Shown here: piece after piece, positions 1-19,728 of the stretch | Layout: every line of letters begins with the position of its first letter | Position numbering within the stretch: position 1 is the stretch's first letter | DNA from: Escherichia coli | GTDB taxonomy: Bacteria > Pseudomonadota > Gammaproteobacteria > Enterobacterales > Enterobacteriaceae | Reading direction: 5' to 3' (one strand) | Assembly (NCBI RefSeq): GCF_003334255.1 | Contig: NZ_QOWU01000070.1 | Length of the DNA stretch: 19,728 nt | Made by a program: the position numbers and the translations under genes | Notes under the pieces: model-generated | What the model was told of the DNA's origin: nothing | The model's input: only the letters and a program-made list of their open reading frames with translations | Databases searched by the model: none

Positions 1-59
1 TATTTTCCGAATGCATAATGACCTCCTCTGGAATATCCCACCAATGCTATAGTGAGTAT

Positions 60-295
60 ATAAAGGTCATACCATCTTTATGTTCTTTGGCAGCGATCAC
101 GGCGGCGAGCGTGGAGCACTGTTGTACGGGCTGATCGGCACCTGCCGTCTGAACGGCATCGATCCGGAAGCGTATCTGCGCCATATCCTGAGCGTACTGC
201 CGGAATGGCCTTCCAACCGAGTTGATGAACTCCTGCCATGGAACGTAGTACTCACCAATAAATAAGCGTCAATACGGTGCTCCGTTGACGCTTAC
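60..295 (+). mobile_element. IS66-family insertion sequence, 3'-terminal remnant
   Basis: ORF 80-265 matches the conserved C-terminus of IS66-family TnpC (FGSDHGGERGALLY, LIGTCRLNGIDPEAYLRHIL, ELLPWN). It is followed at 266-295 by an imperfect palindrome ending GACGCTTAC, the reverse complement of the GTAAGCG start typical of IS66 terminal inverted repeats. An in-frame stop at 53-55 shows only the last ~60 codons are present, so the element is truncated. Confidence 0.7.
80..265 (+). pseudogene. IS66-family transposase TnpC, C-terminal fragment
   Basis: 61-aa ORF with IS66 TnpC C-terminal motifs; no upstream coding continuity. Confidence 0.7.
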
Positions 296-544
296 GTAGT
301 TTTATGGCAATTTGAAGGATGTAATGGCGCACATCCCGCAACAAAGCTGACTAAAATAGCCAGCATAACGATTTTATTTACCCCCATCTCTTGTTCCTCA
401 ATCCATATAGTTCTCAGTAATAACTGTTTTTCTGGTACAGCACTGACCGTCCAGTTAAACTTATCTCAGTACCATAGCTCTGTCAGAGCAAAACAAATCT
501 TAACGAATACAAGTTAATAGATTATTAATATCCCCCCCTCATCC

Positions 545-3256
545 CTACATTCCAGGTGATGGTGGCGTCCACTCATTATCCTGAACTGGAGTATAAGATG
601 TGTCATTCCCCCCGGATATGCTTTTCTGTTGCCTGATATATTCGTGGTAGTACTGTTCACTACGCTGACGATGTAAATCCACATCCGGGCGGCTGATTAC
701 AAAGTGTCCATTTCCGGTTATTCCAGCTGCATTATGCCAGGCCACCATTTCCGCAAATACATCATTAAACTGTTGATATGAGCCTTCCGGTTCAAAACCC
801 ATTCCAGGCTCACGATCAAACAATACAGGAGCAATCAGATTCAGCTTATCCACCAGTTCATTTCTGTCCTGATGATGGTAGAACACCACACGGTCCCCAT
901 AATCCACACAGACTAACTCGCCATTCCTCCGATCACGAAAACGCACACTGCCATCTTTCTGCAGACGGGCTTCGAGAACGCCAGTGTCTTCATAAAGTGG
1001 AGTTCCTCCCGGTTCACAGATAATCACGCAGCGGTCGGCATTCGTTGTTCGTCGCTTGTCTTTGCGACGATCACGATAATCCCAGCCACGTAACTGTGAT
1101 ACTGCAGCTCTGTCTCCCTGTACCGCCTGTTGCTCCACCCACTGCCGGTAGGACAAAGGATACCACTTACCCTCCGCAATCAGTGACAACCGCTCTTCCT
1201 TCACACTCTCCTTCAGCCTGATCAGCGCCTGCATACGCTGCACTTCCGCAATATGGTAATGCAGCTTACGCAATTGTGGATCCCGGAACTGCACGCGGAT
1301 ATACGCCTTGCGCCGACGGCAGGCAGCATGAATTTCCCGTAACCGTTCTCCGTAACGTAAGTCGGGTTTACGCCAGTGCTCCTTCCATGCAAGATAACGC
1401 GCGCGCAAATCTTCCCGCGCAGCTGCACGGGCTTCACGGCGTTCACGACGCAGTACAGGATCGCGCCGGAAGCCGGGCTCCACTTCATCGCTGGCAGCAA
1501 GTTCCGGATTGTAGCGACATTCAGGCTTCACCCGTTCAAATATATCTGCACCTGCGATCTCAAATGGCCCTGCCTGCGGCTCAGCCCTGGATAATGTCAA
1601 ATCCGGGTGGATACTGCTGGCCTTCACTGGTGTCAGCTCATGATTAAACGCATCCACAATCACAAGACCATGATGCTGTTTCTGCAACATAAGCCCTTTA
1701 CGCGCAAACATCTCATGGCACGCCTGCCAGCTGAAATTCCCGCCCGCGATCATATCTTCAATCAACGACTCACACTGAACAGTCGTGTACCCCCACAGAC
1801 TTTCCTTATCAGAAAACAGTTCGCGCTTTATTGCTCCCTGTGGACCTGTCCCCATCCGCATACGATACCATTCGTAATCACTGACAGCCCGGGTACCGGT
1901 ACTGTGCCCCCGGAATCGTTCTCCGGGGACGACCTGGGTAAAAATATCCTTCGGTACAGGCTGCCATCCGCCTTCCTGATCCTGCATGTAATCCAGCGTC
2001 ATTAACGGCCACACACTGTCTGCACGTACTGGTGTCTGTTGTTTATCAAATCCATCATGCAGTACCAGATGCCCGTGCTGGATCCCCATCCATAATCCAG
2101 CCTTTGCCAGAGTTCTGTGCACATCCAGGCAACTTTCCAGCTCACCATTTCTCGCCATTTCCGGTAAGCGTTCGGCAAAATGACGGCAGGCGTACTGTTT
2201 CAGACTCTCCGTTTCTGCCACTTTTTCCGGCCGGATATCAACGTTTATCGCTTCCGGATCATAACGACCGGGTGTCCCCACCTGACTGAAAATATCTGTC
2301 GGTACAGGCTGATATTCTCCCAGTTTCCGCCCCAGTCTTTCAGCCGTCCATGACGGGCCGAACGAACTGAGCACAACACCTTCCCGCGATCTGTCCCAGC
2401 CATCCTTCACCACCAGTTCTCCCTCCTGCATCGTGATATACAGACCATCACGGGCCAGCCGTTTATGCAAAGACAACCAGTCCTGGGCGGGTTCTTCACG
2501 CAGCCCGGCAATCGACATCTGCGCAATATATTCCCTGAAGGTCTGCTTTTTCCCGCGTCGCCAGGCATTACGGCGCTCACGTACCAGCGCTGTTTTACGC
2601 ACAATACGGTTGCCCGGTGCATGCACAAAACACCCGTTATCCGGTGCAAATCCGTGCTTAAGTTCAAGTTCACGGCATGCACGACTGAGTTTTTCCTTGC
2701 TCCACGGAAGGCAATTGATATAGCCGGTTTCAGGATGAACACGATTCACTGCAACATGTACATGCAGGTTATCGGTGTCTGTATGAACGGCAGCTACATA
2801 CTGATGTTTTGAAAGTTCAAGGGATTTCAGTGTGTGACGTACGCAGTCAAAAAGCTGCTCAGGACGCGGGCTTTCATGCGCAGGCCAGGAAAGAATGTAG
2901 TGAAAAACAGGGTCTGTATCATCTTTGGAAAAATGAGCAAGGTCTGCTGCTTTCTGCATTTCTTCAGCCGCAGATTCAAGAGACAAACAGTTATGAAAGC
3001 AGGTCACACCATAGAAATTCACCCACTGACTGCCGTCTTCCATTACATCAATCAGGGATACAAATTTTTCGTTACGCAGGCGTGTGGCATAGTCAACAAG
3101 CCGTCTGAAGCGGTTACGGTGCGGGACCTCACCTTTCATTTCCGGGTCTGGTTTGAGTTCATCATCCTGCACATCATCCCGCACAGACGTGTACGCAATC
3201 AGGTCTTCAAAGGAAGACCTTCCGTCACGTCTTTTGGGCGGAATGATAGCATTCAT
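545..3256 (-). CDS. nikB: MOBP-family conjugative relaxase (NikB-like), 903 aa
   Basis: Relaxase histidine motif HTDTDNLHVHVAVNRVHPETG (HxDxxxxHxH type). Size and N-terminus (MNAIIPPKRRDGRSSFEDL) fit my memory of IncI1 R64 NikB (~900 aa). Lies directly downstream of a nikA-like gene and oriT. Confidence 0.88.
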   Translation of the reverse strand: MNAIIPPKRRDGRSSFEDLIAYTSVRDDVQDDELKPDPEMKGEVPHRNRFRRLVDYATRLRNEKFVSLIDVMEDGSQWVNFYGVTCFHNCLSLESAAEEMQKAADLAHFSKDDTDPVFHYILSWPAHESPRPEQLFDCVRHTLKSLELSKHQYVAAVHTDTDNLHVHVAVNRVHPETGYINCLPWSKEKLSRACRELELKHGFAPDNGCFVHAPGNRIVRKTALVRERRNAWRRGKKQTFREYIAQMSIAGLREEPAQDWLSLHKRLARDGLYITMQEGELVVKDGWDRSREGVVLSSFGPSWTAERLGRKLGEYQPVPTDIFSQVGTPGRYDPEAINVDIRPEKVAETESLKQYACRHFAERLPEMARNGELESCLDVHRTLAKAGLWMGIQHGHLVLHDGFDKQQTPVRADSVWPLMTLDYMQDQEGGWQPVPKDIFTQVVPGERFRGHSTGTRAVSDYEWYRMRMGTGPQGAIKRELFSDKESLWGYTTVQCESLIEDMIAGGNFSWQACHEMFARKGLMLQKQHHGLVIVDAFNHELTPVKASSIHPDLTLSRAEPQAGPFEIAGADIFERVKPECRYNPELAASDEVEPGFRRDPVLRRERREARAAAREDLRARYLAWKEHWRKPDLRYGERLREIHAACRRRKAYIRVQFRDPQLRKLHYHIAEVQRMQALIRLKESVKEERLSLIAEGKWYPLSYRQWVEQQAVQGDRAAVSQLRGWDYRDRRKDKRRTTNADRCVIICEPGGTPLYEDTGVLEARLQKDGSVRFRDRRNGELVCVDYGDRVVFYHHQDRNELVDKLNLIAPVLFDREPGMGFEPEGSYQQFNDVFAEMVAWHNAAGITGNGHFVISRPDVDLHRQRSEQYYHEYIRQQKSISGGNDTSYTPVQDNEWTPPSPGM

Positions 3257-3267
3257 CAGCGACTGTC

Positions 3268-3600
3268 TCAGCGTCCCATTAAGTCTCTTCGCAGAGTGTT
3301 TGCAAGTTCTGTAATGGCAACGAGGACCTCTGCATACTCTTTATCTCCCGTGCGTTTTCCTTCCACAAACAGATGCTTCTGCAGGTGACCAAGACGCATC
3401 AACTCTTTCAAAAAATCTTCATCAATGCGGGCATTTATCTGTTTTCCCAGCACAGTTTTTCTTATCAGAGTTGAAACTGTCAGTCCGTTTTTTTCTGCCT
3501 TTTCTTTAACAATCTCAGCCTCTTCTGGTGAAAAACGAACAGCAATGAGGACATTCTTTTGCCGTTTCTCACTGCCATTTCGGTTTTTCTTCTCACTCAT
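3268..3600 (-). CDS. nikA: Relaxosome accessory protein NikA (ribbon-helix-helix oriT-binding), 110 aa
   Basis: 110-aa product starting MSEKKNRNGSEKRQ with SD AAGGAG 6 nt upstream of the ATG at 3598-3600; the longer 139-aa ORF in the track would overlap the oriT repeat. Small basic protein immediately upstream of the relaxase, the R64 nikA-nikB arrangement. Confidence 0.85.
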   Translation of the reverse strand: MSEKKNRNGSEKRQKNVLIAVRFSPEEAEIVKEKAEKNGLTVSTLIRKTVLGKQINARIDEDFLKELMRLGHLQKHLFVEGKRTGDKEYAEVLVAITELANTLRRDLMGR

Positions 3601-3641
3601 GGTCTGCTCCTTACCAGGGTGTCGGGGCAAAGCCCTGACCA

Positions 3642-3700
3642 GGTGGTAATCGTATAGCCGTGCGTGCGCGGTTATACGATTACACATCCTGTCCCGTTTT
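3642..3700 (+). other. oriT: oriT: inverted repeat (arms 3646-3656 / 3673-3683) followed by nick-core-like ACATCCTG TCCCG
   Basis: 11-bp inverted repeat GTAATCGTATA / TATACGATTAC, then 8 bp later ATCCTG (3686-3691) resembling the MOBP nic core (RP4 ATCCTG|C); sits between nikA and the leading region. Nick position 3691|3692 is inferred by analogy only. Confidence 0.6.
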
Positions 3701-3832
3701 TCAGGCCATTATAGCCTGTTATTTTTGTGCATCATAGTCTTATGCAGACGGCAGAGGCAGGGCGCAGCCCTGCCAGGAGGCAGTTTTTGGTGATAAAATC
3801 AGGCTTCAACATGAAACGGAGAGAAAGTGCCA

Positions 3833-4168
3833 ATGGCTTCTAAAAAATTTTACTCAGATGATGACATCCAGCTGGCAAAAGCTGCTTTATCGGAATTGCC
3901 GGACCTCACCGCTCAACGGAAAACATTGCGTGATTTTCTTGATGCCATTCGTGATGACATCATTGTCCTGGTAAGGACAAAGGGTTATACACTGACAGAT
4001 GTTCGTGACACGCTCAAAAATGCAGGGTATGAAGTAGGAGAGAAAGCACTTCGTGACATTATTCGGGAAGCAGAATCGAAAAAACCATCCCGCCGTTCTT
4101 CCTCTAAAACAGCACCTAAAAAGACAGATTCAGGCAGGAAAGATGGCATCGATATGAACAACAATTGA
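3833..4168 (+). CDS. Hypothetical small basic protein (possible DNA-binding), 111 aa
   Basis: ORF with ATG at 3833 preceded by GGAGAGAAA; C-terminal lysine/arginine/serine-rich tail; stop directly followed by the perfect palindrome GATGTGAC ga GTCACATC (4167-4185). Function not recognised. Confidence 0.6.
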   Translation: MASKKFYSDDDIQLAKAALSELPDLTAQRKTLRDFLDAIRDDIIVLVRTKGYTLTDVRDTLKNAGYEVGEKALRDIIREAESKKPSRRSSSKTAPKKTDSGRKDGIDMNNN

Positions 4169-4212
4169 TGTGACGATGTCACATCGTGTTCTGAGATTAT
4201 GATGATTACAGA

Positions 4213-4249
4213 AAAAAAAGCCCCGGCATAAATACCAGGGCTTTTCTGT
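4213..4249 (-). terminator. Rho-independent terminator for the minus-strand leading-region transcript
   Basis: On the minus strand: stem AAAGCCCTGG / CCGGGGCTTT with one mismatch, followed by a run of 8 T; located just after the stop of the 4254-5102 gene. Confidence 0.7.
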
Positions 4250-4253
4250 TTGA

Positions 4254-5102
4254 TCAGACTCGTGGCGGCAATGCACCAGGATAATGACGTGCAATAATAT
4301 CATTCAGTTTTTCAACAAGGTCAGGACACTTAAAGACAATATGTACGGTCCCTTTCTGGTAGCCACGCACCGTAAAATATTCCCCTTCAAACAACTCACC
4401 GATATTGTCGCCGTTCCCGAGATATTCACCATACTGCGCCCCGATGCTGTTCCTGAAGTCAGGAACGTTGCGTCCCTCCAGCAGATAAAACGGACGTACC
4501 AGGTCATCCAGTGCCTCCCGTCCGCTGCAGTCCAGCGTCACACGCCCGTTACTCCAGCGGTACAGCAGGTTTTCAATAATGATTTTCTTGCCCAGACGGC
4601 AGGGATTATTGGTTCTGTAATCCCATGACAATTTCCGGTAGACATCAATCAGTCCCTGTTCAAATGTCTGCATCTTGCTGGCATTCAGATGGCGAAAAGT
4701 TGCCAGTACATTGTCCAGGGTGATTTCAGGACAGGTGTCGCTCATCAGCTGGCTGTTCCACTCATCACGCTGGCATGAACTCATGAAGGTGTACATCCCC
4801 GTATCCGCCATCAGGCGGTCCCAGATTTTACGGTCGGCAAGACGGGTGATATTCTTTTTTGCTTCTTCCGGTTTATCCATGCATCGAACGGAGTCAGTCA
4901 CGCAGTCTTCAAACCCGTAGAGAAAAATGTCACCAGAAGCATCGAGCAGAATCCTGCGTGCTGTCGCCAGGCATTCCATCGCCTGCATGAACAGTGCAAT
5001 ACCTTCGTTACGCTGCGCGATAATGCGGTCGATGGCCACAGACGGAATAATATCTGTCGTGCCGGCAGTATTCAGGTCAGCAGTGGGTAAAGTCTGATTC
5101 AT
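4254..5102 (-). CDS. Hypothetical protein, first gene of the leading region (possibly DUF4942-like), 282 aa
   Basis: Long ORF; ATG at 5100-5102 with SD GAGGAG 8 nt upstream (the track start is a GTG one codon earlier). No methyltransferase, HExxH or nuclease motif seen by eye. The family assignment is from memory and weak. Confidence 0.75.
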   Translation of the reverse strand: MNQTLPTADLNTAGTTDIIPSVAIDRIIAQRNEGIALFMQAMECLATARRILLDASGDIFLYGFEDCVTDSVRCMDKPEEAKKNITRLADRKIWDRLMADTGMYTFMSSCQRDEWNSQLMSDTCPEITLDNVLATFRHLNASKMQTFEQGLIDVYRKLSWDYRTNNPCRLGKKIIIENLLYRWSNGRVTLDCSGREALDDLVRPFYLLEGRNVPDFRNSIGAQYGEYLGNGDNIGELFEGEYFTVRGYQKGTVHIVFKCPDLVEKLNDIIARHYPGALPPRV

Positions 5103-5152
5103 CACATTGTCTCCTCATCGTCACGACTGCCGGGTCAGCCAGGTCATTTCCC

Positions 5153-5463
5153 GGAGGAGCGAAGCTCCTTCTGCCGTCCGGGTCTTCGGGGATTTCCCCG
5201 CAGTGGACCTTTCCGACGGGGGACGCTCACCACGTCACGGGGCAGTTGTCCGGGGGCAGACGCAAAAGTTTTTGACGCCTGCGGCAAAAAGTTTTGTGGC
5301 TGGTACATCTCTCCCCTGGACGACTGAAACGGGATGTGGTCGTGTATGTACCCCCGGAAAGTCCGTCTGCGGAGAACAGGCCGCAGTGCGGCGGCAGACA
5401 GGCAGAGACAGCTGCGCCATCAGGCGCAGTGGCATTACACACCGTCAGGTGTGCAGGGAGCGC
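5153..5463 (+). promoter_or_regulatory. Structured GC-rich element resembling a single-stranded-DNA promoter (Frpo/ssi type), copy 1
   Basis: No credible coding despite many overlapping ORFs; dense hairpins (GGAGC gaa GCTCC, CGGGGAttTCCCCG, CTGCGCC atca GGCGCAG, CACACC gtca GGTGTG); contains TTGACG inside a hairpin; paralogous to 8317-8626. Confidence 0.6.
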
Positions 5464-5578
5464 CGCATCCGGCGCGACTGAAGAAAAACGACGGCACAAC
5501 AATGGCATGTGGTGGTCACTGGCACACCACTCCCGCACAGGTGAAAACAGAGAAAACCGCACGACATCTGCAATTAAA

Positions 5579-5667
5579 AAAAGTGAAATTTCTTCACTTT
5601 TTCACACTTATTTTTCGCGCTGATTTGGTGATTATGGTGATAAAATAAAGTGAAGTTTTTTCACTTT
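5579..5667 (+). promoter_or_regulatory. Twin operator-like palindromes and promoter upstream of the HTH gene
   Basis: Two copies of AAAGTGAA-N5/6-TTCACTTT (5579-5600 and 5647-5667) flanking an AT-rich -10-like stretch, ending 15 bp before the ATG at 5682. Confidence 0.55.
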
Positions 5668-5681
5668 TTCAAAGGTGTTTT

Positions 5682-5933
5682 ATGACCGGCTGGGAACTGC
5701 GAATCTGGCGAAAAAGCATGCTCTGGTCACGCGAAAAAGCGGCCAGAGAATTTGGCGTGACGCAGAGAACATGGCACGCCTGGGAAAATGCGGAACAGGT
5801 GGATGTCACCGTCTGGAGGACCACCCAGGCACTTTCAGTCCGTGACCTGCTGCCTCACATGCAGGGGATGCGTAAGGCAGATATCATCAGGCGACTGGAA
5901 AATGAACTGGGGGAAACGGCAGAGGATGTGTGA
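5682..5933 (+). CDS. Small helix-turn-helix (XRE-like) DNA-binding protein, 83 aa
   Basis: ATG with AAAGGTG SD; N-terminal segment ELRIWRKSMLWSREKAAREFGVTQRTWHAWEN fits an XRE-type HTH; preceded by the twin palindromes. Confidence 0.65.
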   Translation: MTGWELRIWRKSMLWSREKAAREFGVTQRTWHAWENAEQVDVTVWRTTQALSVRDLLPHMQGMRKADIIRRLENELGETAEDV

Positions 5934-5963
5934 GCGTGATTCACAGCCTGGCTGAATGCCAGG

Positions 5964-6122
5964 CTACTGCTCATCAGGAAACAGCTTTTTCAGTTCTTCA
6001 CCGGAAAGTCCCGTGACCTCCTGAATCCGTTCCGGCGGCCAGCCCATATTCCAAAGCCGGCAGGCTATTTCCCGCGCCACTTCAAGTGCGCCTTTTTGAA
6101 TAAGACGTTCTGCAATCGTCAT
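5964..6122 (-). CDS. Free-standing RpnS-like small protein (paralog of the Rpn C-terminal domain), 52 aa
   Basis: MTIAERLIQKGALEVAREIACRLWNMGWPPERIQEVTGLSGEELKKLF parallels the C-terminal tail of the adjacent Rpn protein; own ATG at 6120-6122 with SD CAGGAG; separated from rpn by a terminator hairpin. Confidence 0.6.
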   Translation of the reverse strand: MTIAERLIQKGALEVAREIACRLWNMGWPPERIQEVTGLSGEELKKLFPDEQ

Positions 6123-6146
6123 GCTGTTTGCTCTGCTCCTGCTGAC

Positions 6147-6172
6147 AAAAAAGCCCGGGATTTTGCCGGGCT
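6147..6172 (-). terminator. Rho-independent terminator immediately after the rpn stop codon
   Basis: Minus strand: stem AGCCCGG / CCGGGCT (6152-6172) followed by TTTTT (6147-6151). Confidence 0.6.
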
Positions 6173-6184
6173 TTGTGGTTCTCA

Positions 6185-7147
6185 TCAGTAAGTGATTTTC
6201 TTCAGTTCGTCATCGGAAAGTCCGGTAGCCTGCTTAATCTGCTCCGGCGTCATCCCCATTTTCTGAAGCTGGCACGCAATAGCCAGGGCTTTTTCAAGCG
6301 CTCCTTCCATGCGTCCTTCCATGCGTCCTTCCATGCGTCCTTCCATCCTGCCTTCCTGGCGACCTTTTTGCTCAAGACGTTCTGCGATAGTCATCAGTTT
6401 ATCCTCATGCTGCGGCAGACGCTCAGCCAGCGCCCGCATAAATTCCGGTGATACAGAGTCCCCTGCGTTAACGATGTAATGAATCAGAACACGCACCTGC
6501 TCGTCTGAAATTTCCACCATGACCTGCGGGAGTTTGTCCAGCAGCTCCATCATGTCACGATGGCGGATATGCTTCATCAGCAGCGTCAGTGCGGCCATCC
6601 GGCGATGGTTCATGATTTCATTGTCATCAACGACAGTGATATCAACCAGCGGAAACGGCTTTGTGTATATTTTAGCCGCAAGTGCCGGATTCTCAAAACA
6701 GTCCAGCCAGTTCATGCTGTACGGGTACGGGCTGCGCTCACCGTGATAGAACAGCACCGGAATCACCAGTGGCAACGTTTTGTGCTGCTCCAGATGTCTC
6801 TGCATCGCCGCCACACTGTAGCGTAACATGCGAAAAGGCATGTACAGATTTTCTGTGCTCTGGTGCTCGATGAGCGTATAAACATAGCCGTCTTCACCCC
6901 CGGTGGTTTTCACGCTCCAGAGGATATCGCTGGCGTACTGATGCAGGTCCGGCTCTACAAAGGTGGCGGGTTCCAGCTTCAGCGTGGACAGGTCGCACAA
7001 CTGCCGGTACTCCGCCGGAAGATGCAGTTCCAGAAAATCTCTGGCGACGTCGGGATTCGCCAGGAACGACCGGAACGCGGCATCATGCGGCGTGGGCGTT
7101 GTGGTGGTTTTCTTCTTACTCACTTTCCCTCCATGAGTTATTATCAC
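6185..7147 (-). CDS. Rpn-family (YhgA-like, PD-(D/E)XK) recombination-promoting nuclease with internal RpnS-like start
   Basis: N-terminus TPHDAAFRSFLANPDVARDFLELHLPAEYRQLCDLSTLKLE and the core ASDILWSV ... YVYTLIEHQS closely parallel E. coli RpnA as I recall it. C-terminal repeat linker and tail are present; an internal ATG at 6392-6394 with SD GAGGA would give a 69-aa C-terminal product. True start may be the GTG at 7121-7123 (SD GGAGGG). Confidence 0.8.
   Translation of the reverse strand: MIITHGGKVSKKKTTTTPTPHDAAFRSFLANPDVARDFLELHLPAEYRQLCDLSTLKLEPATFVEPDLHQYASDILWSVKTTGGEDGYVYTLIEHQSTENLYMPFRMLRYSVAAMQRHLEQHKTLPLVIPVLFYHGERSPYPYSMNWLDCFENPALAAKIYTKPFPLVDITVVDDNEIMNHRRMAALTLLMKHIRHRDMMELLDKLPQVMVEISDEQVRVLIHYIVNAGDSVSPEFMRALAERLPQHEDKLMTIAERLEQKGRQEGRMEGRMEGRMEGRMEGALEKALAIACQLQKMGMTPEQIKQATGLSDDELKKITY
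6302..6349 (-). repeat. In-frame 12-bp tandem repeat (3 perfect + 1 variant unit) encoding (EGRM)n in the Rpn linker
   Basis: Plus-strand unit TCCTTCCATGCG repeated head-to-tail; translates on the minus strand to RMEG repeats (QEGRMEGRMEGRMEGRMEG). Confidence 0.9.
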
Positions 7148-7204
7148 CGGAATTATACGCCCGTGCGGTACGCACCTGCCACGGGCAGAAAGAAGGGAAC
7201 AGAT

Positions 7205-7534
7205 TTACAGTCGTGTATACAGCCCGGTATCCCGGGTAAAAAGCCACTGCAGCTGATCGCAATAAATCCCCTCGTGCTCCGATATCTGCGCTATCCGGGA
7301 ACCCTGTTTGCTGTAAAACGTCACCGTGTAATCATCGGCAAACGTTAATTTGATCCGGACAATATTAATATTATTTTTCGCAAAATATGACGGTAACTGA
7401 AAGCATAAACCGCATTCACCATTATCATCAAAATAAGCCAGATTTTTAGCGCCGGTCATAACAACAAATCGCTGGCTCCCCAGCTGTCCGAGAATTGTTT
7501 GAGCGACATGTTCAGCATAACTCATATTCTTCAT
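7205..7534 (-). CDS. Hypothetical protein, 109 aa
   Basis: ORF in an AT-rich block behind structured element copy 2; weak SD; no recognisable motif. Confidence 0.6.
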   Translation of the reverse strand: MKNMSYAEHVAQTILGQLGSQRFVVMTGAKNLAYFDDNGECGLCFQLPSYFAKNNINIVRIKLTFADDYTVTFYSKQGSRIAQISEHEGIYCDQLQWLFTRDTGLYTRL

Positions 7535-7600
7535 TCTAATATCCTGACGAGAGATATGCCGCAGGAGACACGACTACCTGCGACACTGATAATTGGGGAC

Positions 7601-7918
7601 TCAAGTTCTGTTACGCACAACTGCAAAGAGATATTTTTTCTGGCTTATAACTTTGCATTTTATTAAACGGGCTATTTCCCTGTAGTCTTTATTAAGAGGA
7701 ATATGAATCATGTCCCCGTTCAGTTCATTAAAAACGCACCCTTTTATATATAACGTCTCATTCATGATAAAACCATACATTGAAAAATGCTGATTTTCAT
7801 ACTCTTTACTGATTAAGTGAAAATATCCCTCCAGCAGTTCCTGCGGGGGATGTGGATCAATCATCCAGTTATCACCAATATATGAACATACTTCTGTTAT
7901 CGTTGTCTGAAATGTCAT
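7601..7918 (-). CDS. Hypothetical protein, 105 aa
   Basis: ORF with SD GGGGG 5 nt upstream of the ATG; strongly AT-rich relative to neighbours; no recognisable motif. Confidence 0.65.
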   Translation of the reverse strand: MTFQTTITEVCSYIGDNWMIDPHPPQELLEGYFHLISKEYENQHFSMYGFIMNETLYIKGCVFNELNGDMIHIPLNKDYREIARLIKCKVISQKKYLFAVVRNRT

Positions 7919-7975
7919 GTTACCCCCTGAAGTAAAAACTTATGATGTGAAATGGGGCGTTTCCGCCCCCTGGTA

Positions 7976-8110
7976 TCACATGGCGTAGCCTCTGAGGTGG
8001 TCCAGCCACCAACAGAACTCGTGCCATTCGTCGCCTTTCATTGGCGGAATGCGTGTGGGTTGTCCTTTGACAACCGCATCAGCAAGGGTTACGATTTGTC
8101 TGAGTGACAT
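7976..8110 (-). CDS. Hypothetical small protein, 44 aa (MSLRQIVTLADAVVKGQPTRIPPMKGDEWHEFCWWLDHLRGYAM)
   Basis: ATG at 8108-8110 preceded by AAGGAT; the longer 75-aa ORF in the track would read through the upstream GC hairpin motif. First gene downstream of structured element copy 2. Confidence 0.5.
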   Translation of the reverse strand: MSLRQIVTLADAVVKGQPTRIPPMKGDEWHEFCWWLDHLRGYAM

Positions 8111-8316
8111 AATCAATATCCTTACAAAGGTTGTTGATATCCGTGCAAAGGGGTGTTCCCGCCCCCCTGGCACACCCACTAACCTCCTTTTCCTTCCCGG
8201 CATTCCCTCACGCTGTGCGTGATTTACATCGTTCTCACCTCCTTCACTGGGTTGTTTCTGTTCGCTAAAAAATGGTCAGGTTGTTAAAGAGCGGCACGGT
8301 ATGTTCAGGCATCTTC

Positions 8317-8626
8317 ACAGGAGCGAAGCTCCTTCTGCCGTCCACTTCTTCGGGGTTTCTCCCGCTGTGGACCTTTCCGATGGGGGCCCGTTTACCGCCT
8401 CACGGGACAGCTGTCCGGGGGCGGACGCAAAATTTTTAGCCGGGTTCATGGCTAAAAATTTTGTGGCCGGTGCATCTCACCCTGGACAGATGGAACGGGA
8501 GGGGGTTACGTCTGCCCCCCGGAAAGTCCACAGCGGGAAACAGGCCGCAGGGGTGGCGGCAGGAGGGAGGACTGCTGCGCCATCAGGCGCAGTTTCCTCA
8601 CACACCGTCAGGTGTGCAGGGAGCGC
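8317..8626 (+). promoter_or_regulatory. Structured GC-rich element resembling a single-stranded-DNA promoter (Frpo/ssi type), copy 2
   Basis: Shares blocks with copy 1 (GGAGCGAAGCTCCTTCTGCCGTCC, GTGGACCTTTCCGA, GTCCGGGGGC-GACGCAAAA, CCCGGAAAGTCC, CTGCGCCATCAGGCGCAGT, ACACACCGTCAGGTGTGCAGGGAGCGC). Contains a perfect 14-bp hairpin CAAAATTTTTAGCC / GGCTAAAAATTTTG (8428-8463). Confidence 0.6.
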
Positions 8627-9015
8627 AGGTCACGGCGCGACAGGGGCGGCGCGACCGGAACGGTCGCTGCAAGCCGGGTTTTCACGCATCGGACCGTAGC
8701 GGCAGCCCGAAACCGCGCCAGCGGGTTCGGCGGAGACTGGCGGGTGCGCCAGCAGCTGCCCGTCGGAGTCGGGCCTGACGACCGGATGCCGCCAGGCAGC
8801 CGGGAGCCGAAGTGGGCGCAATAAAAGACAGCCAGAAACGGTGACAGTGTCACGGAATATCACTCCTGTTCCCTGCATACAGCCATACACTACCTTCTGA
8901 CCGGAAAGCCGGGCCGGCAGCGCCGCAGGCGCTGCACCCCGCGTTTCCGGCAGGCGTCAGCCTGCCTGGGGTTTTCGCGCGGGCTGACAGGCGGCCTCCA
9001 CCGCCTGCCCCTGTA

Positions 9016-9207
9016 TCACCTGTTTCTGCTGCCCTGAAGGATGTAGTGACCGCCCAGGAAAACCGCCTGCTGATTCGCCACAAAATCGCAGATTTCATCA
9101 ACAATCTGCGCGGTGGTGAGCGGTTTCTGCCCCATTTCACGACGCCGCGCATTAATCACGGCCCTGTAATTACGCAGAATTTCGCGGGTTTCTGTGCTGA
9201 TATTCAT
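9016..9207 (-). CDS. Hypothetical small protein, 63 aa, translationally coupled to the upstream gene
   Basis: ATG overlaps the stop of the 9204-9626 gene (ATGA). Confidence 0.6.
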   Translation of the reverse strand: MNISTETREILRNYRAVINARRREMGQKPLTTAQIVDEICDFVANQQAVFLGGHYILQGSRNR

Positions 9208-9626
9208 GACATCGTCTCCCCGTCCAGCGCCTGTAACACAACGTCCATTGCTTCGCGTTCCTCCCTGACGAATGCGTCACCGTCGCCCCCGTTCTCACTC
9301 CCGACGGCATACAGGCGCTTCATTTCACTGCCTGCCAGCGCCATCACTTTTTCCAGCATCACCGCCGGGACTGTCACATGACGGCTGGCGCGCTTTTCTT
9401 CCATCAGTTCACGAACAACGTCGTGAACAACGCTGACATCCGCACCATGCTCAAAGGCATCGTCCAGTCGCTGCATGACGGTTTCCAGCTCATCGTCTGA
9501 CAGGTTCCAGTCCTGGGCTATGTGACGCACATCCCCACGGGTCAGCACCACGGCAAAAACGCATTCACTGTCCGGCACGTCTGTATCCAGTACATCGCGG
9601 ATGATTTCTTTAACAGTACAGTACAT
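9204..9626 (-). CDS. Acidic hypothetical protein, 140 aa (possibly DUF1380-like, a family often next to ArdB/KlcA genes)
   Basis: ATG with SD AAGGAGACG; acidic composition; family name from memory only. Confidence 0.65.
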   Translation of the reverse strand: MYCTVKEIIRDVLDTDVPDSECVFAVVLTRGDVRHIAQDWNLSDDELETVMQRLDDAFEHGADVSVVHDVVRELMEEKRASRHVTVPAVMLEKVMALAGSEMKRLYAVGSENGGDGDAFVREEREAMDVVLQALDGETMS

Positions 9627-9672
9627 GTTCTCGTCTCCTTTACAGGGGCGGCATTGCCGCCCCGTCCGTTAA

Positions 9673-10098
9673 TCAGTCAAGTGCAGCGTAAATCGCGTTG
9701 CATTCGGGGTGAAATTCGATGTGGCTCCACAACTGCGCATCGCGCATCCTGTACAGGTGTGTCAACCCTGCATCCCCGCTGTCGTGGTACAGCCACAACT
9801 GGCGGTTAATCACAAGGGAAGTCAAAATGATGCCTGCGGCATCAGCACTCACGGTACGGTCAAACCAGTTTTCACCGTTGACCAGATGAAAACGGTCGCC
9901 ATCCGGCATCATGTAACCGCCACCGTCCGGCAGGCGGATGAAGTGCCAGAATCCGCCTTCATATTCCGGCATCATTTTTTTCGCCAGCGCGTATACAGAC
10001 GCTTCGGCATACAGAAAATCCAGGCCAAACAGGTAAGGCAGAAAAGACAGACGGTCGCACTCTTCAACGTTCAGAGTGACAGGTTTCGCATACTGCAT
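9673..10098 (-). CDS. ArdB/KlcA-family antirestriction-like protein, 141 aa
   Basis: Start MQYAKPVTL with SD GGAGG 6 nt upstream (the track ORF begins earlier at 10179). Motifs FLPYLFG, EGGFWHFIRLPDGGGYMMPDGD and SADAAGIILT match my recollection of the KlcA/ArdB/YfjX family. Confidence 0.7.
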   Translation of the reverse strand: MQYAKPVTLNVEECDRLSFLPYLFGLDFLYAEASVYALAKKMMPEYEGGFWHFIRLPDGGGYMMPDGDRFHLVNGENWFDRTVSADAAGIILTSLVINRQLWLYHDSGDAGLTHLYRMRDAQLWSHIEFHPECNAIYAALD

Positions 10099-10140
10099 GG
10101 GATTTCCTCCGTTGTTCACATATTCCGCGACACCGGGCGG

Positions 10141-10364
10141 TGCCGTGCCTCCATCTTTGCCGGGCCTGCAGGGTTGCAAGGGCGCAAGGGAAGCCGCAGC
10201 CTGACGCGCACGGCTGACGGGAGTTGGAGGGTGAGACCGCGAAATCTGAGCGGGTGAACGACCGGAAAATCACGGCAGACGGGAAGGAGGGACCGGGTGA
10301 CCGCAGCGGTTCACCTTACCTTGCAACCCGCCCGCAGAAGCCCGGCTACGATGGAGGCACGGCA
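10141..10364 (+). promoter_or_regulatory. Long imperfect hairpin (about 225 bp) upstream of the klcA-like operon; possible third ssDNA promoter/ssi element
   Basis: Outer arms TGCCGTGCCTCCATC (10141-10155) and GATGGAGGCACGGCA (10350-10364) are exact reverse complements; inner arms GCCGGGC...GGTTGCAAGG / CCTTGCAACC...GCCCGGC also pair; nested palindromes CGGGTGAACGACCGG and GGTGACCGCAGCGGTTCACC. Confidence 0.5.
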
Positions 10365-10511
10365 CAGCCCGCACACGACGCTGAGGCCACATAACTGAAA
10401 ACCCACAAGGCCATGCCCCGCATGGCCGGGTAAAGCGGAGCCTGCGGCGACATCCTTTTGCTCTTTCCGGGGACCGGCTGGAAAAGGCGGAGATTTTCCC
10501 CGCCAGCGTCA

Positions 10512-10835
10512 TCATTTCCGGATTTTCGCCAGTGCATCCGCCATGCTGCGGATTTCAGTCCGGGCTTCCAGGACCACCTCCCGCAGAATATCCCGGTCAA
10601 ACCAGCGACGGGACGGTTCATCAGGTATACGCAGCACATCGCAGGCCAGCCCACTGGACAGGATATGCTCCACACACTCACTGACCAGATACATTTCCAC
10701 CGACGAAAAACGAGCGCCACGGTTCAGAATGGCATCGAGCACCACGGGCAGATTTTCGTCATCTTCATCAAGCCAGCAGGGGTAATCGCTTTCCTTCACA
10801 ACCAGACGAAAGCGGCGCGTCTGGCGGGTCAGCAA
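10512..10835 (-). CDS. Hypothetical acidic protein, up to 107 aa (start uncertain)
   Basis: ORF with TTG start in the track and no clear SD; contains the acidic stretch [12 protein letters not shown]; real start could be internal. Confidence 0.45.
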
Positions 10836-11114
10836 CGTCTGACCGGTGGTGGTCAGCGCCGCCCGGATACGCGGGCATCTTCTGCCACTTGGTAACAGAT
10901 GCTTCGTACTGCATTGCGCACTGCATCAAGAACTGCCCTGATTTCGTCTTCGGTCAGCCATTCTCCGGCATACGGGAAAAACACCTGTGTTCCGTCTGCC
11001 GGAAGTACCGGCAGCGACTGCCACTGACTGCCGGACAGTACCAGTTCCGCCCCGGTTCCGGTCAGTTTCTGAATGGCGGAGGCCAGGAGCGGCGGCAGTA
11101 CGCCGCCGTGACGG

Positions 11115-11756
11115 TTGATAAGTAACGTCCGGAAAAACTTCAGCGTCATTCTTGAGCGTACGGTACGCGAACTCAACGGCGAGTCCTGCATATCCCTGGA
11201 AGAAGCACCACCGGCAAAACAACAGATTGTCTGTAGTCGCAGTTTTGGTGAACGAATCACAGACAAAGATGCCATGCACCAGGCTGTTGTTCAGTATGCA
11301 GAGCGGGCCGCAGAGAAACTACGTGGGGAGCGTCAGTATTGCCGGCAGGTGACGACATTTGTACGGACATCCCCCTTTGCAGTAAAAGAACCCTGTTACA
11401 GCAATGCCGCTGTGGAAAAGCTTTCATTGCCCACACAGGACAGCCGGGACATTATTGCCGCCGCATGCAGAGCCTTAAACCATGTCTGGCGTGAAGGGTA
11501 CCGCTATATGAAGGCAGGAGTCATGCTGGCTGATTTCACTCCATCGGGTATAGCGCAGCCGGGATTATTTGATGAAATCCAGCCCCGTAAAAACAGTGAA
11601 AAGTTAATGAAAACACTCGATGAACTGAACCAGTCGGGAAAAGGGAAAGTGTGGTTTGCGGGGCGAGGAACCGCCCCTGAATGGCAAATGAAACAGGAAA
11701 TGCTATCGCCTTCGTATACAACACAATGGACTGAGATCCCCATTGCTTCATTCTGA
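11115..11756 (+). pseudogene. impB: impB/umuC/mucB-family error-prone polymerase gene, 3' half only
   Basis: [13 protein letters not shown] ... [11 protein letters not shown] ... TTFVRTSPFA ... PTQDSRDIIAAA ... YMKAGVMLADF ... LFDE ... WQMKQEMLSPSYTT aligns to the C-terminal ~210 residues of MucB/UmuC as I recall them. An in-frame TGA at 11109-11111 and non-homologous sequence upstream show the N-terminal half, and any impA/impC, are missing. Confidence 0.85.
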
Positions 11757-11760
11757 TATA

Positions 11761-12153
11761 TCAGAATAATTTTTTCATTTTAAGACGCACATCATTCATT
11801 GCCTTCTGCACCGAATCCGTAGCAGAAGGAGGCATTTTTTCAGCAGATTGCGAAGCACCGAGTTCAGTCAACACAGCTCTGATATCGGCCTGAGAAGGCT
11901 TCCATCCAGTCGTCTGACTGAGTAAGGTTACAACCTGATCTGCTGAAAACTCCTCGCTCAAAATGGCAGTCAGCAATACAGGCAGGCGAGGATCAAGTTG
12001 GTGTAACGCCATTCCAGAAATAAATGCATTCCGGAACAGCTCACCACGCTCAGAACGCGGAACGGACTCTATCGCTTCCAAAGTTTGAAAGTCTGCAGCT
12101 TTTTCCGGATGCAGATAAAGTGTGTATTTTTTCCTTTTCCGTTCATCGTCCAC
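11761..12153 (-). CDS. stbB: Partition adaptor StbB/ParR-like protein, about 131 aa
   Basis: Immediately downstream of the actin-type ATPase gene; GTG at 12151-12153 with SD AAAGAGGAG 7 nt upstream, just after the stbA stop (the track ATG at 12189 would overlap stbA by 32 nt). Assignment rests mainly on position. Confidence 0.55.
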   Translation of the reverse strand: MDDERKRKKYTLYLHPEKAADFQTLEAIESVPRSERGELFRNAFISGMALHQLDPRLPVLLTAILSEEFSADQVVTLLSQTTGWKPSQADIRAVLTELGASQSAEKMPPSATDSVQKAMNDVRLKMKKLF

Positions 12154-12157
12154 AATA

Positions 12158-13129
12158 TTACTCCTCTTTGAAAGCCGCGATAGCTTCAACCAGTGCTGTC
12201 TGTGGCGACTCCATCATCACTACTTTTTGCCCAAGATGGTGCCATGCCGTTTTTATCGAATCATAGATCAACGGGGCCCCACCACCGACAACATAAACAC
12301 GATTCACATGATGGAAATCACCGAGCTCATTGACTACTTGCTCCCCCAGACTGGCAATAGCCCCCTCAATGGTATTAAGGACCAGATCAGTTTTTGTTTC
12401 GTCATTTATAACCTGCCGAACAAAGTCCGGGTCATTACGACGTTTAATCAATTCATCTGCAACGAGGAAACTGGTATCACTGGATGCCATGCGCAATGCA
12501 CTCATTGCAGCTTTCGTAACTGAAGACACACCAATGCCAGAATTACCATGAATGGCACTTACAGAGTCAAATTGACCAACGATAACACCAACATCAAGCG
12601 TAGTGCCGCCAATATCAACTACCAGCGATTTTTCGAACTGACCAACTTTATCCATGACCAGACGAGAAAACACAGCTGGCAATGATTCAGGCATCACATC
12701 AACGTGTTCAATGGTGAAAACATCGCCTTTATTAAGACGAATCGGCCTCATTAAATTCTCAATTTTACGCTGAATGTTGAGTTCATTTTTTTGACACTCT
12801 TTCGTGTAGAACTCACTGATAGGCAAAGTCACAGTCAATGATACAGGCTGAGGCGCTAATCCACTATTCAGTAAAGCGTGATGCACAGCTAACAGGTTAA
12901 CATCCGTATATTGATACTCAATATGAGTCGTAAGAATAGATTGGTTACTAACTTCATCATACGTGTATTTTTTACCATCCAGTTCATAGTTAAATGTCTG
13001 GCGAATCCCTAACCCGTCAACCTTCCATCCATGACGAAATGAGTTTTGCGACAACGACTTACAGATTTTCCCATTGTCATTCCATGCCAACTTGATTGTT
13101 GTTGAACCATCATCGCAGTATACGTTCAT
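12158..13129 (-). CDS. stbA: Actin-like plasmid segregation ATPase (ParM/StbA family), 323 aa
   Basis: N-terminus MNVYCDDGSTTIKLAW parallels R1 ParM (MLVFIDDGSTNIKLQW), with phosphate motifs DIGGTTLD and VVGGGA; SD AAGGGG upstream of the ATG. Confidence 0.85.
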   Translation of the reverse strand: MNVYCDDGSTTIKLAWNDNGKICKSLSQNSFRHGWKVDGLGIRQTFNYELDGKKYTYDEVSNQSILTTHIEYQYTDVNLLAVHHALLNSGLAPQPVSLTVTLPISEFYTKECQKNELNIQRKIENLMRPIRLNKGDVFTIEHVDVMPESLPAVFSRLVMDKVGQFEKSLVVDIGGTTLDVGVIVGQFDSVSAIHGNSGIGVSSVTKAAMSALRMASSDTSFLVADELIKRRNDPDFVRQVINDETKTDLVLNTIEGAIASLGEQVVNELGDFHHVNRVYVVGGGAPLIYDSIKTAWHHLGQKVVMMESPQTALVEAIAAFKEE

Positions 13130-13357
13130 CTATAGCCCCTTAAATACTCAATCTGAGTAAATCACTGTTTCTGGTTGCAAGGTAATACTCAATTTGAGCA
13201 CCATCATAGTTATGAAATCACAAAACACAAGTATTATTTATTACATCACATGACTCACTTCATATTTCATACTTCATAAATGTGAACGCATATTGACACC
13301 TCAGGTTACCGTGTCAAAATATCATCATACTTCACACATCACATTTATGAGGTTGCA
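13130..13357. promoter_or_regulatory. AT-rich divergent promoter / centromere-like repeat region between stbA and parA
   Basis: Direct repeats AATACTCAATCTGAGTA (13143-13159) and AATACTCAATTTGAGCA (13183-13199), plus repeated ACTTCATA / ACATCACAT motifs; lies between divergently transcribed partition operons. Confidence 0.55.
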
Positions 13358-14002
13358 ATGATTACTGTAGTTGGTGGGAACAAAGGTGGTTCAGGGAAAA
13401 CTACCATTGCATCAAACCTGGCTATTGCTCTCGCAAATAAAGGAAGGGAAGTCTGCCTGTTAAACGGAGATCTACAACGAACAGCCGCAAAACATCATGC
13501 GGAACGAGAAGCTGCAGGACTGTTACCAGCAATAACCCTTGTTGAGAAATTTGATAATCTGACACAAACACTACAGGCTCTGAATGAAAAGTTCGATGAT
13601 GTAATAGTGGATGTCGCAGGAAGAAACTCAAAGGAATTCATAACGAGTGGAGTTGTCGCACATCAAATAATTGCGCCACTACAGTGTTCTCAACCAGATC
13701 TGGATACTCTTACAGAACTAGAACAACAGATAGACGCAATGCGTAACCTTAACCCGGAACTTAAGGTTTATTGTTTACAAAGTATGGCAACAACCAATCC
13801 GGTTTTGAGGGGAAATGAGAGAAAAGAATTCCTTGAATATCTTGAAGAATTCCCAACAATTCAAGTCCTGGATTCAGTTATTTGTTTCAGAAAAGTCTAT
13901 CGCGATTGCATGAGCAACGGCACCGGTGTAGTAGAAACGAACAATACAGCAGCCAAAGCAGAAATTGAACATTTAATGAATGAGGTATTTGGCCCATGGT
14001 GA
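13358..14002 (+). CDS. ParA-family (small, ParF-like) partition ATPase, 214 aa
   Basis: Deviant Walker A VVGGNKGGSGKTT near the N-terminus; SD GAGG upstream of the ATG. Confidence 0.85.
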   Translation: MITVVGGNKGGSGKTTIASNLAIALANKGREVCLLNGDLQRTAAKHHAEREAAGLLPAITLVEKFDNLTQTLQALNEKFDDVIVDVAGRNSKEFITSGVVAHQIIAPLQCSQPDLDTLTELEQQIDAMRNLNPELKVYCLQSMATTNPVLRGNERKEFLEYLEEFPTIQVLDSVICFRKVYRDCMSNGTGVVETNNTAAKAEIEHLMNEVFGPW

Positions 14003-14271
14003 AAAAACCCAGCCAGCAAGCATTAAACAGAGCTGCAGTTACGGTAGAACAAGCAGAGGCTCTGGCTCAGCGCCTTGCGGATAAACCATACGGCGCGCCG
14101 GAAAAAACCGAACCAGAAAAACAATGTCGGACGACAATCTCTCTTGGTGAAAGCATGCTTGTCACAATAGAAGATCTGGCATTGAGGAATAAACGCAATG
14201 GTAAAGATCCAAAAAATGTAAGTGCCATCGTCAGAGTAGCCCTTGAGCAATACTTAAAAACACTAACGTAA
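13996..14271 (+). CDS. Small partner protein of ParA (possible ParG/RHH-type centromere-binding protein), 91 aa
   Basis: Start overlaps the parA stop (ATGGTGA), indicating translational coupling; small, charged. Function inferred from position. Confidence 0.5.
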   Translation: MVKKPSQQALNRAAVTVEQAEALAQRLADKPYGAPEKTEPEKQCRTTISLGESMLVTIEDLALRNKRNGKDPKNVSAIVRVALEQYLKTLT

Positions 14272-14340
14272 TAATCAAGAAGTTATTACTTATGAAATCA
14301 CACTTGTGAATTCATACTGTTTAAGCACCCTTGCATACAA

Positions 14341-14371
14341 GAGATCACATATTGCAGTGGTCTCTTTTATT
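14341..14371 (+). terminator. Rho-independent terminator after the parA operon
   Basis: Stem GAGATCAC / GTGGTCTC (one G-U pair), 8-nt loop, followed by TTTTATT. Confidence 0.6.
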
Positions 14372-14401
14372 ACAGAATAATTCATAATTATGATTTGTGA
14401 A

Positions 14402-15184
14402 TTATGCGTGTCTGTTTTTCAGCATTGTGACCGCATCGGACTCAGGCATCAAAAACTGCACCCGGTGCCGTGCAGCCACATCCAGTGCAAACACCTTCGT
14501 GTAGACCTCCGTTGAGCTGATGGACTTATGCCCCATCAGGCTCTGCAGGACCTTCAGCGGTATACCGGCATACAGCATGTGCATCGCATAGGAATGGCGG
14601 AACGTATGTGGCGTGACCGGGACAGAGAACGTCACACCATCAGCGGCAGCGGCGGCAACCGCCTCCCCAATCCAGGTCCTGACCGTTCTGTCAGTCACTT
14701 CCCAGATCCGCGCTTTCTCTGTCCTGCCTGTTCGTTTATTACGCCGTTCCATGGGGATTTTCAGTGTTGCCACCATCGTCTGCAGCTGGCTGACGTACCA
14801 GGAGTCGGAGAGCGGAACCAGCCGGTGAGTCTGCTGACCGGCGGGCATTCTTCCTGCCGTCCTGGCGGCTTTTTCTGTCCGCTGCTTCAGAGTGGCCAGT
14901 TGCACAAACGGATACGGGGGCGCAAGCGAAAAATCCCCCCGCGTCAGCGCCAGTGCTTCATTAATGCGCGCACCGGTGTTCCACAGTGTGGCCAGCAGCA
15001 TCTTGCGGCGCAGATCCGGGACGTAATGGAGCAGGGCGCTCACTTCAGGGGCCAGCAGGTATTTTGGCAGTTCATCATGAACCATCGACATCTGGCGGAG
15101 TGCCAGCGCTGCCGGATAATCGATGGCAACAGGAAGCTGAGCAGCATCCCGGGCATGGTGGATCGGTGCCGGCAGGTGCTGCAT
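14402..15184 (-). CDS. Tyrosine site-specific recombinase (XerD/ResD-like), 260 aa
   Basis: C-terminal catalytic signature HTFRHSYAMHMLYAGIPLKVLQSLMGHKSISSTEVYTKV and upstream TLWNTGARINEAL (R...H..R..Y). The ATG at 15182-15184 sits 1 nt after the upstream gene stop; the track ORF begins earlier at 15337. Confidence 0.88.
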   Translation of the reverse strand: MQHLPAPIHHARDAAQLPVAIDYPAALALRQMSMVHDELPKYLLAPEVSALLHYVPDLRRKMLLATLWNTGARINEALALTRGDFSLAPPYPFVQLATLKQRTEKAARTAGRMPAGQQTHRLVPLSDSWYVSQLQTMVATLKIPMERRNKRTGRTEKARIWEVTDRTVRTWIGEAVAAAAADGVTFSVPVTPHTFRHSYAMHMLYAGIPLKVLQSLMGHKSISSTEVYTKVFALDVAARHRVQFLMPESDAVTMLKNRHA

Positions 15185-15185
15185 A

Positions 15186-15599
15186 TCAGTGTTCACTCCA
15201 CGGGGAAACGTCGGGCAGGTTTTCCACAACACGGTACTTTCCCGGATAACGGAGCTGGTTACCGCCATGCGTCCGGACGGTGACAACAAAACCCCCTCCC
15301 TGGTTGTTTTCGGGGAGCAGGCGATCGCACTGCTCACTCAGCATGTGGATCACAAACGGCGCATCGCTGCCGTCTTCAAATACCAGTTCCAGCGCATCGC
15401 GGCCATTCAGCGTTCCCTTACTGATGATGACGTACTCAGCCCCCCGCATCTCCCTGAGTAAATGTTTTGCCGCATCCGGGACAAGCAGCCTGGCTGCGCC
15501 GGCATTCCAGCTGAGGTAGACATATCCGGCCTGCGCCTGTACAGACTGCCAGTAATCCGTTCTGGCGACAGCCTGACCTTCATTCTCAATAAAAAACAT
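15186..15599 (-). CDS. Hypothetical protein encoded directly upstream of, and co-transcribed with, the recombinase, 137 aa
   Basis: ATG at 15597-15599 with strong SD AAGGAG 7 nt upstream; stop adjacent to the recombinase start (TGATATG). Confidence 0.7.
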   Translation of the reverse strand: MFFIENEGQAVARTDYWQSVQAQAGYVYLSWNAGAARLLVPDAAKHLLREMRGAEYVIISKGTLNGRDALELVFEDGSDAPFVIHMLSEQCDRLLPENNQGGGFVVTVRTHGGNQLRYPGKYRVVENLPDVSPWSEH

Positions 15600-15682
15600 G
15601 GGTGACTCCTTTTTTCTTTTCCGGGCAGGGACGGTCATGCGATAACGTCATCCATCATCACTGCCCTTACCGTCACGCCGTC

Positions 15683-15929
15683 TGATAACATCATGCCGTT
15701 ATCATCATCACCATGATAACAAGCATCCATATAACCACGCCGTTAAATTACCGGAGAGCCGTTTCCGTCAGATCCGACTTTCCGGAATATCACAACTTTC
15801 CGGAAGTGTACCACGCTGAGAAAATAATCATATCGCTGTTTTCCGCCCCTGCGCGGCGCATCACAGGTCAGGGAGATGACACAACATATAGTGTCATCAG
15901 CAGCTGAATTCAGCACTACATATTGTGCT
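15683..15929. other. Cluster of inverted-repeat sites with 8-bp spacers; candidate recombination/resolution site for the adjacent tyrosine recombinase
   Basis: TGATAAC-ATCATGCC-GTTATCA (15683-15704); GATGACAC-AACATATA-GTGTCATC (15875-15898); AGCAC-TACATATT-GTGCT (15912-15929); plus the perfect palindrome GCTGAATTCAGC (15903-15914) and two TTTCCGGAA copies near 15779-15806. Confidence 0.4.
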
Positions 15930-16036
15930 GACAGGAGGTGGCGTTATGTGGGGGGAGAGGAAGATCCTGAACTGCCGGAAACCGGATCTGCGCGGCGGGG
16001 AACGGGCATGAAATATGATAATTAAGCAACATACAC

Positions 16037-16130
16037 AAAATCATATCAGATATGATTTTTATCATTTATGGTAAATCATATCTGATATTATAAGAATTCA
16101 ATAACCAATAAATCATATATAATATGATTT
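16037..16130. promoter_or_regulatory. Three operator-like palindromes AAATCATAT-N1-3-ATATGATTT upstream of the 16167 operon
   Basis: Perfect palindromes at 16037-16059 (11-bp arms) and 16110-16130 (9-bp arms); a degenerate copy at 16074-16090; all in an AT-rich stretch ending ~35 bp before the ATG at 16167. Confidence 0.55.
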
Positions 16131-16166
16131 TTACCTGTCAGAACATTATCAGATGGAGTGTGCAGG

Positions 16167-16424
16167 ATGGATGAAGAACGGGTGTTTTCACTCAGCTATG
16201 AACAACTGACCCGGTTTGCGGAACGACGCATCCGGGAATGCAATCTGGACAGCCAGGGCGCAATTTATCTCTGCGAGTCAGCCAAAGCCGGAGCCGTGCT
16301 GATCTTCTGGCATGAACTGGCCATAAATGGCTATGCCTCAATGAATGCCATAAAGAGACAGGAGCTCATTGACGCCGACTTTCAGCGCCTCAGAAAGCTC
16401 ATCTGGCCGGAGGATGACAGGTAA
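16167..16424 (+). CDS. Hypothetical protein, 85 aa, first gene of a two-gene operon
   Basis: ATG at 16167 with SD GGAGTG (the track begins at a GTG at 16158); stop overlaps the next start (TAATG). Confidence 0.6.
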   Translation: MDEERVFSLSYEQLTRFAERRIRECNLDSQGAIYLCESAKAGAVLIFWHELAINGYASMNAIKRQELIDADFQRLRKLIWPEDDR

Positions 16425-17014
16425 TGACCCAGAGCCGCCGACCGTCGCCACTGCAGCGGAGAGTGCTGATTGTGCTGGCTGCGCTTGATGAAAAACGGCC
16501 GGGCCCCGTGCTGACGCGGGACCTGGAACGGGTGCTGGAGCGAAGCGGGGAAGCCCCGGTCTACGGGCCAAACCTGCGCGCCTCCTGCCGTCGTCTGGAG
16601 GATGCCGGCTGGCTGCGTACCCTGCGCGCTCTAAACCTGCAGCTGGCAGTGGAGCTGACGGACGCCGGCCGGGCCGTGGCACAGCCTCTGCTGCTGGCAG
16701 AACAGGACCGCCTCCGGGAAGAACAGCGTGCGGCAGAAGTCGTCGTACTGCCGCTGGTCCCGGCAACAGGTCTGCCCGCAGACGGCACTTCTGCCACTGA
16801 TCTGGCGGTGGAGCTGAACGGCATGACGTATCAGGCCTGCCGTGGGGATTTTGTGGTGCGTCTCGACGGCAGCACCTGTCTGCAGTTATGGAATAAAGAA
16901 GGCAGAGTGGTACGCCGGGAGGGCGATCCACTGGAAGTGGCGCAGTGGCTGCAGGCCTGTCACGATGCAGGAATGGAGGTTCGTGTGCAGGTTAATGAAA
17001 GCACCAACCCGTAA
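16424..17014 (+). CDS. Hypothetical protein, 196 aa, conspicuously GC-rich relative to its neighbours, possible N-terminal HTH
   Basis: Codon third positions strongly G/C-biased in this frame (CTG, GCC, CGC), supporting plus-strand coding over the antisense ORF 16338-16931. N-terminal LQRRVLIVLAALDEKRPGPVLTRDLERVL resembles a DNA-binding helix pair. Confidence 0.6.
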   Translation: MTQSRRPSPLQRRVLIVLAALDEKRPGPVLTRDLERVLERSGEAPVYGPNLRASCRRLEDAGWLRTLRALNLQLAVELTDAGRAVAQPLLLAEQDRLREEQRAAEVVVLPLVPATGLPADGTSATDLAVELNGMTYQACRGDFVVRLDGSTCLQLWNKEGRVVRREGDPLEVAQWLQACHDAGMEVRVQVNESTNP

Positions 17015-17031
17015 AAACATGCCTGCACGGT

Positions 17032-17379
17032 TTACACATCATCCCATGGTGGCAGCCGGTTAACTTTCCTGCGCCACCAGTGGAGAGAGGCCATAAGCAG
17101 TCCGTACAAAAAACCATTCGTGATACTTATAATAATGGCCTCACCTGCTACCATTCCTGACGGCCCCCAGTAGATAAACCACATTGCACATCCCCAGGAA
17201 ATGCCCCATAAGCCCCCCGTCAGCACCGTGACCTGCCAGAACGGCATAAAGGGTAATGGCGGAAGCCGGATACCCAGCCGCCAGAGAATACGCAGAAGAG
17301 GAGGGGCATAATTGCTCCGCCACATCTTTTTGCTGTCCATCAGGGCAATGGCCCGTGCTTTTTTCTGCTCAAAGGTCAC
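17032..17379 (-). CDS. Small hydrophobic membrane protein, 115 aa
   Basis: GTG start with SD GGAGG 7 nt upstream; at least two hydrophobic, Trp/Gly-rich segments (VTVLTGGLWGISWGCAMWFIYWGPSGMVAGEAIIISITNGFLYGLLMASL). Confidence 0.6.
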   Translation of the reverse strand: MTFEQKKARAIALMDSKKMWRSNYAPPLLRILWRLGIRLPPLPFMPFWQVTVLTGGLWGISWGCAMWFIYWGPSGMVAGEAIIISITNGFLYGLLMASLHWWRRKVNRLPPWDDV

Positions 17380-17497
17380 AGGAGCACCTCCGTTCCATGA
17401 TGTAAACGTGACACAGCTTATTGTTATTGATTATTATTATCATGCTGTGATTATGTTGTCACGCACCGGTACACGATAACAATAAAGGAGAAACCAG

Positions 17498-17845
17498 ATG
17501 AAACTGGATATATCTGTAAAGTATTTACTGAAGAGCCTGATACCAAGCCTCATTATTCTTACAGTTTTTTATCTGGGATGGAAAGATAACCAGGAAAATG
17601 CAAGAATGTTTTATGCGTTCATCGGATGCATTATCAGTGCCATTACTTTTCCTTTTTCAATGAGGATAATACAGAAAATGGTAATAAGGTTTACAGGGAA
17701 AGAATTCTGGCAAAAAGACTTCTTTACAAATCCAGTTGGCGGAAGCTTAACTGCTATATTTGAATTATTCTGTTTCGTTATATCAGTTCCTGTGGTTGCC
17801 ATTTACTTAATTTTTATATTCTGCAAAGCCCTTTCAGGAAAATGA
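17498..17845 (+). CDS. Colicin immunity protein of the small E1/Ia/Ib type, 115 aa (likely colicin Ib-type)
   Basis: Strong SD AAAGGAG; small hydrophobic protein with three predicted membrane segments; convergent with and 18 bp from the end of a colicin pore-domain ORF, the classical pore-former colicin-immunity arrangement. Confidence 0.65.
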   Translation: MKLDISVKYLLKSLIPSLIILTVFYLGWKDNQENARMFYAFIGCIISAITFPFSMRIIQKMVIRFTGKEFWQKDFFTNPVGGSLTAIFELFCFVISVPVVAIYLIFIFCKALSGK

Positions 17846-17862
17846 AAGGGCATCATTATGTG

Positions 17863-18375
17863 TCAGATACCAATAAGTTTATTGACCTGCTCAATAAACT
17901 TATCATTAACAAGCGCACTCACAGCAGCCATAATAATTGCAAAACCCAGAATACCTACAGGGGTTCCCAGCATGACGGAAAACGTCCATGCTGTAACTGC
18001 TGAAGCAGCTCTTCCTGCTGCCAGTGATTCAAGTTTTACAAAAAATGGACGCCAGTTGTCCGTTTTTACAGCCTTTTGTAACTCCACAGCAACATCATAA
18101 CGATCAATAACTTTTCCGGTAAAACCAAATGCCTTACTGAACAGCTTAAAATTCTCCGCCATATGGACCTGATTAATAGCTTCCAGGGCTTTAGAAATGG
18201 CCATGCGATCTTGTATGCTATATTTCTTGTTCAGATTATTACGGAATTTATCAAAAGCGTTCAGTGCATCATCCACACTCTTAATTTGTTTCCCTTGAGA
18301 TACAGAAGCCAGCTCCTTAGAAAGTTCGGATGCTTGTTTACCCGAGTAGGCAGCCTGGCGGCTGCGGCTTGTCAT
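17863..18375 (-). pseudogene. Pore-forming colicin, C-terminal channel domain only (170 aa); N-terminal translocation and receptor domains absent
   Basis: TDNWRPFFVKLESLAAGRAASAVTAWTFSVMLGTPVGILGFAIIMAAVSALVNDKFIEQVNKLIGI matches the hydrophobic helical hairpin and C-terminal LIGI ending of channel-forming colicins as I recall them. An in-frame TAA three codons upstream of the first ATG shows the rest of the gene is missing. Confidence 0.7.
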
Positions 18376-18430
18376 GGCCTGGAATTACCGTTATAAAAAA
18401 AGATAATGTCATTGTCTTTCAGGTAGTTAT

Positions 18431-18796
18431 ATGGCCCGTTCAGCTAAACCCCGTAAACGCAAACCCGCACCACAAAGAAGCAAACTTCCCCGCTATGTTG
18501 TGAAACTTCATCCGGATGATTTTTTTGACGAAGAAGACGCTGAAGTTCTGCGCTTTGATAATTTTGACGATGCCGTTGAGTGCTGCGCTGACCTGGGTAT
18601 TCCGTTCTTTCTGGATGCAGGAAACAAAAAGCTGGTCTTCTGGTTTGTTCGTGTCGATGACGAAGGGTATCCGGAAATAGCCCGCTGTACGGAGCGGGAG
18701 TTTGCAACCATTCTTGCCGGTATCAGTGCCGGTGGTATGTACTGCCCGGAATGCGGCACAGTTCACTGGCCGGATGGCGTTACCCCACCCGTCTGA
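18431..18796 (+). CDS. Hypothetical protein, 121 aa, basic N-terminus and C-terminal CPECG motif
   Basis: ORF ending 6 bp before the inferred IS3-family terminal repeat; N-terminal KPRKRKPAPQRSK; possible zinc-ribbon-like CPECGTVHW. Confidence 0.55.
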   Translation: MARSAKPRKRKPAPQRSKLPRYVVKLHPDDFFDEEDAEVLRFDNFDDAVECCADLGIPFFLDAGNKKLVFWFVRVDDEGYPEIARCTEREFATILAGISAGGMYCPECGTVHWPDGVTPPV

Positions 18797-18802
18797 TGCT
18801 TC

Positions 18803-19728
<926 letters not shown>

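Follow-up and report, generated by a model that had tools for sequence, protein, structure and literature searches.

A conserved folded extension beside a putative class-1 single-stranded DNA promoter in the leading region of an Escherichia coli plasmid

The sequence analysed here, which we call the window, is a stretch of 19,728 nucleotides from Escherichia coli (contig NZ_QOWU01000070.1 of assembly GCF_003334255.1). Over positions 8200–9250 it is 100% identical to IncK2/Z (I-complex) plasmids of E. coli. According to the list of open reading frames and the annotation of the plasmids pDETEC45 and pECOED, the relaxase gene nikB (545–3256) and nikA (3268–3687) are followed by oriT and then by the genes of the leading region, all on the minus strand. 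Transcription of leading-region genes takes the transferred strand as its template before that strand has become double-stranded, and starts at hairpin promoters known as Frpo, ssi or ssp (PMC9849209, PMC11541004, PMC12672017). Because the leading genes of the window lie on the minus strand and such genes are transcribed from the single-stranded transferred strand, the plus strand of the window should be the transferred strand. Within minutes of a plasmid entering the cell, promoters of this kind activate establishment genes, among them those for anti-restriction and anti-SOS functions, and thereby aid the spread of resistance plasmids.

The leading region of the window contains two copies of a 328-nt repeat that are 80% identical to each other. 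Copy 1 (5155–5478, plus strand) is recognised by homology as a class-1 promoter of the ssi1 type. Copy 2 (8319–8641, plus strand) matches the ssi2 and ssi3 elements of IncI1 plasmids with 97% and 84% identity, respectively, and consists of a long imperfect hairpin followed by two small hairpins on its 3' side. The arms of the long inverted repeat are located at 8329–8375 and 8523–8569, and the hairpin dominates the fold of the single-stranded DNA (z = −16). Judging from homology and predicted fold, 8319–8641 is a class-1 single-stranded DNA promoter of the Frpo/ssi type, which would drive leftward (minus-strand) transcription from the transferred (plus) strand. It occupies the same position as Frpo2 of F, the hairpin found upstream of ssb in that plasmid (PMC9849209). 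The window does not contain the ssb-psiB-ardA module, and its homology to the region upstream of ssb in IncI1 plasmids ends at 8292.

This work concerns the segment to the right of copy 2, positions 8627–9015 (the tail), of which only 8627–8641 would belong to the promoter unit itself. From the side of copy 2 the tail runs up to the stop codon of a 63-aa open reading frame at 9016. This yfhA-like gene (9016–9207, minus strand), identified from its reading frame and by tblastn, is the final gene of an operon that also comprises a DUF1380 gene (9204–9626, minus strand) and a KlcA/ArdB-type antirestriction gene (9673–10179, minus strand). Among the matches listed by tblastn, the 63-aa protein is present at 95% identity or more in at least 5000 plasmids, and every related record has the gene annotated immediately after the DUF1380 gene, which it overlaps or abuts. 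A further inverted repeat at 10134–10371 lies at the position where a class-2 single-stranded DNA promoter is described upstream of klcA (PMC12672017). The order of 63-aa gene, tail and class-1 hairpin also precedes ssb in IncI1 plasmids and in F. The tail is non-coding DNA between two operons of the leading region of a conjugative plasmid.

The initial annotation had singled out the tail for its GC content, and this was borne out: the GC fraction of 8627–9015 is 0.686 compared to 0.506 in the whole window, and the GC-richest stretch of 389 nt anywhere in the window begins at 8621. It had also noted that copy 1 is followed after about 100 bp by an operator region; an AT-rich repeated motif is located at 5573–5681, approximately 95 nt beyond copy 1. 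Comparison with the corresponding segments of IncF, F, IncI1 and Klebsiella-type plasmids divides the tail into three parts, namely a multi-helix segment (8624–8814), a spacer (8815–8920) and a flank (8921–9015). The segment 8642–9015 folds as several short helices and a junction rather than as one long hairpin, and no promoter-like site was found in it, which argues that the tail does not contain a further copy of the promoter.

The spacer is specific to lineages. Its GC fraction is 0.55, its BLAST matches are confined to three I-complex loci (L001, L002 and L007), and between approximately 8813 and 8920 it cannot be aligned among the I-complex, IncF and Klebsiella versions; other lineages have purine-rich sequence of low complexity at this place. 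The spacer contains the perfect palindrome GTGACAGTGTCAC, which had been reported at 8844–8856 and which does occur, at 8841–8853, a correction of 3 nt. Perfect palindromes with two arms of 6 nt around a single nucleotide number 10 in the window compared with 4.8 expected, and there are 17 each with central spacers of 3 and 4 nt. An operator role of GTGACAGTGTCAC was rejected, as its occurrence agrees with chance expectation and it is not conserved between plasmid lineages. We also considered the spacer as a loading site for Rho and dropped the idea, as on inspection the minus-strand RNA is U-rich rather than C-rich.

The third part, 8921–9015, flanks the 63-aa gene on its 3' side and is conserved. 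It has GC-rich hairpins at 8918–8934, 8949–8966 and 8988–9007, the second of which is followed by GGGGTTTTC on the plus strand. Across the IncF loci examined, which include F, positions 8945–9015 show 94–99% identity, and 8919–8992 are 80% identical to the sequence that follows ardA in IncI1 plasmids. Between 9015 and 8642 we found no canonical intrinsic terminator on the minus strand; the single minus-strand site lies at 9110–9087, inside the 63-aa gene. A weak match of 8914–8969 to the Rfam family AS-pc02 (10.8 bits) is attributed to chance, given that the family stays below threshold in every IncF locus and AS-pc01 maps elsewhere.

Does the tail encode a protein? The initial annotation had described its open reading frames as overlapping and spurious-looking and had offered a decayed gene as one explanation. 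The reading frames do overlap, on both strands, and a comparison with NCBIfam yielded no match, while PHROGs yielded a single marginal one (E = 0.037, for an 86-aa reading frame). It is true that PGAP places 'hypothetical proteins' over the tail in many records, and that an 81-aa reading frame (8608–8853, minus strand) starts with GTG 8 nt beyond an AGGAG sequence. However, the annotated proteins differ in strand and frame between plasmids, being on the minus strand in pDETEC45, on the plus strand in an IncF plasmid and on the equivalent of the plus strand in F, and the start of the 81-aa frame falls in the variable, non-conserved spacer. Insertions and deletions are not multiples of three: the distance between the core motif and the end motif of the multi-helix segment is 165, 166, 167, 169, 172, 173 or 176 nt in different copies. 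The suggestion of a decayed gene is contradicted by these length differences, by the gene calls on differing strands and by the lack of a convincing protein family match. The multi-helix segment is not protein-coding, and the thousands of 'hypothetical protein' calls over it in plasmid annotations are probably spurious. A related notion is that the tail is a functionless repeat that hitch-hikes on recombination between ssi copies, in keeping with the deletions that ssi repeats are known to mediate (PMC3817090). That the tail is either such a repeat or a small protein gene, decayed or real, appears extremely improbable, as the compensatory changes described below, which affect 21 base pairs, are unexpected for neutral as well as for coding DNA.

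The multi-helix segment, 8624–8814 on the plus strand, is a conserved structured element of approximately 190 nt that we refer to as the extension (type 1). Copies were gathered by a pattern scan of representative genomes and by BLAST searches of PLSDB with divergent copies; the scan of genome contigs returned mostly chance matches in GC-rich genomes along with useful copies from Citrobacter and Klebsiella. Twelve copies were aligned with MAFFT and folded with RNAalifold. The consensus consists of a closing helix (P1), a core hairpin (P2), a long-range helix (P3) around three small helices (P4–P6), and a terminal hairpin (P7), with P1 enclosing the whole domain. All of the following helices are given for the plus strand. 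P2 is located at 8646–8674 and reads GCGGCGCGACCG-GAA-CGGTCGCTGCAAGC. P3 joins 8689–8696 with 8770–8778 (8689–8778 in all) and encloses P4 (8699–8700/8705–8706), P5 (8707–8716/8721–8730) and P6 (8735–8737/8762–8764). P7, at 8782–8803, reads CCGGATGCC-GCCA-GGCAGCCGG, and the 3' end of the extension is the invariant motif GGAGCCGAAG. The same motif is one of four invariant unpaired stretches, the others being GTTCGGCGGAG, GCGGAGT and GACGAC.

The extension maintains its base pairs through compensatory substitutions. In the alignment made with MAFFT only, 14 pairs are changed on both sides, and the helices are the same as those of the covariance model that was subsequently built from these copies. 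The covariance model recognises exactly one copy in the window, at 8624–8814, with a score of 175 bits, and 30 full-length copies in 20 loci. Among the 29 distinct sequences of the model-based alignment, 98.9% of the cells are paired as predicted compared to 88.4% in shuffled alignments, 21 of the 43 pairs exhibit compensatory changes, and none of 500 shuffles reaches the observed value on any of five measures. When the partners are slid by 1–3 columns, pairing falls to 21–43%. Overall, the model-based alignments give 98.7–98.9% pairing and 16–21 pairs with double-sided change, values to be read with the proviso that the model was used to fit these larger alignments, that they lean towards the modelled structure, and that the sequences fall into few clades. 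P3 is paired in 100% of the cells of the 29 sequences, with double-sided changes in 5 of 7 pairs, and in P7 they affect 7 of 8 pairs (for example, CTGGACAGC/GCTGGCCAG in Klebsiella plasmids). The stem of P2 occurs in four compensated variants, GCGACCG/CGGTCGC, GCATCCT/AGGATGC, GCAGCCG/CGGCTGC and GCTGCCG/CGGCAGC, the compensated pairs being 26–48, 28–45 and 31–42. The modelled structure depicts the extension as a multi-branched fold in its own right, separate from the copy-2 hairpin and not a continuation of it. A search with known structured-RNA families gave a different outcome from the purpose-built model: at gathering thresholds Rfam had no match in the window, the hits within 8250–9050 were at chance level (below 15 bits), and the extension drew no match in any of five related loci.

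The full-length copies come from plasmids of E. coli, Klebsiella, Citrobacter, Enterobacter and Mixta, the divergent ones being 70–88% identical to the window. Between I-complex and IncF plasmids the extension (from 8618 or 8642 to 8812) is 97% identical while the neighbouring hairpin is only about 70% alike. In IncI1 plasmids the repeated unit at ssi2 and ssi3 is longer than 328 nt: window positions 8319–8812 align with 13332–13827 of the IncI1 locus L007 over 494 nt with 88% identity, and the IncI1 plasmid pEC3I has two matches to the same interval, at 19675–20174 and 13332–13827. The extension is thus present at both ssi2 and ssi3, and Klebsiella-type plasmids contain three copies of it. 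The core hairpin P2, the most widely found piece of the extension, occurs at both Frpo1 and Frpo2 of F with 92–93% identity. The extension at these two sites of F is a diverged subtype, the F-type (type 2), which shares with type 1 the core hairpin, the GGCGGAGAC motif and a long-range GCGTC/GACGC helix.

There is a close association between the extension and class-1 hairpins. Each copy that could be tested begins 0–61 nt on the 3' side of a hairpin domain spanning 228–357 nt, and in 30 of 30 cases the extension and its hairpin have the template strand of the leading genes, that is, the transferred strand, as the folded strand. Conversely, among 44 places with a class-1 hairpin in the loci examined, 30 are accompanied by the full extension and 8 by the F type, which indicates that a hairpin with a structured extension is the usual state of a class-1 promoter. 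Clear absence is limited to ssi1 of the I-complex, represented by copy 1 of the window and its orthologue in IncI1 plasmids; the other places without a match are cut by the end of the locus or unclassified. The homology between copies 1 and 2 ends at 5478 and 8641, respectively, and the covariance model has no match beside copy 1, which is therefore a short form of the promoter. The sequence comparisons show the extension to be a conserved companion of class-1 single-stranded DNA promoters across plasmids of Enterobacterales, in two related subtypes. The earlier proposal of an extended ssi element consequently holds for 8627–8812, which is repeated together with ssi and adjoins class-1 hairpins in every lineage examined, and does not hold for 8815–9015, which is variable spacer and the 3' flank of a gene.

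Which molecule folds is less obvious, as single-sequence thermodynamics does not separate the two strands; folding is modestly better than in shuffled sequences both for plus-strand DNA (z = −2.4) and for minus-strand RNA (z = −2.1). The wobble pairs provide a hint. On the plus strand, G·T occurs in 17 cells in 6 columns compared with A·C in 2 cells in 2 columns, a bias that rests on few independent events. An A·C pair on the plus strand corresponds to G·U in minus-strand RNA. The wobble bias, the orientation with respect to the transferred strand and the spacing, which is tight to the hairpin and variable to the stop codon upstream, all favour the incoming transferred DNA strand as the molecule that folds.

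These observations bear on the possibility that the extension acts instead as minus-strand RNA, forming the structured 3' end of the transcript that arrives from upstream (from the klcA/ardB, DUF1380 and 63-aa genes in the window, and from ardA in IncI1 plasmids). It could then terminate transcription in an unconventional manner, be a site of processing, or stabilise the 3' end and at the same time stop read-through into the promoter that follows. The extension is always located downstream of co-oriented genes, there is no canonical terminator between it and the 63-aa gene, the minus-strand RNA folds about as well as the plus-strand DNA, and the short form of the promoter is the one that has no co-oriented operon upstream. 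On the other hand, the excess of G·T would turn into C·A mismatches in the minus-strand RNA, the minus strand does not have a hairpin followed by a run of U, and the extension keeps a tight, fixed spacing from the hairpin downstream of it but not from the stop codon upstream. We consider a role as minus-strand RNA unlikely.

A transcript of the opposite strand would fit the wobble bias. The initial annotation had suggested a small RNA locus, and in duplex DNA the promoter elements on the hairpin's right arm face rightwards, so that a plus-strand small RNA could be produced from the double-stranded plasmid and end near the hairpin and T run at 8949–8975. In E. coli-type lineages a plus-strand hairpin with a T run is found 135–170 nt downstream, and a plus-strand antisense RNA (Rfam AS-pc01) is present elsewhere in the leading regions of IncF plasmids. 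Against this possibility, no sigma-70-like promoter was detected on the plus strand within the hairpin, no Rfam family covers the extension, and Frpo promoters reportedly lose their activity when they become double-stranded (PMC9849209). The hairpin with the T run, moreover, is the sole terminator-like hairpin of the tail and is confined to E. coli-type lineages and missing in the majority of the Klebsiella, Enterobacter and Citrobacter copies; a plus-strand terminator that ends a plus-strand RNA was for this reason dropped as a general feature. A small RNA of this type is very improbable.

These results lead us to propose that the tail is a non-coding spacer between operons with a conserved, compensated extension of the transferred strand, which we infer to act in cis as a shield of the promoter hairpin; of the explanations considered for the tail as a whole, we hold this one to be probable. 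The mechanism taken on its own, folding of the extension in the incoming single strand and action in cis on the adjoining promoter, is more tentative. Next to the hairpin base, a compact domain of high GC content could hold the hairpin closed. It could also shield the hairpin from whatever arrives on the 3' side of the template, such as RNA polymerase reading through from an upstream operon with its own single-stranded DNA promoter, the DNA polymerase that synthesises the complementary strand, or spreading SSB. Anything moving 3' to 5' on the template would meet the extension just before the promoter hairpin, and the promoter would consequently remain single-stranded and active for longer.

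Three observations favour a cis-acting shield or clamp. First, as the tail has no intrinsic terminator on the minus strand, read-through would otherwise reach the hairpin. Second, the promoter without an extension is the one without a co-oriented operon upstream, an observation that comes essentially from a single orthologous locus. Third, a class-2 single-stranded DNA promoter is reported to hold up synthesis of the complementary strand by means of its hairpin, which prolongs early expression (10.64898/2026.01.09.698686). Several points argue against the shield. The roadblock to strand conversion measured in F maps to the class-2 promoter, with none reported at Frpo2 (10.64898/2026.01.09.698686), and a pure barrier would need no invariant unpaired motifs. 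The published definition of Frpo is a unit of 328 nt with activity in vitro (PMC7690428). If the published unit ends where the 328-nt repeat ends in the window, the extension is unnecessary for basal promoter activity.

The invariant unpaired motifs suggest that the extension is also recognised by a host factor. It is conceivable, at best tentatively, that class-1 promoters consist of two parts, the hairpin and a conserved, folded single-stranded DNA domain of approximately 150–190 nt, with these motifs allowing a host or plasmid factor to recognise the domain, and that the second part sets the duration or frequency of promoter firing as the plasmid enters, or the place at which synthesis of the complementary strand begins or stalls. 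Such two-part promoters would occur in F itself and in the majority of the F-like and I-complex plasmids found in Enterobacterales.

A role in starting synthesis connects with a further explanation, in which the extension is a priming signal for the complementary strand on the transferred strand, either an ssi of the primase or PriA type or a counterpart of the sso of rolling-circle plasmids, situated beside a promoter that makes RNA primers as well. The TAGCG motif of the extension may resemble CS-6 of ssoA. The general appearance of the extension, multi-hairpin single-stranded DNA of 150–190 nt with invariant unpaired motifs and a specific orientation on the transferred strand, would suit a priming signal. 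Moreover, Frpo and ssi were discovered as priming signals, Frpo transcripts prime conversion in vivo (PMC7690428; 10.64898/2026.01.09.698686), and conversion persists in the presence of rifampicin, so that other primers must exist (10.64898/2026.01.09.698686). However, inspection of the alignment reveals no CTG start motif of the G4 type shared by all lineages, CGCTGCAAG of the E. coli types being replaced by CGCAGCAAG in the Klebsiella types, and a primer made at this place would be extended into the promoter hairpin and switch it off. A priming signal is, in our estimate, quite an unlikely explanation of the extension.

Several known systems share features with the proposed shield. Copy 2 belongs with Frpo1 and Frpo2 (ssp1a/b) of F and with ssi1–3 of ColIb-P9/pESBL, and the extension travels with these elements on the transferred strand and at a fixed position. 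The published Frpo/ssi unit, however, is the 328-nt hairpin region with its −35 and −10 boxes (PMC7690428), whereas the extension falls beyond this unit, contains no promoter boxes, has a multi-branched shape in place of one long hairpin, and is absent from ssi1. The class-2 promoter ssp2 (Fraikin et al., 10.64898/2026.01.09.698686) is, like the extension, GC-rich folded DNA of the transferred strand in the leading region, and in both cases the structure, not a transcript, would determine how long the neighbouring promoters remain single-stranded. In ssp2 the promoter hairpin itself is the barrier, whereas the barrier proposed here is a separate domain beside a class-1 hairpin. Between the extension and the class-2 site at 10134–10371 we found neither a covariance-model match nor a sequence relation. 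The sso of rolling-circle plasmids (ssoA and others) and the ssi of the G4/phiX174 type are likewise orientation-dependent structured DNAs of approximately 150–250 nt that work only when single-stranded, and a review has likened Frpo to sso in function (PMC7690428). They belong to a different type of replicon, and on inspection of the alignments the extension shows no conserved primase start motif of the CTG type.

The recent literature on single-stranded DNA promoters that we examined does not mention the extension, and in the literature searched we found no description of its fold, of its two subtypes or of its near-universal pairing with hairpins. As a conserved folded element it is apparently undescribed. 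Its greater length, on the other hand, has been on record since 2013. Venturini et al. (2013, PMC3817090) described R1–R3 of the IncI plasmid pO26-CRL125 as imperfect repeats containing Frpo, with a length of at least 461 nt (for a hybrid of 239 and 222 bases), which exceeds 328 nt and is close to the 494 nt of the ssi2/ssi3 repeat found here. The same study reported that recombination between R repeats leads to loss of the 9.7-kb ssb-psiB-ardA module (PMC3817090). It treated the repeats as carriers of Frpo and substrates of recombination and gave no structure, covariation or role for the additional ~170 nt (PMC3817090).

If the promoter unit includes a folded domain beyond the usual 328 nt, constructs and deletion mutants may have retained or removed a functional part that went unrecognised. 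Were the proposed role of the extension true, it would offer a new handle on the coupling of transcription and strand conversion, and the alignment makes compensatory mutants of P3 and P7 an obvious choice. The sequence itself is commonplace in databases: when 5426 complete E. coli genomes are searched by BLAST, the extension has a match in 3853 of them, nearly always on a plasmid, and in 2980 at least 80% of its length is covered.

A group II intron is inserted beside the element, the conserved multi-helix fold adjoining the class-1 ssDNA promoter hairpins (window 8624–8814, + strand), in two Klebsiella pneumoniae IncFIA plasmids, L009 and L004. In both plasmids the insertion point lies exactly 6 nt past the motif that ends the element, between GGAGCCGAAGGTGCGC and GTGCGAC..., at a site equivalent to window ~8812–8820, and the intron reads in the sense of the transferred strand, against the direction of the leading genes. 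The L009 copy (20180–22521, 2342 nt) includes ltrA and is matched by the Rfam families group-II-D1D4-7 and Intron_gpII. The intron may home to the element in its folded ssDNA form, or to the incoming strand.

The variable spacer that adjoins the element is, in several lineages, a purine-rich low-complexity tract (F plasmid, L006, ~8040–8110, and IncF loci), where the F tract consists of (GAA/GAG)n and that of one IncF copy of (CAGTAG)n, and the length of the tract is highly variable. Above-threshold matches to Rfam AS-pc01 ("antisense to pHK01_035") were found on the + strand, opposite to the leading genes, at L003 1869–1970, L009 19369–19470 and L008 23591–23687. In L003 and L009, both IncF, the match overlaps the beginning of the gene that lies first downstream of a class-1 hairpin. 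There was no AS-pc01 match in the window.

The enterobacterial plasmid element also appears, at 93–99% identity, in contigs of a Streptomyces morookaense assembly (L012 and L013) and of gut MAGs labelled Oscillibacter, Erysipelotrichaceae and Collinsella (L016, L022 and L024). Contamination or mis-binning of plasmid contigs in public assemblies is the probable explanation.

In IncI1 plasmids, the promoter that corresponds to copy 2 (window 8319–8641) is followed downstream by an ssb – parB-like – psiB – psiA – ardA module. Comparison with the IncI1 plasmid L007 (13300–19680) shows that this module is absent from the window, and homology between the two ends at window ~8292. A similar loss, of 9.7 kb and mediated by repeats, has been described for pO111-CRL115. 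In pDETEC45 (L001), the IS66-family element ISCro1 (5768–8383) separates the Rpn-like nuclease gene from the genes to the left of promoter copy 2. Offsets in coordinates between pDETEC45 and the window are 801 on one side of ISCro1 versus about 1906 on the other, implying that ISCro1 is missing from the window, which would thus derive from a close relative without the insertion.

An inverted repeat of 32 nt (91% complementary, arms 174 nt apart) spans window 10134–10371, and the KlcA/ArdB antirestriction gene begins inside this span. A class-2 ssDNA promoter has been described at the matching position (Wen et al. 2025), and in F the class-2 promoter ssp2 is the reported replication roadblock. 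Two copies of an AT-rich motif of ~42 nt, containing AAAGTGAA-N-TTCACTTTTTCA, are located at window 5573–5681, between promoter copy 1 (5155–5478) and a small helix-turn-helix gene (5682–5933, + strand), and are a likely operator pair for that regulator.

Follow-up and report, generated by a model that had tools for sequence, protein, structure and literature searches.

A probable class 2 single-stranded DNA promoter (ssp2 orthologue) upstream of klcA in the leading region of an Escherichia coli plasmid

Results

The window analyzed here, the whole stretch of 19,728 nucleotides from Escherichia coli contig NZ_QOWU01000070.1, belongs to a conjugative or mobilizable enterobacterial plasmid. The genes nikB and nikA and the oriT region extend from 545 to about 3900. 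The leading genes lie on the minus strand and form a run with synteny to the leading region of pESBL-EA11, an IncI1 plasmid (pESBL below). Leading-region genes are described as being transcribed toward oriT, with the transferred strand serving as the template (PMC11541004; PMC12672017). On the basis of this polarity and the synteny, we take the plus strand of the window to be the transferred (T) strand.

The operon of interest begins with a klcA/ardB-type anti-restriction gene. Its product matches Pfam PF03230 (E = 3.6e-26) and, among PDB entries, KlcA (2KMG, E = 3e-18) and ArdB (2WJ9), and it is identical to YfgB of the F plasmid at 134 of 141 residues (95%). A DUF1380 gene and a 63-aa open reading frame follow, in a gene order common to F and pESBL. 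The klcA start codon (10098-10096) lies 35 nt from the base of a large hairpin, which is the subject of this study. A linear scan of 9600-11400 found no conventional sigma-70 promoter on either strand, which fits a promoter confined to the hairpin without being positive evidence for one.

On the other side of the hairpin, the upstream operon is closed by a terminator-like GC hairpin followed by a T run. In pESBL, this terminator is kept upstream of both klcA and ardA, and the unit duplicated there is a terminator-plus-hairpin module of about 350 nt (window 10105-10457 corresponds to pESBL 13957-14309, 87%). The yffB-like gene upstream of the hairpin (10512-11734 region) is truncated at about 11129 and abuts part of a Y-family polymerase (impB-like) gene (11128-11734), this part being 98% identical to pESBL. 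Comparison with pESBL also showed the window to lack the M.EcoGIX methylase operon together with its class 3 promoter. The coordinates of the features, including the putative promoter elements, are collected in Table 1.

Table 1. Features of the window relevant to the hairpin upstream of klcA; promoter elements and start site are predicted
Feature	Position	Strand	Basis or remark
nikB	545-3256	-	nikA adjoins, also on the minus strand; oriT region just beyond
Class 1 (Frpo/ssi-like) hairpin, copy 1	5150-5478	+	precedes DUF4942 gene
Class 1 (Frpo/ssi-like) hairpin, copy 2	8319-8641	+	precedes minus-strand ORFs ending in Rpn-family gene
Small ORF, 63 aa, operon gene 3	9016-9207	-	ORF list, annotated relative
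DUF1380 gene, operon gene 2	9204-9626	-	annotation of 99.9%-identical record
klcA/ardB-type anti-restriction gene, 141 aa, operon gene 1	9673-10098	-	Pfam, PDB, F YfgB
Shine-Dalgarno GGAGG	10106-10110	-	7 nt ahead of klcA ATG
Whole hairpin, probable class 2 ssDNA promoter/ssp2 orthologue	10134-10371	+ (transferred strand)	repeat, fold, homology
Hairpin arms	10134-10165/10340-10371		32 nt, 91% complementary; inverted-repeat search
Outer stem, 5' (template) arm	10134-10155	+	pairs with 10350-10371; holds predicted start site
Predicted transcription start, an A	10146	-	7 nt after -10; from hexamer position
Template-arm spacer	10159-10173	+	15 nt; 19 nt in F/pESBL
Apical domain, 122 nt	10182-10303	+	purine-rich, T-poor (G52 A31 C29 T10); weakly paired
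-35-like hexamer TTGCAA, 3' arm	10321-10326	+	fully paired with 10174-10179
Promoter spacer, 3' arm	10327-10346	+	20 nt; 15 nt in F/pESBL
-10-like hexamer TACGAT, 3' arm	10347-10352	+	faces 10153-10158 (ATCTTT), mismatches at positions 1 and 3
Outer stem, 3' (non-template-like) arm	10350-10371	+	inverted repeat, fold
Terminator-like GC hairpin and T run	10404-10432	-	closes upstream operon

An inverted-repeat search delimited the imperfect hairpin to 238 nt. The first-pass annotation, which was made from the sequence alone, had placed a hairpin of about 225 bp at 10141-10364; the structure is present and slightly larger. The exact 15-bp outer arms noted at that stage (10141-10155 and 10350-10364) are correct and can be extended to a core of 16 bp (10140-10155 and 10350-10365). 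The inner arms also pair as claimed, in an exact 11-bp helix (10171-10181 with 10319-10329). The outer stem consists of 21 bp and one G.A mismatch at 10139/10366, and its 5' arm is invariant in all 15 variants examined. Solid duplex is limited to the basal ~50 bp of the hairpin, and the apical ~120 nt are purine-rich and weakly paired. The earlier description of further nested palindromes therefore overstates the apex.

Structure prediction, proposed in the first-pass annotation as a check, gives a stable fold. As single-stranded DNA, the plus strand reaches -75.7 kcal/mol, compared with -54.1 ± 3.6 kcal/mol for dinucleotide shuffles (z = -6.0), and none of 200 shuffles is as stable. The minus strand folds to -71.8 kcal/mol (z = -5.7). 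In each of 13 hairpin variants, the T strand folds more stably than its complement (mean difference -8.6 kcal/mol), as expected if selection acts on the transferred strand and not on an RNA. A sliding 300-nt single-stranded fold of the plus strand over the whole window drops below -75 kcal/mol at 5101-5540 and 8241-8720, which correspond to the class 1 copies 1 and 2, and at 10081-10440, which is the present hairpin. A GC-rich stretch next to copy 2 (to about 9020) also falls under this value, but its GC-corrected residuals are small.

Promoter-like hexamers are present on the 3' arm. The assignment of arms, hexamers, and start site is our own reading of sequence and fold, according to which the 3' arm would act as the non-template strand and carry the putative -35 and -10 elements (Table 1). 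Transcription from the predicted start would yield a leader of 48 nt, with GGAGG located 7 nt before the klcA ATG. The motifs TTGCA[A/T] and TA[A/C]GAT occur on the 3' arm of every variant, and the spacer varies in both sequence and length. The upstream half of the -10 hexamer is unpaired or mismatched in all variants: positions 2-4 lie inside a 3x3 internal loop in the F/pESBL and Klebsiella types, and in the window type A(-11) is paired, with both neighbors mismatched. In the duplex, the klcA-facing strand reads TTGCAA-N15-AAAGAT, a poor promoter, which fits activity restricted to single-stranded DNA.

Compensatory changes are located in the -35 and spacer helices. At position 6 of the -35 hexamer, the window type has A-T where the F/pESBL type has T-A, and the pair next to this hexamer changes from C-G to T-A in the Klebsiella type. 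Within the F/pESBL/Klebsiella set, double changes affect 3 of 73 predicted pairs, most pairs being invariant; covariation statistics are weak because the family is narrow and young, with only three allele types. MAFFT misaligned the -35 segment between alleles, and those pairs were taken from per-sequence folds.

The three allele types are the window type, the F/pESBL type, and a type found in Klebsiella, Enterobacter, and Entomohabitans. In F and pESBL, the spacer measures 15 nt on the non-template-like arm and 19 nt on the template arm, the latter with a 4-5-nt bulge. In the window allele the bulge is on the opposite arm, giving spacers of 20 and 15 nt, respectively. The summed length is 35 nt in the window and 34 nt in F/pESBL, so that the arm average is 17.5 versus 17 nt. 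The window allele is common: of 5,090 matching records in complete E. coli genomes, about 1,600 reach at least 95% identity with it. It is unchanged in IncF plasmids, and an IncK2/Z plasmid matches the surrounding 1.4-kb region at 99.9%.

The apical domain contains an imperfect direct repeat of ~33 nt (10209-10241 and 10271-10306). Only 10% of the alignment columns vary within the apical 122 nt, compared with 52-61% in the -35 and spacer segments. This conservation exceeds what base pairing explains and lies outside the promoter model. A search of the apical domain for G-quadruplexes gave no canonical motif, and the Klebsiella-type variant lacks the middle G-run.

Alignments spanning the full hairpin and its flanks were obtained with the regions upstream of pESBL klcA, pESBL ardA, and F yfgB. 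The hairpin itself is 86-88% identical to these homologues (210-215 identical positions in 244 aligned columns), and BLAST shows collinearity of window 8292-11129 with both plasmids over 2.2-2.9 kb (94% identity to pESBL, 92% to F). A comparison with ssi elements of IncI/IncB/K plasmids had been suggested in the first-pass annotation; the alignments relate the hairpin to the class 2 hairpins of pESBL, and no cross-match of the hairpin to the ssi regions of pESBL or F was obtained. The sequence does not appear in the supplementary tables of Samuel et al. 2024.

In PLSDB, homologues are present in at least 5,000 plasmids. Among complete E. coli genomes, 3638 of 5426 carry the element, at 6629 places on plasmids and 79 on chromosomes, and 68 of 70 sampled rows had no annotated feature under the match. 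Scanning a one-genome-per-species collection with a 22-nt anchor returned 12 loci, and a metagenome scan with an apical anchor, from which common alleles were excluded, returned 5; both contained enterobacterial plasmid variants only. No copy was found in the viral collection. Near-identical segments occur in assemblies labeled Oscillospiraceae, Oscillibacter, Collinsella, Streptomyces morookaense, and Acinetobacter idrijaensis, which likely reflects mis-binning or contamination by enterobacterial plasmid DNA. One metagenome contig carries a copy (1071-1359) in which the 3' arm is replaced by unrelated sequence and the fold amounts to only -39 kcal/mol, making it a naturally disrupted allele.

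Two further strong hairpins of the window, the class 1 copies, are 80% identical to each other. The hairpin upstream of klcA is present in a single copy and shares no match longer than 9 nt with either of them, confirming the earlier statement that it is unrelated to them in sequence. The proposed layout of three hairpin-plus-operon modules also fits: copy 1 precedes the DUF4942 gene, copy 2 a run of open reading frames ending in an Rpn-family gene, and the present hairpin klcA, the DUF1380 gene, and the small open reading frame. Simple hexamer scans gave nothing convincing as -35 and -10 boxes in the class 1 copies of the window or in Frpo1/2 of F.

The window lacks ssb, psiB, psiA, and ardA (window 7135-8812 compared with pESBL 8827-15496). 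Copy 2 matches both ssi sites of pESBL, the one upstream of ssb and the one downstream of ardA, which suggests that the ssb-ardA region was deleted or replaced by recombination between class 1 repeats. The segment 7135-8291 has no match in pESBL or F.

Other repeats were noted in the same part of the window. A 12-nt tandem repeat, TCCTTCCATGCG, occurs about five times at 6290-6361, and a direct repeat of 109 nt (73%) links 5986-6094 with 6198-6306; both are located where the Rpn-family gene (6185-7147) ends and in the small open reading frame next to it (5964-6185). An AT-rich inverted and direct repeat at 5573-5681, AAAGTGAA...TTCACTTT (5578-5600 and 5647-5669), lies between copy 1 and a helix-turn-helix gene on the plus strand, where it may serve as an operator or mark a conventional promoter region.

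Discussion

Hairpins of this kind have been studied experimentally. According to the text of Wen et al. (NAR 2025, PMC12672017), homology-independent mining for hairpins below -75 kcal/mol was applied upstream of six operons that are induced in pESBL transconjugants. In the classification given there, class 1 comprises three Frpo/ssi1-3-like hairpins, class 2 comprises a pair of hairpins similar to each other, one 5' of klcA and one 5' of ardA, and class 3 is a single hairpin 5' of M.EcoGIX. The same text reports RNA-seq of transconjugants and 5'RACE starts that matched the predictions for all of them, and conservation of classes 2 and 3 in F. A study from January 2026 (bioRxiv 10.64898/2026.01.09.698686) named the F copy ssp2 and found that it drives yfgB. 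In that work, ssp2 stalled complementary-strand synthesis until UvrD opened the hairpin. This roadblock was insensitive to rifampicin and is therefore independent of transcription, and deletion of ssp2 lowered transfer into restriction-proficient E. coli.

The hairpin of the window shares with these elements its sequence, its leading-region location 5' of an anti-restriction gene, the fold of the T strand, and the -35 and -10 hexamers in the stem. We consider it very probable that it is an orthologue of the class 2 ssDNA promoter (ssp2) of IncI1 and IncF leading regions and that it works by the same mechanism. The initial suggestion of a third ssDNA promoter in front of the klcA operon, belonging to a family other than Frpo, gains support from this homology to experimentally studied copies. 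Both the promoter family and the orthologous loci in F and pESBL have already been described and tested.

The closest comparison is F ssp2, whose hairpin is 88% identical, sits likewise between a yffB-like gene and klcA/yfgB, and precedes the same operon. The outer stem, the apical domain, and the families of -35 and -10 hexamers are shared as well. The two differ in the non-template and template spacers, which are 15/19 nt in F and 20/15 nt in the window, and in the -10 element, which is TAAGAT within the 3x3 loop in F and TACGAT with two single mismatches in the window. In addition, the upstream operon is truncated in the window. The class 2 promoters of pESBL are 86% identical and belong to the same terminator-plus-hairpin module, with a spacer that differs from that of the window in the same way as the F spacer. 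However, pESBL has two class 2 copies, before klcA and before ardA, whereas the window has one and lacks ardA.

The class 1 elements Frpo and ssi1-3 (Masai & Arai 1997; Bates et al. 1999; Couturier et al. 2023, PMC9849209) resemble the hairpin in principle. They are T-strand hairpins that mimic a duplex sigma-70 promoter upstream of operons read toward oriT, and they are active only before second-strand synthesis, as would be expected of the class 2 hairpin by analogy. In contrast, their sequence is unrelated, they are longer (~325 nt versus 238 nt), and they are more stable (-100 to -114 kcal/mol). The elements of F also differ in their relation to replication: transcripts from class 1 hairpins can serve as primers for DNA synthesis, whereas a barrier role is reported for ssp2 (bioRxiv 10.64898/2026.01.09.698686). 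A more distant parallel is provided by the sso of rolling-circle plasmids and by ssi signals, which are folded DNAs recognized by host enzymes only when single-stranded (PMC7690428). These signals prime complementary-strand synthesis and do not express genes, whereas the F orthologue delays this synthesis, and nothing suggests that the hairpin described here is an origin.

Taking the published homologues as a guide, we propose that the plus strand would enter the recipient with its 5' end first, beginning at the oriT beside nikA, and that 10134-10371 would fold back on itself before the complement is made. The basal ~50 bp of the stem would then imitate a duplex sigma-70 promoter. The 3' arm would serve as the non-template strand, offering TTGCAA as the -35 and TACGAT as a partly premelted -10 element, and the 5' arm would serve as the template. 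RNA polymerase would start near 10146 and transcribe past the hairpin base into the operon of klcA, the DUF1380 gene, and the small open reading frame, producing an early and transient burst of the anti-restriction protein. Synthesis of the complementary strand would then remove the hairpin, and expression would cease because the TTGCAA-N15-AAAGAT left on the duplex is a poor promoter.

A second effect of the hairpin may concern replication. By analogy with F, the stable GC-rich stem would probably stall complementary-strand synthesis at its 3' edge (about 10371) until UvrD opens it. Such a stall would prolong the single-stranded state, and with it expression, between the hairpin and oriT. The roadblock function probably carries over to the window hairpin, since it has the same outer 21-bp stem as F ssp2.

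This identity also lends itself to an alternative account, in which the window allele is mainly or only structural, acting as a replication roadblock or priming (ssi) site with a weakened or lost promoter. The F roadblock does not depend on transcription, and the GC-rich outer stem that would stall a polymerase is unchanged from F ssp2; furthermore, the spacer on the non-template arm has grown from 15 to 20 nt relative to F and pESBL, and A(-11) forms a pair. Nevertheless, we regard a purely structural role as unlikely. Both hexamers are kept, the -35 being TTGCAA here and TTGCAT in the F/pESBL type, and the arm-averaged spacing is close to that of F and pESBL. The allele is also abundant, as described above, and it always lies directly upstream of klcA (the frame being unannotated in one record), without another recognizable promoter.

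Action at the RNA level, as a structured leader, an attenuator, or a terminator of read-through from the upstream operon, could be considered since the minus (RNA-sense) strand also folds well. The strand bias runs the other way, with the T strand the more stable one in every variant. The sense strand lacks a T run behind the hairpin, and the terminator-like hairpin at 10404-10432 is a separate structure a short distance upstream. In the window, the upstream operon is promoterless as well as truncated, and Rfam at gathering thresholds gave no match anywhere in the window. We therefore judge an RNA element highly improbable. The 32-nt terminal inverted repeats, the total length of 238 nt, and the short CAC/ACAC strings at the flanks could equally recall a miniature inverted-repeat transposable element or an IS remnant that landed upstream of klcA. 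A mobile element is hardly credible given that 99% of the copies lie on plasmids, that every locus inspected has the hairpin upstream of klcA/ardB or ardA, and that the flanks are conserved along with it, also at the ardA copy. Moreover, it is single in the window and absent from the viral collection. Protein coding across the hairpin was rejected because the alleles differ by indels in both arms, which would disrupt the frame of any open reading frame spanning them, and because family matches are absent: NCBIfam gave none for the three spurious frames crossing the hairpin, nor for the neighboring small proteins.

With the ssp2 reading preferred, the features that set the window allele apart deserve attention. 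The spacer is 20/15 nt here and 15/19 nt in the tested copies, and the promoter strength of the window allele could consequently differ or be lost. The shift of the bulge to the other arm at a kept summed length suggests that a kinked spacer of about 17 bp on average is a requirement of the promoter, and spacer alleles may tune the strength of the promoter or of the roadblock. The apical domain may be a recognition module, involved in upstream contacts of RNA polymerase, exclusion of SSB, loading of UvrD, or binding of another factor. The combined picture, a distinct and widespread allele with a required kinked spacer of ~17-bp average and an apex that serves as a specific recognition module, is tentative, and we hold it to be possible though rather doubtful. 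The arm-swapped spacer and the over-conserved apex may be new with respect to the published text available on these promoters.

Conclusions

The idea of ssDNA promoters, the homologous sequences, and the corresponding experiments were published in 2025-2026, and for this reason the present analysis adds little as a discovery. Its practical gain is one of annotation. About two-thirds of complete E. coli genomes have plasmids with homologues, and nearly all of the sampled records carry no annotation at this position; such an intergenic hairpin can be labeled as a class 2 ssDNA promoter (ssp2). The window allele is a natural variant that can be used to dissect the spacing rules of hairpin promoters. 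If the orthology proposed here holds, the element governs the speed with which a conjugative plasmid brings its anti-restriction protein into action in a new host, and in F, ssp2 also determines the time for which the whole leading region remains single-stranded and expressed.

Follow-up and report, generated by a model that had tools for sequence, protein, structure and literature searches.

Whether a short reading frame in the leading region of a conjugative plasmid encodes a small anti-defence protein of its own, or is what remains of a larger gene, is the question raised by an ORF of 107 codons on the minus strand at 10512–10835. The window, by which we mean the whole stretch of 19,728 nucleotides that was analysed, is the oriT-proximal (leading) region of an Escherichia coli IncK2/Z-type conjugative plasmid; its full 19.7 kb is 100% identical to NZ_CP060058.1 and NZ_CP060062.1, apart from the IS insertions of those two plasmids, and 99.9% identical to NZ_CP116070.1. 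The initial annotation had described an acidic ORF of no recognisable family and had allowed both for a genuine product and for the decayed remainder of a gene broken by a nearby junction. We conclude that the ORF almost certainly belongs to the 3' portion of a dead ychA copy, 5'-truncated and frameshifted, that is, to an ordinary pseudogene.

The reading frame and its intact counterpart

The ORF listing and translation bear out the position of the frame, its length of 107 aa and the DEDDEN patch within its product, which ends in ADALAKIRK followed by the stop codon. The features that bear on its origin are:

10512–10835, minus strand: the 107-aa ORF, corresponding to YchA residues 150–256 and the stop codon
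10512–11129, minus strand: ychA pseudogene, codons 52–256 of a 256-aa protein, 5'-truncated and frameshifted
10853–11129, minus strand: upstream half of the pseudogene, YchA residues 52–146, then VSGRR, then a stop
10872–10873: 1-bp deletion causing the frameshift, placed by alignment to the intact gene and by reconstruction
10512–11128: pseudogene H4P50_RS26490 of NZ_CP060062.1 (Germany) as mapped to the window, 100% identical DNA, called by PGAP
Same diagnosis by PGAP in sister plasmids: PID00_RS28000 in NZ_CP116070.1 (China) and V6S26_RS01270 in NZ_CP145705.1 (Switzerland)

Length by itself is weak evidence of coding. The window holds 43 ORFs of at least 107 aa, compared with 6.1 ± 2.3 in shuffled versions of it, and a coding origin can be assigned to this one because of its homology to a conserved 256-aa protein, not because of its length. 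The idea of a chance ORF with no coding history, to which the roughly six ORFs of that size expected in a shuffled window would lend some colour, is already refuted by the 100% identity to that protein, by the full-length match of the parent protein to PHROG 8919 (E = 5.5e-133), and by a dN/dS of about 0.18 among intact copies.

The intact counterpart is a 771-nt gene in the IncI-gamma/K1 plasmid NZ_CP145695.1 (record segment 3913–4683), which encodes the 256-aa "hypothetical protein" WP_001546461.1. The homology and the frameshift are both observed directly in the alignment to this gene: every base of 10512–11129 is the same except for one that is missing at 10872/10873, where the plus strand reads ACGCCGGGCATC in the intact gene and ACGCGGGCATC in the window. 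When that single base is put back, the translation runs for 205 aa and is 100% identical to residues 52–256 of WP_001546461.1. In the window as it stands, the frameshift is followed by five out-of-frame codons, VSGRR, and then by a stop at 10853–10855. A homology search that joined the ORF with the adjacent minus-strand fragment 10853–11110 and allowed for frameshifts, as had been proposed for this locus, thus recovers residues 52–146 and 150–256 of one protein with a 1-bp deletion between them. Compared with the nearest intact allele, not one base of the remnant has been substituted, and its decay is therefore recent.

This alignment also accounts for the start of the ORF. The TTG was called mechanically as a start codon and is the internal Leu150 of intact YchA; it is reported as a start because it is the first start-like codon after the out-of-frame stop. 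A Shine-Dalgarno-like sequence was not found 5' of it (the minus strand there reads ...CCGGTCAGACG and then TTG), just as the initial annotation had noted. The acidity described there is mild in the ORF product, with a pI of 5.2 and 20 D+E residues against 17 K+R.

Compared with intact YchA, the copy in the window has no codons 1–51, no start codon and no upstream operon, and its frame is interrupted. A complete YchA protein has about 254–275 aa, with an N-terminal helix and an invariant W22-P23 pair; residues 1–51 are gone from the window copy, and its sequence homology runs through the remaining codons once the one nucleotide is restored. Truncation and frameshift relative to intact orthologues, together with the loss of the start codon and the promoter, are what define a pseudogene, and the feature is already known as such in public records. 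In three plasmids PGAP calls the identical DNA a pseudogene of 617 nt, 'frameshifted; incomplete; missing N-terminus', and the feature described here does not differ from H4P50_RS26490. We also considered a programmed frameshift and rejected it, since intact copies do not carry the 1-bp deletion behind the shift, which is specific to this lineage.

If the frameshift were a sequencing or assembly error, the locus would encode a continuous, truncated YchA of 205 aa, possibly fused to an upstream ATG at 11149 or 11275. The missing base does fall in a short G/C run, and those ATGs are in frame with the upstream half. The same 617-nt pseudogene recurs, however, in at least three complete plasmids (one German, one Chinese, one Swiss) whose assemblies are independent, which argues against an assembly error; moreover, even an unshifted frame would lack 51 residues, including helix 2–19, the invariant W22-P23 and a beta strand, and neither ATG is preceded by a Shine-Dalgarno sequence. 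We regard an error of this kind as extremely improbable, and a real frameshift in a truncated gene as the appropriate description.

The deletion junction and its distribution

The abrupt end of similarity to intact ychA upstream of 11129 coincides with a junction, the surroundings of which are:

11128–11130: deletion junction at 11129/11130, 2-bp TC microhomology at 11128–11129, 4,588 bp missing
11128–11756, plus strand: 3' fragment of impB (Y-family / DinB-UmuC translesion polymerase), a pseudogene on the far side of the deletion
11761–13129, same strand as the remnant and upstream of it: stbB-parM operon

The ancestral layout is that of NZ_CP104518.1, a related IncK2/Z plasmid, and the same order is present in F and pESBL. 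On the strand of the leading genes, NZ_CP104518.1 carries DUF1281, a hypothetical gene, a DNA methylase, a 73-aa hypothetical gene, DUF1380 and a ychA gene of 258 aa, beyond which come the intergenic hairpin region, a klcA/ardB-type antirestriction gene, DUF1380 and more genes. On the opposite strand are a DinI-like gene (impC), umuD (impA) and the Y-family polymerase gene (impB; intact at 14155–15426), with stbB and parM after them. An M.EcoGIX-type methylase heads a same-strand cluster of closely packed genes in pESBL, F and IncK2/Z plasmids, and ychA closes it; intact ychA in the leading regions of IncK2/Z, IncI and IncF plasmids has 256–259 codons.

Aligned by blastn to NZ_CP104518.1, window positions 8319–11126 match 7399–10209 and positions 11128–18342 match 14798–22011, whereas 10210–14797 of that plasmid (4,588 bp) is absent from the window. 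The truncation and the junction are thus seen directly, and ychA codon 52 now adjoins mid-impB. With it have gone the first 51 ychA codons and the start codon, the ribosome-binding site, the operon promoter and the remaining operon with its M.EcoGIX-type methylase, as well as DUF1281, impC, impA and the 5' part of impB; neither the methylase cluster nor the region of its ssDNA promoter is present in the window. The suggestion that a larger gene had been broken by the nearby junction proved correct. The flanks at the joint read ...GTAACGTC then GCCAG on the ychA side and ...CATTCATC then CGGAAA on the impB side; the TC dinucleotide is their sole shared sequence, and homology on the impB side begins at window position 11128 (probe query position 49). 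In the sister plasmids PGAP describes the impB fragment as 'DinB/UmuC family... / DUF4113... incomplete; missing N-terminus'.

From these flanks the junction has the appearance of an illegitimate deletion through microhomology, not of an IS event. An IS-mediated origin was rejected, there being no IS end at 11129/11130 and nothing beyond the 2-bp microhomology. As a separate observation, IS content varies on the common backbone of NZ_CP116070.1, NZ_CP060062.1, NZ_CP145705.1 and CP055726.1, where the leading region can hold ISCro1/IS66 and the impB fragment ISEc12 or ISEc10 (IS21 family), and IS421 occurs as well; all of these insertions are absent from the window. The annotation of NZ_CP116070.1 also gives frameshifts for klcA and for the relaxase gene, neither of which is found in the window.

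The events most probably unfolded as follows. Illegitimate recombination at the 2-bp microhomology removed 4.6 kb in this plasmid lineage, a stretch that reaches from ychA codon 51 to mid-impB and takes in DUF1380, the 73-aa gene, the methylase, the hypothetical gene, DUF1281, impC and impA, and it left ychA with no start codon, ribosome-binding site or operon promoter. A further deletion of 1 bp, probably a later one, put the 205 codons that were left into two separate frames, and an ORF caller that takes the Leu150 TTG as a start reports a '107-aa acidic ORF' that begins with TTG and has no Shine-Dalgarno sequence. The joint also creates a chimeric ORF of 140 aa with an ATG start (10853–11275, minus strand), which runs antisense to impB and in frame over the junction into YchA residues 52–146. 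Neither a Shine-Dalgarno sequence nor promoter evidence was found for it, and it is probably meaningless.

The surrounding DNA is common and the junction is rare. A megablast search with 9600–11800 matched thousands of IncF, IncI and IncK plasmids, and the annotation under the matches names an antirestriction protein, a protein with DUF1380 and one for plasmid stability; intact YchA protein has matches in more than 5,000 plasmid records (IncF/IncI/IncK), and 3,759 of the 5,426 complete E. coli genomes carry ychA DNA. A 101-bp probe spanning the junction, by direct count, was found in only seven of the 72,556 plasmid records of PLSDB, from pig faeces, human blood, human stool and a rectal swab of ICU staff.

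A scan of the minus strand upstream of the remnant gave no promoter-like site exceeding chance expectation. Since stbB-parM lies upstream on the same strand and could read through, the remnant may nonetheless be transcribed. The C-terminal domain of YchA (residues 150–256) is still encoded whole, which counts against a reading as simple decay, and read-through combined with a non-canonical start could conceivably yield this domain with partial YchA activity; we consider this very unlikely, and the remnant is most probably untranslated and functionless.

Downstream hairpins and klcA

Between the remnant and the next gene lies a series of hairpins:

10487–10505, minus strand: small GC hairpin (GGCGGAGATTTTCCCCGCC) then TTTTCC, a few bases past the ychA stop
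10404–10427 (also delimited as 10409–10427), minus strand: the second of the small hairpins, GGCCATGC-ccc-GCATGGCC, which has a T-run and resembles a terminator
10134–10371, plus strand, which is the transferred strand: large imperfect hairpin or inverted repeat with 32-nt arms of 91% complementarity and additional inner arms
9673–10098, minus strand: klcA/ardB-type antirestriction gene, intact, 141 aa, downstream of the putative hairpin promoter

The first of these adjoins the stop codon of the ORF and is probably the 'third hairpin' beyond which the ORF had been placed. It is partly conserved in pESBL and F, and likely acts as a weak terminator of the ychA operon, although a terminator scan, which requires at least five T residues, did not call it.

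The large hairpin folds as single-stranded DNA with a predicted energy of -106 kcal/mol (z = -4.6), and the whole ychA–klcA intergenic region of the window is about 93% identical to its counterparts in pESBL and F. The operons of M.EcoGIX and klcA are strongly induced in fresh transconjugants from hairpin ssDNA promoters (Wen et al., PMC12672017), which have been divided into classes, with M.EcoGIX in class 3 and klcA and ardA in class 2 (PMC12672017). Because of this identity and the long ssDNA hairpin fold, 10134–10371 corresponds, as an ortholog, to the 'class 2' ssDNA promoter that drives klcA in pESBL and F. The putative hairpin promoter is intact although the ychA upstream of it is dead. 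The klcA protein is WP_077502116.1 in a 100% identical plasmid. A search of the whole window (1–19728) against Rfam at the gathering threshold matched no RNA family; hairpin ssDNA promoters are not represented in Rfam.

The remnant occupies the place that ychA has in F, in pESBL and in the IncK2/Z layout, just upstream of the hairpin intergenic region, with its putative promoter, and of the antirestriction gene. YchA and KlcA/ArdB (PF03230) share the leading region and the strand but no sequence or profile similarity, and klcA is a separate, intact gene in the window.

The YchA family and its C-terminal domain

The parent protein is named YchA in UniProt entries, in pESBL and on the maps of IncF33 plasmids, and is also known as NgrC or YubG. 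The pESBL copy is O3K_25862 (revised annotation "Hp11"), the product of which is 91% identical to WP_001546461.1, and the F plasmid copy is WP_001005032.1, at 55565–56341. Pfam gave no match to the parent protein or to 15 diverse homologues, even at E <= 10; the sole NCBIfam match was spurious, at 13 bits versus a cut-off of 540 bits; PADLOC contained no family matched by YchA; and sequence searches of the PDB, with the single protein and with a profile, returned nothing meaningful. The view that the ORF belongs to no recognisable family thus holds for Pfam, NCBIfam and PADLOC, but the protein is a member of the common and named YchA group, PHROG 8919 (function not known). In the plasmid literature that was searched, ychA occurs only as a map label or a table row, and ngrC and yubG only in irrelevant contexts. 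In the transposon sequencing of pESBL (PMC4288162 Table 2), ychA has a score of 1.00 for maintenance as well as for transfer and is classed as non-essential.

An exhaustive HMMER search across 1.84 billion representative proteins yielded no more than 176 at E <= 0.001; many are fragments, and full-length relatives reach down to 24% identity. Between intact F, IncK2/Z and IncI-gamma alleles dN/dS is 0.17–0.20, which indicates purifying selection on the intact gene. Three divergent homologues on plasmid-like contigs, each directly upstream of a gene for ArdA or KlcA/ArdB, are:

4383–5168, first contig: homologue with 24–31% identity
6001–6783, second contig: homologue with 24–31% identity
4303–5091, third contig: homologue with 24–31% identity

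In their neighbourhood are DUF1281, umuD with a Y-family polymerase, or ParM/StbB. Since it is kept at 24–31% identity, far beyond IncF, IncI and IncK plasmids, the association with leading regions and antirestriction genes appears to be old.

The AlphaFold2 model of YchA, built from an alignment of 15 diverse sequences (pLDDT 90.8, pTM 0.83), consists of two α/β units linked by a long helix (residues 111–143), and a search for a solved structural relative of this predicted fold found none. The 107-aa ORF spans the C-terminal domain, which is predicted as strand-strand-helix-strand-strand-helix (strands 149–154 and 158–165, helix 178–188, strands 191–201 and 206–218, helix 230–254) with an acidic, Trp-containing loop, WLDEDDEN. 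The DEDDEN patch sits in the loop formed by YchA residues 163–181 (window about 10743–10799, minus strand). All 15 diverse members that were compared have 5–10 D/E per roughly 20 residues in this loop, and 14 of them have a Trp there; its character is kept and its sequence is not. R153, E164 and W227 are invariant positions of the family in this part of the protein.

That the ORF coincides with a compact domain of the model, and that its acidic loop is conserved in character across the family, could suggest a genuine stand-alone product that starts at the TTG, an anti-defence protein 107 aa long; its position in a plasmid leading region, adjoining an antirestriction gene, fits as well. UniProt and AFDB also hold a 107-aa E. 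coli 'YchA' (A0A0A0FNN4) that is 99% identical across 107 aligned residues. This entry, though, is most simply an automatic call on a similarly broken gene, apparently a truncated ORF of like kind deposited elsewhere as a protein. The proposed start is codon 150 of a 256-aa protein with no ribosome-binding site before it, the frameshift that made the ORF boundary is known from no more than a handful of plasmids, the operon promoter was lost with the deletion, and the overall charge is mild. We therefore consider a real small anti-defence protein at this locus highly unlikely and retain the reading as a ychA pseudogene.

The acidic patch also invites comparison with DNA mimics. ArdA- and Ocr-type DNA mimics are extremely acidic. 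YchA shares with them (ArdA, PF07275; Ocr) the location in the leading region and a local acidic patch, but it has neither a match to PF07275 or any other Pfam family nor a strongly negative charge, and its predicted fold is a mixed α/β one with two domains. The net charge of whole YchA proteins ranges only from -16 to +4 (-5 and pI 5.4 for the parent protein; pI 5.4–5.8 for enterobacterial copies), too mild for an ArdA/Ocr-like mimic, and on that account this assignment was rejected.

The parent may be an early-expressed establishment or anti-defence factor. Our best guess, offered tentatively, is that intact YchA could act in this way by binding a host protein via its acidic loop. On the same tentative footing, the family could constitute a new type of such early-expressed factor, its fold being one for which no relative has been solved; this reading of the intact family is more likely than any residual activity of the broken copy.

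The assignment of the ORF to ychA removes a false candidate for a small anti-defence gene, which matters little for the window itself, and the odd TTG, the missing Shine-Dalgarno sequence and the neighbouring fragment are all explained by one broken gene. It also draws attention to a circulating IncK2/Z sublineage (the seven PLSDB plasmids, from pigs and humans) that has no methylase–ychA cluster, no impC, no impA and only part of impB. As this sublineage circulates without them, the lost leading-region functions are dispensable for persistence in nature, in agreement with the result of transposon sequencing in pESBL. YchA is among the most widespread leading-region proteins of plasmids in Enterobacteriaceae and is without a Pfam family, a solved relative or a published function; the family would be a reasonable target for experiments, by way of an intact copy rather than the remnant in the window.

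Follow-up and report, generated by a model that had tools for sequence, protein, structure and literature searches.

The impCAB genes of I-complex plasmids (for example TP110, R64 and pMS7163B) form an SOS mutagenesis operon of the umuDC type. According to a TraDIS study of an I-complex plasmid, more than 80% of the 460 I-complex plasmids surveyed have impCAB homologues, their over-expression causes a severe growth defect and an impB knock-out leaves the conjugation frequency unchanged (PMC10286972). It follows that loss of the operon is tolerated and not rare. Leading regions carry anti-defence and SOS-inhibition genes (PMC11541004).

The DNA studied here (the window, 19,728 nucleotides of Escherichia coli contig NZ_QOWU01000070.1) comprises the transfer origin and the leading region of an E. 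coli IncK2/Z (I-complex) plasmid. Two records, NZ_CP060058.1 and NZ_CP060062.1, are 100% identical to it, apart from IS insertions of their own, and NZ_CP116070.1 is 99.9% identical. In MOB-suite the close relatives come out as IncK2/Z, with a relaxase of type MOBP, which bears out the I-complex assignment of an earlier sequence-only reading of this DNA. Compared with the intact IncK2/Z leading region of NZ_CP104518.1, the window has the same backbone and gene order from nikB/oriT to parM and beyond, but it lacks 4,587 bp, and at that point the remnants of two different genes abut.

Two abutting gene remnants in an IncK2/Z leading region

The gene map was made by carrying the annotation of the relatives over onto the ORF list of the window. 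For the remnants, the junction and the replacement segment, the basis is given on the line.

545-3256, minus strand: nikB
near 3.7 kb, after nikB: nikA and oriT
between nikA/oriT and the Rpn-family gene: DUF4942 gene, then HTH regulator
6185-7147, minus strand: Rpn-family gene
7124-8291: rare 1,168-bp replacement segment (window compared with loci L007 and L012)
between the Rpn-family gene and the 192-nt ORF: small ORFs
9016-9207, minus strand: 192-nt ORF
9204-9626, minus strand: DUF1380 gene
9673-10098, minus strand: klcA/ardB-type antirestriction gene
10512-11756: deletion scar with both gene remnants (hyp257 on the minus strand, impB on the plus strand)
10512-11129, minus strand: hyp257 pseudogene remnant, phrog_8919 (tblastn with intact copies from L003, L004 and L005)
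10853-11275, minus strand: chimeric ORF of 140 aa (ORF list)
10871-10873 (~10872): 1-bp deletion in the hyp257 remnant, GCCGGG to GCGGG, CC to C (alignment to L003)
11127-11756, plus strand: 3' half of impB/umuC, codons 215-423 and stop (tblastn, NCBIfam, Pfam)
11128-11129: deletion junction, crossover between 11127/11128 and 11129/11130 (base-by-base flank comparison)
11761-12189, minus strand: stbB-like gene
12158-13129, minus strand: parM
beyond parM: ParA-like ATPase, integrase (14402-15337) and colicin-related genes

The right-hand remnant is that of impB. In tblastn, window 11127-11753 (plus strand) is 98.6% identical to amino acids 215-423 of UmuC (423 aa) from NZ_CP104518.1, and the NCBIfam UmuC profile is matched over positions 213-421 of 422 (E=4e-118), with positions 1-212 absent. 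The NCBIfam score of 394.8 lies below the curated cut-off of 431 because half of the protein is gone. Pfam finds IMS_C (E=1.5e-24) and DUF4113 (E=3.1e-20), that is, the little finger and C-terminus of a UmuC protein, and nothing of the catalytic IMS domain (palm/fingers/thumb, PF00817). The remnant is thus the 3' half of an orthologue of the I-complex gene, and it stands at the canonical impCAB position, adjoining stbB/parM. In contrast to the operon of the other I-complex plasmids, only codons 215-423 are kept, and codons 1-214 have been lost along with impA (umuD) and impC (dinI-like), in agreement with the earlier claim that the 5' half of impB is gone. With the proteins of NZ_CP104518.1 as tblastn queries, neither an intact impB N-terminus nor any match to UmuD/ImpA or to the DinI-like ImpC turned up in the whole window. 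The operon is non-functional here because the catalytic domain, impA and impC are all deleted.

The ORF list contains a plus-strand frame (11115-11756) that starts at TTG 11115, and its product is the C-terminal half of the UmuC/ImpB polymerase. A TGA at 11109-11111 (plus strand), 18 nt upstream of the junction and within antisense hyp257 sequence, lies in the impB frame, so that there is no translational fusion from upstream. The sequence-only reading had placed the onset of ImpB homology at about 11115-11130, just after an in-frame TGA, and the tblastn start at 11127 (codon 215 of 423) confirms this.

To the left of the junction lies a minus-strand hypothetical gene of 257-259 aa (hyp257); more than 5,000 F-type and I-type plasmids have it directly behind klcA/ardB. 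With the intact copies as queries, tblastn matches amino acids 52/55-137/139 at 11125-10871 and, in a different frame, amino acids 138/140-256/258 at 10871-10515. The remnant is 99.7% identical to the intact copy at L003 5073-5843; it has neither the promoter nor the first ~51-53 codons and is, in addition, frameshifted. The 1-bp deletion at ~10872 brings in a premature stop at 10853-10855, the native hyp257 stop being at 10512-10514. The minus-strand frame had been taken for the 3' end of a different gene. The ORF (10853-11275) is real and the gene is indeed a different one, but the part of it that is seen is the middle (amino acids ~52-137), and the stop is the product of the frameshift. In composition, this 140-aa ORF is ~49 aa of antisense impB, hyp257 amino acids ~52-137 and five frameshifted residues, and it is most likely meaningless. 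As for the hyp257 family itself, nothing is found for it in Pfam, even at E<=10, or in NCBIfam, and its only match in PHROGs is phrog_8919, a family of "unknown function". With more than 5,000 enterobacterial plasmids carrying it, hyp257 is among the very common leading-region genes, and it is uncharacterised.

The junction and the missing 4,587 bp

For a base-by-base comparison of the flanks, the left parent was taken from NZ_CP104518.1 and L003 and the right parent from NZ_CP104518.1 and NZ_CP080166.1. The left parent reads ...AAGTAACGTC up to the breakpoint and GCCAGCC after it, the right parent reads ...GCATTCATC up to the breakpoint and CGGAAAAAC after it, and the window reads ...AAGTAACGTCCGGAAAAAC across the junction. 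The dinucleotide TC at 11128-11129 is all that the two parental flanks have in common. Neither filler bases nor an IS end are present at the junction, 11090-11170 being wholly explained by hyp257 and impB, and the annotation of the junction-bearing records shows no IS there. Window-versus-NZ_CP104518.1 BLAST, together with the flank comparison, found no repeat at either breakpoint in NZ_CP104518.1, and the tens of bp of identity typical of RecA-type recombination are absent. With respect to a shared core for site-specific recombination (for example by the integrase at 14402-15337), the breakpoints share these 2 bp only, which, in a comparison confined to the breakpoints, would speak against such a mechanism.

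On either side of the junction the window is collinear with NZ_CP104518.1: 8319-11126 aligns with 8399-11209 and 11128-18342 with 15798-23011. The 4,587 bp absent from the window (in NZ_CP104518.1 coordinates) lie between hyp257 codon ~52-54 and impB codon 215. By the annotation of NZ_CP104518.1, they comprise the hyp257 promoter and 5' codons, a second DUF1380 gene, a 222-nt ORF, a DNA methylase gene, a 312-nt ORF, a DUF1281 gene, impC, umuD/impA and codons 1-214 of umuC/impB. Tblastn with the methylase, DUF1281 and second DUF1380 proteins, as with ImpC, ImpA and ImpB amino acids 1-214, gave no matches in the window. The sequence-only reading had proposed a deletion that joins the leading region to the interior of impB and removes leading-region cargo, to be located by alignment to complete I-complex plasmids. 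That alignment upholds both proposals: the collinearity with NZ_CP104518.1 resolves the junction to a 2-bp TC microhomology with no IS scar, and the lost cargo (~4.6 kb) includes the DUF1380 gene, the methylase, the DUF1281 gene and small ORFs. As the two genes, hyp257 and impB, are transcribed away from each other, the loss of this DNA has cost each remnant its 5' end and promoter.

In E. coli, illegitimate deletions with short or no homology arise by replication slippage or alternative end-joining. The window has the features of such an event: both flanks collinear with an intact relative, the intervening DNA gone, no filler and a homology of only a few bp. Like those deletions, its junction is clean, with 2-bp microhomology and no mobile-element footprint. 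The enzymology cannot be read from the sequence; a microhomology of at least 2 bp is expected by chance in ~16% of random joins, and the overlap is therefore uninformative as to mechanism.

The explanation that we favour, with a probability of about 0.8, is that one ancestral, homology-independent deletion of ~4,587 bp in an IncK2/Z leading region left both dead remnants. The ancestor would have had the gene order of NZ_CP104518.1, that is, klcA, hyp257, DUF1380, a small ORF, the DNA methylase, another small ORF and DUF1281 on the minus strand, and then impC (dinI-like), impA (umuD) and impB (umuC) on the plus strand. An illegitimate deletion would have fused hyp257 codon ~52-54 to impB codon 215, depriving both genes of their 5' ends and promoters and leaving two dead remnants. 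Subsequently, the hyp257 remnant would have acquired its 1-bp frameshift and, in some descendants, IS insertions would have entered the impB remnant. We infer that the event was intramolecular. It was presumably neutral or mildly beneficial: conjugation does not require impCAB, and over-expression of these genes is toxic (PMC10286972).

The left arm of the window is a mosaic. Window 8562-8956 has ~99-100% identity to the IncK2/Z plasmid NZ_CP104518.1, whereas 9557-11129 is no more than 84-97% identical to NZ_CP104518.1 and matches CP114341.1, an IncFIA/IncY plasmid, at 99-100%; the allele switch lies at ~8960-9560. The right arm is of the IncK2/Z type, at 99-100% identity. Such a pattern is what would be left by an intermolecular fusion, in which an F-type segment carrying klcA and the truncated hyp257 was grafted onto an IncK2/Z backbone. 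This would take a homologous crossover in the conserved 192-nt-ORF/DUF1380 region (~8960-9560) as well as an illegitimate crossover at 11128/9 in impB. It is also true that an ancestor with exactly the left-arm alleles of the window and an intact impCAB, the immediate precursor of an intramolecular deletion, was not found among the sequenced plasmids, where only NZ_CP104518.1-like plasmids at 96.5% identity came to light. Nevertheless, we consider such a fusion unlikely. The full klcA-hyp257...impCAB gene order already exists in IncK2/Z plasmids and in an IncI-gamma/K1 plasmid (L010), so a simple deletion is enough. Moreover, leading-region modules are common to thousands of F and I plasmids at more than 90% identity, and an allele exchange by homologous recombination followed by the deletion fits the mosaic equally well, with no need for a coincident illegitimate event. 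From these alignments, the switch at ~8960-9560 indicates that F-type and I-type plasmids have exchanged leading-region modules by homologous recombination.

The lineage is rich in IS elements (ISCro1, ISEc12, ISEc10 and IS421 have inserted in this region in relatives) and its leading region contains ~330-nt repeats, and one might thus think of an IS-mediated adjacent deletion, or of recombination between IS copies or other repeats, that left nothing behind. However, a deletion mediated by an IS retains that element where the ends are joined, and in the window hyp257 passes directly into impB; as for repeats, the breakpoints share TC only and there is no repeat copy at either of them in NZ_CP104518.1. 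An origin of this kind is very unlikely.

Carriers of the junction and the fate of the remnants

A 200-bp probe centred on the junction was found whole and at 100% identity in 7 of 72,556 PLSDB plasmids, the remaining matches covering one half only. Among 5,426 complete E. coli genomes, 4 likewise contain it whole, at 100%. The sources of the carriers are human faeces (Germany), human stool (Switzerland), a rectal swab (China), pig faeces (UK) and human blood (South Korea). All five junction-bearing loci examined (L002, L006, L008, L009 and L012) have the same frameshift allele in the hyp257 remnant. An identical junction and a shared frameshift in all the loci examined point to a single ancestral event, after which the lineage spread, and not to an assembly artefact. 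An assembly or sequencing error, for which there is no specific support, has in fact a negligible probability, the identical junction having been obtained in seven independently assembled complete plasmids from different laboratories, along with the identical frameshift. The chief use of the scar is as a marker: the junction and the 1-bp frameshift together are a handy tag for an IncK2/Z sub-lineage that has been sampled, in Europe and East Asia, from people and from pigs.

The scar is already known in annotation. In the RefSeq PGAP annotation, each remnant is a pseudogene and the two meet precisely at the junction position. In NZ_CP060062.1 and NZ_CP145705.1, the hyp257 remnant is "frameshifted; incomplete; missing N-terminus" and the impB remnant an incomplete pseudogene of "protein ImpB" or "DinB/UmuC family translesion DNA polymerase". 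The feature is ordinary plasmid decay, an annotated deletion scar of little significance. With impCAB and the methylase block deleted, the plasmid has neither the Pol V-like, error-prone polymerase nor the orphan methylase block, and this holds for the sub-lineage as a whole; plasmid-mediated UV protection and SOS mutagenesis are predicted to be absent from it.

Both ORFs at the junction are open and the lineage has persisted and spread over several countries, raising the question of whether the junction made a functional product, either a C-terminal UmuC fragment, with TTG 11115 or else an internal ATG as its start, or the 140-aa ORF at 10853-11275. This seems highly improbable. A promoter scan round the junction gave nothing above chance upstream of the impB remnant. 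The same is true of sigma-70-like promoters upstream of the chimeric ORF (1.6 kb holds a single site, which lies elsewhere, where chance alone would give 0.9). No obvious Shine-Dalgarno sequence precedes TTG 11115, the impB frame is closed 18 nt upstream by the TGA, the stop of the chimeric ORF is frameshift-induced and PGAP calls both remnants pseudogenes. Moreover, in two near-identical relatives the impB remnant has been hit by the IS21-family elements ISEc10 and ISEc12, at window 11431 and 11632. These are independent insertions and the remnant is therefore dispensable.

The same interval has been altered in other IncK2/Z plasmids, with different end points. In pECOED (NC_011754.1, L011 15193-15200), a deletion runs from a point within the DUF1380 gene (window 9292) to a point within impC; klcA, hyp257, the methylase and DUF1281 are gone, and impA and impB remain. 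In pPK8275-145kb (NZ_CP080166.1), the region upstream of klcA runs straight to DUF1281 and impCAB is kept. Both rearrangements are independent of the deletion in the window. The differing architectures of the window, pECOED and NZ_CP080166.1 mean that the klcA-impCAB interval has been repeatedly rearranged in IncK2/Z plasmids, and at least three independent deletion architectures are seen in it. A bolder idea would be that the UmuC C-terminal fragment (little finger, clamp-binding region, DUF4113) is expressed alone and modulates host Pol V/beta-clamp traffic or, more modestly, that the klcA-impCAB interval is a selected hot spot for shedding the costly impCAB and methylase block; we regard either as a long shot.

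Alignment of the window with NZ_CP080166.1 had at one stage suggested a 669-bp "foreign" insert at 10459-11127. This candidate was dropped, as NZ_CP104518.1 and L010 show it to be normal hyp257 DNA that is missing from NZ_CP080166.1.

The ardA-psiB-ssb block and the 7124-8291 segment

The canonical IncK2/Z order from oriT, as in NZ_CP080166.1, is DUF4942, HTH, Rpn, pndC, ardA, psiA, psiB, parB-like, DUF905, ssb, the 192-nt ORF, DUF1380, klcA and, later, impCAB. The ardA-ssb block lies on the oriT-proximal side of klcA, ~3 kb to the left of the junction. The sequence-only reading had also held that the impB junction might explain the missing ardA, psiB and ssb, a causal link that is attractive but wrong and is corrected here. 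CP088549.1 (L012) has the identical junction and frameshift, yet it retains pndC-ardA-psiA-psiB-parB-like-DUF905-ssb. Conversely, NZ_CP104518.1 has an intact impCAB and no ardA-ssb. Finally, pECOED combines the replacement segment of the window with intact impA and impB. These three combinations establish that the impB junction and the loss of ardA-ssb are uncoupled.

The loss of ardA/psiB/ssb from the window is a separate event at 7124-8291. With respect to CP088549.1, the window has exchanged the 7.2-kb block (L012 5087-12314) for the 1,168-bp segment, which is present in only 9 PLSDB records, that of pECOED from E. coli ED1a included. The segment has three minus-strand ORFs (7205-7534, 7601-7918 and 7976-8203), one of which matches phrog_9437 (unknown function); family searches gave no match for the others. 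Near-identical relatives carry ISCro1 (IS66 family) here, with an 8-bp overlap or target duplication at window 7636-7643. The ISEc10, ISEc12 and ISCro1 insertions of the relatives are all absent from the window itself.

A ~330-nt repeat occurs in the window in two copies, 5154-5478 and 8319-8641, which are 81% identical and can form long imperfect hairpins as single-stranded DNA (z = -7.6 and -12.0). The ardA-ssb block of NZ_CP104518.1 was apparently lost by recombination between two copies of this type of repeat. A third hairpin-forming region lies upstream of klcA (10105-10457, z = -4.8); it shares 95% identity with the sequence that precedes ardA in relatives. All three resemble the Frpo/ssi-type single-strand promoter elements of leading regions, and we take them to be putative elements of this kind.

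At the far end of the window, a 170-aa ORF annotated as "colicin-like pore-forming protein" (17863-18375, minus strand) adjoins a colicin E1-family immunity gene (17498-17845, plus strand); going by the relatives' annotation only, 17498-18375 is probably the remnant of a colicin operon whose immunity gene has been kept.

Follow-up and report, generated by a model that had tools for sequence, protein, structure and literature searches.

The par2 system of plasmid pB171 is a model for ParA gradients, and pB171 ParR has provided a structure of the type II partition complex. Both belong to a double par locus that was first described on this Escherichia coli virulence plasmid; the literature on it includes Ebersbach & Gerdes, 2001 and Ringgaard et al., 2007. 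In published work, pB171 par2 behaves as a type Ib ParABS system, and constructs comprising parC1-parA-parB-parC2 stabilize mini-R1 and space ParB-GFP foci evenly. PMC7602700 places repeat arrays upstream and downstream of the pB171 par operon, with the upstream array regulating transcription, and states that operon-flanking arrays are present in pB171, pSM19035, and pESBL.

Here we analyze a 19,728-nucleotide stretch of E. coli DNA (the window; contig NZ_QOWU01000070.1 of assembly GCF_003334255.1). Positions 11761–14403 very probably constitute a copy of the pB171-type double par locus, carried on an IncK2/Z (I-complex) plasmid backbone, and with high confidence they encode a pair of independent segregation systems, par1 (type II) and par2 (type Ib). 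Such a locus is already known and ordinary. It is a model system of bacterial DNA segregation, and this copy adds nothing to the biology.

Genes of the two partition operons

The ORF map shows two divergent operons, with parR (stbB) and parM (stbA) on the minus strand and parA and parB on the plus strand, separated by a 228-nt spacer. Annotations of identical public plasmids agree with this map, and the full order is umuDC-parR-parM-parC1-parA-parB-integrase. The preliminary description had likewise proposed two divergent partition modules of different type; the four ORFs lie at or near the coordinates it gave, and their families are confirmed.

The par1 gene parM (12158–13129, minus strand) encodes a 323-residue actin-like segregation ATPase. 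It matches the Pfam StbA_N domain (E = 2.5e-64) and the ParM C-terminal domain (E = 6.4e-44), its residues 2–295 match the structures of R1 ParM (1mwk and others; E = 2.8e-76), and the exact sequence carries the public name “plasmid segregation protein ParM.” These matches place it in the ParM/StbA family of actin-fold ATPases, one of the components that characterize type II (ParMRC) partition. The other, a ParR adaptor, is encoded by parR (11761–12153, minus strand; 130 residues), which lies directly downstream of parM after a 4-nt gap from the parM stop. The product matches Pfam Plasmid_stab_B (E = 1.4e-29) and a PHROG partition protein (E = 1.1e-47), and is identical at 128 of 130 positions to pB171 ParR, deposited as “StbB protein” (PDB 2JD3; E = 1.6e-79), leaving two substitutions. 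According to PMC5016525, full-length pB171 ParR is the protein crystallized by Moller-Jensen, 2007. An earlier placement of the parR start at 12189 has to be shifted to a GTG at 12153, as in 2JD3 and in identical plasmids, which annotate parR with limits 11761–12153; with this start, parR does not overlap parM.

The par2 ATPase gene parA (13358–14002, plus strand) encodes a protein of 214 residues with a deviant Walker A motif, KGGSGKT, at residues 9–15. Type Ib ATPases are deviant Walker A proteins of ∼200–220 residues without an N-terminal HTH domain, and ParA has these features. Its best NCBIfam match, ParA_partition (NF041546), extends over the full length (117.2 bits, E = 6.7e-34), although the score is below the curated equivalog cut-off of 180 bits and the protein thus falls outside that equivalog. 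It also matches the PHROG “ParA-like partition protein” (E = 5.7e-40). The exact sequence bears the UniRef RepID Q0H055, the accession given for “pB171 ParA” in a 2026 paper (PMC13245405).

The second par2 gene, parB (13996–14271, plus strand), overlaps the parA stop by 7 nt and encodes the predicted centromere-binding protein, of 91 residues. ParB probably adopts a ribbon-helix-helix (RHH) fold. It matches Pfam RHH_1 weakly over residues 45–88 (E = 0.0038), a single-sequence AF2 model of low confidence (mean pLDDT 57) has a strand-helix-helix arrangement at residues 47–90, and its public names include CopG family and ribbon-helix-helix protein; pB171 ParB has been classed as an RHH-ParB (PMC13245405). 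A PDB sequence search with ParB returned chance matches only and no solved relative, the PHROGs hold no model for ParB, and NCBIfam holds none for ParR or ParB. The protein is one substitution away from its commonest variant.

Repeats of the shared spacer and the downstream site

The spacer between the operons (parC1, 13130–13357) had been characterized as AT-rich and repeat-rich, and both properties are borne out by a GC content of 0.34 and by repeats far above chance. Two classes of repeat are present at the locus: a pair of 16-nt palindromic boxes adjoining parM, and ∼20 copies of (A/T)TCA(C/T)A in a 7-nt register. The boxes read ATACTCAAT[C/T]TGAG and occupy the region 15–71 nt upstream of the parM start, 41 nt apart. 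Box 1 (13144–13159) is ATACTCAATCTGAGTA, with palindromic arms TACTCA/TGAGTA, and box 2 (13185–13200) is ATACTCAATTTGAGCA.

The heptads of parC1 form two blocks around a promoter-like site for parAB (13293–13320, plus strand), which consists of TTGACA, a 16-nt gap, and CAAAAT, with a TG before the −10 hexamer; with 10 of 12 positions agreeing with the consensus, it is a putative promoter by consensus match. Block A (13203–13286), upstream of the −35 hexamer, comprises 12 consecutive heptads in a single register, eight of which match (A/T)TCA(C/T)A or its complement and four of which are degenerate. Block B (13324–13351), which follows the −10 hexamer and precedes the parA ribosome-binding site, comprises four heptads (ATCATAC, TTCACAC, ATCACAT, and TTATGAG). 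Over the whole of parC1, the motif TCAYA/TRTGA occurs 12 times, with eight neighboring pairs exactly 7 nt apart; the count and the spacing were each reached by 0 of 2000 dinucleotide shuffles. A consensus scan of the minus strand detected no consensus promoter for parMR. The hexamer TATGAT at 13203–13208 (minus strand), picked by eye as a parMR −10 element, has a poor −35 partner and is not claimed.

A second cis site with parC1-type repeats lies downstream of parB (parC2, 14272–14403). It contains eight phased copies of TCAYA, against 0.8–1.7 expected, in blocks at 14290–14317, 14344–14350, and 14381–14401, and none of 2000 shuffles matched its five neighboring pairs at exactly 7 nt. The integrase gene converges on parC2, and its stop codon directly adjoins the last repeat. 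The site extends beyond the end at 14371 assigned previously. Arrays of short repeats are therefore found on both sides of the parAB operon, as in type Ib systems. The suggestion that the spacer may hold both centromeres holds in part: it contains cis sites for both systems and presumably their promoters, but parC2 lies outside it, downstream of parB.

A Lelliottia plasmid preserves the parC1 repeats, the boxes, and the −35 hexamer and diverges in the intervening sequence. The 28 nt of block B are 100% identical to their Lelliottia counterpart, compared with 72% overall identity; the TTGAC of the promoter-like site is also retained there, and the ParR-type boxes are conserved in both Lelliottia and Leclercia. 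In relatives, block A is retained, and C and T replace each other at its degenerate position. Within parC2, a natural 7-nt indel corresponds to exactly one unit, and most relatives carry one unit more than the copy described here.

The two classes of repeat can be putatively assigned to the two modules, since each travels with its module where that module stands alone. A Kosakonia plasmid with parAB adjoining repE, and without parMR, carries 12 heptads upstream and six downstream but lacks boxes; in a Yersinia plasmid that has parMR and no parAB, three boxes lie upstream of parMR and there is a single heptad motif. We therefore regard the boxes as candidate binding sites belonging to parMR, and the heptads as candidate sites belonging to parAB.

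A third box-like sequence lies inside the parM coding sequence (12914–12929). The double loci of Lelliottia and Leclercia retain it, but the stand-alone Yersinia parM does not have it. We consider it quite improbable that this sequence is a working ParR site or that gain or loss of single 7-nt units in parC2 tunes centromere strength or partition incompatibility. If so, the complex through which par1 achieves partition or repression would reach into parM by way of the internal box, and the changes in parC2 would act between co-resident plasmids bearing the same cassette.

Proposed mechanism and alternative readings

By analogy with the pB171 and R1 literature on binding, filament and gradient mechanics, repression, and stabilization, the locus would operate as follows. 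In par1, ParR would bind the palindromic ATACTCAAT-N-TGAG boxes adjoining parM; the ParR-DNA complexes on two sister plasmids would capture ParM-ATP filaments, which would push the sisters apart through insertional growth. In par2, ParB dimers would bind cooperatively to the 7-nt-phased (A/T)TCA(C/T)A repeats of parC1 and parC2, and the resulting complexes would stimulate nucleoid-bound ParA-ATP, such that plasmids would follow a ParA gradient and become evenly spaced over the nucleoid. Autorepression by both adaptors is also expected from the layout, in which ParB-type repeats flank and follow the parAB promoter-like site and ParR-type boxes immediately precede parM. The ParR-type boxes are bordered by the first ParB-type heptads, an adjacency that would fit cross-repression of par1 by ParB. 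Such cross-repression has been published for pB171.

A reading in which both modules are present and only par2 stabilizes the plasmid, with par1 either a conserved passenger or chiefly a partner in regulation, is unlikely, though the most probable of the alternatives. Hierarchies between co-resident partition systems have been reported, for example for SCP1 and R27, Ebersbach & Gerdes, 2001 reportedly found par2 to be the stronger stabilizer, and the related I-complex plasmid pMS7163B is maintained with just one type Ib parAB, located in the same slot. Against this, neither parM nor parR is truncated, and their products are nearly identical to characterized proteins; the ParR-type boxes persist where overall identity has fallen to 72%; and the pair has been kept together across ∼1000 plasmids of several replicon types, which argues for selection on both modules. 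The pMS7163B parAB genes, essential by TraDIS, were themselves considered as the same system as par2 and rejected; the ParA proteins are 33% identical, and pMS7163B has no parMR.

The preliminary description had regarded dual systems as unusual and as a possible mark of cointegrate history. At least 982 PLSDB plasmids, however, hold at least 80% of the locus, and in a 2026 survey 971 plasmids combine type-I RHH-ParB with type II systems. That the dual arrangement is a scar of recent cointegration of two plasmids in this lineage is very improbable. In its favor, the occurrence of each module alone elsewhere (parAB by repE in Kosakonia, parMR in Yersinia) indicates separate origins at some point, and the GC content of the par block (0.33–0.48) is below that of its flanks (0.52–0.62). 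The same order from umuDC to integrase nevertheless persists at ∼72% nucleotide identity on Lelliottia and Leclercia plasmids, from which it follows that the fusion is old; the locus also occurs at 98–99% identity on IncFIB, IncFIA/FIB/FIC, IncFIC, and IncK2/Z plasmids of Salmonella, Klebsiella, and E. coli. These comparisons indicate that the parMR-parAB fusion moves as one cassette. Separately, ∼500 records match only the last 116 nt of the locus; the guess that these were IncI1 plasmids carrying a different par cassette was dropped, since the single record inspected proved to be an IncFIB plasmid of ColV type that shares only a related integrase.

The reading of parA and parB as something other than partition genes, with a MipZ-like role in division-site positioning, a VirC1-like role in conjugation, or a BcsQ-like role, is effectively refuted: although RefSeq names close relatives (98–99% DNA identity across the locus) “division plane positioning ATPase MipZ” and weak Pfam matches to MipZ and VirC1 exist, the matches to VirC1, BcsQ, MinD, and MipZ are confined to the P-loop or far below cut-off (NCBIfam VirC1, 25.5 bits against 313; BcsQ, 24 against 158; MinD, 32–35 against 202–213; Pfam MipZ, residues 2–52 and 64–126 only), ParA_partition is by far the best match, over the full length, the sequence bears the accession of the experimentally studied pB171 ParA, and the small RHH-type partner and flanking repeat arrays are those of type Ib systems. 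Homology to a conjugation or cellulose-associated ATPase, which had been named in advance as grounds for rejecting a second partition pair, is not borne out by these scores.

The cassette is poorly annotated in public records. ParA often goes under MipZ or “AAA family ATPase,” ParB under “hypothetical protein,” and neither parC1 nor parC2 is ever indicated. It occurs in E. coli, Salmonella, and Klebsiella on ∼1000 sequenced plasmids, among them the pESI megaplasmid and resistance and virulence plasmids of IncK2/IncF type. Exact positions of the cis sites may be of use for annotation and for work on incompatibility or plasmid curing, though the practical value is modest.

Comparison with known partition systems

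Walker-type and actin-type systems also coexist on R27 (IncHI1) and on Shigella pINV. In those plasmids the pairing is of type Ia, with a large HTH ParB, and type II, and the two systems are not known to share a single centromere and promoter spacer.

The par2 module resembles TP228 ParFGH, pSM19035 delta/omega, and the ParAB systems of IncI1 pESBL/R64, all of which have a small Walker ATPase lacking an N-terminal DNA-binding domain and an adaptor of ∼90–100 residues. Similarity between TP228 ParF and the ParA described here is low (E about 1e-7); ParF/ParA proteins of the TP228 type are among its nearest solved relatives. The repeat of pESBL is the octamer GATAACAA, whereas here it is a 7-nt-phased TCAYA.

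The par1 module shares with the type II prototype, ParMRC of plasmid R1, an actin-like ParM, a small ParR encoded downstream, and a centromere upstream of parM. In R1, parC surrounds the promoter with ten 11-bp iterons; the present locus instead has two 16-nt palindromic boxes and the look-alike inside parM. ParMRC of R1 stands alone, while the par1 spacer is common to a second system.

The closest correspondence is with the double par locus of pB171, which has the same gene order, orientation, and protein sizes, a shared spacer of ∼200 nt, and a second downstream site. Judging from the proteins and from descriptions in citing papers, identity with pB171 parC1 and parC2 probably extends to the DNA level. 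The backbones differ, that of pB171 being F-like and the present one belonging to the IncK2/Z I-complex.

Two divergent partition modules

The window contains two partition modules of differing type in divergent orientation, as the preliminary description had correctly read them. The first, par1, is a type II module on the minus strand, comprising parM/stbA (12158–13129, 323 aa) and, after a 4-nt gap, parR/stbB (130 aa), which starts with a GTG at 12153. ParM contains StbA_N (E 2.5e-64) and the ParM C-terminal domain (E 6.4e-44; both Pfam), and structures of R1 ParM align to it (E 2.8e-76). The longest stbB open reading frame in the ORF listing would begin at 12189; judged by sequence comparison, the 130-aa form is the one matching the solved protein and public annotations. 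It contains Pfam Plasmid_stab_B (E 1.4e-29), and 128 of its 130 residues are identical to the "StbB protein" of PDB 2JD3, which we take to be the ParR entry of Moller-Jensen et al. (2007).

The second module, par2, is of type Ib and lies on the plus strand, where parA (13358–14002, 214 aa) and parB (13996–14271, 91 aa) overlap by 7 nt. ParA belongs to the small deviant Walker A ATPases; its best family matches are ParA_partition (117 bits, under the 180-bit equivalog cut-off) and, among the PHROGs, "ParA-like partition protein" (E 5.7e-40). ParB, named CopG or ribbon-helix-helix in public sources, has a weak RHH_1 match (E 0.0038), and a low-confidence AlphaFold model suggests a strand-helix-helix topology for residues 47–90. 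The preliminary description had named a non-partition ParA-like ATPase as the alternative for this pair; a VirC1-, BcsQ- or MinD-like identity was rejected, as these matches cover the P-loop only and fall far below cut-offs.

Repeat classes and their probable adaptors

The spacer between the modules, parC1 (13130–13357), has a GC content of 34%, and the stretch after parB 29%. Near parM, parC1 carries two 16-nt ParR-type boxes, at 13144 and 13185 and thus 41 nt apart, of the form ATACTCAAT[C/T]TGAG(T/C)A with palindromic arms (TACTCA/TGAGTA). The second repeat class is a heptad motif, (A/T)TCA(C/T)A, which occurs in either orientation and keeps strictly to a 7-nt register: block A (13203–13286) is a run of 12 heptads, 4 of them degenerate, and block B (13324–13351) has 4. 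Strict copies number 12 in parC1 and 8 downstream of parB (14290–14401, within parC2, 14272–14403), with 8 and 5 neighbors, respectively, at exactly 7 nt. Base composition predicts about one copy per region and dinucleotide shuffles give means of 3.4 (parC1) and 1.7 (parC2); none of 2000 shuffles attained the observed copy counts or exact-7-nt neighbor numbers. Between the blocks lies a promoter-like site (TTGACA-16-CAAAAT, 13293–13320), such that a parAB promoter here would be bracketed by ParB bound to the heptads.

The order umuDC-parR-parM-spacer-parA-parB-integrase is shared by plasmids of Lelliottia amnigena and Leclercia adecarboxylata at ∼72% DNA identity (Lelliottia proteins: ParM 82%, ParA 79%, ParB 71%, ParR 57%). 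Their spacers keep the boxes, heptads, and −35 hexamer but not the sequence in between; Lelliottia has all 28 nt of block B unchanged (100% identity), and substitutions in close relatives hit the degenerate C/T position of the heptad motif. A Kosakonia plasmid has par2-type parAB beside repE and no parMR, with 12 heptads upstream, 6 downstream, and no boxes. Conversely, a Yersinia massiliensis plasmid has par1-type parMR and no parAB; three boxes lie upstream of its parM, and the heptad motif occurs once, which is chance level. Boxes accompany parMR and heptads accompany parAB, a pattern that supports ParR as the adaptor for the former and ParB as that for the latter.

Two further features of the repeats were observed. 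Relative to most relatives, parC2 here lacks exactly one 7-nt unit (AAATCAC) at 14378/14379. The unit is also absent from a few plasmids identical to the window copy and is present in the pESI, pKPN-7c3, and pUMNK88_K88 copies and most 98%–99% relatives, where the match is 2758 nt long, versus 2751 nt without it. A third ParR-box look-alike, ATACTCAATATGAGTC, lies inside parM (12914–12929; minus-strand codons T-H-I-E-Y), ∼200 nt into the coding sequence and oriented like the two parC1 boxes. It is kept in the Lelliottia (position 3783) and Leclercia (3217) double loci and is not in the stand-alone Yersinia parM; coding constraint alone could account for its conservation.

By analogy with the pB171 and R1 literature, ParR on its boxes would capture the ends of ParM-ATP filaments, whose growth by insertion would push sister plasmids apart. 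ParB dimers would coat the parC1 and parC2 arrays and stimulate nucleoid-bound ParA-ATP, with plasmids moving up the resulting ParA gradient to become evenly spaced. From where their sites fall with respect to the start codons and the promoter-like site, both adaptors are predicted to repress their own operons. ParR box 2 is adjacent to the first heptads, an arrangement that fits the cross-repression of par1 by ParB reportedly seen in pB171.

Distribution and neighbors of the cassette

Megablast of a 2.75-kb query against PLSDB matched 1554 records, 982 of them over at least 80% of the query and mostly at 95%–99% identity, from E. coli, Salmonella, Klebsiella, Shigella, and Enterobacter; a more sensitive search gave 1033. 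The ∼500 remaining megablast records match only the last 116 nt, the integrase end, at ∼90% identity; one example is a ColV-type IncFIB plasmid, where the integrase lies beside colicin M genes. An independent survey counted 971 PLSDB plasmids that combine a type-I RHH-ParB with a type II system (PMC13245405). Dual systems, which the preliminary description had called unusual, are thus present as this cassette on about a thousand sequenced plasmids. Backbones include IncK2/Z plasmids (that of the window), the IncFIB pESI megaplasmid of Salmonella Infantis, an IncFIA/FIB/FIC Klebsiella plasmid, and the IncFIC plasmid pUMNK88_K88, with the cassette usually flanked by impCAB/umuDC on one side and a tyrosine recombinase gene on the other.

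Each module is found on its own elsewhere, so the two did arise separately. Judging from the Lelliottia and Leclercia loci, the parMR-parAB fusion is older than their ∼28% DNA divergence. It carries no information on whether this individual plasmid arose by cointegration, as had been suggested. The par block (11800–14400) has 33%–48% GC and its flanks (11000–11600 and 14400–15400) 51%–62%, which fits a cassette of foreign origin.

Directly beside parR is only the 3′ half of impB/umuC (11127–11756, plus strand; residues 215–423 of 423); the window lacks the 5′ half of this gene as well as impC and impA, so the SOS-mutagenesis operon impCAB, whole in relatives such as pESI and pUMNK88_K88, is truncated here. 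Just 3′ of impB, the I-complex plasmid pMS7163B carries another type Ib parAB (4052–4977; ParA 33% identical to ours, partner 100 aa) and no parMR; TraDIS showed that this pair is needed for plasmid maintenance (PMC10286972). Partition cassettes thus seem to be exchanged at the site following impB. On the minus strand (14402–15184 and 15186–15599), a tyrosine recombinase of 260 aa converges on parB; termed "site-specific integrase" and matching a PHROG integrase (E 2.6e-34), it is a constant neighbor of the cassette and probably serves multimer resolution. Annotation transferred from the identical plasmid NZ_CP116070 places a colicin E1-family immunity gene at 17498–17845 (plus strand), adjoined by a 170-aa "colicin-like pore-forming protein" frame (17863–18375, minus strand), possibly a truncated colicin. 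A 903-aa relaxase frame occupies 545–3256 (minus strand).

Relation to the pB171 double par locus

Public records (e.g., NZ_OW849859, NC_017639, and NZ_CP116070) annotate the locus inconsistently: ParA is a "division plane positioning ATPase MipZ" or "AAA family ATPase," ParB a "hypothetical protein" or "CopG family transcriptional regulator," and parC1 and parC2 are unannotated. The UniRef representative of the exact ParA sequence is Q0H055, used as "pB171 ParA" in a study that places pB171 ParB among the RHH-ParBs and pB171 ParM/ParR in type II (PMC13245405). Full-length pB171 ParR is the protein crystallized by Moller-Jensen et al. (2007; PMC5016525). Papers on pB171 par2 describe the layout parC1-parA-parB-parC2, stabilization of mini-R1, ParB-GFP foci evenly spaced over the nucleoid, and type Ib ParABS behavior whose dynamics are near-oscillatory. 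Repeat arrays lie upstream and downstream of the pB171 par operon, the upstream array regulating transcription (PMC7602700). Points beyond annotation are small, namely the missing parC2 unit, the intragenic look-alike kept in double loci, and the poor public annotation; on protein identity and layout, we identify this locus as the double par locus of pB171, which has been known since 2001.

Follow-up and report, generated by a model that had tools for sequence, protein, structure and literature searches.

A probable F-type ResD/rfsF recombination module with an uncharacterised passenger gene in an IncI-complex colicin plasmid of Escherichia coli

The F plasmid encodes a tyrosine recombinase, ResD, also called the D protein, that acts on a short site named rfsF. 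In 1986 Lane et al. reportedly ascribed two roles to the D protein, that of a resolvase and that of a repressor of transcription. In F the enzyme exchanges strands within the spacer of rfsF. Two direct copies of the site in a plasmid dimer allow ResD to resolve the dimer to monomers, and two plasmids that each carry the site can be fused and separated again by the same enzyme. The published site is 28 bp long, with 10-bp inverted arms around a variable 8-bp spacer, and follows the pattern AGATCCGNAA-N8-TTNCGGATCT; in the same work, which used the search pattern AGATCCGNAANNNNNNNNTTNCGGATCT, pOX38 fused to and was resolved from Klebsiella virulence plasmids at rfsF (PMC8299605). [quoted passage not shown] F and F-like replicons share a gene order in which a conserved block is followed by ccdA, ccdB and resD. 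Related arrangements are known from Salmonella virulence plasmids. On pSLT, ccdAB, two extra genes and rsdB were found experimentally to be co-transcribed, with a second promoter suspected (PMC5065971), and the name rfsF-RsdB is used for the system in PMC9412624.

We analysed a window of 19,728 nucleotides of Escherichia coli DNA, the whole stretch to which the coordinates below refer. Its sequence is matched at 100% identity by E. coli plasmids such as NZ_CP116070.1 and at 99% by a plasmid typed IncK2/Z. The genes flanking the locus encode ParM and a ParR-like protein, a ParA-like ATPase and a CopG-like protein, and colicin Ia/Ib immunity together with the 3' end of a colicin gene. The host replicon is an IncI-complex colicin plasmid, typed IncK2/Z. 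A preliminary description made from the window’s sequence had noted a tyrosine recombinase gene, a gene for a 137-aa protein directly upstream of it and three inverted-repeat sites further upstream, and had proposed a multimer-resolution or inversion module. Our analysis leads us to conclude with good confidence that the locus is an F-type ResD/rfsF site-specific recombination module. That part of the proposal which called it a resolution module stood, given the 95% match to ResD and the Phage_integrase domain; the sites had been wrongly assigned. The recombination system is one that is already known, and its passenger gene is uncharacterised.

The recombinase gene, resD, lies on the minus strand at 14402-15184 and encodes a tyrosine recombinase of 260 aa. 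Public annotation and homology place its start at the ATG at 15184, the mechanical open reading frame opening at a GTG at 15337. Over 250 of these 260 residues the protein is 95% identical to F ResD (E=4e-176), and by sequence it is the orthologue of that enzyme. Pfam Phage_integrase matches residues 42-231 (E=2e-17). NCBIfam models of the XerC/XerD type match as well, every one of them far under its cut-off. R73, H193, R196, H219 and Y228 are invariant in an alignment of the ResD family and fit the R..HxxR..H..Y pattern; we take these five residues to be catalytic from what is known of the family. The bodies of the ResD proteins are 85-96% identical among the plasmids compared, and the first ~16 codons switch together with the cargo upstream. 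As these codons change with the cargo, the replaceable unit extends from the end of the conserved block to just inside resD. Scanning the ResD alignment over one genome per species recovered 78 loci. In 47 of them, all from different species, resD is preceded, on its own strand, by a block of ~300 bp; we built a conservation profile from 41 distinct versions of this block.

Only one stretch of the window, 15962-15989, matches the published rfsF pattern within 3 mismatches, where 0.01 matches would be expected by chance. In alignment it falls on the F site at 45922-45949, of which it is the positional homologue. The site reads AGATCCTGAA-CTGCCGGA-AACCGGATCT, with arms at 15962-15971 and 15980-15989 and the spacer CTGCCGGA at 15972-15979, and it is a fourth site with an 8-bp spacer, 33 bp past the end of the range flagged in the preliminary description. 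The arms of this plasmid's copy are imperfect, with perfect symmetry limited to the outer 6 bp, which is probably why the site had been missed. Across the 41 blocks the outer 6-7 bp of the arms (AGATCCG / CGGATCT) are near-invariant, with free variation in the spacer and in the arm bases next to it. In the CAGGATCT arm of the window’s site an A replaces a usually conserved C, a variant found in just 4 of the 41 blocks, and this change is among the 3 mismatches to the published pattern. We have assumed that this copy of rfsF is an active crossover site. The 8-mer TCCGGCAG is common to the rfsF spacer and resD codons ~23-25; we judged this to be coincidence, because spacers vary among plasmids while coding sequence is constrained.

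The history of the site can be read from its relatives. BLAST searches with 15840-16160 gave two classes of match, one ending by ~15967-15990 and the other starting at ~15965-15974 (in the numbering of that query, 1-128/134/151 and 126/135-319). The plasmid pRK1 agrees with the window through the left flank and left arm as far as the first base of the spacer, and diverges after it. Three of the surveyed loci (L012, L013 and L014) agree with the window from GCC(G/A)GA through the right arm into the right flank, and are different on the left side. The change from one set of homologous plasmids to the other falls between 15972 and 15974, within the spacer of rfsF, and the window is therefore a mosaic of a left and a right module joined inside the spacer. 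The left side (block, yedA and resD) and the right side (88-aa and 196-aa open reading frames and colicin immunity) have different relatives. These sequence comparisons show rfsF to have served as a junction for module exchange. A switch of this kind is the footprint expected of exchange by a tyrosine recombinase, and points indirectly to strand exchange within the rfsF spacer. A junction inside the spacer also agrees with the rfsF switching already reported (PMC8004404, PMC9412624). The site is the joint between the colicin-side and the resD/partition-side modules of this plasmid. The junction bears on the reshuffling and fusion of IncI, IncK, IncF and IncR plasmids, including those that carry resistance and virulence genes (PMC8299605, PMC8004404).

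Between rfsF and the cargo lies a conserved non-coding block (15715-15961, minus strand) that is homologous to the oriV-1 region of F. The stretch 15714-15960 matches at least 5000 plasmid records, in stretches without annotated genes, and the block aligns to F 45950-46250, between pifC and ccdA. Two of the three repeats noted in the preliminary description are in this block. Site A (15875-15898) reads GATGACAC-AACATATA-GTGTCATC and has a conserved core, CACAACATATAGTG on the plus strand, at 15880-15893. Site B (15910-15931) reads TCAGCAC-TACATATT-GTGCTGA, with its conserved core, CACTACATATTGTG on the plus strand, at 15914-15927. The two are inverted copies of a motif near AACACAACATRT, 34 bp apart. 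Site C (15683-15704), TGATAAC-N8-GTTATCA, is outside the conserved block, in a leader specific to yedA. The three repeats were confirmed at 84-332 bp upstream of the start of the 137-aa gene, and they are far more than composition would give: perfect inverted repeats with arms of at least 7 nt and a spacer of 8 number three in the 361 nt of 15600-15960, the mean of 5000 composition shuffles of this stretch was 0.02 and none of the shuffles reached 3.

It was this excess over chance, with the arm-spacer-arm geometry of tyrosine-recombinase cores, that suggested the repeats at 15683-15931 to be the core sites of the recombinase and the 137-aa protein to be an accessory recombination factor; that only a single nucleotide separates the gene from resD would also fit a functional partnership. 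The conservation profile argues the other way. In the 41 blocks the 14-bp centres of sites A and B (CAC-N8-GTG cores) are conserved and their outer arms variable, the reverse of the pattern of a crossover site, and so A and B do not appear to be crossover sites. They look palindromic through outer arm bases that are peculiar to the IncI/IncK lineage of E. coli, and site C shows no conservation. The AGATCCG arms of the published site have no counterpart in any of the three, and the mosaic junctions at 15972-15974 fall outside all of them. We consider this reading very improbable, and the functional site of the annotation is corrected to rfsF at 15962-15989 in place of the three palindromes. The fragment 15680-15930 that had been put forward for a recombination assay excludes rfsF, and a false negative would be probable with it.

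Several further elements of the block equal or exceed the repeats in conservation. The most conserved of all, ACTTTCCGGAAGTGTACCAC at 15795-15814, has TTCCGGA in common with the consensus of the right arm of rfsF. The rfsF arm motif occurs a third time, on its own, as AGATCCGACT at 15770-15779; its CGGATC core is at least 95% conserved across the 41 blocks, and the arm-like AGATCCGA at 15770-15777 is conserved at least as strongly as sites A and B. We infer that this solitary motif is an accessory binding site for ResD. Conservation at least matching that of the site A and B cores is also seen in CCGGTAATTTAAC...TGGTTATAT (15729-15753). Its TGGTTATAT part (15729-15737, minus strand), conserved in the profile, is a candidate extended -10 element for the operon of cargo and resD. 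A scan for consensus sigma-70 promoters on the minus strand of 15600-16000 found none, and Rfam gave no match in 14300-16300. Matches to Fur boxes, DnaA boxes, IHF sites and ArgR sites at sites A, B and C were weighed by eye, and none was convincing.

The homologous stretch of F has been labelled oriV-1 (PMC4398462), which raises the alternative that the block around sites A and B works as an origin of replication and not as part of the recombination system. The distribution of the block makes this unlikely. In the 47 loci it is found with resD, on one strand with it and on a constant side of rfsF, in replicons that include IncI-complex, IncK, IncFII, Rep3-type and others; co-occurrence across such varied replicons ties the block to ResD rather than to the RepFIA replicon. 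As the block follows resD across unrelated replicons, its primary tie would be to ResD, and we read it as accessory and regulatory DNA of the ResD system that contains no crossover site. Origin and accessory roles of the block are compatible with each other.

The leader that separates the block from yedA has features of its own. Four GTTATC/GATAAC hexamers, of 15 copies in the window, are packed into 80 bp at 15641-15721, a cluster that covers site C and an overlapping repeat with 8-nt arms at 15698-15720. The two other yedA-resD loci (L015 and L066) have the identical cluster; it is absent upstream of yedA homologues elsewhere and is not conserved with other cargos. The predicted RNA fold of the leader is modestly better than that of shuffled sequences (z=-2.0). 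An attenuator formed by alternative GTTATC/GATAAC hairpins was considered and dropped in view of this value.

The interval from the block to resD is, as comparison of the loci shows, a variable cargo slot. Among the 47 species-representative loci the slot contains a PDC-S67-like gene in 15, a CcdB-like gene in 8, with CcdA called in 4 of these, and yedA in 2; the remaining loci carry many other sets of one to four genes. The PDC-S67-like cargo is a candidate defence protein. For another frequent cargo the analysis found an Rx4H motif and a weak match to HEPN (E=0.012). In the window the slot is filled by yedA (15186-15599, minus strand), the gene for the 137-aa protein. As the preliminary description had stated, the gene has a strong Shine-Dalgarno sequence and stands directly upstream of the recombinase: an AGGAG is read at 15606-15610 (minus strand), 6 nt upstream of the yedA ATG, and the TGA stop at 15186-15188 is separated from the resD ATG by 1 nt. 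As the two genes have the same orientation and a gap of this size, they are probably transcribed together and coupled in translation.

Such coupling might mean more than shared expression. YedA could be a modulator of ResD restricted to some lineages, for example a directionality factor or a factor that couples expression, though not a universal one; the TGA-N-ATG junction implies coupled translation, the first ~16 resD codons travel with each cargo, and the exact YedA sequence is present on at least 1000 contigs. The wider family does not behave in this way. Most homologues of YedA stand alone, in plasmids or prophages that lack a neighbouring ResD, in settings that include a Thiocystis prophage, a position beside the IncFII repA on Pantoea plasmids, and the neighbourhoods of an SSB gene and of an AcrVA2-like gene. 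On a Cronobacter plasmid a 280-aa gene separates yedA from resD. The ResD of F works with ccdAB in the position of yedA, and YedA gave no match to a recognisable DNA-binding, recombinase-related or known accessory-factor fold in structure and profile searches. A modulator therefore seems improbable to us, slightly less so than the scheme in which the three repeats are core sites. The presence of YedA in only 2 of the 47 slots and the stand-alone habit of its family likewise contradict the earlier suggestion that the 137-aa protein is an accessory partner in recombination. The cargo is better regarded as a passenger of the ResD module.

We tried a range of methods to place YedA. The best AlphaFold Database match of the 137-aa protein, 97% identical, carries the name YedA, and a gene so named is placed by a paper on IncI1 plasmids in the vicinity of colicin Ia immunity, in agreement with the gene order here. 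The contigs with the exact sequence label it hypothetical throughout. The homology search that the preliminary description had suggested was informative about the extent of the family and not about its function: a deep HMM search found 1123 clusters at 50% identity, a family of mobile-element proteins, and gained no annotated relative. Pfam was blank for YedA, for 41 members of its family and for a 489-aa fusion protein, and NCBIfam, PHROGs and PADLOC gave no informative match for YedA. The best hit of a profile search against the PDB had E=0.1. The predicted fold is confident (pLDDT 88.8) and has no solved structural relative. Foldseek against AFDB50 returned uncharacterised members of the family and one frameshift fusion to resD, and against BFVD nothing at E<=1e-3. 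YedA has no similarity to CcdA or CcdB, from which it forms a separate BLAST cluster, and it is a single gene rather than a toxin-antitoxin pair.

The company it keeps suggests, tentatively, that YedA serves plasmid maintenance, defence or anti-defence rather than recombination; we think this possible, at rather less than even chances. A broader reading is a little more speculative still: the slot may be a dedicated and often refilled collector of addiction, defence and anti-defence genes tied to the resolvase operon, with YedA a new single-gene maintenance or anti-defence factor. Under this collector reading, examples of the cargo in plasmids of the Enterobacterales would be ccdAB, PDC-S67-like genes, HEPN-like pairs and many uncharacterised genes.

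Our picture of the locus is then as follows. By orthology with F, ResD would exchange strands in the 8-bp spacer of the 28-bp rfsF at 15962-15989, would resolve a plasmid dimer with two direct copies of the site to monomers, and could fuse rfsF-bearing plasmids and separate them again. The ~250-bp block, with sites A and B, the solitary AGATCCG motif and the TTCCGGAA element at 15798-15805, may provide extra sites for ResD, for a host factor or for both, and may also supply the promoter of the downstream operon of cargo and resD. The slot between the block and resD, occupied by ccdAB in F and by yedA here, would be co-expressed with resD. Recombination by ResD at rfsF belongs to the textbook knowledge of plasmids, and the main value of the analysis is the corrected annotation. 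What interest is left lies with YedA, which represents a large family of mobile-element proteins without a known function or fold, and with the slot before resD, which is strikingly variable and is filled mostly by uncharacterised genes; both might repay a small follow-up.

The closest known system is ResD/rfsF of F. The recombinases are 95% identical, the two rfsF sites correspond in position, in their AGATCC...GGATCT arms and in the 8-bp length of the spacer, the 250-bp block is homologous, and the order of site, block, small gene or genes and resD is the same, all on one strand. The differences are the cargo, the inner arm bases and spacer of rfsF, the first ~16 residues of ResD, and the replicon, which is IncI-complex (IncK2/Z) here and RepFIA in F. 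Like yedA, the ccdAB genes of F fill the slot that follows the rfsF block, in the orientation of resD and directly adjoining it, whereas YedA is a single protein of 137 aa, unlike CcdA and CcdB and without a Pfam or PADLOC match. The Rsd/crs system of pSDL2 and rsdB of pSLT, both from Salmonella virulence plasmids, share with this locus a ResD-family resolvase at the end of a polycistronic operon of small genes; pSLT differs in having ccdAB and two more genes before rsdB and one after it. Further afield, XerCD/cer of ColE1 and Cre/loxP of P1 likewise combine a tyrosine recombinase with two inverted arms around a spacer of 6-8 bp, and cer, as this locus probably does, has a conserved accessory region of ~200 bp on one side of its core. 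loxP works without accessory DNA. We know of no dependence of ResD on ArgR or PepA. Unlike XerCD, in which XerC acts with XerD, ResD is a single, plasmid-encoded recombinase that scores far under the XerC and XerD cut-offs of NCBIfam.

The slot that separates resD, the gene of the rfsF recombinase, from the conserved rfsF block is highly variable in gene content. Comparison of this interval of the window (15186-15715) with the resD loci L015-L091 showed that, across the 47 species-representative loci, it ranges in length from 480 to 2670 bp. YedA, the 137-residue cargo protein of the window, occupies the slot at only 2 of the 47 loci. A PDC-S67-like candidate defence protein is found at 15 of them and CcdB-like genes at 8, with CcdA called in 4. 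Other occupants include a small HamC/DUF3223-like protein, a protein that has an Rx4H motif and may be of the HEPN type, and numerous pairs of one small and one large gene of unknown function. The first ~16 codons of resD also differ between the compared loci, according to the cargo.

The crossover site itself carries GATC (Dam) sites in both arms of rfsF (15962-15989), as does a solitary arm-like motif in the block (15770-15779), and these GATC sites are near-invariant across the family. On its other side, resD adjoins two partition-type systems arranged back to back (11761-14271). The first comprises ParM (12158-13129, minus strand) with a small ParR-like gene (11761-12189, minus strand), and the second a ParA-family ATPase (13358-14002, plus strand) whose gene overlaps that of a 91-residue CopG-like protein (13996-14271, plus strand).

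The YedA family includes fusion proteins (P0138, P0145, P0160, P0187, and P0246) that combine the YedA domain with two further domains, both recurring and uncharacterised. The N-terminal one has the motifs 'FEHITLNTGH...WLGDFERC' and the C-terminal one 'ELPPEL..W.CY..D.GHSI...GYVVVD'; neither matched an entry in Pfam or NCBIfam. A further family member, P0039, encoded on one assembled contig, is an in-frame chimera joining the N-terminal ~50 residues of a DUF6404 protein to YedA from about residue 49. The matching parts lie in the window at 17032-17379 (DUF6404 protein gene) and 15186-15599 (YedA), and the chimera would need a deletion of ~1.8 kb that removed rfsF and both the 88- and 196-residue ORFs to its right. 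P0039 could be a true deletion variant or an assembly artefact.

The module carrying these two overlapping ORFs (16158-17014, plus strand) starts exactly at the rfsF spacer. Upstream of the ORFs are three copies of a near-palindrome of 19-22 nt (AAAATCATATCAGATATGATTT), spaced at 35-37 bp (16037-16131), which look like the operator array of the two-ORF operon. The same module also adjoins rfsF-like sites in IncC, IncI-gamma/K1, and Klebsiella IncF plasmids. Where this right-hand module alone is common to the window and the other plasmid, the rfsF-like site has ATCTCCG rather than AGATCCG in its left arm (L012, ~2496-2525; L013, ~2487-2516). At both loci the site is without an adjoining resD, and these sites may be degenerate or secondary, remnants of past fusions.

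Follow-up and report, generated by a model that had tools for sequence, protein, structure and literature searches.

The plasmid gene pair ydfA-ydeA, a backbone element of many plasmids, among them resistance and virulence plasmids of the IncI and IncF types, probably regulates itself: YdeA, a winged-helix protein that belongs to an orphan family and probably dimerizes, would autorepress the ydfA-ydeA operon through three palindromes in its promoter region. We analysed this pair in a window of 19,728 nucleotides (the whole stretch of DNA under study) from an E. coli IncK2/Z (IncI-complex) plasmid of 81,965 bp, which shows 100% identity to pDETEC45 and about 99% to pECOED. Judged by sequence, the two genes in the window are ydfA (85 aa) and ydeA (196 aa), the same genes as those of R64, ColIb-P9, pS88, and pUA1135, with the names already given in the first three of these plasmids (PMC3438092 for pS88). 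The pCol1B9 and R64-type copies are 95–99% identical to the pair in the window, and loci of the R64/ColIb-P9 type share its neighbours as well, namely, cib/imm, ybaA/DUF6404, rfsF, and the integrase.

At least 5,000 PLSDB plasmids carry the pair according to tblastn, and among the matches listed, conjugative plasmids from Escherichia, Klebsiella, and Salmonella predominate. ydfA-ydeA is present in 2,071 of 5,426 complete E. coli genomes (38%), where nearly all copies (2,815 of 2,845) reside on plasmids. The YdeA family is narrow, with only 215 representatives at 50% identity in a search of 1.84 billion proteins, and YdfA forms 304 clusters at 90% identity. Every record that we examined tags both genes as ‘hypothetical protein’ or gives the bare names ydfA/YdeA; on IncI, IncK, and IncF plasmids they form a “conserved hypothetical” pair. 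The literature that we found treats them likewise, or mentions them as members of the ibfA transcript (PMC3438092, PMC12111858, PMC8004404), with the operator array, fold, and function absent from these three papers, and a literature search by accession number returned only proteomics listings. Homologues of the pair are expressed both as transcript and as protein: transcripts of both genes were measured for pS88 (PMC3438092), a YdfA homologue was detected as protein by riboproteogenomics in Salmonella SL1344 (PMC10117744), and homologues of both YdfA and YdeA are present in a Klebsiella proteome (PMC12470040). The locus represents an ordinary type of regulatory unit, with no new mechanism, and deserves attention mainly for being so widespread.

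Both genes lie on the plus strand. The first, ydfA, extends from an ATG at 16167 to a TAA at 16424 (RefSeq WP_000343099.1) and is preceded by a Shine-Dalgarno sequence, GGAG, at 16155–16158; a GTG at 16158, called as the start by the ORF tool, overlaps this sequence and was rejected in favor of the ATG used by RefSeq. The second, ydeA, occupies 16424–17014, and its start overlaps the stop codon of ydfA (TAATG). A first-pass annotation of this DNA had proposed that the 85-aa and 196-aa genes are translationally coupled, and we found the overlap to be real, with a Shine-Dalgarno sequence for ydeA, GGAGGA, at 16409–16414. No intrinsic terminator is predicted after ydeA, and Rfam yielded no RNA family at 15500–17500.

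The region upstream of ydfA (16000–16166) has a GC content of 26.9%, matching the AT-rich promoter region recognized on first reading, and contains three palindromes of the form AAATCATAY-N3-RTATGATTT. Searching for the core pattern ATCATATNNNATATGAT with up to two mismatches, we identified exactly three sites in the window, at 16040–16056, 16075–16091, and 16112–16128 (0, 1, and 0 mismatches, respectively), compared to a mean of 0.07 sites in shuffled sequences, where three were reached in none of 200 shuffles. A search of the whole plasmid detected no ATCATATNNNATATGAT-type site beyond these. Three dyads against an expectation of 0.07, unique on the plasmid, point to local autoregulation rather than to a regulon. 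The initial count of three palindromes therefore stands, whereas two details of the description differ: the arms are separated by 3 nt, not 1, and the right arm of the middle palindrome is imperfect (ATATTATAA). The complete putative operators, which are given no strand, are O1 (AAATCATATCAGATATGATTT, 16038–16058), a perfect 9/9 dyad alternatively readable as 11-nt arms with 1 nt between them, O2 (AAATCATATCTGATATTATAA, 16073–16093), and O3 (AAATCATATATAATATGATTT, 16110–16130), also a perfect dyad. Their centres are 35 and 37 bp apart, a spacing that would place O1–O3 out of helical phase, which makes cooperation between them harder to picture.

For eight diverged plasmids of the IncK, IncI, and IncF types, hosted by E. 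coli, Salmonella, Klebsiella, and Enterobacter, we aligned the 200 bp preceding ydfA. All three dyads are positionally kept throughout, and the 48 half-sites yield the consensus AAATCATAY, in which positions 3 and 6 never vary. In the same alignment, a ATATGATAAT element (16012–16022, plus strand) is identical in all eight plasmids and might be a solitary half-site of an operator or else serve as an alternative −10. A TATAAT within O3 is peculiar to the plasmid of the window, and a minus-strand promoter-like site at 16141–16112 is conserved in the IncI group only. In many IncF plasmids, an IS insertion has removed O1, O2, and half of O3, and along with these truncated operators ydeA carries a 27-aa in-frame deletion; the loss of the operators suggests that tight control is dispensable in these plasmids.

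The right arm of O2 reads TG-A-TATTAT (TG at 16083–16084, TATTAT at 16086–16091), that is, an extended −10, and the equivalent arm in Klebsiella and Enterobacter reads TG-A-TATGAT. For pUA1135, BProm predicted a promoter with a transcription start 69 nt upstream of the ydfA ATG (PMC12111858). This predicted start maps to about 16098 in the window and agrees with the extended −10 in O2, and from these two indications we tentatively assign the ydfA promoter. A consensus promoter scan called no plus-strand promoter at ydfA because the −35 is poor, and start-site data for pCol1B9 are absent from the supplements of PMC6333337. Relative to the predicted start, O1 is centred at about −50, O2 at about −15, and O3 at about +22, in the 5’ untranslated region. 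The tight palindromic control envisaged in the first-pass annotation thus gains substance, in that operator-like sites overlap the predicted promoter at positions kept across the eight plasmids.

In the AlphaFold model of YdeA (pLDDT 86.9), a winged helix (residues 9–78, nt 16448–16657) is followed by a long helix (residues 80–104), a low-confidence linker, and a compact C-terminal β5-α-β domain (residues 127–190, nt 16802–16993) consisting of five strands, one helix, and one further strand. The modelled winged-helix fold with a dimerizing helix is that seen in MarR, PadR, and HxlR-type regulators, in agreement with the HTH-like character ascribed to the larger protein on first reading. By sequence, YdeA is an orphan: it has no Pfam domain at E ≤ 0.001 (the best matches being AbiEi_4 at 0.085 and PaaX at 0.25) and no NCBIfam match, and its best hit in PADLOC 2.0, JetA, reached an E value of 0.0095 over 49 residues of the winged helix. 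The only PHROGs match, phrog_19460 (E = 9e-8), covers residues 20–99, involves the winged helix only, and has no assigned function. A profile of the C-terminal domain matched nothing in Pfam, WYL included, and retrieved the YdeA family only, with no new domain architectures, from 5.8 billion proteins; Foldseek against AFDB50 likewise returned ‘YdeA protein’ entries alone for this domain, with whole-chain searches dominated by the winged helix. Some YdeA relatives are long forms with about 200 further orphan residues, for which nothing was found in Pfam or PADLOC, and PDB sequence searches with YdeA, the C-terminal domain profile, and the long-form extension gave nothing below E 0.3.

Across operator-bearing plasmids, the winged-helix domain of YdeA retains 83–99% identity, while, across the same operators, identity drops to as low as 35% for YdfA and 49% for the C-terminal domain of YdeA. 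Given that the operators are conserved together with the winged helix while YdfA diverges, YdeA is likely the reader of the palindromes. YdeA homologues at 28–47% identity (loci L012–L018 and L024) have no ydfA-like gene upstream. One homologue of 44% identity is encoded on a small Rep_3 plasmid, again with no ydfA, and both AAATCATA copies of this 4.3-kb contig lie, inverted, in the roughly 50 bp before its start; two copies anywhere on the contig occurred in 2 of 200 shuffles. This arrangement is suggestive of YdeA acting as the reader. The distant homologue L024 has no recognizable operator motif.

YdfA is modelled as a plain three-helix bundle (pLDDT 88.7) with no toxin-like fold, and it shows no NTPase motif or family match and no significant match in Pfam, NCBIfam, PADLOC, or PHROGs. 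In pETEC_73, ydfA is frameshifted and ydeA is intact, which fits a toxin and a simply dispensable gene equally well. Our guess is that YdfA is not a DNA binder and might be a protein partner that modulates YdeA, either as a co-repressor or as an antagonist.

From these sequence features, their conservation, and the protein folds, we infer binding of YdeA to the palindromes, repression, and any role of YdfA. In a YdeA dimer, each of the two recognition helices would read one of the two AAATCATAY half-sites that make up a palindrome. Occupation of O1, O2, and O3, at about −50, −15, and +22, would keep RNA polymerase off the extended −10 in O2, a layout suited to promoter occlusion, and by excluding the polymerase the operon would repress itself. 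Translational coupling would ensure that YdfA is made in a fixed ratio with YdeA. What emerges is a concrete model for this widespread locus, namely, a winged-helix autorepressor with a defined half-site, three operators, and a predicted promoter.

Overall GC content rises to 64.5% in ydeA, compared to 52.3% in ydfA and 50.6% in the window, so that the description of the second gene as strongly GC-rich was correct as far as it went. However, another stretch of the window, near 8481, reaches 67% GC, and the third-codon-position GC content of ydeA (68%) is like that of the integrase gene (67%), ydfA (62%), and the DUF6404 gene (60%). The excess is concentrated in codon position 1 (78% GC), reflecting how much Ala, Arg, Gly, Leu, and Val the protein contains. 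With third positions resembling those of the neighbours and joint inheritance of the pair in thousands of plasmids, we see no good evidence of recent foreign origin, which had been proposed from the GC content. An antisense open reading frame at 16338–16931 is a usual by-product of high GC.

The promoter region borders an inverted repeat, AGATCC(T)-N-CGGATCT, at 15962–15989 (no strand), which is conserved, contains two GATC sites, and is found upstream of ydfA in 13 of 13 loci examined, lying 49 bp from O1 in the window. Homology to ColIb-P9 breaks off inside this repeat, and the ColIb-P9 copy is located at the published rfsF coordinate (PMC8004404). By these comparisons, the repeat delimits the conserved ydfA promoter block on its upstream side and is probably an rfsF-type recombination core. 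In our reading, the cassette is a self-contained regulated promoter module beside this site, and its transcript runs on into variable cargo in other plasmids but ends after ydeA in the window. Because the promoter also drives phage-defence or Hha-type cargo in some plasmids and adjoins a recombination site used by IncI plasmids to exchange sets of genes, its control could explain how accessory modules are regulated.

As far as sequence comparison goes, the pair itself is autonomous: the flanking genes vary between plasmids. Upstream of it in the window are a 137-aa gene and the integrase gene, and elsewhere ccdAB, arsR, parDE, IS, or a TIR-like and a DUF4238 gene. Downstream, the window and the Col-type plasmids have nothing on the same strand after ydeA, with a convergent DUF6404 gene 18 bp away. 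In R64-type plasmids, ydeA is followed by ibfA and a ProQ-like gene, and RT-PCR links ydfA, ydeA, ibfA, and the ProQ-like gene (PMC12111858). In Enterobacter pE76_001 (L007), a DpdC-like gene (PADLOC E = 5e-42) and an SNase-type nuclease gene follow, and in this series of four the stop codon of each gene overlaps the next start. In Klebsiella and Leclercia, ydeA is followed by genes for a ‘DNA-binding protein’ and small uncharacterized proteins, one of them apparently membrane-spanning; in Klebsiella the next gene begins 31 bp past ydeA, and Hha/YmoA genes lie downstream in Klebsiella plasmids of this group. In ColIb-P9, a DUF4238 gene and ibfA (13,401–13,745) are on the far side of ydfA, a position that led us to reject the convergent DUF6404 gene as the ColIb-P9 ibfA. 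Genes for plasmid maintenance around the pair include ccdAB, ParM/ParA, and a resolvase. We found no ydfA-ydeA in pEC958 at 1–50,000 and 130,500–135,602, including the site beside ccdA, and the essential pEC958 gene EC958_A0140 was ruled out as ydeA, occurring in only 17 other plasmids.

A bolder proposition, which we regard as unlikely, is that YdfA-YdeA represents a new family of signal-responsive switches gating cargo that is swapped via rfsF, or else a new post-segregational killing module. If it were a switch, its sensor for plasmid entry or phage attack would be either YdfA or the orphan C-terminal domain of YdeA, with the conserved GATC pair by the operators offering one possible sensing route, and the promoter would thereby be released to express defence or H-NS/Hha ‘stealth’ cargo. 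Such a switch, if real, would be present in roughly one in three E. coli strains.

A rival reading, in which the pair is a BrxR- or CapW-like regulator of anti-phage or ‘stealth’ cargo, with the C-terminal domain of YdeA or YdfA registering infection or plasmid entry and lifting the repression of flanking genes, is in our judgment quite unlikely, and for the pair as a whole a defence-regulatory role is possible from context only. This context consists of the co-transcription with the defence gene ibfA in the R64-type plasmid, the TIR-like and DUF4238 pair divergent from the ydfA intergenic region in one locus (L008), where ColIb-P9 has DUF4238 and ibfA, and the DpdC-like and nuclease genes downstream in pE76_001. 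Complementation with the whole operon gave an EOP of 0.01 compared to 0.05 with ibfA alone, but deletion of ibfA gave an EOP of 0.94, and ibfA, for which a separate promoter is predicted, confers phage interference by itself (PMC12111858). This sufficiency implies that ydfA-ydeA is not the effector, and the fivefold difference in EOP cannot be assigned to the pair. Moreover, neither WYL nor another sensor domain was found by sequence in Pfam, the window and all Col-type plasmids have no downstream cargo, the cargo in Klebsiella is of the Hha/YmoA type rather than defence genes, and there are no further operators on the plasmid.

There is a slim chance that the pair is a type II toxin-antitoxin or post-segregational killing locus in reverse order, with YdfA as the toxin and YdeA as the DNA-binding, autorepressing antitoxin, as in HigBA, MqsRA, and HicAB. 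The first-pass annotation had likened the operon to toxin-antitoxin and abortive-infection modules, and a compact, translationally coupled plasmid pair under palindromic control among maintenance genes invites the comparison; YdeA, with an HTH and a second domain, could in principle neutralize a partner, and the asymmetry in pETEC_73 is as expected if YdfA were toxic. However, a single pseudogene equally suits an accessory gene, and a winged-helix protein with conserved promoter palindromes fits any autorepressor as well as an antitoxin. Profile searches of both proteins in Pfam, NCBIfam, PADLOC, and PDB sequences identified no defence or toxin family, the structure of YdfA is generic, and pairing is not obligatory, as illustrated by the distant YdeA homologues that occur without ydfA. 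In addition, promoter-truncated variants are common, and the operon often runs into further genes, which is unusual for such loci. Nothing that we found marks ydfA-ydeA as a toxin-antitoxin or phage-defence system, and the toxin-antitoxin and abortive-infection readings are not supported.

ArgR and PepA act as architectural accessory factors at cer. By analogy, the palindromes beside the rfsF core could serve multimer resolution, with YdeA shaping the synapse of the ResD-like recombinase, and both the position of the repeat close to O1, with its constant association with the ydfA promoter across the 13 loci, and the tyrosine recombinase gene that adjoins in IncI and IncK plasmids are compatible with this role. 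We nevertheless hold it to be highly improbable: many plasmids keep the repeat, the operators, and ydfA-ydeA with no recombinase nearby and with arsR, parDE, or IS upstream, the published rfsF site by the integrase in ColIb-P9 has no operator array, which is present only at the second copy, and the linkage is equally explained by homology blocks that end at a recombination site. A partition locus, with the palindromes as the centromere and YdeA as a centromere-binding protein like the winged-helix TubR, is scarcely credible because there is no NTPase gene (ParA, ParM, or TubZ), the sole partner being the 85-aa helical YdfA, and there are three repeats only on a plasmid that already has ParM/ParR-type and ParA-type loci.

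The autorepressor that we favor can be placed among several known systems. ydfA-ydeA resembles HigBA, MqsRA, and HicAB in gene order (small protein first, HTH protein second), coupling, promoter palindromes, and plasmid location, but differs from them by the lack of toxin or antitoxin homology, the non-obligatory pairing, and an operon that often comprises more than two genes. Compared with AbiE, the similarity to AbiEi_4 is only that at E 0.085, and the operon contains no gene for an AbiEii nucleotidyltransferase. As in BrxR and CapW, a winged helix with an added C-terminal domain is encoded at the head of an operon that includes defence genes in some plasmids; in contrast to these regulators, no WYL domain was detected in YdeA by sequence, and its cargo is not consistently defensive, with none in the window. 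In overall design, YdeA appears closest to small dimeric winged-helix repressors such as HxlR, PadR-s2, MarR, and F-93, although it matches no Pfam or NCBIfam model of these families, and it is set apart from them by the additional C-terminal β5-α-β domain found only in the YdeA family and, in enterobacterial plasmids, by the coupled gene for a small helical protein that precedes ydeA.

Many IncF plasmids carry an IS insertion in the ydfA promoter (comparison locus L003, 5560-6510; search matches H122-H125), and the right half of the O3 palindrome is the sole operator remainder in these plasmids. Their YdeA is 169 aa long, with 27 residues missing from the long helix and linker. In pETEC_73 (L011), ydfA is a frameshifted pseudogene (5080-5335) with ydeA intact, and the promoter is also cut by an IS66 insertion, upstream of O3. 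Long YdeA forms of 320-417 aa, with an additional orphan region at the C-terminal end, are encoded at four other loci (L006, 4389-5600; L007, 4407-5660; L020, 4001-5242; L021, 3983-4945).

In the window, the strand opposite ydeA contains an ORF of 197 codons (16338-16931, minus strand); it is annotated in no record and is best regarded as a side effect of high GC content. GC content in the window is highest at about 8481-9070 (67% over 591 bp), above the value for ydeA. Convergent with ydeA lies ybaA (17032-17379, minus strand), a DUF6404 gene for a 115-aa protein; 18 bp separate its end from the stop codon of ydeA, with no terminator predicted between the two genes. ybaA and the ibfA gene of ColIb-P9 are different genes. 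Farther downstream, a colicin Ia/Ib-type immunity gene (17498-17845, plus strand) adjoins a colicin ORF (17863-18375, minus strand). This colicin gene is a remnant, because the ORF encodes the pore-forming domain alone (170 aa), whereas the related plasmids L005 and L009 carry colicin genes of ~1.3 and ~1.9 kb in the same place.

The neighbors of the operon vary among plasmids. In L007, ydeA is followed by a DpdC-like/DUF6884 gene and then by an SNase-type nuclease gene, each overlapping the preceding stop; in L023, genes of the same two families, here separated by an acyltransferase gene, lie after a fragment of ydeA. The R64-type plasmid locus L008 carries a TIR-like nucleotide-binding gene and a DUF4238 gene (2534-4827) divergent from ydfA, sharing with it a 328-bp intergenic region that contains the ydfA operators.

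Upstream of ydfA, the inverted repeat AGATCC(G/T)-N13-14-CGGATCT was present in all 13 loci examined; in the window it occupies 15962-15989, 49 bp upstream of O1, and includes two GATC sites, and AGATCCGACTT also occurs at 15771-15781. Between the integrase operon and this repeat, a conserved block contains the palindrome GATGACAC-N8-GTGTCATC (15875-15898) and a 27-nt direct repeat (15880-15940; 70% identity, copies 34 bp apart). ColIb-P9 (L019) has two copies of the AGATCC-type inverted repeat, at about 6611-6638 and 3050-3078, which bracket a 3.5-kb segment encoding ColIb ibfA and a DUF4238 protein; one of the two repeats coincides with the published coordinate of the recombination site rfsF (PMC8004404). 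Because homology between the window and ColIb-P9 stops within this repeat, the window plasmid looks like the product of a site-specific deletion of a ColIb-P9-type defense segment (DUF4238 and ibfA).

Follow-up and report, generated by a model that had tools for sequence, protein, structure and literature searches.

The ybaA gene beside the colicin Ib immunity gene: a DUF6404-family member with a probable bidirectional promoter and a candidate Fur box

The small membrane-protein gene lying next to the colicin Ib immunity gene (imm) in the E. coli DNA studied here (hereafter the window, i.e., the whole analysed stretch of 19,728 nucleotides) is ybaA, an intact member of the DUF6404 family at an ordinary and already annotated locus. 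The two genes stand head-to-head across a spacer of 118 bp (40% GC). Our reading of this spacer is that it is a compact bidirectional sigma-70 promoter, the palindrome seen in it being the symmetry of that promoter rather than an RNA hairpin or a dedicated operator, and that a candidate Fur box covers the core which both genes have in common. Taken as a whole, with the Fur site and the DUF6404 identity included, we hold this explanation to be moderately probable. If the Fur control is true, immunity to colicin Ib would follow the iron supply, as do the colicin itself and its receptor, and the DUF6404 family would gain its first regulatory handle.

The ybaA gene and the DUF6404 family

The open reading frame of ybaA (17032-17379, minus strand) encodes 115 amino acids from a GTG start. 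Seven nucleotides 5′ of this start the sequence has a GGAGG Shine-Dalgarno motif (17387-17391, minus strand), which is unchanged in the five plasmids compared and is also present in Serratia and Kluyvera. Its divergent partner imm (17498-17845, plus strand) likewise encodes 115 amino acids and shares the promoter core with it. A first, sequence-only reading of this DNA had described a 115-aa hydrophobic membrane protein with a good Shine-Dalgarno motif, both of which hold, the protein having two hydrophobic helices; it had also placed the gene divergent from imm, correctly, and back-to-back with it, which is to be corrected to head-to-head. The same reading could not identify the protein, a question that a homology search answers: Pfam PF19942 (DUF6404) matches residues 1-114 with E 8.2e-37 over positions 1-114 of the 115 in the model (i.e., full length), and phrog_31022 matches as well, the search of NCBIfam with the same protein giving no match. 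The protein also has the features by which members of the family are recognised: it stands alone, its length is within about 110-130 aa, its N-terminal helices are followed by a two-helix membrane hairpin, and an LPxW motif lies at its C-terminus. On identical plasmids the same coding sequence is annotated in RefSeq as 'DUF6404 family protein', ybaA being its name in older IncI1 annotation. The 'ybaA' met with in the literature is an unrelated F-plasmid gene, and a literature search found no paper naming DUF6404. Proteins identical to it, or 90-96% identical, already stand in the annotation of thousands of plasmids from E. coli, Salmonella and Klebsiella.

The AF2 model of the protein (pLDDT 97, pTM 0.84) has helices at residues 3-16, 21-24, 27-34, 47-71 and 78-106, the last two of which are the hydrophobic ones, joined by the linker GPSGMV as a six-residue turn that would be periplasmic. 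Lysines and arginines number nine in the N-terminal 46 residues and four in the tail, which is basic and ends in LPPWDDV, with the conserved LPxW motif. The protein is predicted to be an inner-membrane hairpin of two transmembrane (TM) segments with both termini in the cytoplasm, on account of its hydropathy, its positive-inside charge distribution and the AF2 model; its predicted periplasmic exposure is next to nil. In this layout a helical N-terminal domain of some 45 residues, basic and cytoplasmic, precedes the hairpin, and a short basic tail on the cytoplasmic side follows it. Across the family (about 710 clusters at 50% identity from Gamma-, Beta- and Alphaproteobacteria, nearly all of standalone proteins of 110-130 aa) the only near-invariant residues are A10, G36, P41, G93 and W112, of which W112 is invariant in 41 diverse members, and this lack of conserved polar or catalytic residues argues against an enzyme role. 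A sequence search of PDB chains with the ybaA protein gave nothing below E 0.06 and no informative fold match.

Plasmid alleles of ybaA are often frameshifted or truncated. The common allele carries a G7T5 run (ACGGGGGGGTTTTTG), at the place of which the window allele, intact, has ACGAATGGTTTTTTG (GAATGG), so that with the G7 run the frameshift hot spot is absent too. The deposited sequence of ColIb-P9 has G9T4 for G7T5, which shifts the frame after about residue 87 and leaves a product of 106 aa, and which could be a homopolymer-run error in an old sequence. Other breaks fall at the same G-run or at an A-run near the start. The dN/dS ratio is 0.25-0.74, from three alleles and very few changes.

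As to its surroundings, the window agrees with NZ_CP060058.1 at 100% identity along its entire 19.7 kb, is identical from 16100 to 18400 to pECOED, and matches E. coli plasmids of IncK2/Z- and IncI-type. The gene itself is very common: tblastn against PLSDB finds ybaA in 3,130 plasmids, and of the 466-bp region made up of gene plus spacer, 80% or more is present in 1,597 of 5,426 complete E. coli genomes. In E. coli and Salmonella (at least 90% identity) it is part of a block, cia/cib-imm-ybaA-ydfA-ydeA, on IncI and IncF plasmids, and ColV plasmids have it together with its entire upstream region, which ends 6 nt before the lost imm; the IncI and IncF plasmids on which ybaA accompanies the colicin Ia/Ib and ColV modules matter in both clinical and agricultural settings. 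Farther afield, about 960 Klebsiella F plasmids have a 52%-identical copy directly after finO, Klebsiella phage-plasmids also carry DUF6404 homologues, two P22-like prophages have one between the injection/tail and ant genes (once adjoining an Mrr-type nuclease gene), and a Salmonella plasmid has one at 2.5 kb from the locus of a colicin V-family microcin with mchF. Many homologues sit in ordinary chromosomal neighbourhoods, and a remnant of 78 nt, 95% identical to the 3′ end of ybaA, is found on about 2,200 E. coli chromosomes; among 2.9 million viral contigs only 7 contain ybaA. A genome scan with a closer alignment of DUF6404 gave 16 loci. Guilt by association was not informative, since ORF clustering in 21 loci, with 38 neighbours compared with Pfam and 10 with NCBIfam, found no neighbour family recurring beyond close relatives.

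Promoter elements and start sites in the shared spacer

Scanning the spacer with the promoter consensus gives two sites of 10/12 on opposite strands, with one -10 block in common. In the direction of imm, the -35 hexamer GTGACA (17408-17413, plus strand) is separated by 18 nt from TATTAT (17432-17437, plus strand), and in the direction of ybaA a second GTGACA (17457-17462, minus strand) is separated by 18 nt from AATAAT (17438-17433, minus strand), both -10 hexamers thus lying within 17432-17438. This common block fits start sites mapped on a relative, the plasmid pCol1B9_SL1344 of LB-grown S. Typhimurium SL1344, for which Cappable-seq (Table S1 of PMC10268837) lists 10576(-), 10591(+), 10592(+), 10593(-), 10609(+), 10610(+) and 10612(+) at this locus, all seven of them flagged as members of divergent pairs (PMC10268837). 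In NC_017718, which has the same numbering, imm occupies 10192-10539 and the DUF6404 gene 10658-11005, and the spacer is identical to that of the window at 116 of 118 positions without a gap, so the start sites of the relative map exactly onto the window.

Transferred this way, 10593(-) becomes an imm start at 17444 (plus strand), at the predicted position, and 10609, 10610 and 10612 (all +) become a cluster of ybaA starts at 17425-17428 (minus strand), 16-19 bp from the imm start. The remaining sites form a second, weaker divergent pair at 17461 (plus strand) and 17445/17446 (minus strand), corresponding to 10576(-) and 10591/10592(+), with the -10-like sequences GATTAT and CATAAT. In bidirectional promoters the starts on opposite strands are most often 18 bp apart (PMC10268837, PMC12825309), and a bidirectional sigma-70 promoter is recognised by starts 7-25 bp apart around a common -10, which is the arrangement seen here by way of the pCol1B9_SL1344 starts. 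In the distance between its starts and in its single AT-rich -10 block the spacer is like the bidirectional sigma-70 promoters of Warman, Middlemiss and Grainger; unlike most bidirectional promoters of these plasmids, which are intragenic, it has two good -35 elements (GTGACA) and serves two genes with Shine-Dalgarno motifs. The density of start sites is very high (2,417 on two plasmids of ~181 kb, or roughly one per 150 nt per strand), and the positional match is therefore strong evidence and not proof. The ybaA/imm locus is only tabulated in the bidirectional-promoter paper, without individual discussion.

The candidate Fur box and the inverted repeats

The sequence GATAATAATAATCAATAAC (17423-17441, read on the minus strand) is a candidate Fur box, agreeing with the E. 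coli consensus at 16 of 19 positions and covering both the -10 block and the ybaA starts. It is the only match with at most three mismatches in the 19.7-kb window, where 0.01 would be expected; none of 20,000 shuffles of the spacer reached 16/19, and shuffles of its AT-rich core did so at a frequency of 5e-5. AT-rich -10 sequences inherently resemble a Fur box, and the local shuffles speak against this resemblance accounting for the match entirely. The cib promoter of ColIb-P9, taken as a positive control, likewise scores 16/19, and cib has Fur and LexA sites and was induced in experiments by iron limitation or chelation (PMC3879352). The site in the spacer is like the Fur-repressed promoters of the colicin Ib system (cib, and the receptor gene cirA) in lying over the core promoter, and its score equals that of the box upstream of cib. 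It differs in that one box would serve two divergent genes, in that no LexA box accompanies it (a search of the spacer for LexA boxes found none), and in that Fur control is here something we infer.

The box is invariant in ColIb-P9, pKF3-140, pO55 (ColIa) and one ColV plasmid. It also occurs, at 15-17/19, in a second lineage of ybaA with 55-57% protein identity, found in Serratia, Kluyvera, a Klebsiella fragment and an IMG/VR contig, in which imm is absent and similarity is lost in the flanks and at the GTGACA arms. The centre of the box is 51-57 nt before the gene start in three of these and about 68 nt in the Klebsiella fragment, the distance in the window being 52 nt. A match lying over the -10 and start site, and a site kept in diverged orthologous promoters, are what is expected of a Fur-repressed promoter, and both are found here; going by these sequence comparisons, the site in the spacer probably binds Fur, which would bring imm and ybaA under iron control. 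The box was not found in the other lineages searched (the Klebsiella chromosome and F plasmids, Kosakonia, a Salmonella megaplasmid and distant genera), and its absence from most family members makes any iron control a trait of one clade and not of the DUF6404 family.

In such a scheme, RNA polymerase would start imm at about 17444 (plus strand) and ybaA at about 17425-17428 (minus strand) around the common -10, and Fe(II)-Fur sitting on this -10 and the start sites would block both directions. Iron starvation would then raise imm and ybaA together, under the condition that also de-represses colicin Ib and the receptor Cir. As start sites were detected in LB, any repression by Fur must be incomplete.

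Of the other explanations, the one that survives best is that ybaA is a passenger whose role in the membrane is a general one, unrelated to competition or defence; it would have been picked up from the chromosome of an enterobacterium and since have travelled with the cia/cib-imm-ydfA-ydeA block, the Fur-like sequence being either the AT-rich core of the imm promoter or a matter of regulating imm only. The wide occurrence of DUF6404 as a chromosomal singleton in Gamma-, Beta- and Alphaproteobacteria would fit this well, and so would the lack of a conserved partner gene, the frequent disrupted alleles, the dN/dS values (with the few changes behind them) and the 3′-end remnant on E. coli chromosomes. 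It accounts poorly, however, for a Fur box that persists in imm-less elements of Serratia, Kluyvera and Klebsiella, its distance to the DUF6404 start being almost unchanged, and for the ColV plasmids, which keep ybaA and the whole region upstream of it up to the lost imm. We consider the passenger explanation possible, if rather doubtful.

The nested inverted repeats reported in the sequence-only reading do exist, at 17407-17463 and not at the 17403-17455 given there, and its proposal that the dyad symmetry marks a promoter region common to ybaA and imm agrees with the -35 hexamers, the -10 block and the start sites described above. The outer repeat (CGTGACA 17407-17413 / TGTCACG 17457-17463) includes both -35 hexamers in its arms, the inner one (CACAGC 17412-17417 / GCTGTG 17444-17449) lies in the two promoter spacers, and the left arms of the two overlap by 2 nt. 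When the spacer is shuffled with its dinucleotides preserved, 30% of the shuffles contain a perfect inverted repeat of at least 7 nt, so neither repeat is significant singly. A third repeat, missed in that reading, is perfect over 10 nt (TTATTGTTAT 17418-17427 / ATAACAATAA 17476-17485), specific to the ColIb lineage and unexplained. Over the spacer as a whole dyad symmetry is enriched, with 10 inverted 6-mer pairs where shuffles average 1.9 (P ~0.001), mostly because of this 10-nt repeat, the like of which is seen in 0.6% of shuffles.

Such enrichment, and the rarity of the 10-nt repeat, could be taken to mean that the repeats are the operator of a dedicated dimeric regulator other than Fur, or a hairpin of RNA or DNA controlling imm or ybaA. 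We find this improbable, since among close plasmids the arms change on one side only and in diverged relatives they are absent. ColIa plasmids have CATGACA as the outer arm and ColIb-P9 has CGTGATA, neither change being compensated on the other side, and Serratia and Kluyvera relatives are without it; the ColIa plasmids also lack the 10-nt repeat, its right arm being unconserved. The resulting hexamers, ATGACA (ColIa) and GTGATA (ColIb-P9), keep their -35 character and break the palindrome, and the arms coincide with -35 hexamers. The spacer has no LexA box that could stand for such an operator. As for a hairpin, each mapped transcript holds only one arm of any pair, and neither the 5′ UTRs nor the wider region is more stably folded than its shuffles (z -0.3 to +0.35). 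One ColV plasmid has three changes in its inner repeat, all of which allow G-U pairing on the ybaA strand; for transitions this has a 1-in-8 chance, and the mapped transcripts do not contain both arms, so this candidate was rejected.

Phage exclusion and a possible protective role

ybaA is not ibfA, the mapped phage-exclusion gene of ColIb. The proximity of a small membrane protein to the colicin locus had led the sequence-only reading to propose it as a candidate for the phage exclusion of ColIb-type plasmids, a tempting assignment that is not supported. The annotated ibfA of ColIb-P9 is at nt 13,401-13,745 of NC_002122 (PMC8004404). Its ORF, of 114 aa, resembles ybaA in its product, predicted to be a small membrane protein of almost equal length (114 vs 115 aa), and in lying within a few kb of cib-imm on a plasmid of like type, but it is another ORF, 2.4 kb away, and the two proteins have no sequence or profile similarity (hhalign probability 0.2%). 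It sits, together with a DUF4238 gene, in a segment of 3.5 kb that is absent from the window, whose positions 15965-18342 and 14416-15967 match either side of this segment in ColIb-P9. PADLOC-DB v2, searched with the ybaA protein, gave 0 families at E <=1. The different ibfA ORF, the frameshift of ybaA in ColIb-P9 and the lack of a PADLOC match together remove the specific support for the exclusion proposal, without disproving it.

That the ybaA protein is all or part of the ColIb abortive-infection determinant (ibf/abi), killing T5- or BF23-infected cells through membrane depolarisation, is the least probable of the explanations weighed here: a small inner-membrane protein adjoining the colicin Ib locus, ibf/abi products that were never identified biochemically and an ibfB without an assigned ORF (PMC10644984), an unrelated ibfA defence gene filling the equivalent ydfA-adjoining position in R64, and homologues at a moron position in two prophages, one beside the Mrr-type nuclease gene, are all in keeping with it, but the plasmid that has the T5/BF23 phenotype, ColIb-P9, is the one whose ybaA is frameshifted in its G-run, its ibfA lies elsewhere, and the roughly 3,100 plasmids carrying ybaA include ColIa, ColV and Klebsiella F plasmids, for which T5 exclusion is not known.

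A different and openly speculative proposal, to which we give only a tentative place, is that the ybaA protein is protective (i.e., immunity- or exclusion-like) within the membrane at times when TonB-dependent uptake routes are up-regulated. Extended further, and with a likelihood that we put lower still, the plasmid and prophage clade of DUF6404 might be a new single-gene class of protection, induced by iron starvation, against toxins or phages that enter via Fur-derepressed TonB-dependent receptors, ybaA being then a second 'immunity' gene co-regulated with imm. Between a protective membrane role under iron starvation and the role of a passenger we prefer the former, weakly.

Hints of protection can be seen in the vehicles of ybaA (plasmids, phage-plasmids and the two P22-like prophages), in the bacteriocin loci that adjoin it in separate contexts (ColIa/Ib, ColV and the colicin V-family microcin with mchF), and in the kind of residues conserved in DUF6404, none of them polar or catalytic. 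Against it, the protein resembles neither imm nor the ColIb ibfA ORF and matches no PADLOC model or solved structure, its neighbours are unconserved in more than 20 loci with many homologues in ordinary chromosomal contexts, many plasmid alleles are disrupted, and there is almost no periplasmic part. A cognate toxin gene adjoining ybaA was found in none of the more than 25 contexts examined. With the immunity proteins of the E1 group of pore-forming colicins (Ia/Ib Imm) the ybaA protein has in common its size class, the inner membrane, an adjacent gene and an apparent co-expression, whereas it has two TM segments instead of three and no profile similarity (hhalign probability 0.4% against the Imm of the window). 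An analogy with P22 SieA may also be drawn, which we take to be one of position, the two prophage homologues lying between the injection/tail genes and the ant region.

The ydeA-ydfA pair and its flanks

Between ybaA and the left part of the window lie a ydeA-like and a ydfA-like gene (16158-17014; 88 and 196 aa), which overlap at an ATGA and are kept in ColIb-P9, in R64 and in thousands of F and I plasmids. What surrounds them differs from plasmid to plasmid. The window is without a 3.5-kb segment of ColIb-P9 (NC_002122, about 12,076-15,631), the junction falling at window 15965-15967, and in that segment the annotated ibfA ORF is accompanied by a DUF4238 gene and two hypothetical genes. In R64 the ydeA side, where ColIb-P9 has this segment, is occupied by vapBC and a gene for an AAA-family ATPase, and R64's own ibfA, a defence gene, is on the opposite flank, beyond ydfA. 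Given these differing flank contents in the three plasmids, the ydeA-ydfA pair looks like an anchor with variable defence cargo at its sides. As for ydfA itself, its matches are weak only (PADLOC JetA, E 0.0095; phrog_19460).

Directly upstream of the ydeA-like ORF, at 16013-16133, there are three copies of a near-palindrome of 19-22 nt (AAATCATATCAGATATGATTT) spaced by 35-37 bp, the first of which includes a perfect 11-nt inverted repeat about one central base. This arrangement looks like an operator array.

The orphan immunity gene and its shared spacer

On the other side of ybaA (17032-17379, minus strand) and divergent from it stands the colicin Ib immunity gene imm (17498-17845, plus strand). 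Beyond imm, all that is left of the colicin Ib gene is a 170-aa ORF on the minus strand (17863-18375) holding only the C-terminal pore-forming part, and in sequence comparison its homology to ColIb-P9 cib ends at 18342; the imm of this plasmid is, therefore, an orphan immunity gene. The remnant is followed by a 121-aa ORF (phrog_25574) and then by an IS3-family transposase (18811-19728).

The spacer between ybaA and imm contains a perfect 10-nt inverted repeat, TTATTGTTAT (17418-17427) and ATAACAATAA (17476-17485), expected by chance with a probability of 0.6%, and its right arm adjoins the imm Shine-Dalgarno site. The repeat was not found in the ColIa plasmids compared, and in none of the mapped transcripts do both arms occur together.

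Alleles, remnants and distant relatives of ybaA

At codons 86-90 of ybaA (window 17110-17125; see also 2659-2979 of L009, another of the loci compared), the common allele has a G7T5 homopolymer (ACGGGGGGGTTTTTG), and several protein clusters stop or change frame precisely there. ColIb-P9 ybaA reads G9T4 at the same run and is frameshifted. The run is a hot spot for slippage or sequencing error; the window allele (GAATGGTTTTTT) is without it.

The 3′ 80 nt of ybaA (17032-17111) recur with 91-95% identity at some 2,200 places in E. coli chromosomes. At the one locus examined (L051, 3501-3578), the remnant is annotated as a DUF6404 pseudogene, lacks the N-terminus, is interrupted by an IS66 element and adjoins a gene for a phytase-like esterase of 453 aa. 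The unnamed gene beside the intact homologue of Klebsiella chromosomes also encodes 453 aa.

In an Enterobacteriaceae MAG (L031, 3518-3904), a gene for a 128-aa protein lies immediately upstream of a DUF6404 homologue. This protein matches the TolA C-terminal domain only (E 1e-22) and could be a decoy against Tol-dependent colicins or filamentous phages. A distant homologue of 35% identity lies within ten small same-strand genes (L037, 30-5439). Among these is a gene for a polymorphic-toxin immunity domain (Imm70), which makes the run, seen once and on a contig of 5.5 kb, resemble an orphan-immunity array.

Follow-up and report, generated by a model that had tools for sequence, protein, structure and literature searches.

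Organization of the cib-imm Locus

The window, that is, the whole 19,728-nucleotide stretch of Escherichia coli DNA analyzed here, carries two convergent reading frames of colicin Ib origin, the immunity gene imm and an ORF of 170 codons on the opposite strand (Table 1). Both had been recognized in the initial annotation, and the coordinates given there for the two ORFs are correct. Read from the sequence, their stop codons are separated by 17 bp. The cib-imm loci of ColIb-P9 and pFORC44_1, which belong to the IncI1 complex, have the same imm, the same convergence and the same 17 bp between the stops. Left of cib-imm, a backbone of the pFORC44_1 type is also shared, comprising the gene for a DUF6404 protein, ORFs of 196 and 85 aa, an integrase gene and parM, which are collinear over 3.9 kb with 96.6% identity.

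Table 1. Features of the cib-imm region, with positions numbered from the first nucleotide of the window.
Feature	Position	Strand	Remarks
Promoter-like site upstream of imm	17408-17437	+	GTGACA-18-TATTAT
Promoter-like site upstream of imm	17456-17483	+	TTGTCA-16-AACAAT
Shine-Dalgarno sequence of imm	17485-17490	+	AAGGAG, 7 nt before ATG; read from sequence
imm ORF	17498-17845	+	115 aa, intact; colicin Ib immunity gene
170-aa ORF	17863-18375	-	chimera, convergent to imm
cib 3′ remnant	17863-18342	-	codons Gly468-Ile626 plus stop; homology to full-length cib (L004 5564-7444) stops at 18342
IS91-derived codons 1-11 of 170-aa ORF	18343-18375	-	MTSRSRQAAYS; terIS end, outward-reading
IS91, left 460 bp (terIS end + orf121)	18343-18802	+	99.8% identical to intact IS91 in L005, another plasmid
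terIS cleavage tetranucleotide	18343-18346	+	CGAG; equals 5′-CTCG of the literature on the other strand (PMC13181058)
terIS palindrome	18350-18365	-	GCAGCC/GGCTGC; hairpin in predicted mRNA fold
In-frame TAA	18385-18387	-	three codons 5′ of the 170-aa ORF ATG; read from sequence
IS91 orf121	18431-18796	+	121 aa, intact; from ORF list and IS91 comparison
IS3-family element, partial	18803-19651	-	in IS91 just past orf121; transposase frame points toward cib remnant

The 170-aa ORF is a chimera, of which residues 12–170 are derived from the colicin. They correspond to Gly468–Ile626, 159 residues in all, and these last 159 codons of cib are 99% identical to those of the intact operon, with two amino acid differences from the allele of pFORC44_1. 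The product matches the Pfam Colicin family (PF01024; E 1e-40) at model positions 30–185 of 185, the first 29 positions being missing. Its residues 11–170 can be aligned with the pore domain of colicin Ib (8iom), in which 157 of the 160 aligned residues are identical, and remoter structure alignments were obtained with colicin Ia, pyocin S5 and colicins E1, B, S4, A and N, which start from residue 33 in the channel fragment of colicin E1 and from residue 37 in that of colicin A. To judge from the sequence, what is left of cib would be a pore domain without roughly the first of its ten helices; the hydrophobic hairpin of the domain is retained. A channel domain of about 170 aa with its own ATG had been described at this place. 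The pore domain is indeed there, but IS91 is the source of the ATG and of codons 1–11, the colicin accounts for only 159 residues and the domain is incomplete. The in-frame stop codon that had been noticed just upstream is present (Table 1).

Cib residues 468–626 alone being left, neither the TonB-box N-terminal translocation domain nor the central Cir receptor-binding domain is present in the remnant. Compared with an intact cib-imm locus, such as that of pFORC44_1 with its 626-aa cib ORF of 1881 nt, the window has lost codons 1–467 with the functions of TonB-dependent translocation and Cir binding, the beginning of the pore domain as well as the LexA-box promoter, and has IS91 instead. With its toxin gene destroyed, the locus can neither produce nor deliver a colicin. 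In RefSeq the product of the 170-aa ORF is named “colicin-like pore-forming protein.” This name is no evidence of colicin production, and labeling the ORF a pseudogene remnant or an IS fusion would be preferable; strains in which it is found should be classed as immune to colicin Ib rather than as colicinogenic. NCBIfam gave no useful family for five local proteins.

Truncation of cib by IS91

In alignments made by local BLAST, identity with intact cib-imm loci ends at 18342, and the terIS end of IS91 (CGAGTAGGCAGCC...) begins at 18343. Window and intact cib are the same up to ...GCTTGTTTACC, beyond which they diverge completely, and from 18343 onward the left (terIS) end of IS91 reads CGAGTAGGCAGCCTGGCGGCTGC... 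Alignment with colicin operons had been suggested as a means of defining the breakpoint; against intact cib it identifies 18342 as the last cib base. The initial annotation had also stated that the region upstream of the colicin ORF had been replaced. Replaced it is, and the agent is IS91, not an anonymous deletion.

The same terIS end is found, without a difference, in five other copies of IS91, the left flanks of which are unrelated. A search of E. coli genomes in which up to 13 extra bases were shared raised the possibility that the IS91 end lies further to the left; the flanks of the three loci that were read are unrelated, and the additional bases are chance matches. This end of the element is common on plasmids: a query containing 18343–18802 is matched over at least 80% of its length by 1069 plasmid records.

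The target adjacent to the oriIS end of IS91 is 5′-GTTC or 5′-CTTG and the cleavage site in terIS is 5′-CTCG, according to a study of 2026 (PMC13181058). On the + strand of the window these motifs read GAAC/CAAG and CGAG, respectively. In intact cib, the tetranucleotide that follows the breakpoint is GAAC (reading ACC|GAAC), and the three oriIS ends of IS91 that were examined adjoin CAAG, CAAG and GAAC. The chance that a random breakpoint falls at GAAC or CAAG is ~2 in 256 (about 1 in 128). The geometry of the breakpoint in cib is that predicted for the terIS side of a simple IS91 insertion, in which there is no target duplication. Since GAAC is a known target of IS91 and follows the breakpoint in intact cib, we conclude that IS91 inserted into cib. 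The insertion would have proceeded by the rolling-circle mechanism, directly after 5′-GTTC on the cib coding strand, a tetranucleotide made up of the third position of the Glu466 codon plus the codon for Phe467.

The locus shares with a simple insertion of IS91 the CGAG... terIS end and its palindrome, orf121, the adjacency to a GAAC/GTTC target and the lack of a target duplication. It differs in that the oriIS side is no longer beside the original target and in that tnpA has been cut away in the window by an IS3-family insertion. The absence from the window of tnpA, the gene for the Y2 HUH transposase, which in IS91 follows orf121 and overlaps it, is due to this insertion at 18803, which amounts to 1258 bp in the plasmid of strain G8 relative to pECOED, the plasmid of strain ED1a.

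In pECOED, IS91 is present at full length, with a frameshifted tnpA. There the oriIS end adjoins CAAGGGCGG, followed not by cib but by an unrelated island encoding an AAA ATPase, a pentapeptide-repeat protein and an ABC transporter. The 5′ DNA of cib has no match anywhere in the 99.8-kb G8 plasmid. As the oriIS end does not lie beside cib and the 5′ 1.4 kb of cib is absent, a second event removed the flank on the oriIS side. An inversion, which would have left the 5′ part of cib elsewhere in the G8 plasmid, was also considered; the full sequence of this plasmid contains no such segment.

The order of rearrangements that we infer is as follows: IS91 would have entered cib first; a later rearrangement on the oriIS side would have deleted codons 1–467 together with the LexA-controlled promoter; and more IS insertions, that of the IS3-family element at 18803 among them, would have come afterwards. 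Candidates for the loss on the oriIS side are recombination or deletion between copies of IS91 and a one-ended transposition that carried along the flank on the terIS side.

As a separate observation, the tnpA of the cib-truncating IS91 in pECOED (L002 7452–8673) is split into frames of 366 and 86 aa, and this copy of IS91 is probably immobile.

The Immunity Gene

The 115-aa product of imm matches the Microcin/colicin E1 immunity family (Pfam PF03526; E 7e-8) and has three hydrophobic segments at about residues 9–28, 37–58 and 79–115. In RefSeq it is WP_016232722.1, “colicin E1 family microcin immunity protein.” The gene differs by 2–3 nt from the imm genes that stand beside a complete 626-aa cib (L003 and L004), and the 118-bp region upstream of it differs by 1–2 nt from that of loci with intact cib. 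The duplex of its Shine-Dalgarno (SD) sequence with the anti-SD has an energy of −8.7 kcal/mol, which places it among the strongest 2% of the 25-mers drawn from the + strand of the window; the value for intact cib is −8.8. The claim that imm is intact and has a strong SD is thereby borne out. Upstream of the SD lie two promoter-like sites (Table 1), as called by a sigma-70 consensus scan only.

On these grounds imm is presumably expressed and protective against colicin Ib, and it may be the sole working gene of the locus today, served by promoter-like sites of its own and a strong SD. Imm, as an inner-membrane protein with three segments, would block the channel domain of incoming colicin Ib. 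The host would thus be shielded from the many producers of colicin Ib and would not bear the cost of toxin production.

Expression Signals and Possible Toxicity of the Fused ORF

The signals for expression of the 170-aa ORF present a different picture from those of imm. No SD precedes it: the best pairing with the anti-SD reaches −3.0 kcal/mol, close to the median for 25-mers drawn from the + strand of the window. A scan of the − strand upstream of the ORF revealed no consensus promoter. By eye, a weak element, AAGACA-17-TATAAC, can be seen just upstream of the ATG on the − strand, which has 9 of 12 consensus positions, lacks the final conserved T and was not listed by the scan. In the terIS region, orf121 and an inward promoter have been described, and this sole documented promoter faces the opposite way, into orf121 (PMC13181058). 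In the predicted mRNA fold, the GC-rich palindrome of terIS forms a hairpin over codons 4–9 of the 170-aa ORF. The N-terminus encoded by the ORF is hydrophilic and contains no signal-peptide-like stretch.

The SOS promoter of the colicin gene has also been lost. In agreement with the initial annotation, which had reported no LexA-box promoter upstream, no site scoring at least 13/20 was found in 18343–19000 in a scan with the 20-nt LexA consensus (cut-off 13/20); the positive control, the site upstream of intact cib, scored 15/20. A stricter pattern, CTGT-N8-ACAG (at least 7/8), overlooked even this control. Some transcription is possible nevertheless, because the transposase frame of the IS3-family element points toward the cib remnant and no terminator-like site was found between the two. 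The 170-aa ORF is probably translated poorly or not at all, and we infer that the cib remnant is silent. The ORF would then be a by-product of the insertion, the outward ATG of terIS being by chance in frame with the tail of cib.

Two explanations had initially been offered for this arrangement, namely an orphan immunity locus left by deletion or, alternatively, production of a free pore domain that the immunity protein restrains. The latter amounts to an addiction pair, in which the expressed IS91-cib pore domain would depolarize the host unless Imm is present, so that loss of the plasmid or of imm would kill. The ORF is open and starts with ATG, the pore domain is largely kept, its hydrophobic hairpin included, read-through from the IS3-family element meets no recognizable terminator, and the module is widespread. 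A pore domain paired with its immunity protein in the absence of translocation and receptor domains also recalls the constructs in which a signal peptide is joined to the pore domain of colicin A. In work attributed to Espesset and colleagues (1994 and 1996), however, the isolated domain reportedly required the fused signal peptide for toxicity, and such constructs are said to kill only through periplasmic export, whereas the 170-aa ORF has neither an export signal nor signals for translation. The start codon, moreover, occurs by accident in all of the IS91 ends examined, and the two genes are convergent and do not form an operon. Pore-forming colicins need access to the periplasmic face of the inner membrane, from which side alone their channels form, and their production in the cytoplasm has been reported to be non-toxic (PMC3857813). 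Any 170-aa product that is made would remain cytoplasmic, a location from which pore-forming colicin domains do not kill. Remnants also occur in many different lengths and with different junctions (see below), as random decay bounded by imm would give, and the plasmids already have the classical systems ccdAB, yacAB, phd/doc and hok. Cytoplasmic non-toxicity, the lack of an export signal, the missing first helix, the convergence of the genes and the presence of other addiction systems together make an addiction pair improbable to such a degree that we attach next to no weight to it, and the suggestion of a free, immunity-checked pore domain finds no support.

It would likewise be surprising in the extreme if the fusion, translated at a low level owing to read-through or to a weak outward promoter in terIS, had a role of its own as a pore domain without helix 1. 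Such a role might consist in insertion from the inside that is neutralized by Imm, with loss of imm being counter-selected, or in stabilization or titration of Imm. If true, it would help to explain the spread of the exact junction to ~1000 assemblies.

Distribution and Maintenance of the Truncated Locus

The junction was sought by megablast of 17300–18900 against plasmids (PLSDB). The whole arrangement is present in six PLSDB plasmids, including pECOED and the IncK2/Z plasmids of E. coli G8 and G6/7, and many further plasmid records match only as far as query base 1043, which is position 18342 of the window. Among 5426 complete E. coli genomes, five contain the identical junction, and the exact 170-aa protein is encoded on about 1000 public contigs. 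In all eight contexts shown, the ORF lies between orf121 of IS91 on one side and imm with the DUF6404 gene on the other. These results point to one ancestral event that has spread with the plasmid family, and it may be the success of the plasmid, rather than selection for imm, that has made the exact junction so widespread. Among 11 copies there are no variable sites in imm or in the remnant, a number that is partly circular in that the loci were retrieved by exact protein identity; with zero variation, selection on either of them is unmeasurable.

Cib has been truncated many times independently. The 90% protein cluster that includes the 170-aa protein also contains remnants of 161, 179, 195, 212, 231 and 247 aa with different N-terminal junctions, which are of independent origin, and DNA searches revealed remnants with about 345 to 1700 nt of cib beside imm. 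The tail of cib might have been kept not for what it encodes but for a need of imm for it in cis. As only 17 bp separate the stop codons, the transcript of imm would end inside the cib 3′ region, in antisense to it, and for this reason deletions reaching further into cib would harm the expression of imm. It fits such a need that no terminator-like hairpin was found between the stop codons of imm and cib, the sole terminator-like site being inside imm, and that the C-terminal remnants retrieved all retain the 3′ end of cib and differ only on the 5′ side, which is so partly by construction, as they come from the query's own protein cluster. The ~345-nt DNA remnant (H110) exists as well; however, it persists with far less than 480 nt, another record (H113) retains only part of imm, and the length of the remnant in the window is fully explained by the position of the GAAC target. 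We therefore consider a requirement for the tail in cis to be unlikely.

A further alternative is that the locus is inert debris, with neither gene functional and the module hitch-hiking on a successful plasmid. The region is riddled with IS elements, and there is no variation within the lineage by which purifying selection could show itself. Against this, imm is essentially identical to its counterparts in functional operons, as are its SD and the region upstream of it, and producers of colicin Ib are common: at least 80% of a cib-imm operon query is present in 575 plasmid records, a number that gives immunity to colicin Ib an obvious value. The published population analysis also favors selection that keeps orphan immunity genes (10.1101/2024.11.06.622277). 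It is thus very unlikely that the locus is mere debris.

The reading that we prefer, and to which we assign a high probability, is that of an orphan colicin Ib immunity locus on a pECOED-like plasmid backbone of the IncK2/Z type (IncI complex). In substance this is the orphan locus left by deletion that the initial annotation had put forward first: the toxin gene is destroyed, imm is intact and the SOS promoter is gone, IS91 having inserted at GAAC and the DNA on the oriIS side having been lost.

Orphan immunity beside truncated bacteriocin genes has already been described, and the locus is a known kind of thing. A survey found 243 plasmids with orphan immunity genes, mostly of the pore-former type, and reported heavily truncated toxin genes with the same truncation across distinct plasmids; the immunity genes were argued to be kept for protection (10.1101/2024.11.06.622277; PMC12546727). 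Truncated colicin genes with retained immunity genes have also been seen in field isolates (PMC6723558). Just as in the orphan loci of the survey, immunity is present here without a working toxin, and one truncation is common to several plasmids from different places. Nothing essential is different; for one lineage of this kind, the present analysis adds a precise breakpoint and a mechanism, that of IS91. Beyond annotation, the significance of the locus is small. It shows a colicin plasmid turning from a producer into an immune non-producer (“cheater”) via one hit of IS91 at a 4-bp target, after which the immunity gene travels with the successful IncK2/Z family, to which plasmids of strains G8, G6/7 and the commensal ED1a belong.

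Other Features of the Window

Elsewhere the window corresponds to leading and maintenance DNA of an IncK2/Z plasmid, in which nothing unusual was seen. It encodes a NikB-like relaxase with MobA, an antirestriction protein, and DUF1380 and DUF4942 proteins (545–3256 on the − strand and the rest), and further an Rpn-family nuclease, partition proteins of the ParM/ParA type and a site-specific integrase. The window shows 99.9–100% identity with the E. coli plasmids of strains G8 and G6/7, the IS421 and ISEc12 insertions of which are missing from it (8151–8163 and 11628–11632). It is derived either from a close relative of these plasmids or from an assembly with collapsed IS copies.

The 196-aa ORF shared with the pFORC44_1-type backbone (16424–17014, + strand), which an antisense ORF overlaps (16338–16931), lies in an island of 68% GC amid AT-richer neighbors. 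The 196-aa ORF is conserved beside the DUF6404 gene and cib-imm in backbones of the IncI complex; its product is annotated solely as hypothetical and has no NCBIfam hit.

The IS3-family element is complete (1258 bp) in the plasmids of G8 and G6/7 and is cut at 19651 in the window. There it is followed by 77 bp beginning with TGAACCGCCCCGGG..., which are found ~3 kb away in the G8 plasmid and pECOED. These 77 bp we take to be an IS629/IS1203-like end. An ORF of 305 aa at 18811–19728 spans the junction at 19651 and is an artifact of it.

In the PLSDB gene tables, cib appears as a CDS of 1275 nt for a [quoted passage not shown] (L003 5564–6838), and the frame in L004 is really 1881 nt long. In L003, an ISVsa5 (IS10-like) element lies upstream and may truncate cib. 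Annotated cib lengths in these tables are an unreliable guide to intactness.

Finally, an outward ATG lies 33 nt inside terIS, with no stop codon before the edge of the element, in every IS91 copy examined (that of the window, L005 at ~4000–4032, L008, L009 and L010). About one in three insertions of IS91 could make an ORF in which this end is fused N-terminally to the flanking gene, and gene callers will list such fusions as proteins, as has happened with the 170-aa ORF.

Follow-up and report, generated by a model that had tools for sequence, protein, structure and literature searches.

An open reading frame (ORF) of 121 codons lies near the right end of the 19,728-nucleotide stretch of Escherichia coli DNA analysed here (the window), between the remnant of a colicin gene and the end of an IS3-family element. 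What is this gene, and what did the insertion beside it do? The original prediction, made from the sequence alone, called the protein unrecognised and proposed that the insertion had altered its 3' region or removed a partner gene. IS91 transposes by a rolling circle, with a transposase of the HUH/Y2 type and ssDNA hairpins at its ends. In this study, we identify the ORF as orf121, an accessory gene of IS91, left orphaned in a dead copy of that element, a reading to which we assign a probability of about 96%. The locus comprises the following features (window coordinates):

17498-17845, + strand: colicin Ia-type immunity gene, intact, outside IS91 ('colicin E1 family microcin immunity protein', WP_016232722.1)
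17863-18342, - strand: 3' remnant of the colicin Ia gene (cia), pore-forming domain, about 159 codons plus stop; cia homology ends at 18342
18343-18802, + strand: left (terIS-proximal) 460 bp of IS91, with terIS, Porf121, orf121 and the beginning (7 nt) of tnpA
18343-18346, + strand: CGAG, at which the element begins; on the other strand 5'-CTCG, the tetranucleotide cleaved at terIS
18350-18365, + strand: terIS subterminal palindrome GCAGCC-tggc-GGCTGC (repeat search; 6-nt arms, 100% complementary)
18392-18397, + strand: TATAAA, -10 box of Porf121, read from the sequence and matching the published box
18431-18796, + strand: orf121 of IS91, intact, 121 aa, ATG start, product WP_000124098.1
18714-18719, + strand: TTGCCG, -35 box of the weak internal PtnpA, within orf121, matching the published box
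18796-18802, + strand: ATGCTTC, start of tnpA (7 nt), its ATG sharing one base with the orf121 TGA
18799-18802, no strand: CTTC, left copy of the target duplication made by the IS3-family element, the right copy being outside the window (filled site in L002 against empty site in L001)
18803-19651, - strand: right-hand 849 bp of a 1258-bp IS3-family element, orfB/integrase-core part, terminus TGTAGTGGTCAAG..., cut off at 19651
19652-19728, - strand: terminus of IS1203 (IS3 family), TGAACCGCCCCGGG..., and 3' end of its transposase gene; corresponds to L002 11644-11720

The basic N-terminus and the CPECG motif of the original prediction are present in the protein, as KPRKRKP at residues 6-12 and CPECG at residues 105-109. 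That the protein is unrecognised holds for the profile databases: RefSeq names WP_000124098.1 'hypothetical protein', a Pfam scan gave nothing significant (zinc-ribbon matches only, E = 0.04-0.1) and an NCBIfam search matched no family. It does not hold for the literature, which describes the protein as Orf121 of IS91 (PMC13181058). Orf121 was first sequenced in 1992 (X17114; Mendiola et al. 1992) and its function was published in 2026 (Fauconnier et al., PMC13181058). According to the latter report, IS91 carries a 121-aa ORF upstream of tnpA with a TGATG stop/start overlap, and Porf121 lies in the terIS region; replacing its -10 box TATAAA by CGCGAA lowered activity 18.1-fold. A weak promoter, PtnpA, lies inside orf121 and has the -35 box TTGCCG, which was mutated to TGGCGG. 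At terIS, for which an 89-bp segment was used experimentally, the cleavage site 5'-CTCG stands beside a single subterminal palindrome, and the targets of the element are 5'-CTTG or 5'-GTTC. Residues V49, L55, V61, L68 and V75 and the motif C105-X2-C108 were named for the protein (all PMC13181058).

The window agrees with this description of Orf121 in the length of 121 aa, the position between terIS and tnpA, the TGATG overlap, the promoter boxes and C105-X2-C108. The ORF starts 88 bp inside IS91, counted from the terIS end at 18343, and the junction with tnpA reads gtcTGATGctt (18791-18801), with TGATG at 18794-18798 and the tnpA ATG at 18796-18798. Six of the seven published residues match (V49, L55, L68, V75, C105 and C108). 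The window copy differs from the published Orf121 in having L61 in place of V61 and in being orphaned, with neither tnpA nor oriIS in the window. Judged indirectly, from the named residues and from the identities given below, the window protein is an isoform of the published Orf121. The left boundary of the element is equally sharp. In an alignment of four independent IS91 copies conservation starts exactly at CGAG and the flanks diverge immediately 5' of it, and in plasmid pECOED (NC_011754.1, locus L001) the stretch aligned by IS91 copies from unrelated plasmids, hundreds in number, runs from 5944, which is window position 18343, to about 7763. A pattern search found terIS once in the window. 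A generic sigma-70 and terminator scan of 18300-18830 made no calls, though the experimentally defined -10 box is present. At another locus (L003, NZ_CP122830.1, about 3334-3342) two different IS91 isoforms stand head to tail; the first contributes its oriIS and the second its terIS to a direct contact (...cctatcgat/cgagtagg) with no target tetranucleotide between them, a junction which is that of the circular transposition intermediate known from the literature.

A sequence search found 230 homologues of Orf121, and database names among them include 'IS91, orf2'. The commonest homologue clusters share about 95-96% protein identity with the window copy, and the region is 96% identical in nucleotides to an element named IS91 by PGAP. 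On an unrelated IncFIA/IncX1 ETEC plasmid, WP_000124098.1 itself overlaps by 1 nt the downstream WP_116794643.1, 'IS91-like element IS91 family transposase', and a 94%-identical variant (WP_000091308.1) accompanies an 'IS91 family transposase' in an IncX plasmid. A homologue of 64% identity occurs in three copies in one genome, each followed by Zn_Tnp_IS91 and Y2_Tnp genes. Even the most distant homologue found (33% identity, on a 1834-bp contig) has a 1-nt overlap with a 393-aa Zn_Tnp_IS91 plus Y2_Tnp gene. Down to this level the proteins keep a length of 118-121 aa and the stop/start overlap stays at 1 nt. The overlap is kept in all five other copies compared, as TGATG in four and TAATG in one; by locus, TGATG is found in L001, L003, L004, L006 and L010 and TAATG in L009. 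Within the protein, every family member keeps the basic N-terminal arm, C52 and H112, and all but the most distant one keep C86, C105 and C108. Nei-Gojobori comparison of the window orf121 with divergent copies gave dN/dS values of 0.07-0.25. With these values and 230 homologues orf121 is not a chance frame; it is a real, selected gene belonging to IS91-type elements. An antisense ORF of 124 aa (18440-18814) was considered as a gene and rejected, as selection acts on the + frame. The homologues show a complete gene of ordinary function, the outcome that the original prediction had itself named as its refutation.

In an intact IS91, orf121 is transcribed from Porf121 and translationally coupled to tnpA via the one-base TGATG overlap. 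According to PMC13181058, its product is a dual regulator which strongly lowers TnpA-mediated transposition and sharpens cleavage at terIS. In that work, transposition was down 20.7-fold uninduced and 8045-fold induced with orf121 and tnpA in their native arrangement, and 8.6-fold when orf121 was supplied in trans from an independent promoter. Orf121 lowered tnpA mRNA, TnpA protein and the insertion of bottom-strand ssDNA circles. It also improved the accuracy of terIS (5'-CTCG) cleavage and so reduced one-ended transposition, from about 53% to 18-29%; cleavage remained at CTCG and target choice was the same. His-tagged Orf121 was analysed by western blot and mass spectrometry, and the authors' models have Orf121 either interact directly with TnpA or compete for the IS ends (PMC13181058). 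In earlier work, insertions into orf121 did not significantly change how often the element transposed (Mendiola 1992, as cited in PMC13181058), so the account of function depends mainly on a single recent publication.

Three other explanations were weighed against this reading. The ORF might be a plasmid-backbone gene with no mobile element of its own, beside which the IS3-family element merely happened to land, as the original prediction implied, and its name 'hypothetical protein' in RefSeq together with the fruitless Pfam and NCBIfam searches would suit such a gene. Against this, the ORF is accompanied by IS91 ends and transposase in many unrelated settings, plasmid as well as chromosomal, and the conserved block starts 88 bp upstream of it, at the terIS terminus; this comparison refutes a backbone gene, which we regard as extremely improbable. 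Just as hard to credit is a spurious ORF, that is, a non-coding IS91 leader upstream of tnpA which is open by chance. The early transposon insertions in orf121, without significant transposition effect (Mendiola 1992, as reported in PMC13181058), and the overlapping antisense ORF, which shows a second open frame in the region, speak for it. The low dN/dS in the orf121 frame, the length and overlap conserved to 33% identity, the analysis of the tagged protein by western blot and mass spectrometry and the effects in trans (PMC13181058) all speak against it, and the selection signature together with the published data on the protein refutes it.

The remaining explanation accepts the gene and places its action elsewhere: orf121 would chiefly be a coupling leader at the level of RNA or translation, with a protein that binds neither the IS ends nor TnpA. 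The TGATG overlap raises expression of a tnpA reporter while expression of orf121 lowers tnpA mRNA, and the authors themselves raise mRNA-mRNA and protein-mRNA models (PMC13181058). Across the family, moreover, nothing is better conserved than the stop/start overlap. A mere leader, on the other hand, has no need of the strong purifying selection seen on the amino acids, and Orf121 given in trans still cut transposition 8.6-fold and lowered one-ended transposition (PMC13181058). We therefore hold this mechanism to be unlikely and retain orf121 as the gene of a regulatory protein of IS91.

The effect of the IS3-family element was read from a filled/empty-site comparison between pECOED, which is empty, and NZ_CP060058.1 (locus L002), which is filled. 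This comparison proved the IS3-family end to lie 6 bp past the stop of the 121-aa ORF. The TGA lies at 18794-18796, the next six bases are tgcttc (18797-18802), and the terminus TGTAGTGG... begins at 18803. The empty site of pECOED reads gtcTGATGCTTCcccgtt; it matches the window up to 18802 and differs from there on. At the same point NZ_CP060058.1 has a 1258-bp TG...CA element with CTTC on both sides, and this complete copy (L002 7404-8661) ends ...CCACTACA. Termini of the form TGTAGTGG...CCACTACA, a length of 1258 bp and the CTTC duplication mark the element at 18803 as a member of the IS3 family, and PGAP names it 'IS3 family transposase, programmed frameshift'. In pECOED the sequence past orf121 without the IS is gtcTGATGCTTCCCCGTTTTGCC. 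The ORF opened there by the overlapping ATG begins MLPRFADIFQQGNRW...CKSRSCPHCG and scores 239.7 bits against NCBIfam NF033538 transpos_IS91 (cutoff 125). The element left orf121 untouched, because the overlapping ATG opens the IS91 transposase ORF and the element sits inside tnpA, its insertion point being after nucleotide 7 (codon 3). Comparison with this IS-free plasmid hence shows the 3' end of orf121 unaltered and followed by the IS91 tnpA, and WP_000124098.1 is encoded identically in plasmids without the IS3-family element. An altered 3' region, as proposed in the original prediction, is contradicted by these data. The loss of a partner gene, its other proposal, proved correct: the element inserted into the coupled tnpA, and a later deletion apparently removed the remainder.

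In place of an intact Y2/HUH tnpA, the IS91 copy of the window holds 7 nt of the gene. The tnpA of this lineage is frameshifted near L001 7310 in both pECOED and NZ_CP060058.1, with the C-terminal piece in another frame, and IS91 of this lineage was probably already immobile in plasmids free of the IS3-family element. The split falls at ...HVAPYG / VRYYGFLS, about L001 7300-7320 and in the same region of L002. The window is colinear with L002 until 19651 (L002 8252) and resumes at L002 11644, where the overlapping feature (19652-19728) is annotated 'IS3-like element IS1203 family transposase'. Relative to NZ_CP060058.1 the gap amounts to 3391 bp (L002 8253-11643). This deletion of about 3.4 kb apparently took with it what was left of the IS3-family element, along with all of tnpA, oriIS, mcbF' and mcbG. 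The junction at 19651/19652 looks like an IS1203-mediated adjacent deletion, read from one junction because the window ends 77 bp later.

On its other side the IS91 copy abuts cia. Homology to the intact cia of many IncI/K plasmids stops at 18342. Beyond this breakpoint the intact gene reads GAAC (L014 1343-1347), which is GTTC on the other strand; IS91 therefore entered cia by canonical targeting. The claim of the original prediction that the region upstream replaced the 5' part of the colicin gene is roughly right, in so far as the terIS end of IS91 was inserted at GTTC in cia. As to the mechanism of the loss, replacement has to be reworded: IS91 inserted, and its flank on the oriIS side was then probably exchanged. 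The oriIS end is absent from the window. In pECOED it ends, as ...cctatcgat, at L001 7763 and is followed by CAAG (= CTTG) inside mcbF; in both pECOED and NZ_CP060058.1, CAAG leads into the 3' portion of mcbF, after which comes mcbG, both genes belonging to the microcin B17 operon. The flank of IS91 next to terIS belongs to a GTTC target in cia, whereas that next to oriIS in the related plasmids belongs to a CTTG target in mcbF; such a mismatch implies a flank exchange. It was probably a recombination between two IS91 copies, or else an equivalent IS91-associated rearrangement, and would have removed the 5' part of cia. One-ended transposition as the cause of the cia-terIS contact is not favoured, as a breakpoint exactly 5' of GAAC fits canonical insertion. 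No other sequence of the mcb operon was found in the window.

The cia remnant is annotated as part of a 170-aa 'colicin-like pore-forming protein' (17863-18375, - strand). This ORF is a chimera: terIS sequence (18343-18375) supplies its ATG and first 11 codons, and the colicin Ia C-terminal pore domain all that follows. The remnant colicin should be inactive because its translocation and receptor domains are missing. Further left, 16338-17014 is strikingly G+C-rich with long ORFs on both strands (196 aa on +, 197 aa on -), a composition unlike that of the neighbouring colicin and immunity genes; the + ORF is 'hypothetical protein' WP_012605140.1, and a DUF6404 gene adjoins (17032-17379, - strand). 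Another IS91-like element, at locus L007 (GCA_014118665.1, JACFYS010000013.1, 996-3357), encodes an Orf121 homologue of 64% identity and likewise has a colicin gene (PF01024, 475 aa) close to its terIS side, on the opposite strand. Either chance or a repeated link between IS91-type elements and colicin loci could account for this.

Taken in order, the history of the locus began with IS91 inserting at a GTTC target in cia. The oriIS-side flank was then probably exchanged with that of an IS91 in mcbF, with loss of the 5' part of cia, before the 1258-bp IS3-family element entered codon 3 of tnpA and duplicated CTTC. An IS1203-adjacent deletion finally took, apparently, the remaining IS3-family element, tnpA and oriIS. 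The end state is a relic of terIS, Porf121 and intact orf121 with no transposase in cis to regulate.

OrfA (IS3 family) and InsA (IS1) are HTH proteins which bind the terminal inverted repeats of DDE elements. Like Orf121, they are small proteins that down-regulate transposition, and their genes precede the transposase gene and overlap it, a parallel drawn in PMC13181058. A relationship of either to Orf121 in sequence or fold was not found, and coupling in IS91 works through a stop/start overlap instead of programmed frameshifting. In a PDB profile search with Orf121 the only match was the TFIIB zinc ribbon, a weak likeness over residues 86-111 with C-x18-C-x2-C spacing that is not significant (E = 0.26). 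Unlike the TFIIB ribbon, Orf121 conserves three cysteines and one histidine only, and the cysteines are missing in the most distant homologue; the likeness is a lead, not membership. The basic N-terminal arm and the Cys/His cluster (C86, C105, C108, H112) suggest that it may bind nucleic acid and/or TnpA, and the case for a zinc site is weak because the model has a pLDDT of 61 and the most distant homologue is without C86, C105 and C108. This AlphaFold2 model, from a 16-sequence alignment, is of low confidence (mean pLDDT 61.2, pTM 0.43), and a Foldseek search of the PDB with it gave nothing usable (best E = 4). An exhaustive phmmer search of 1.84 billion representatives returned 80 matches, nearly all fragments or close relatives, and no distant superfamily. 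Since neither a detectable sequence relative among these representatives nor a fold match in the PDB emerged, Orf121 may represent a new fold of regulators for HUH/Y2 rolling-circle transposases. The 18431-18793 product also matches PHROG phrog_25574 (unknown function) over its full length (E = 3e-82). That family contains the same protein, and orf121 copies presumably reached the phage-protein collection through IS91 insertions in phage or phage-plasmid genomes.

As a discovery the identification matters little and is not new: publications already cover orf121, the way it overlaps tnpA and its part in regulation. It does expose an annotation gap: RefSeq, Pfam and NCBIfam leave a widespread protein 'hypothetical', with thousands of member sequences in Enterobacterales, so that unaided readers will keep flagging it. 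The locus is a worked example of layered IS activity, by which two bacteriocin operons were reduced to remnants, cia with its immunity gene and, in relatives, mcbF'-mcbG. The orphan orf121 may still be expressed and able to act in trans. It is conceivable, albeit rather improbable, that the orphan terIS-Porf121-orf121 unit, intact and free of pressure from any transposase in cis, is kept on this IncK2/Z-type plasmid lineage because Orf121 is still produced from it and serves as a trans repressor of incoming or resident IS91. If true, this would constitute a plasmid-borne transposition immunity, which would also limit the one-ended mobilisation of host DNA.
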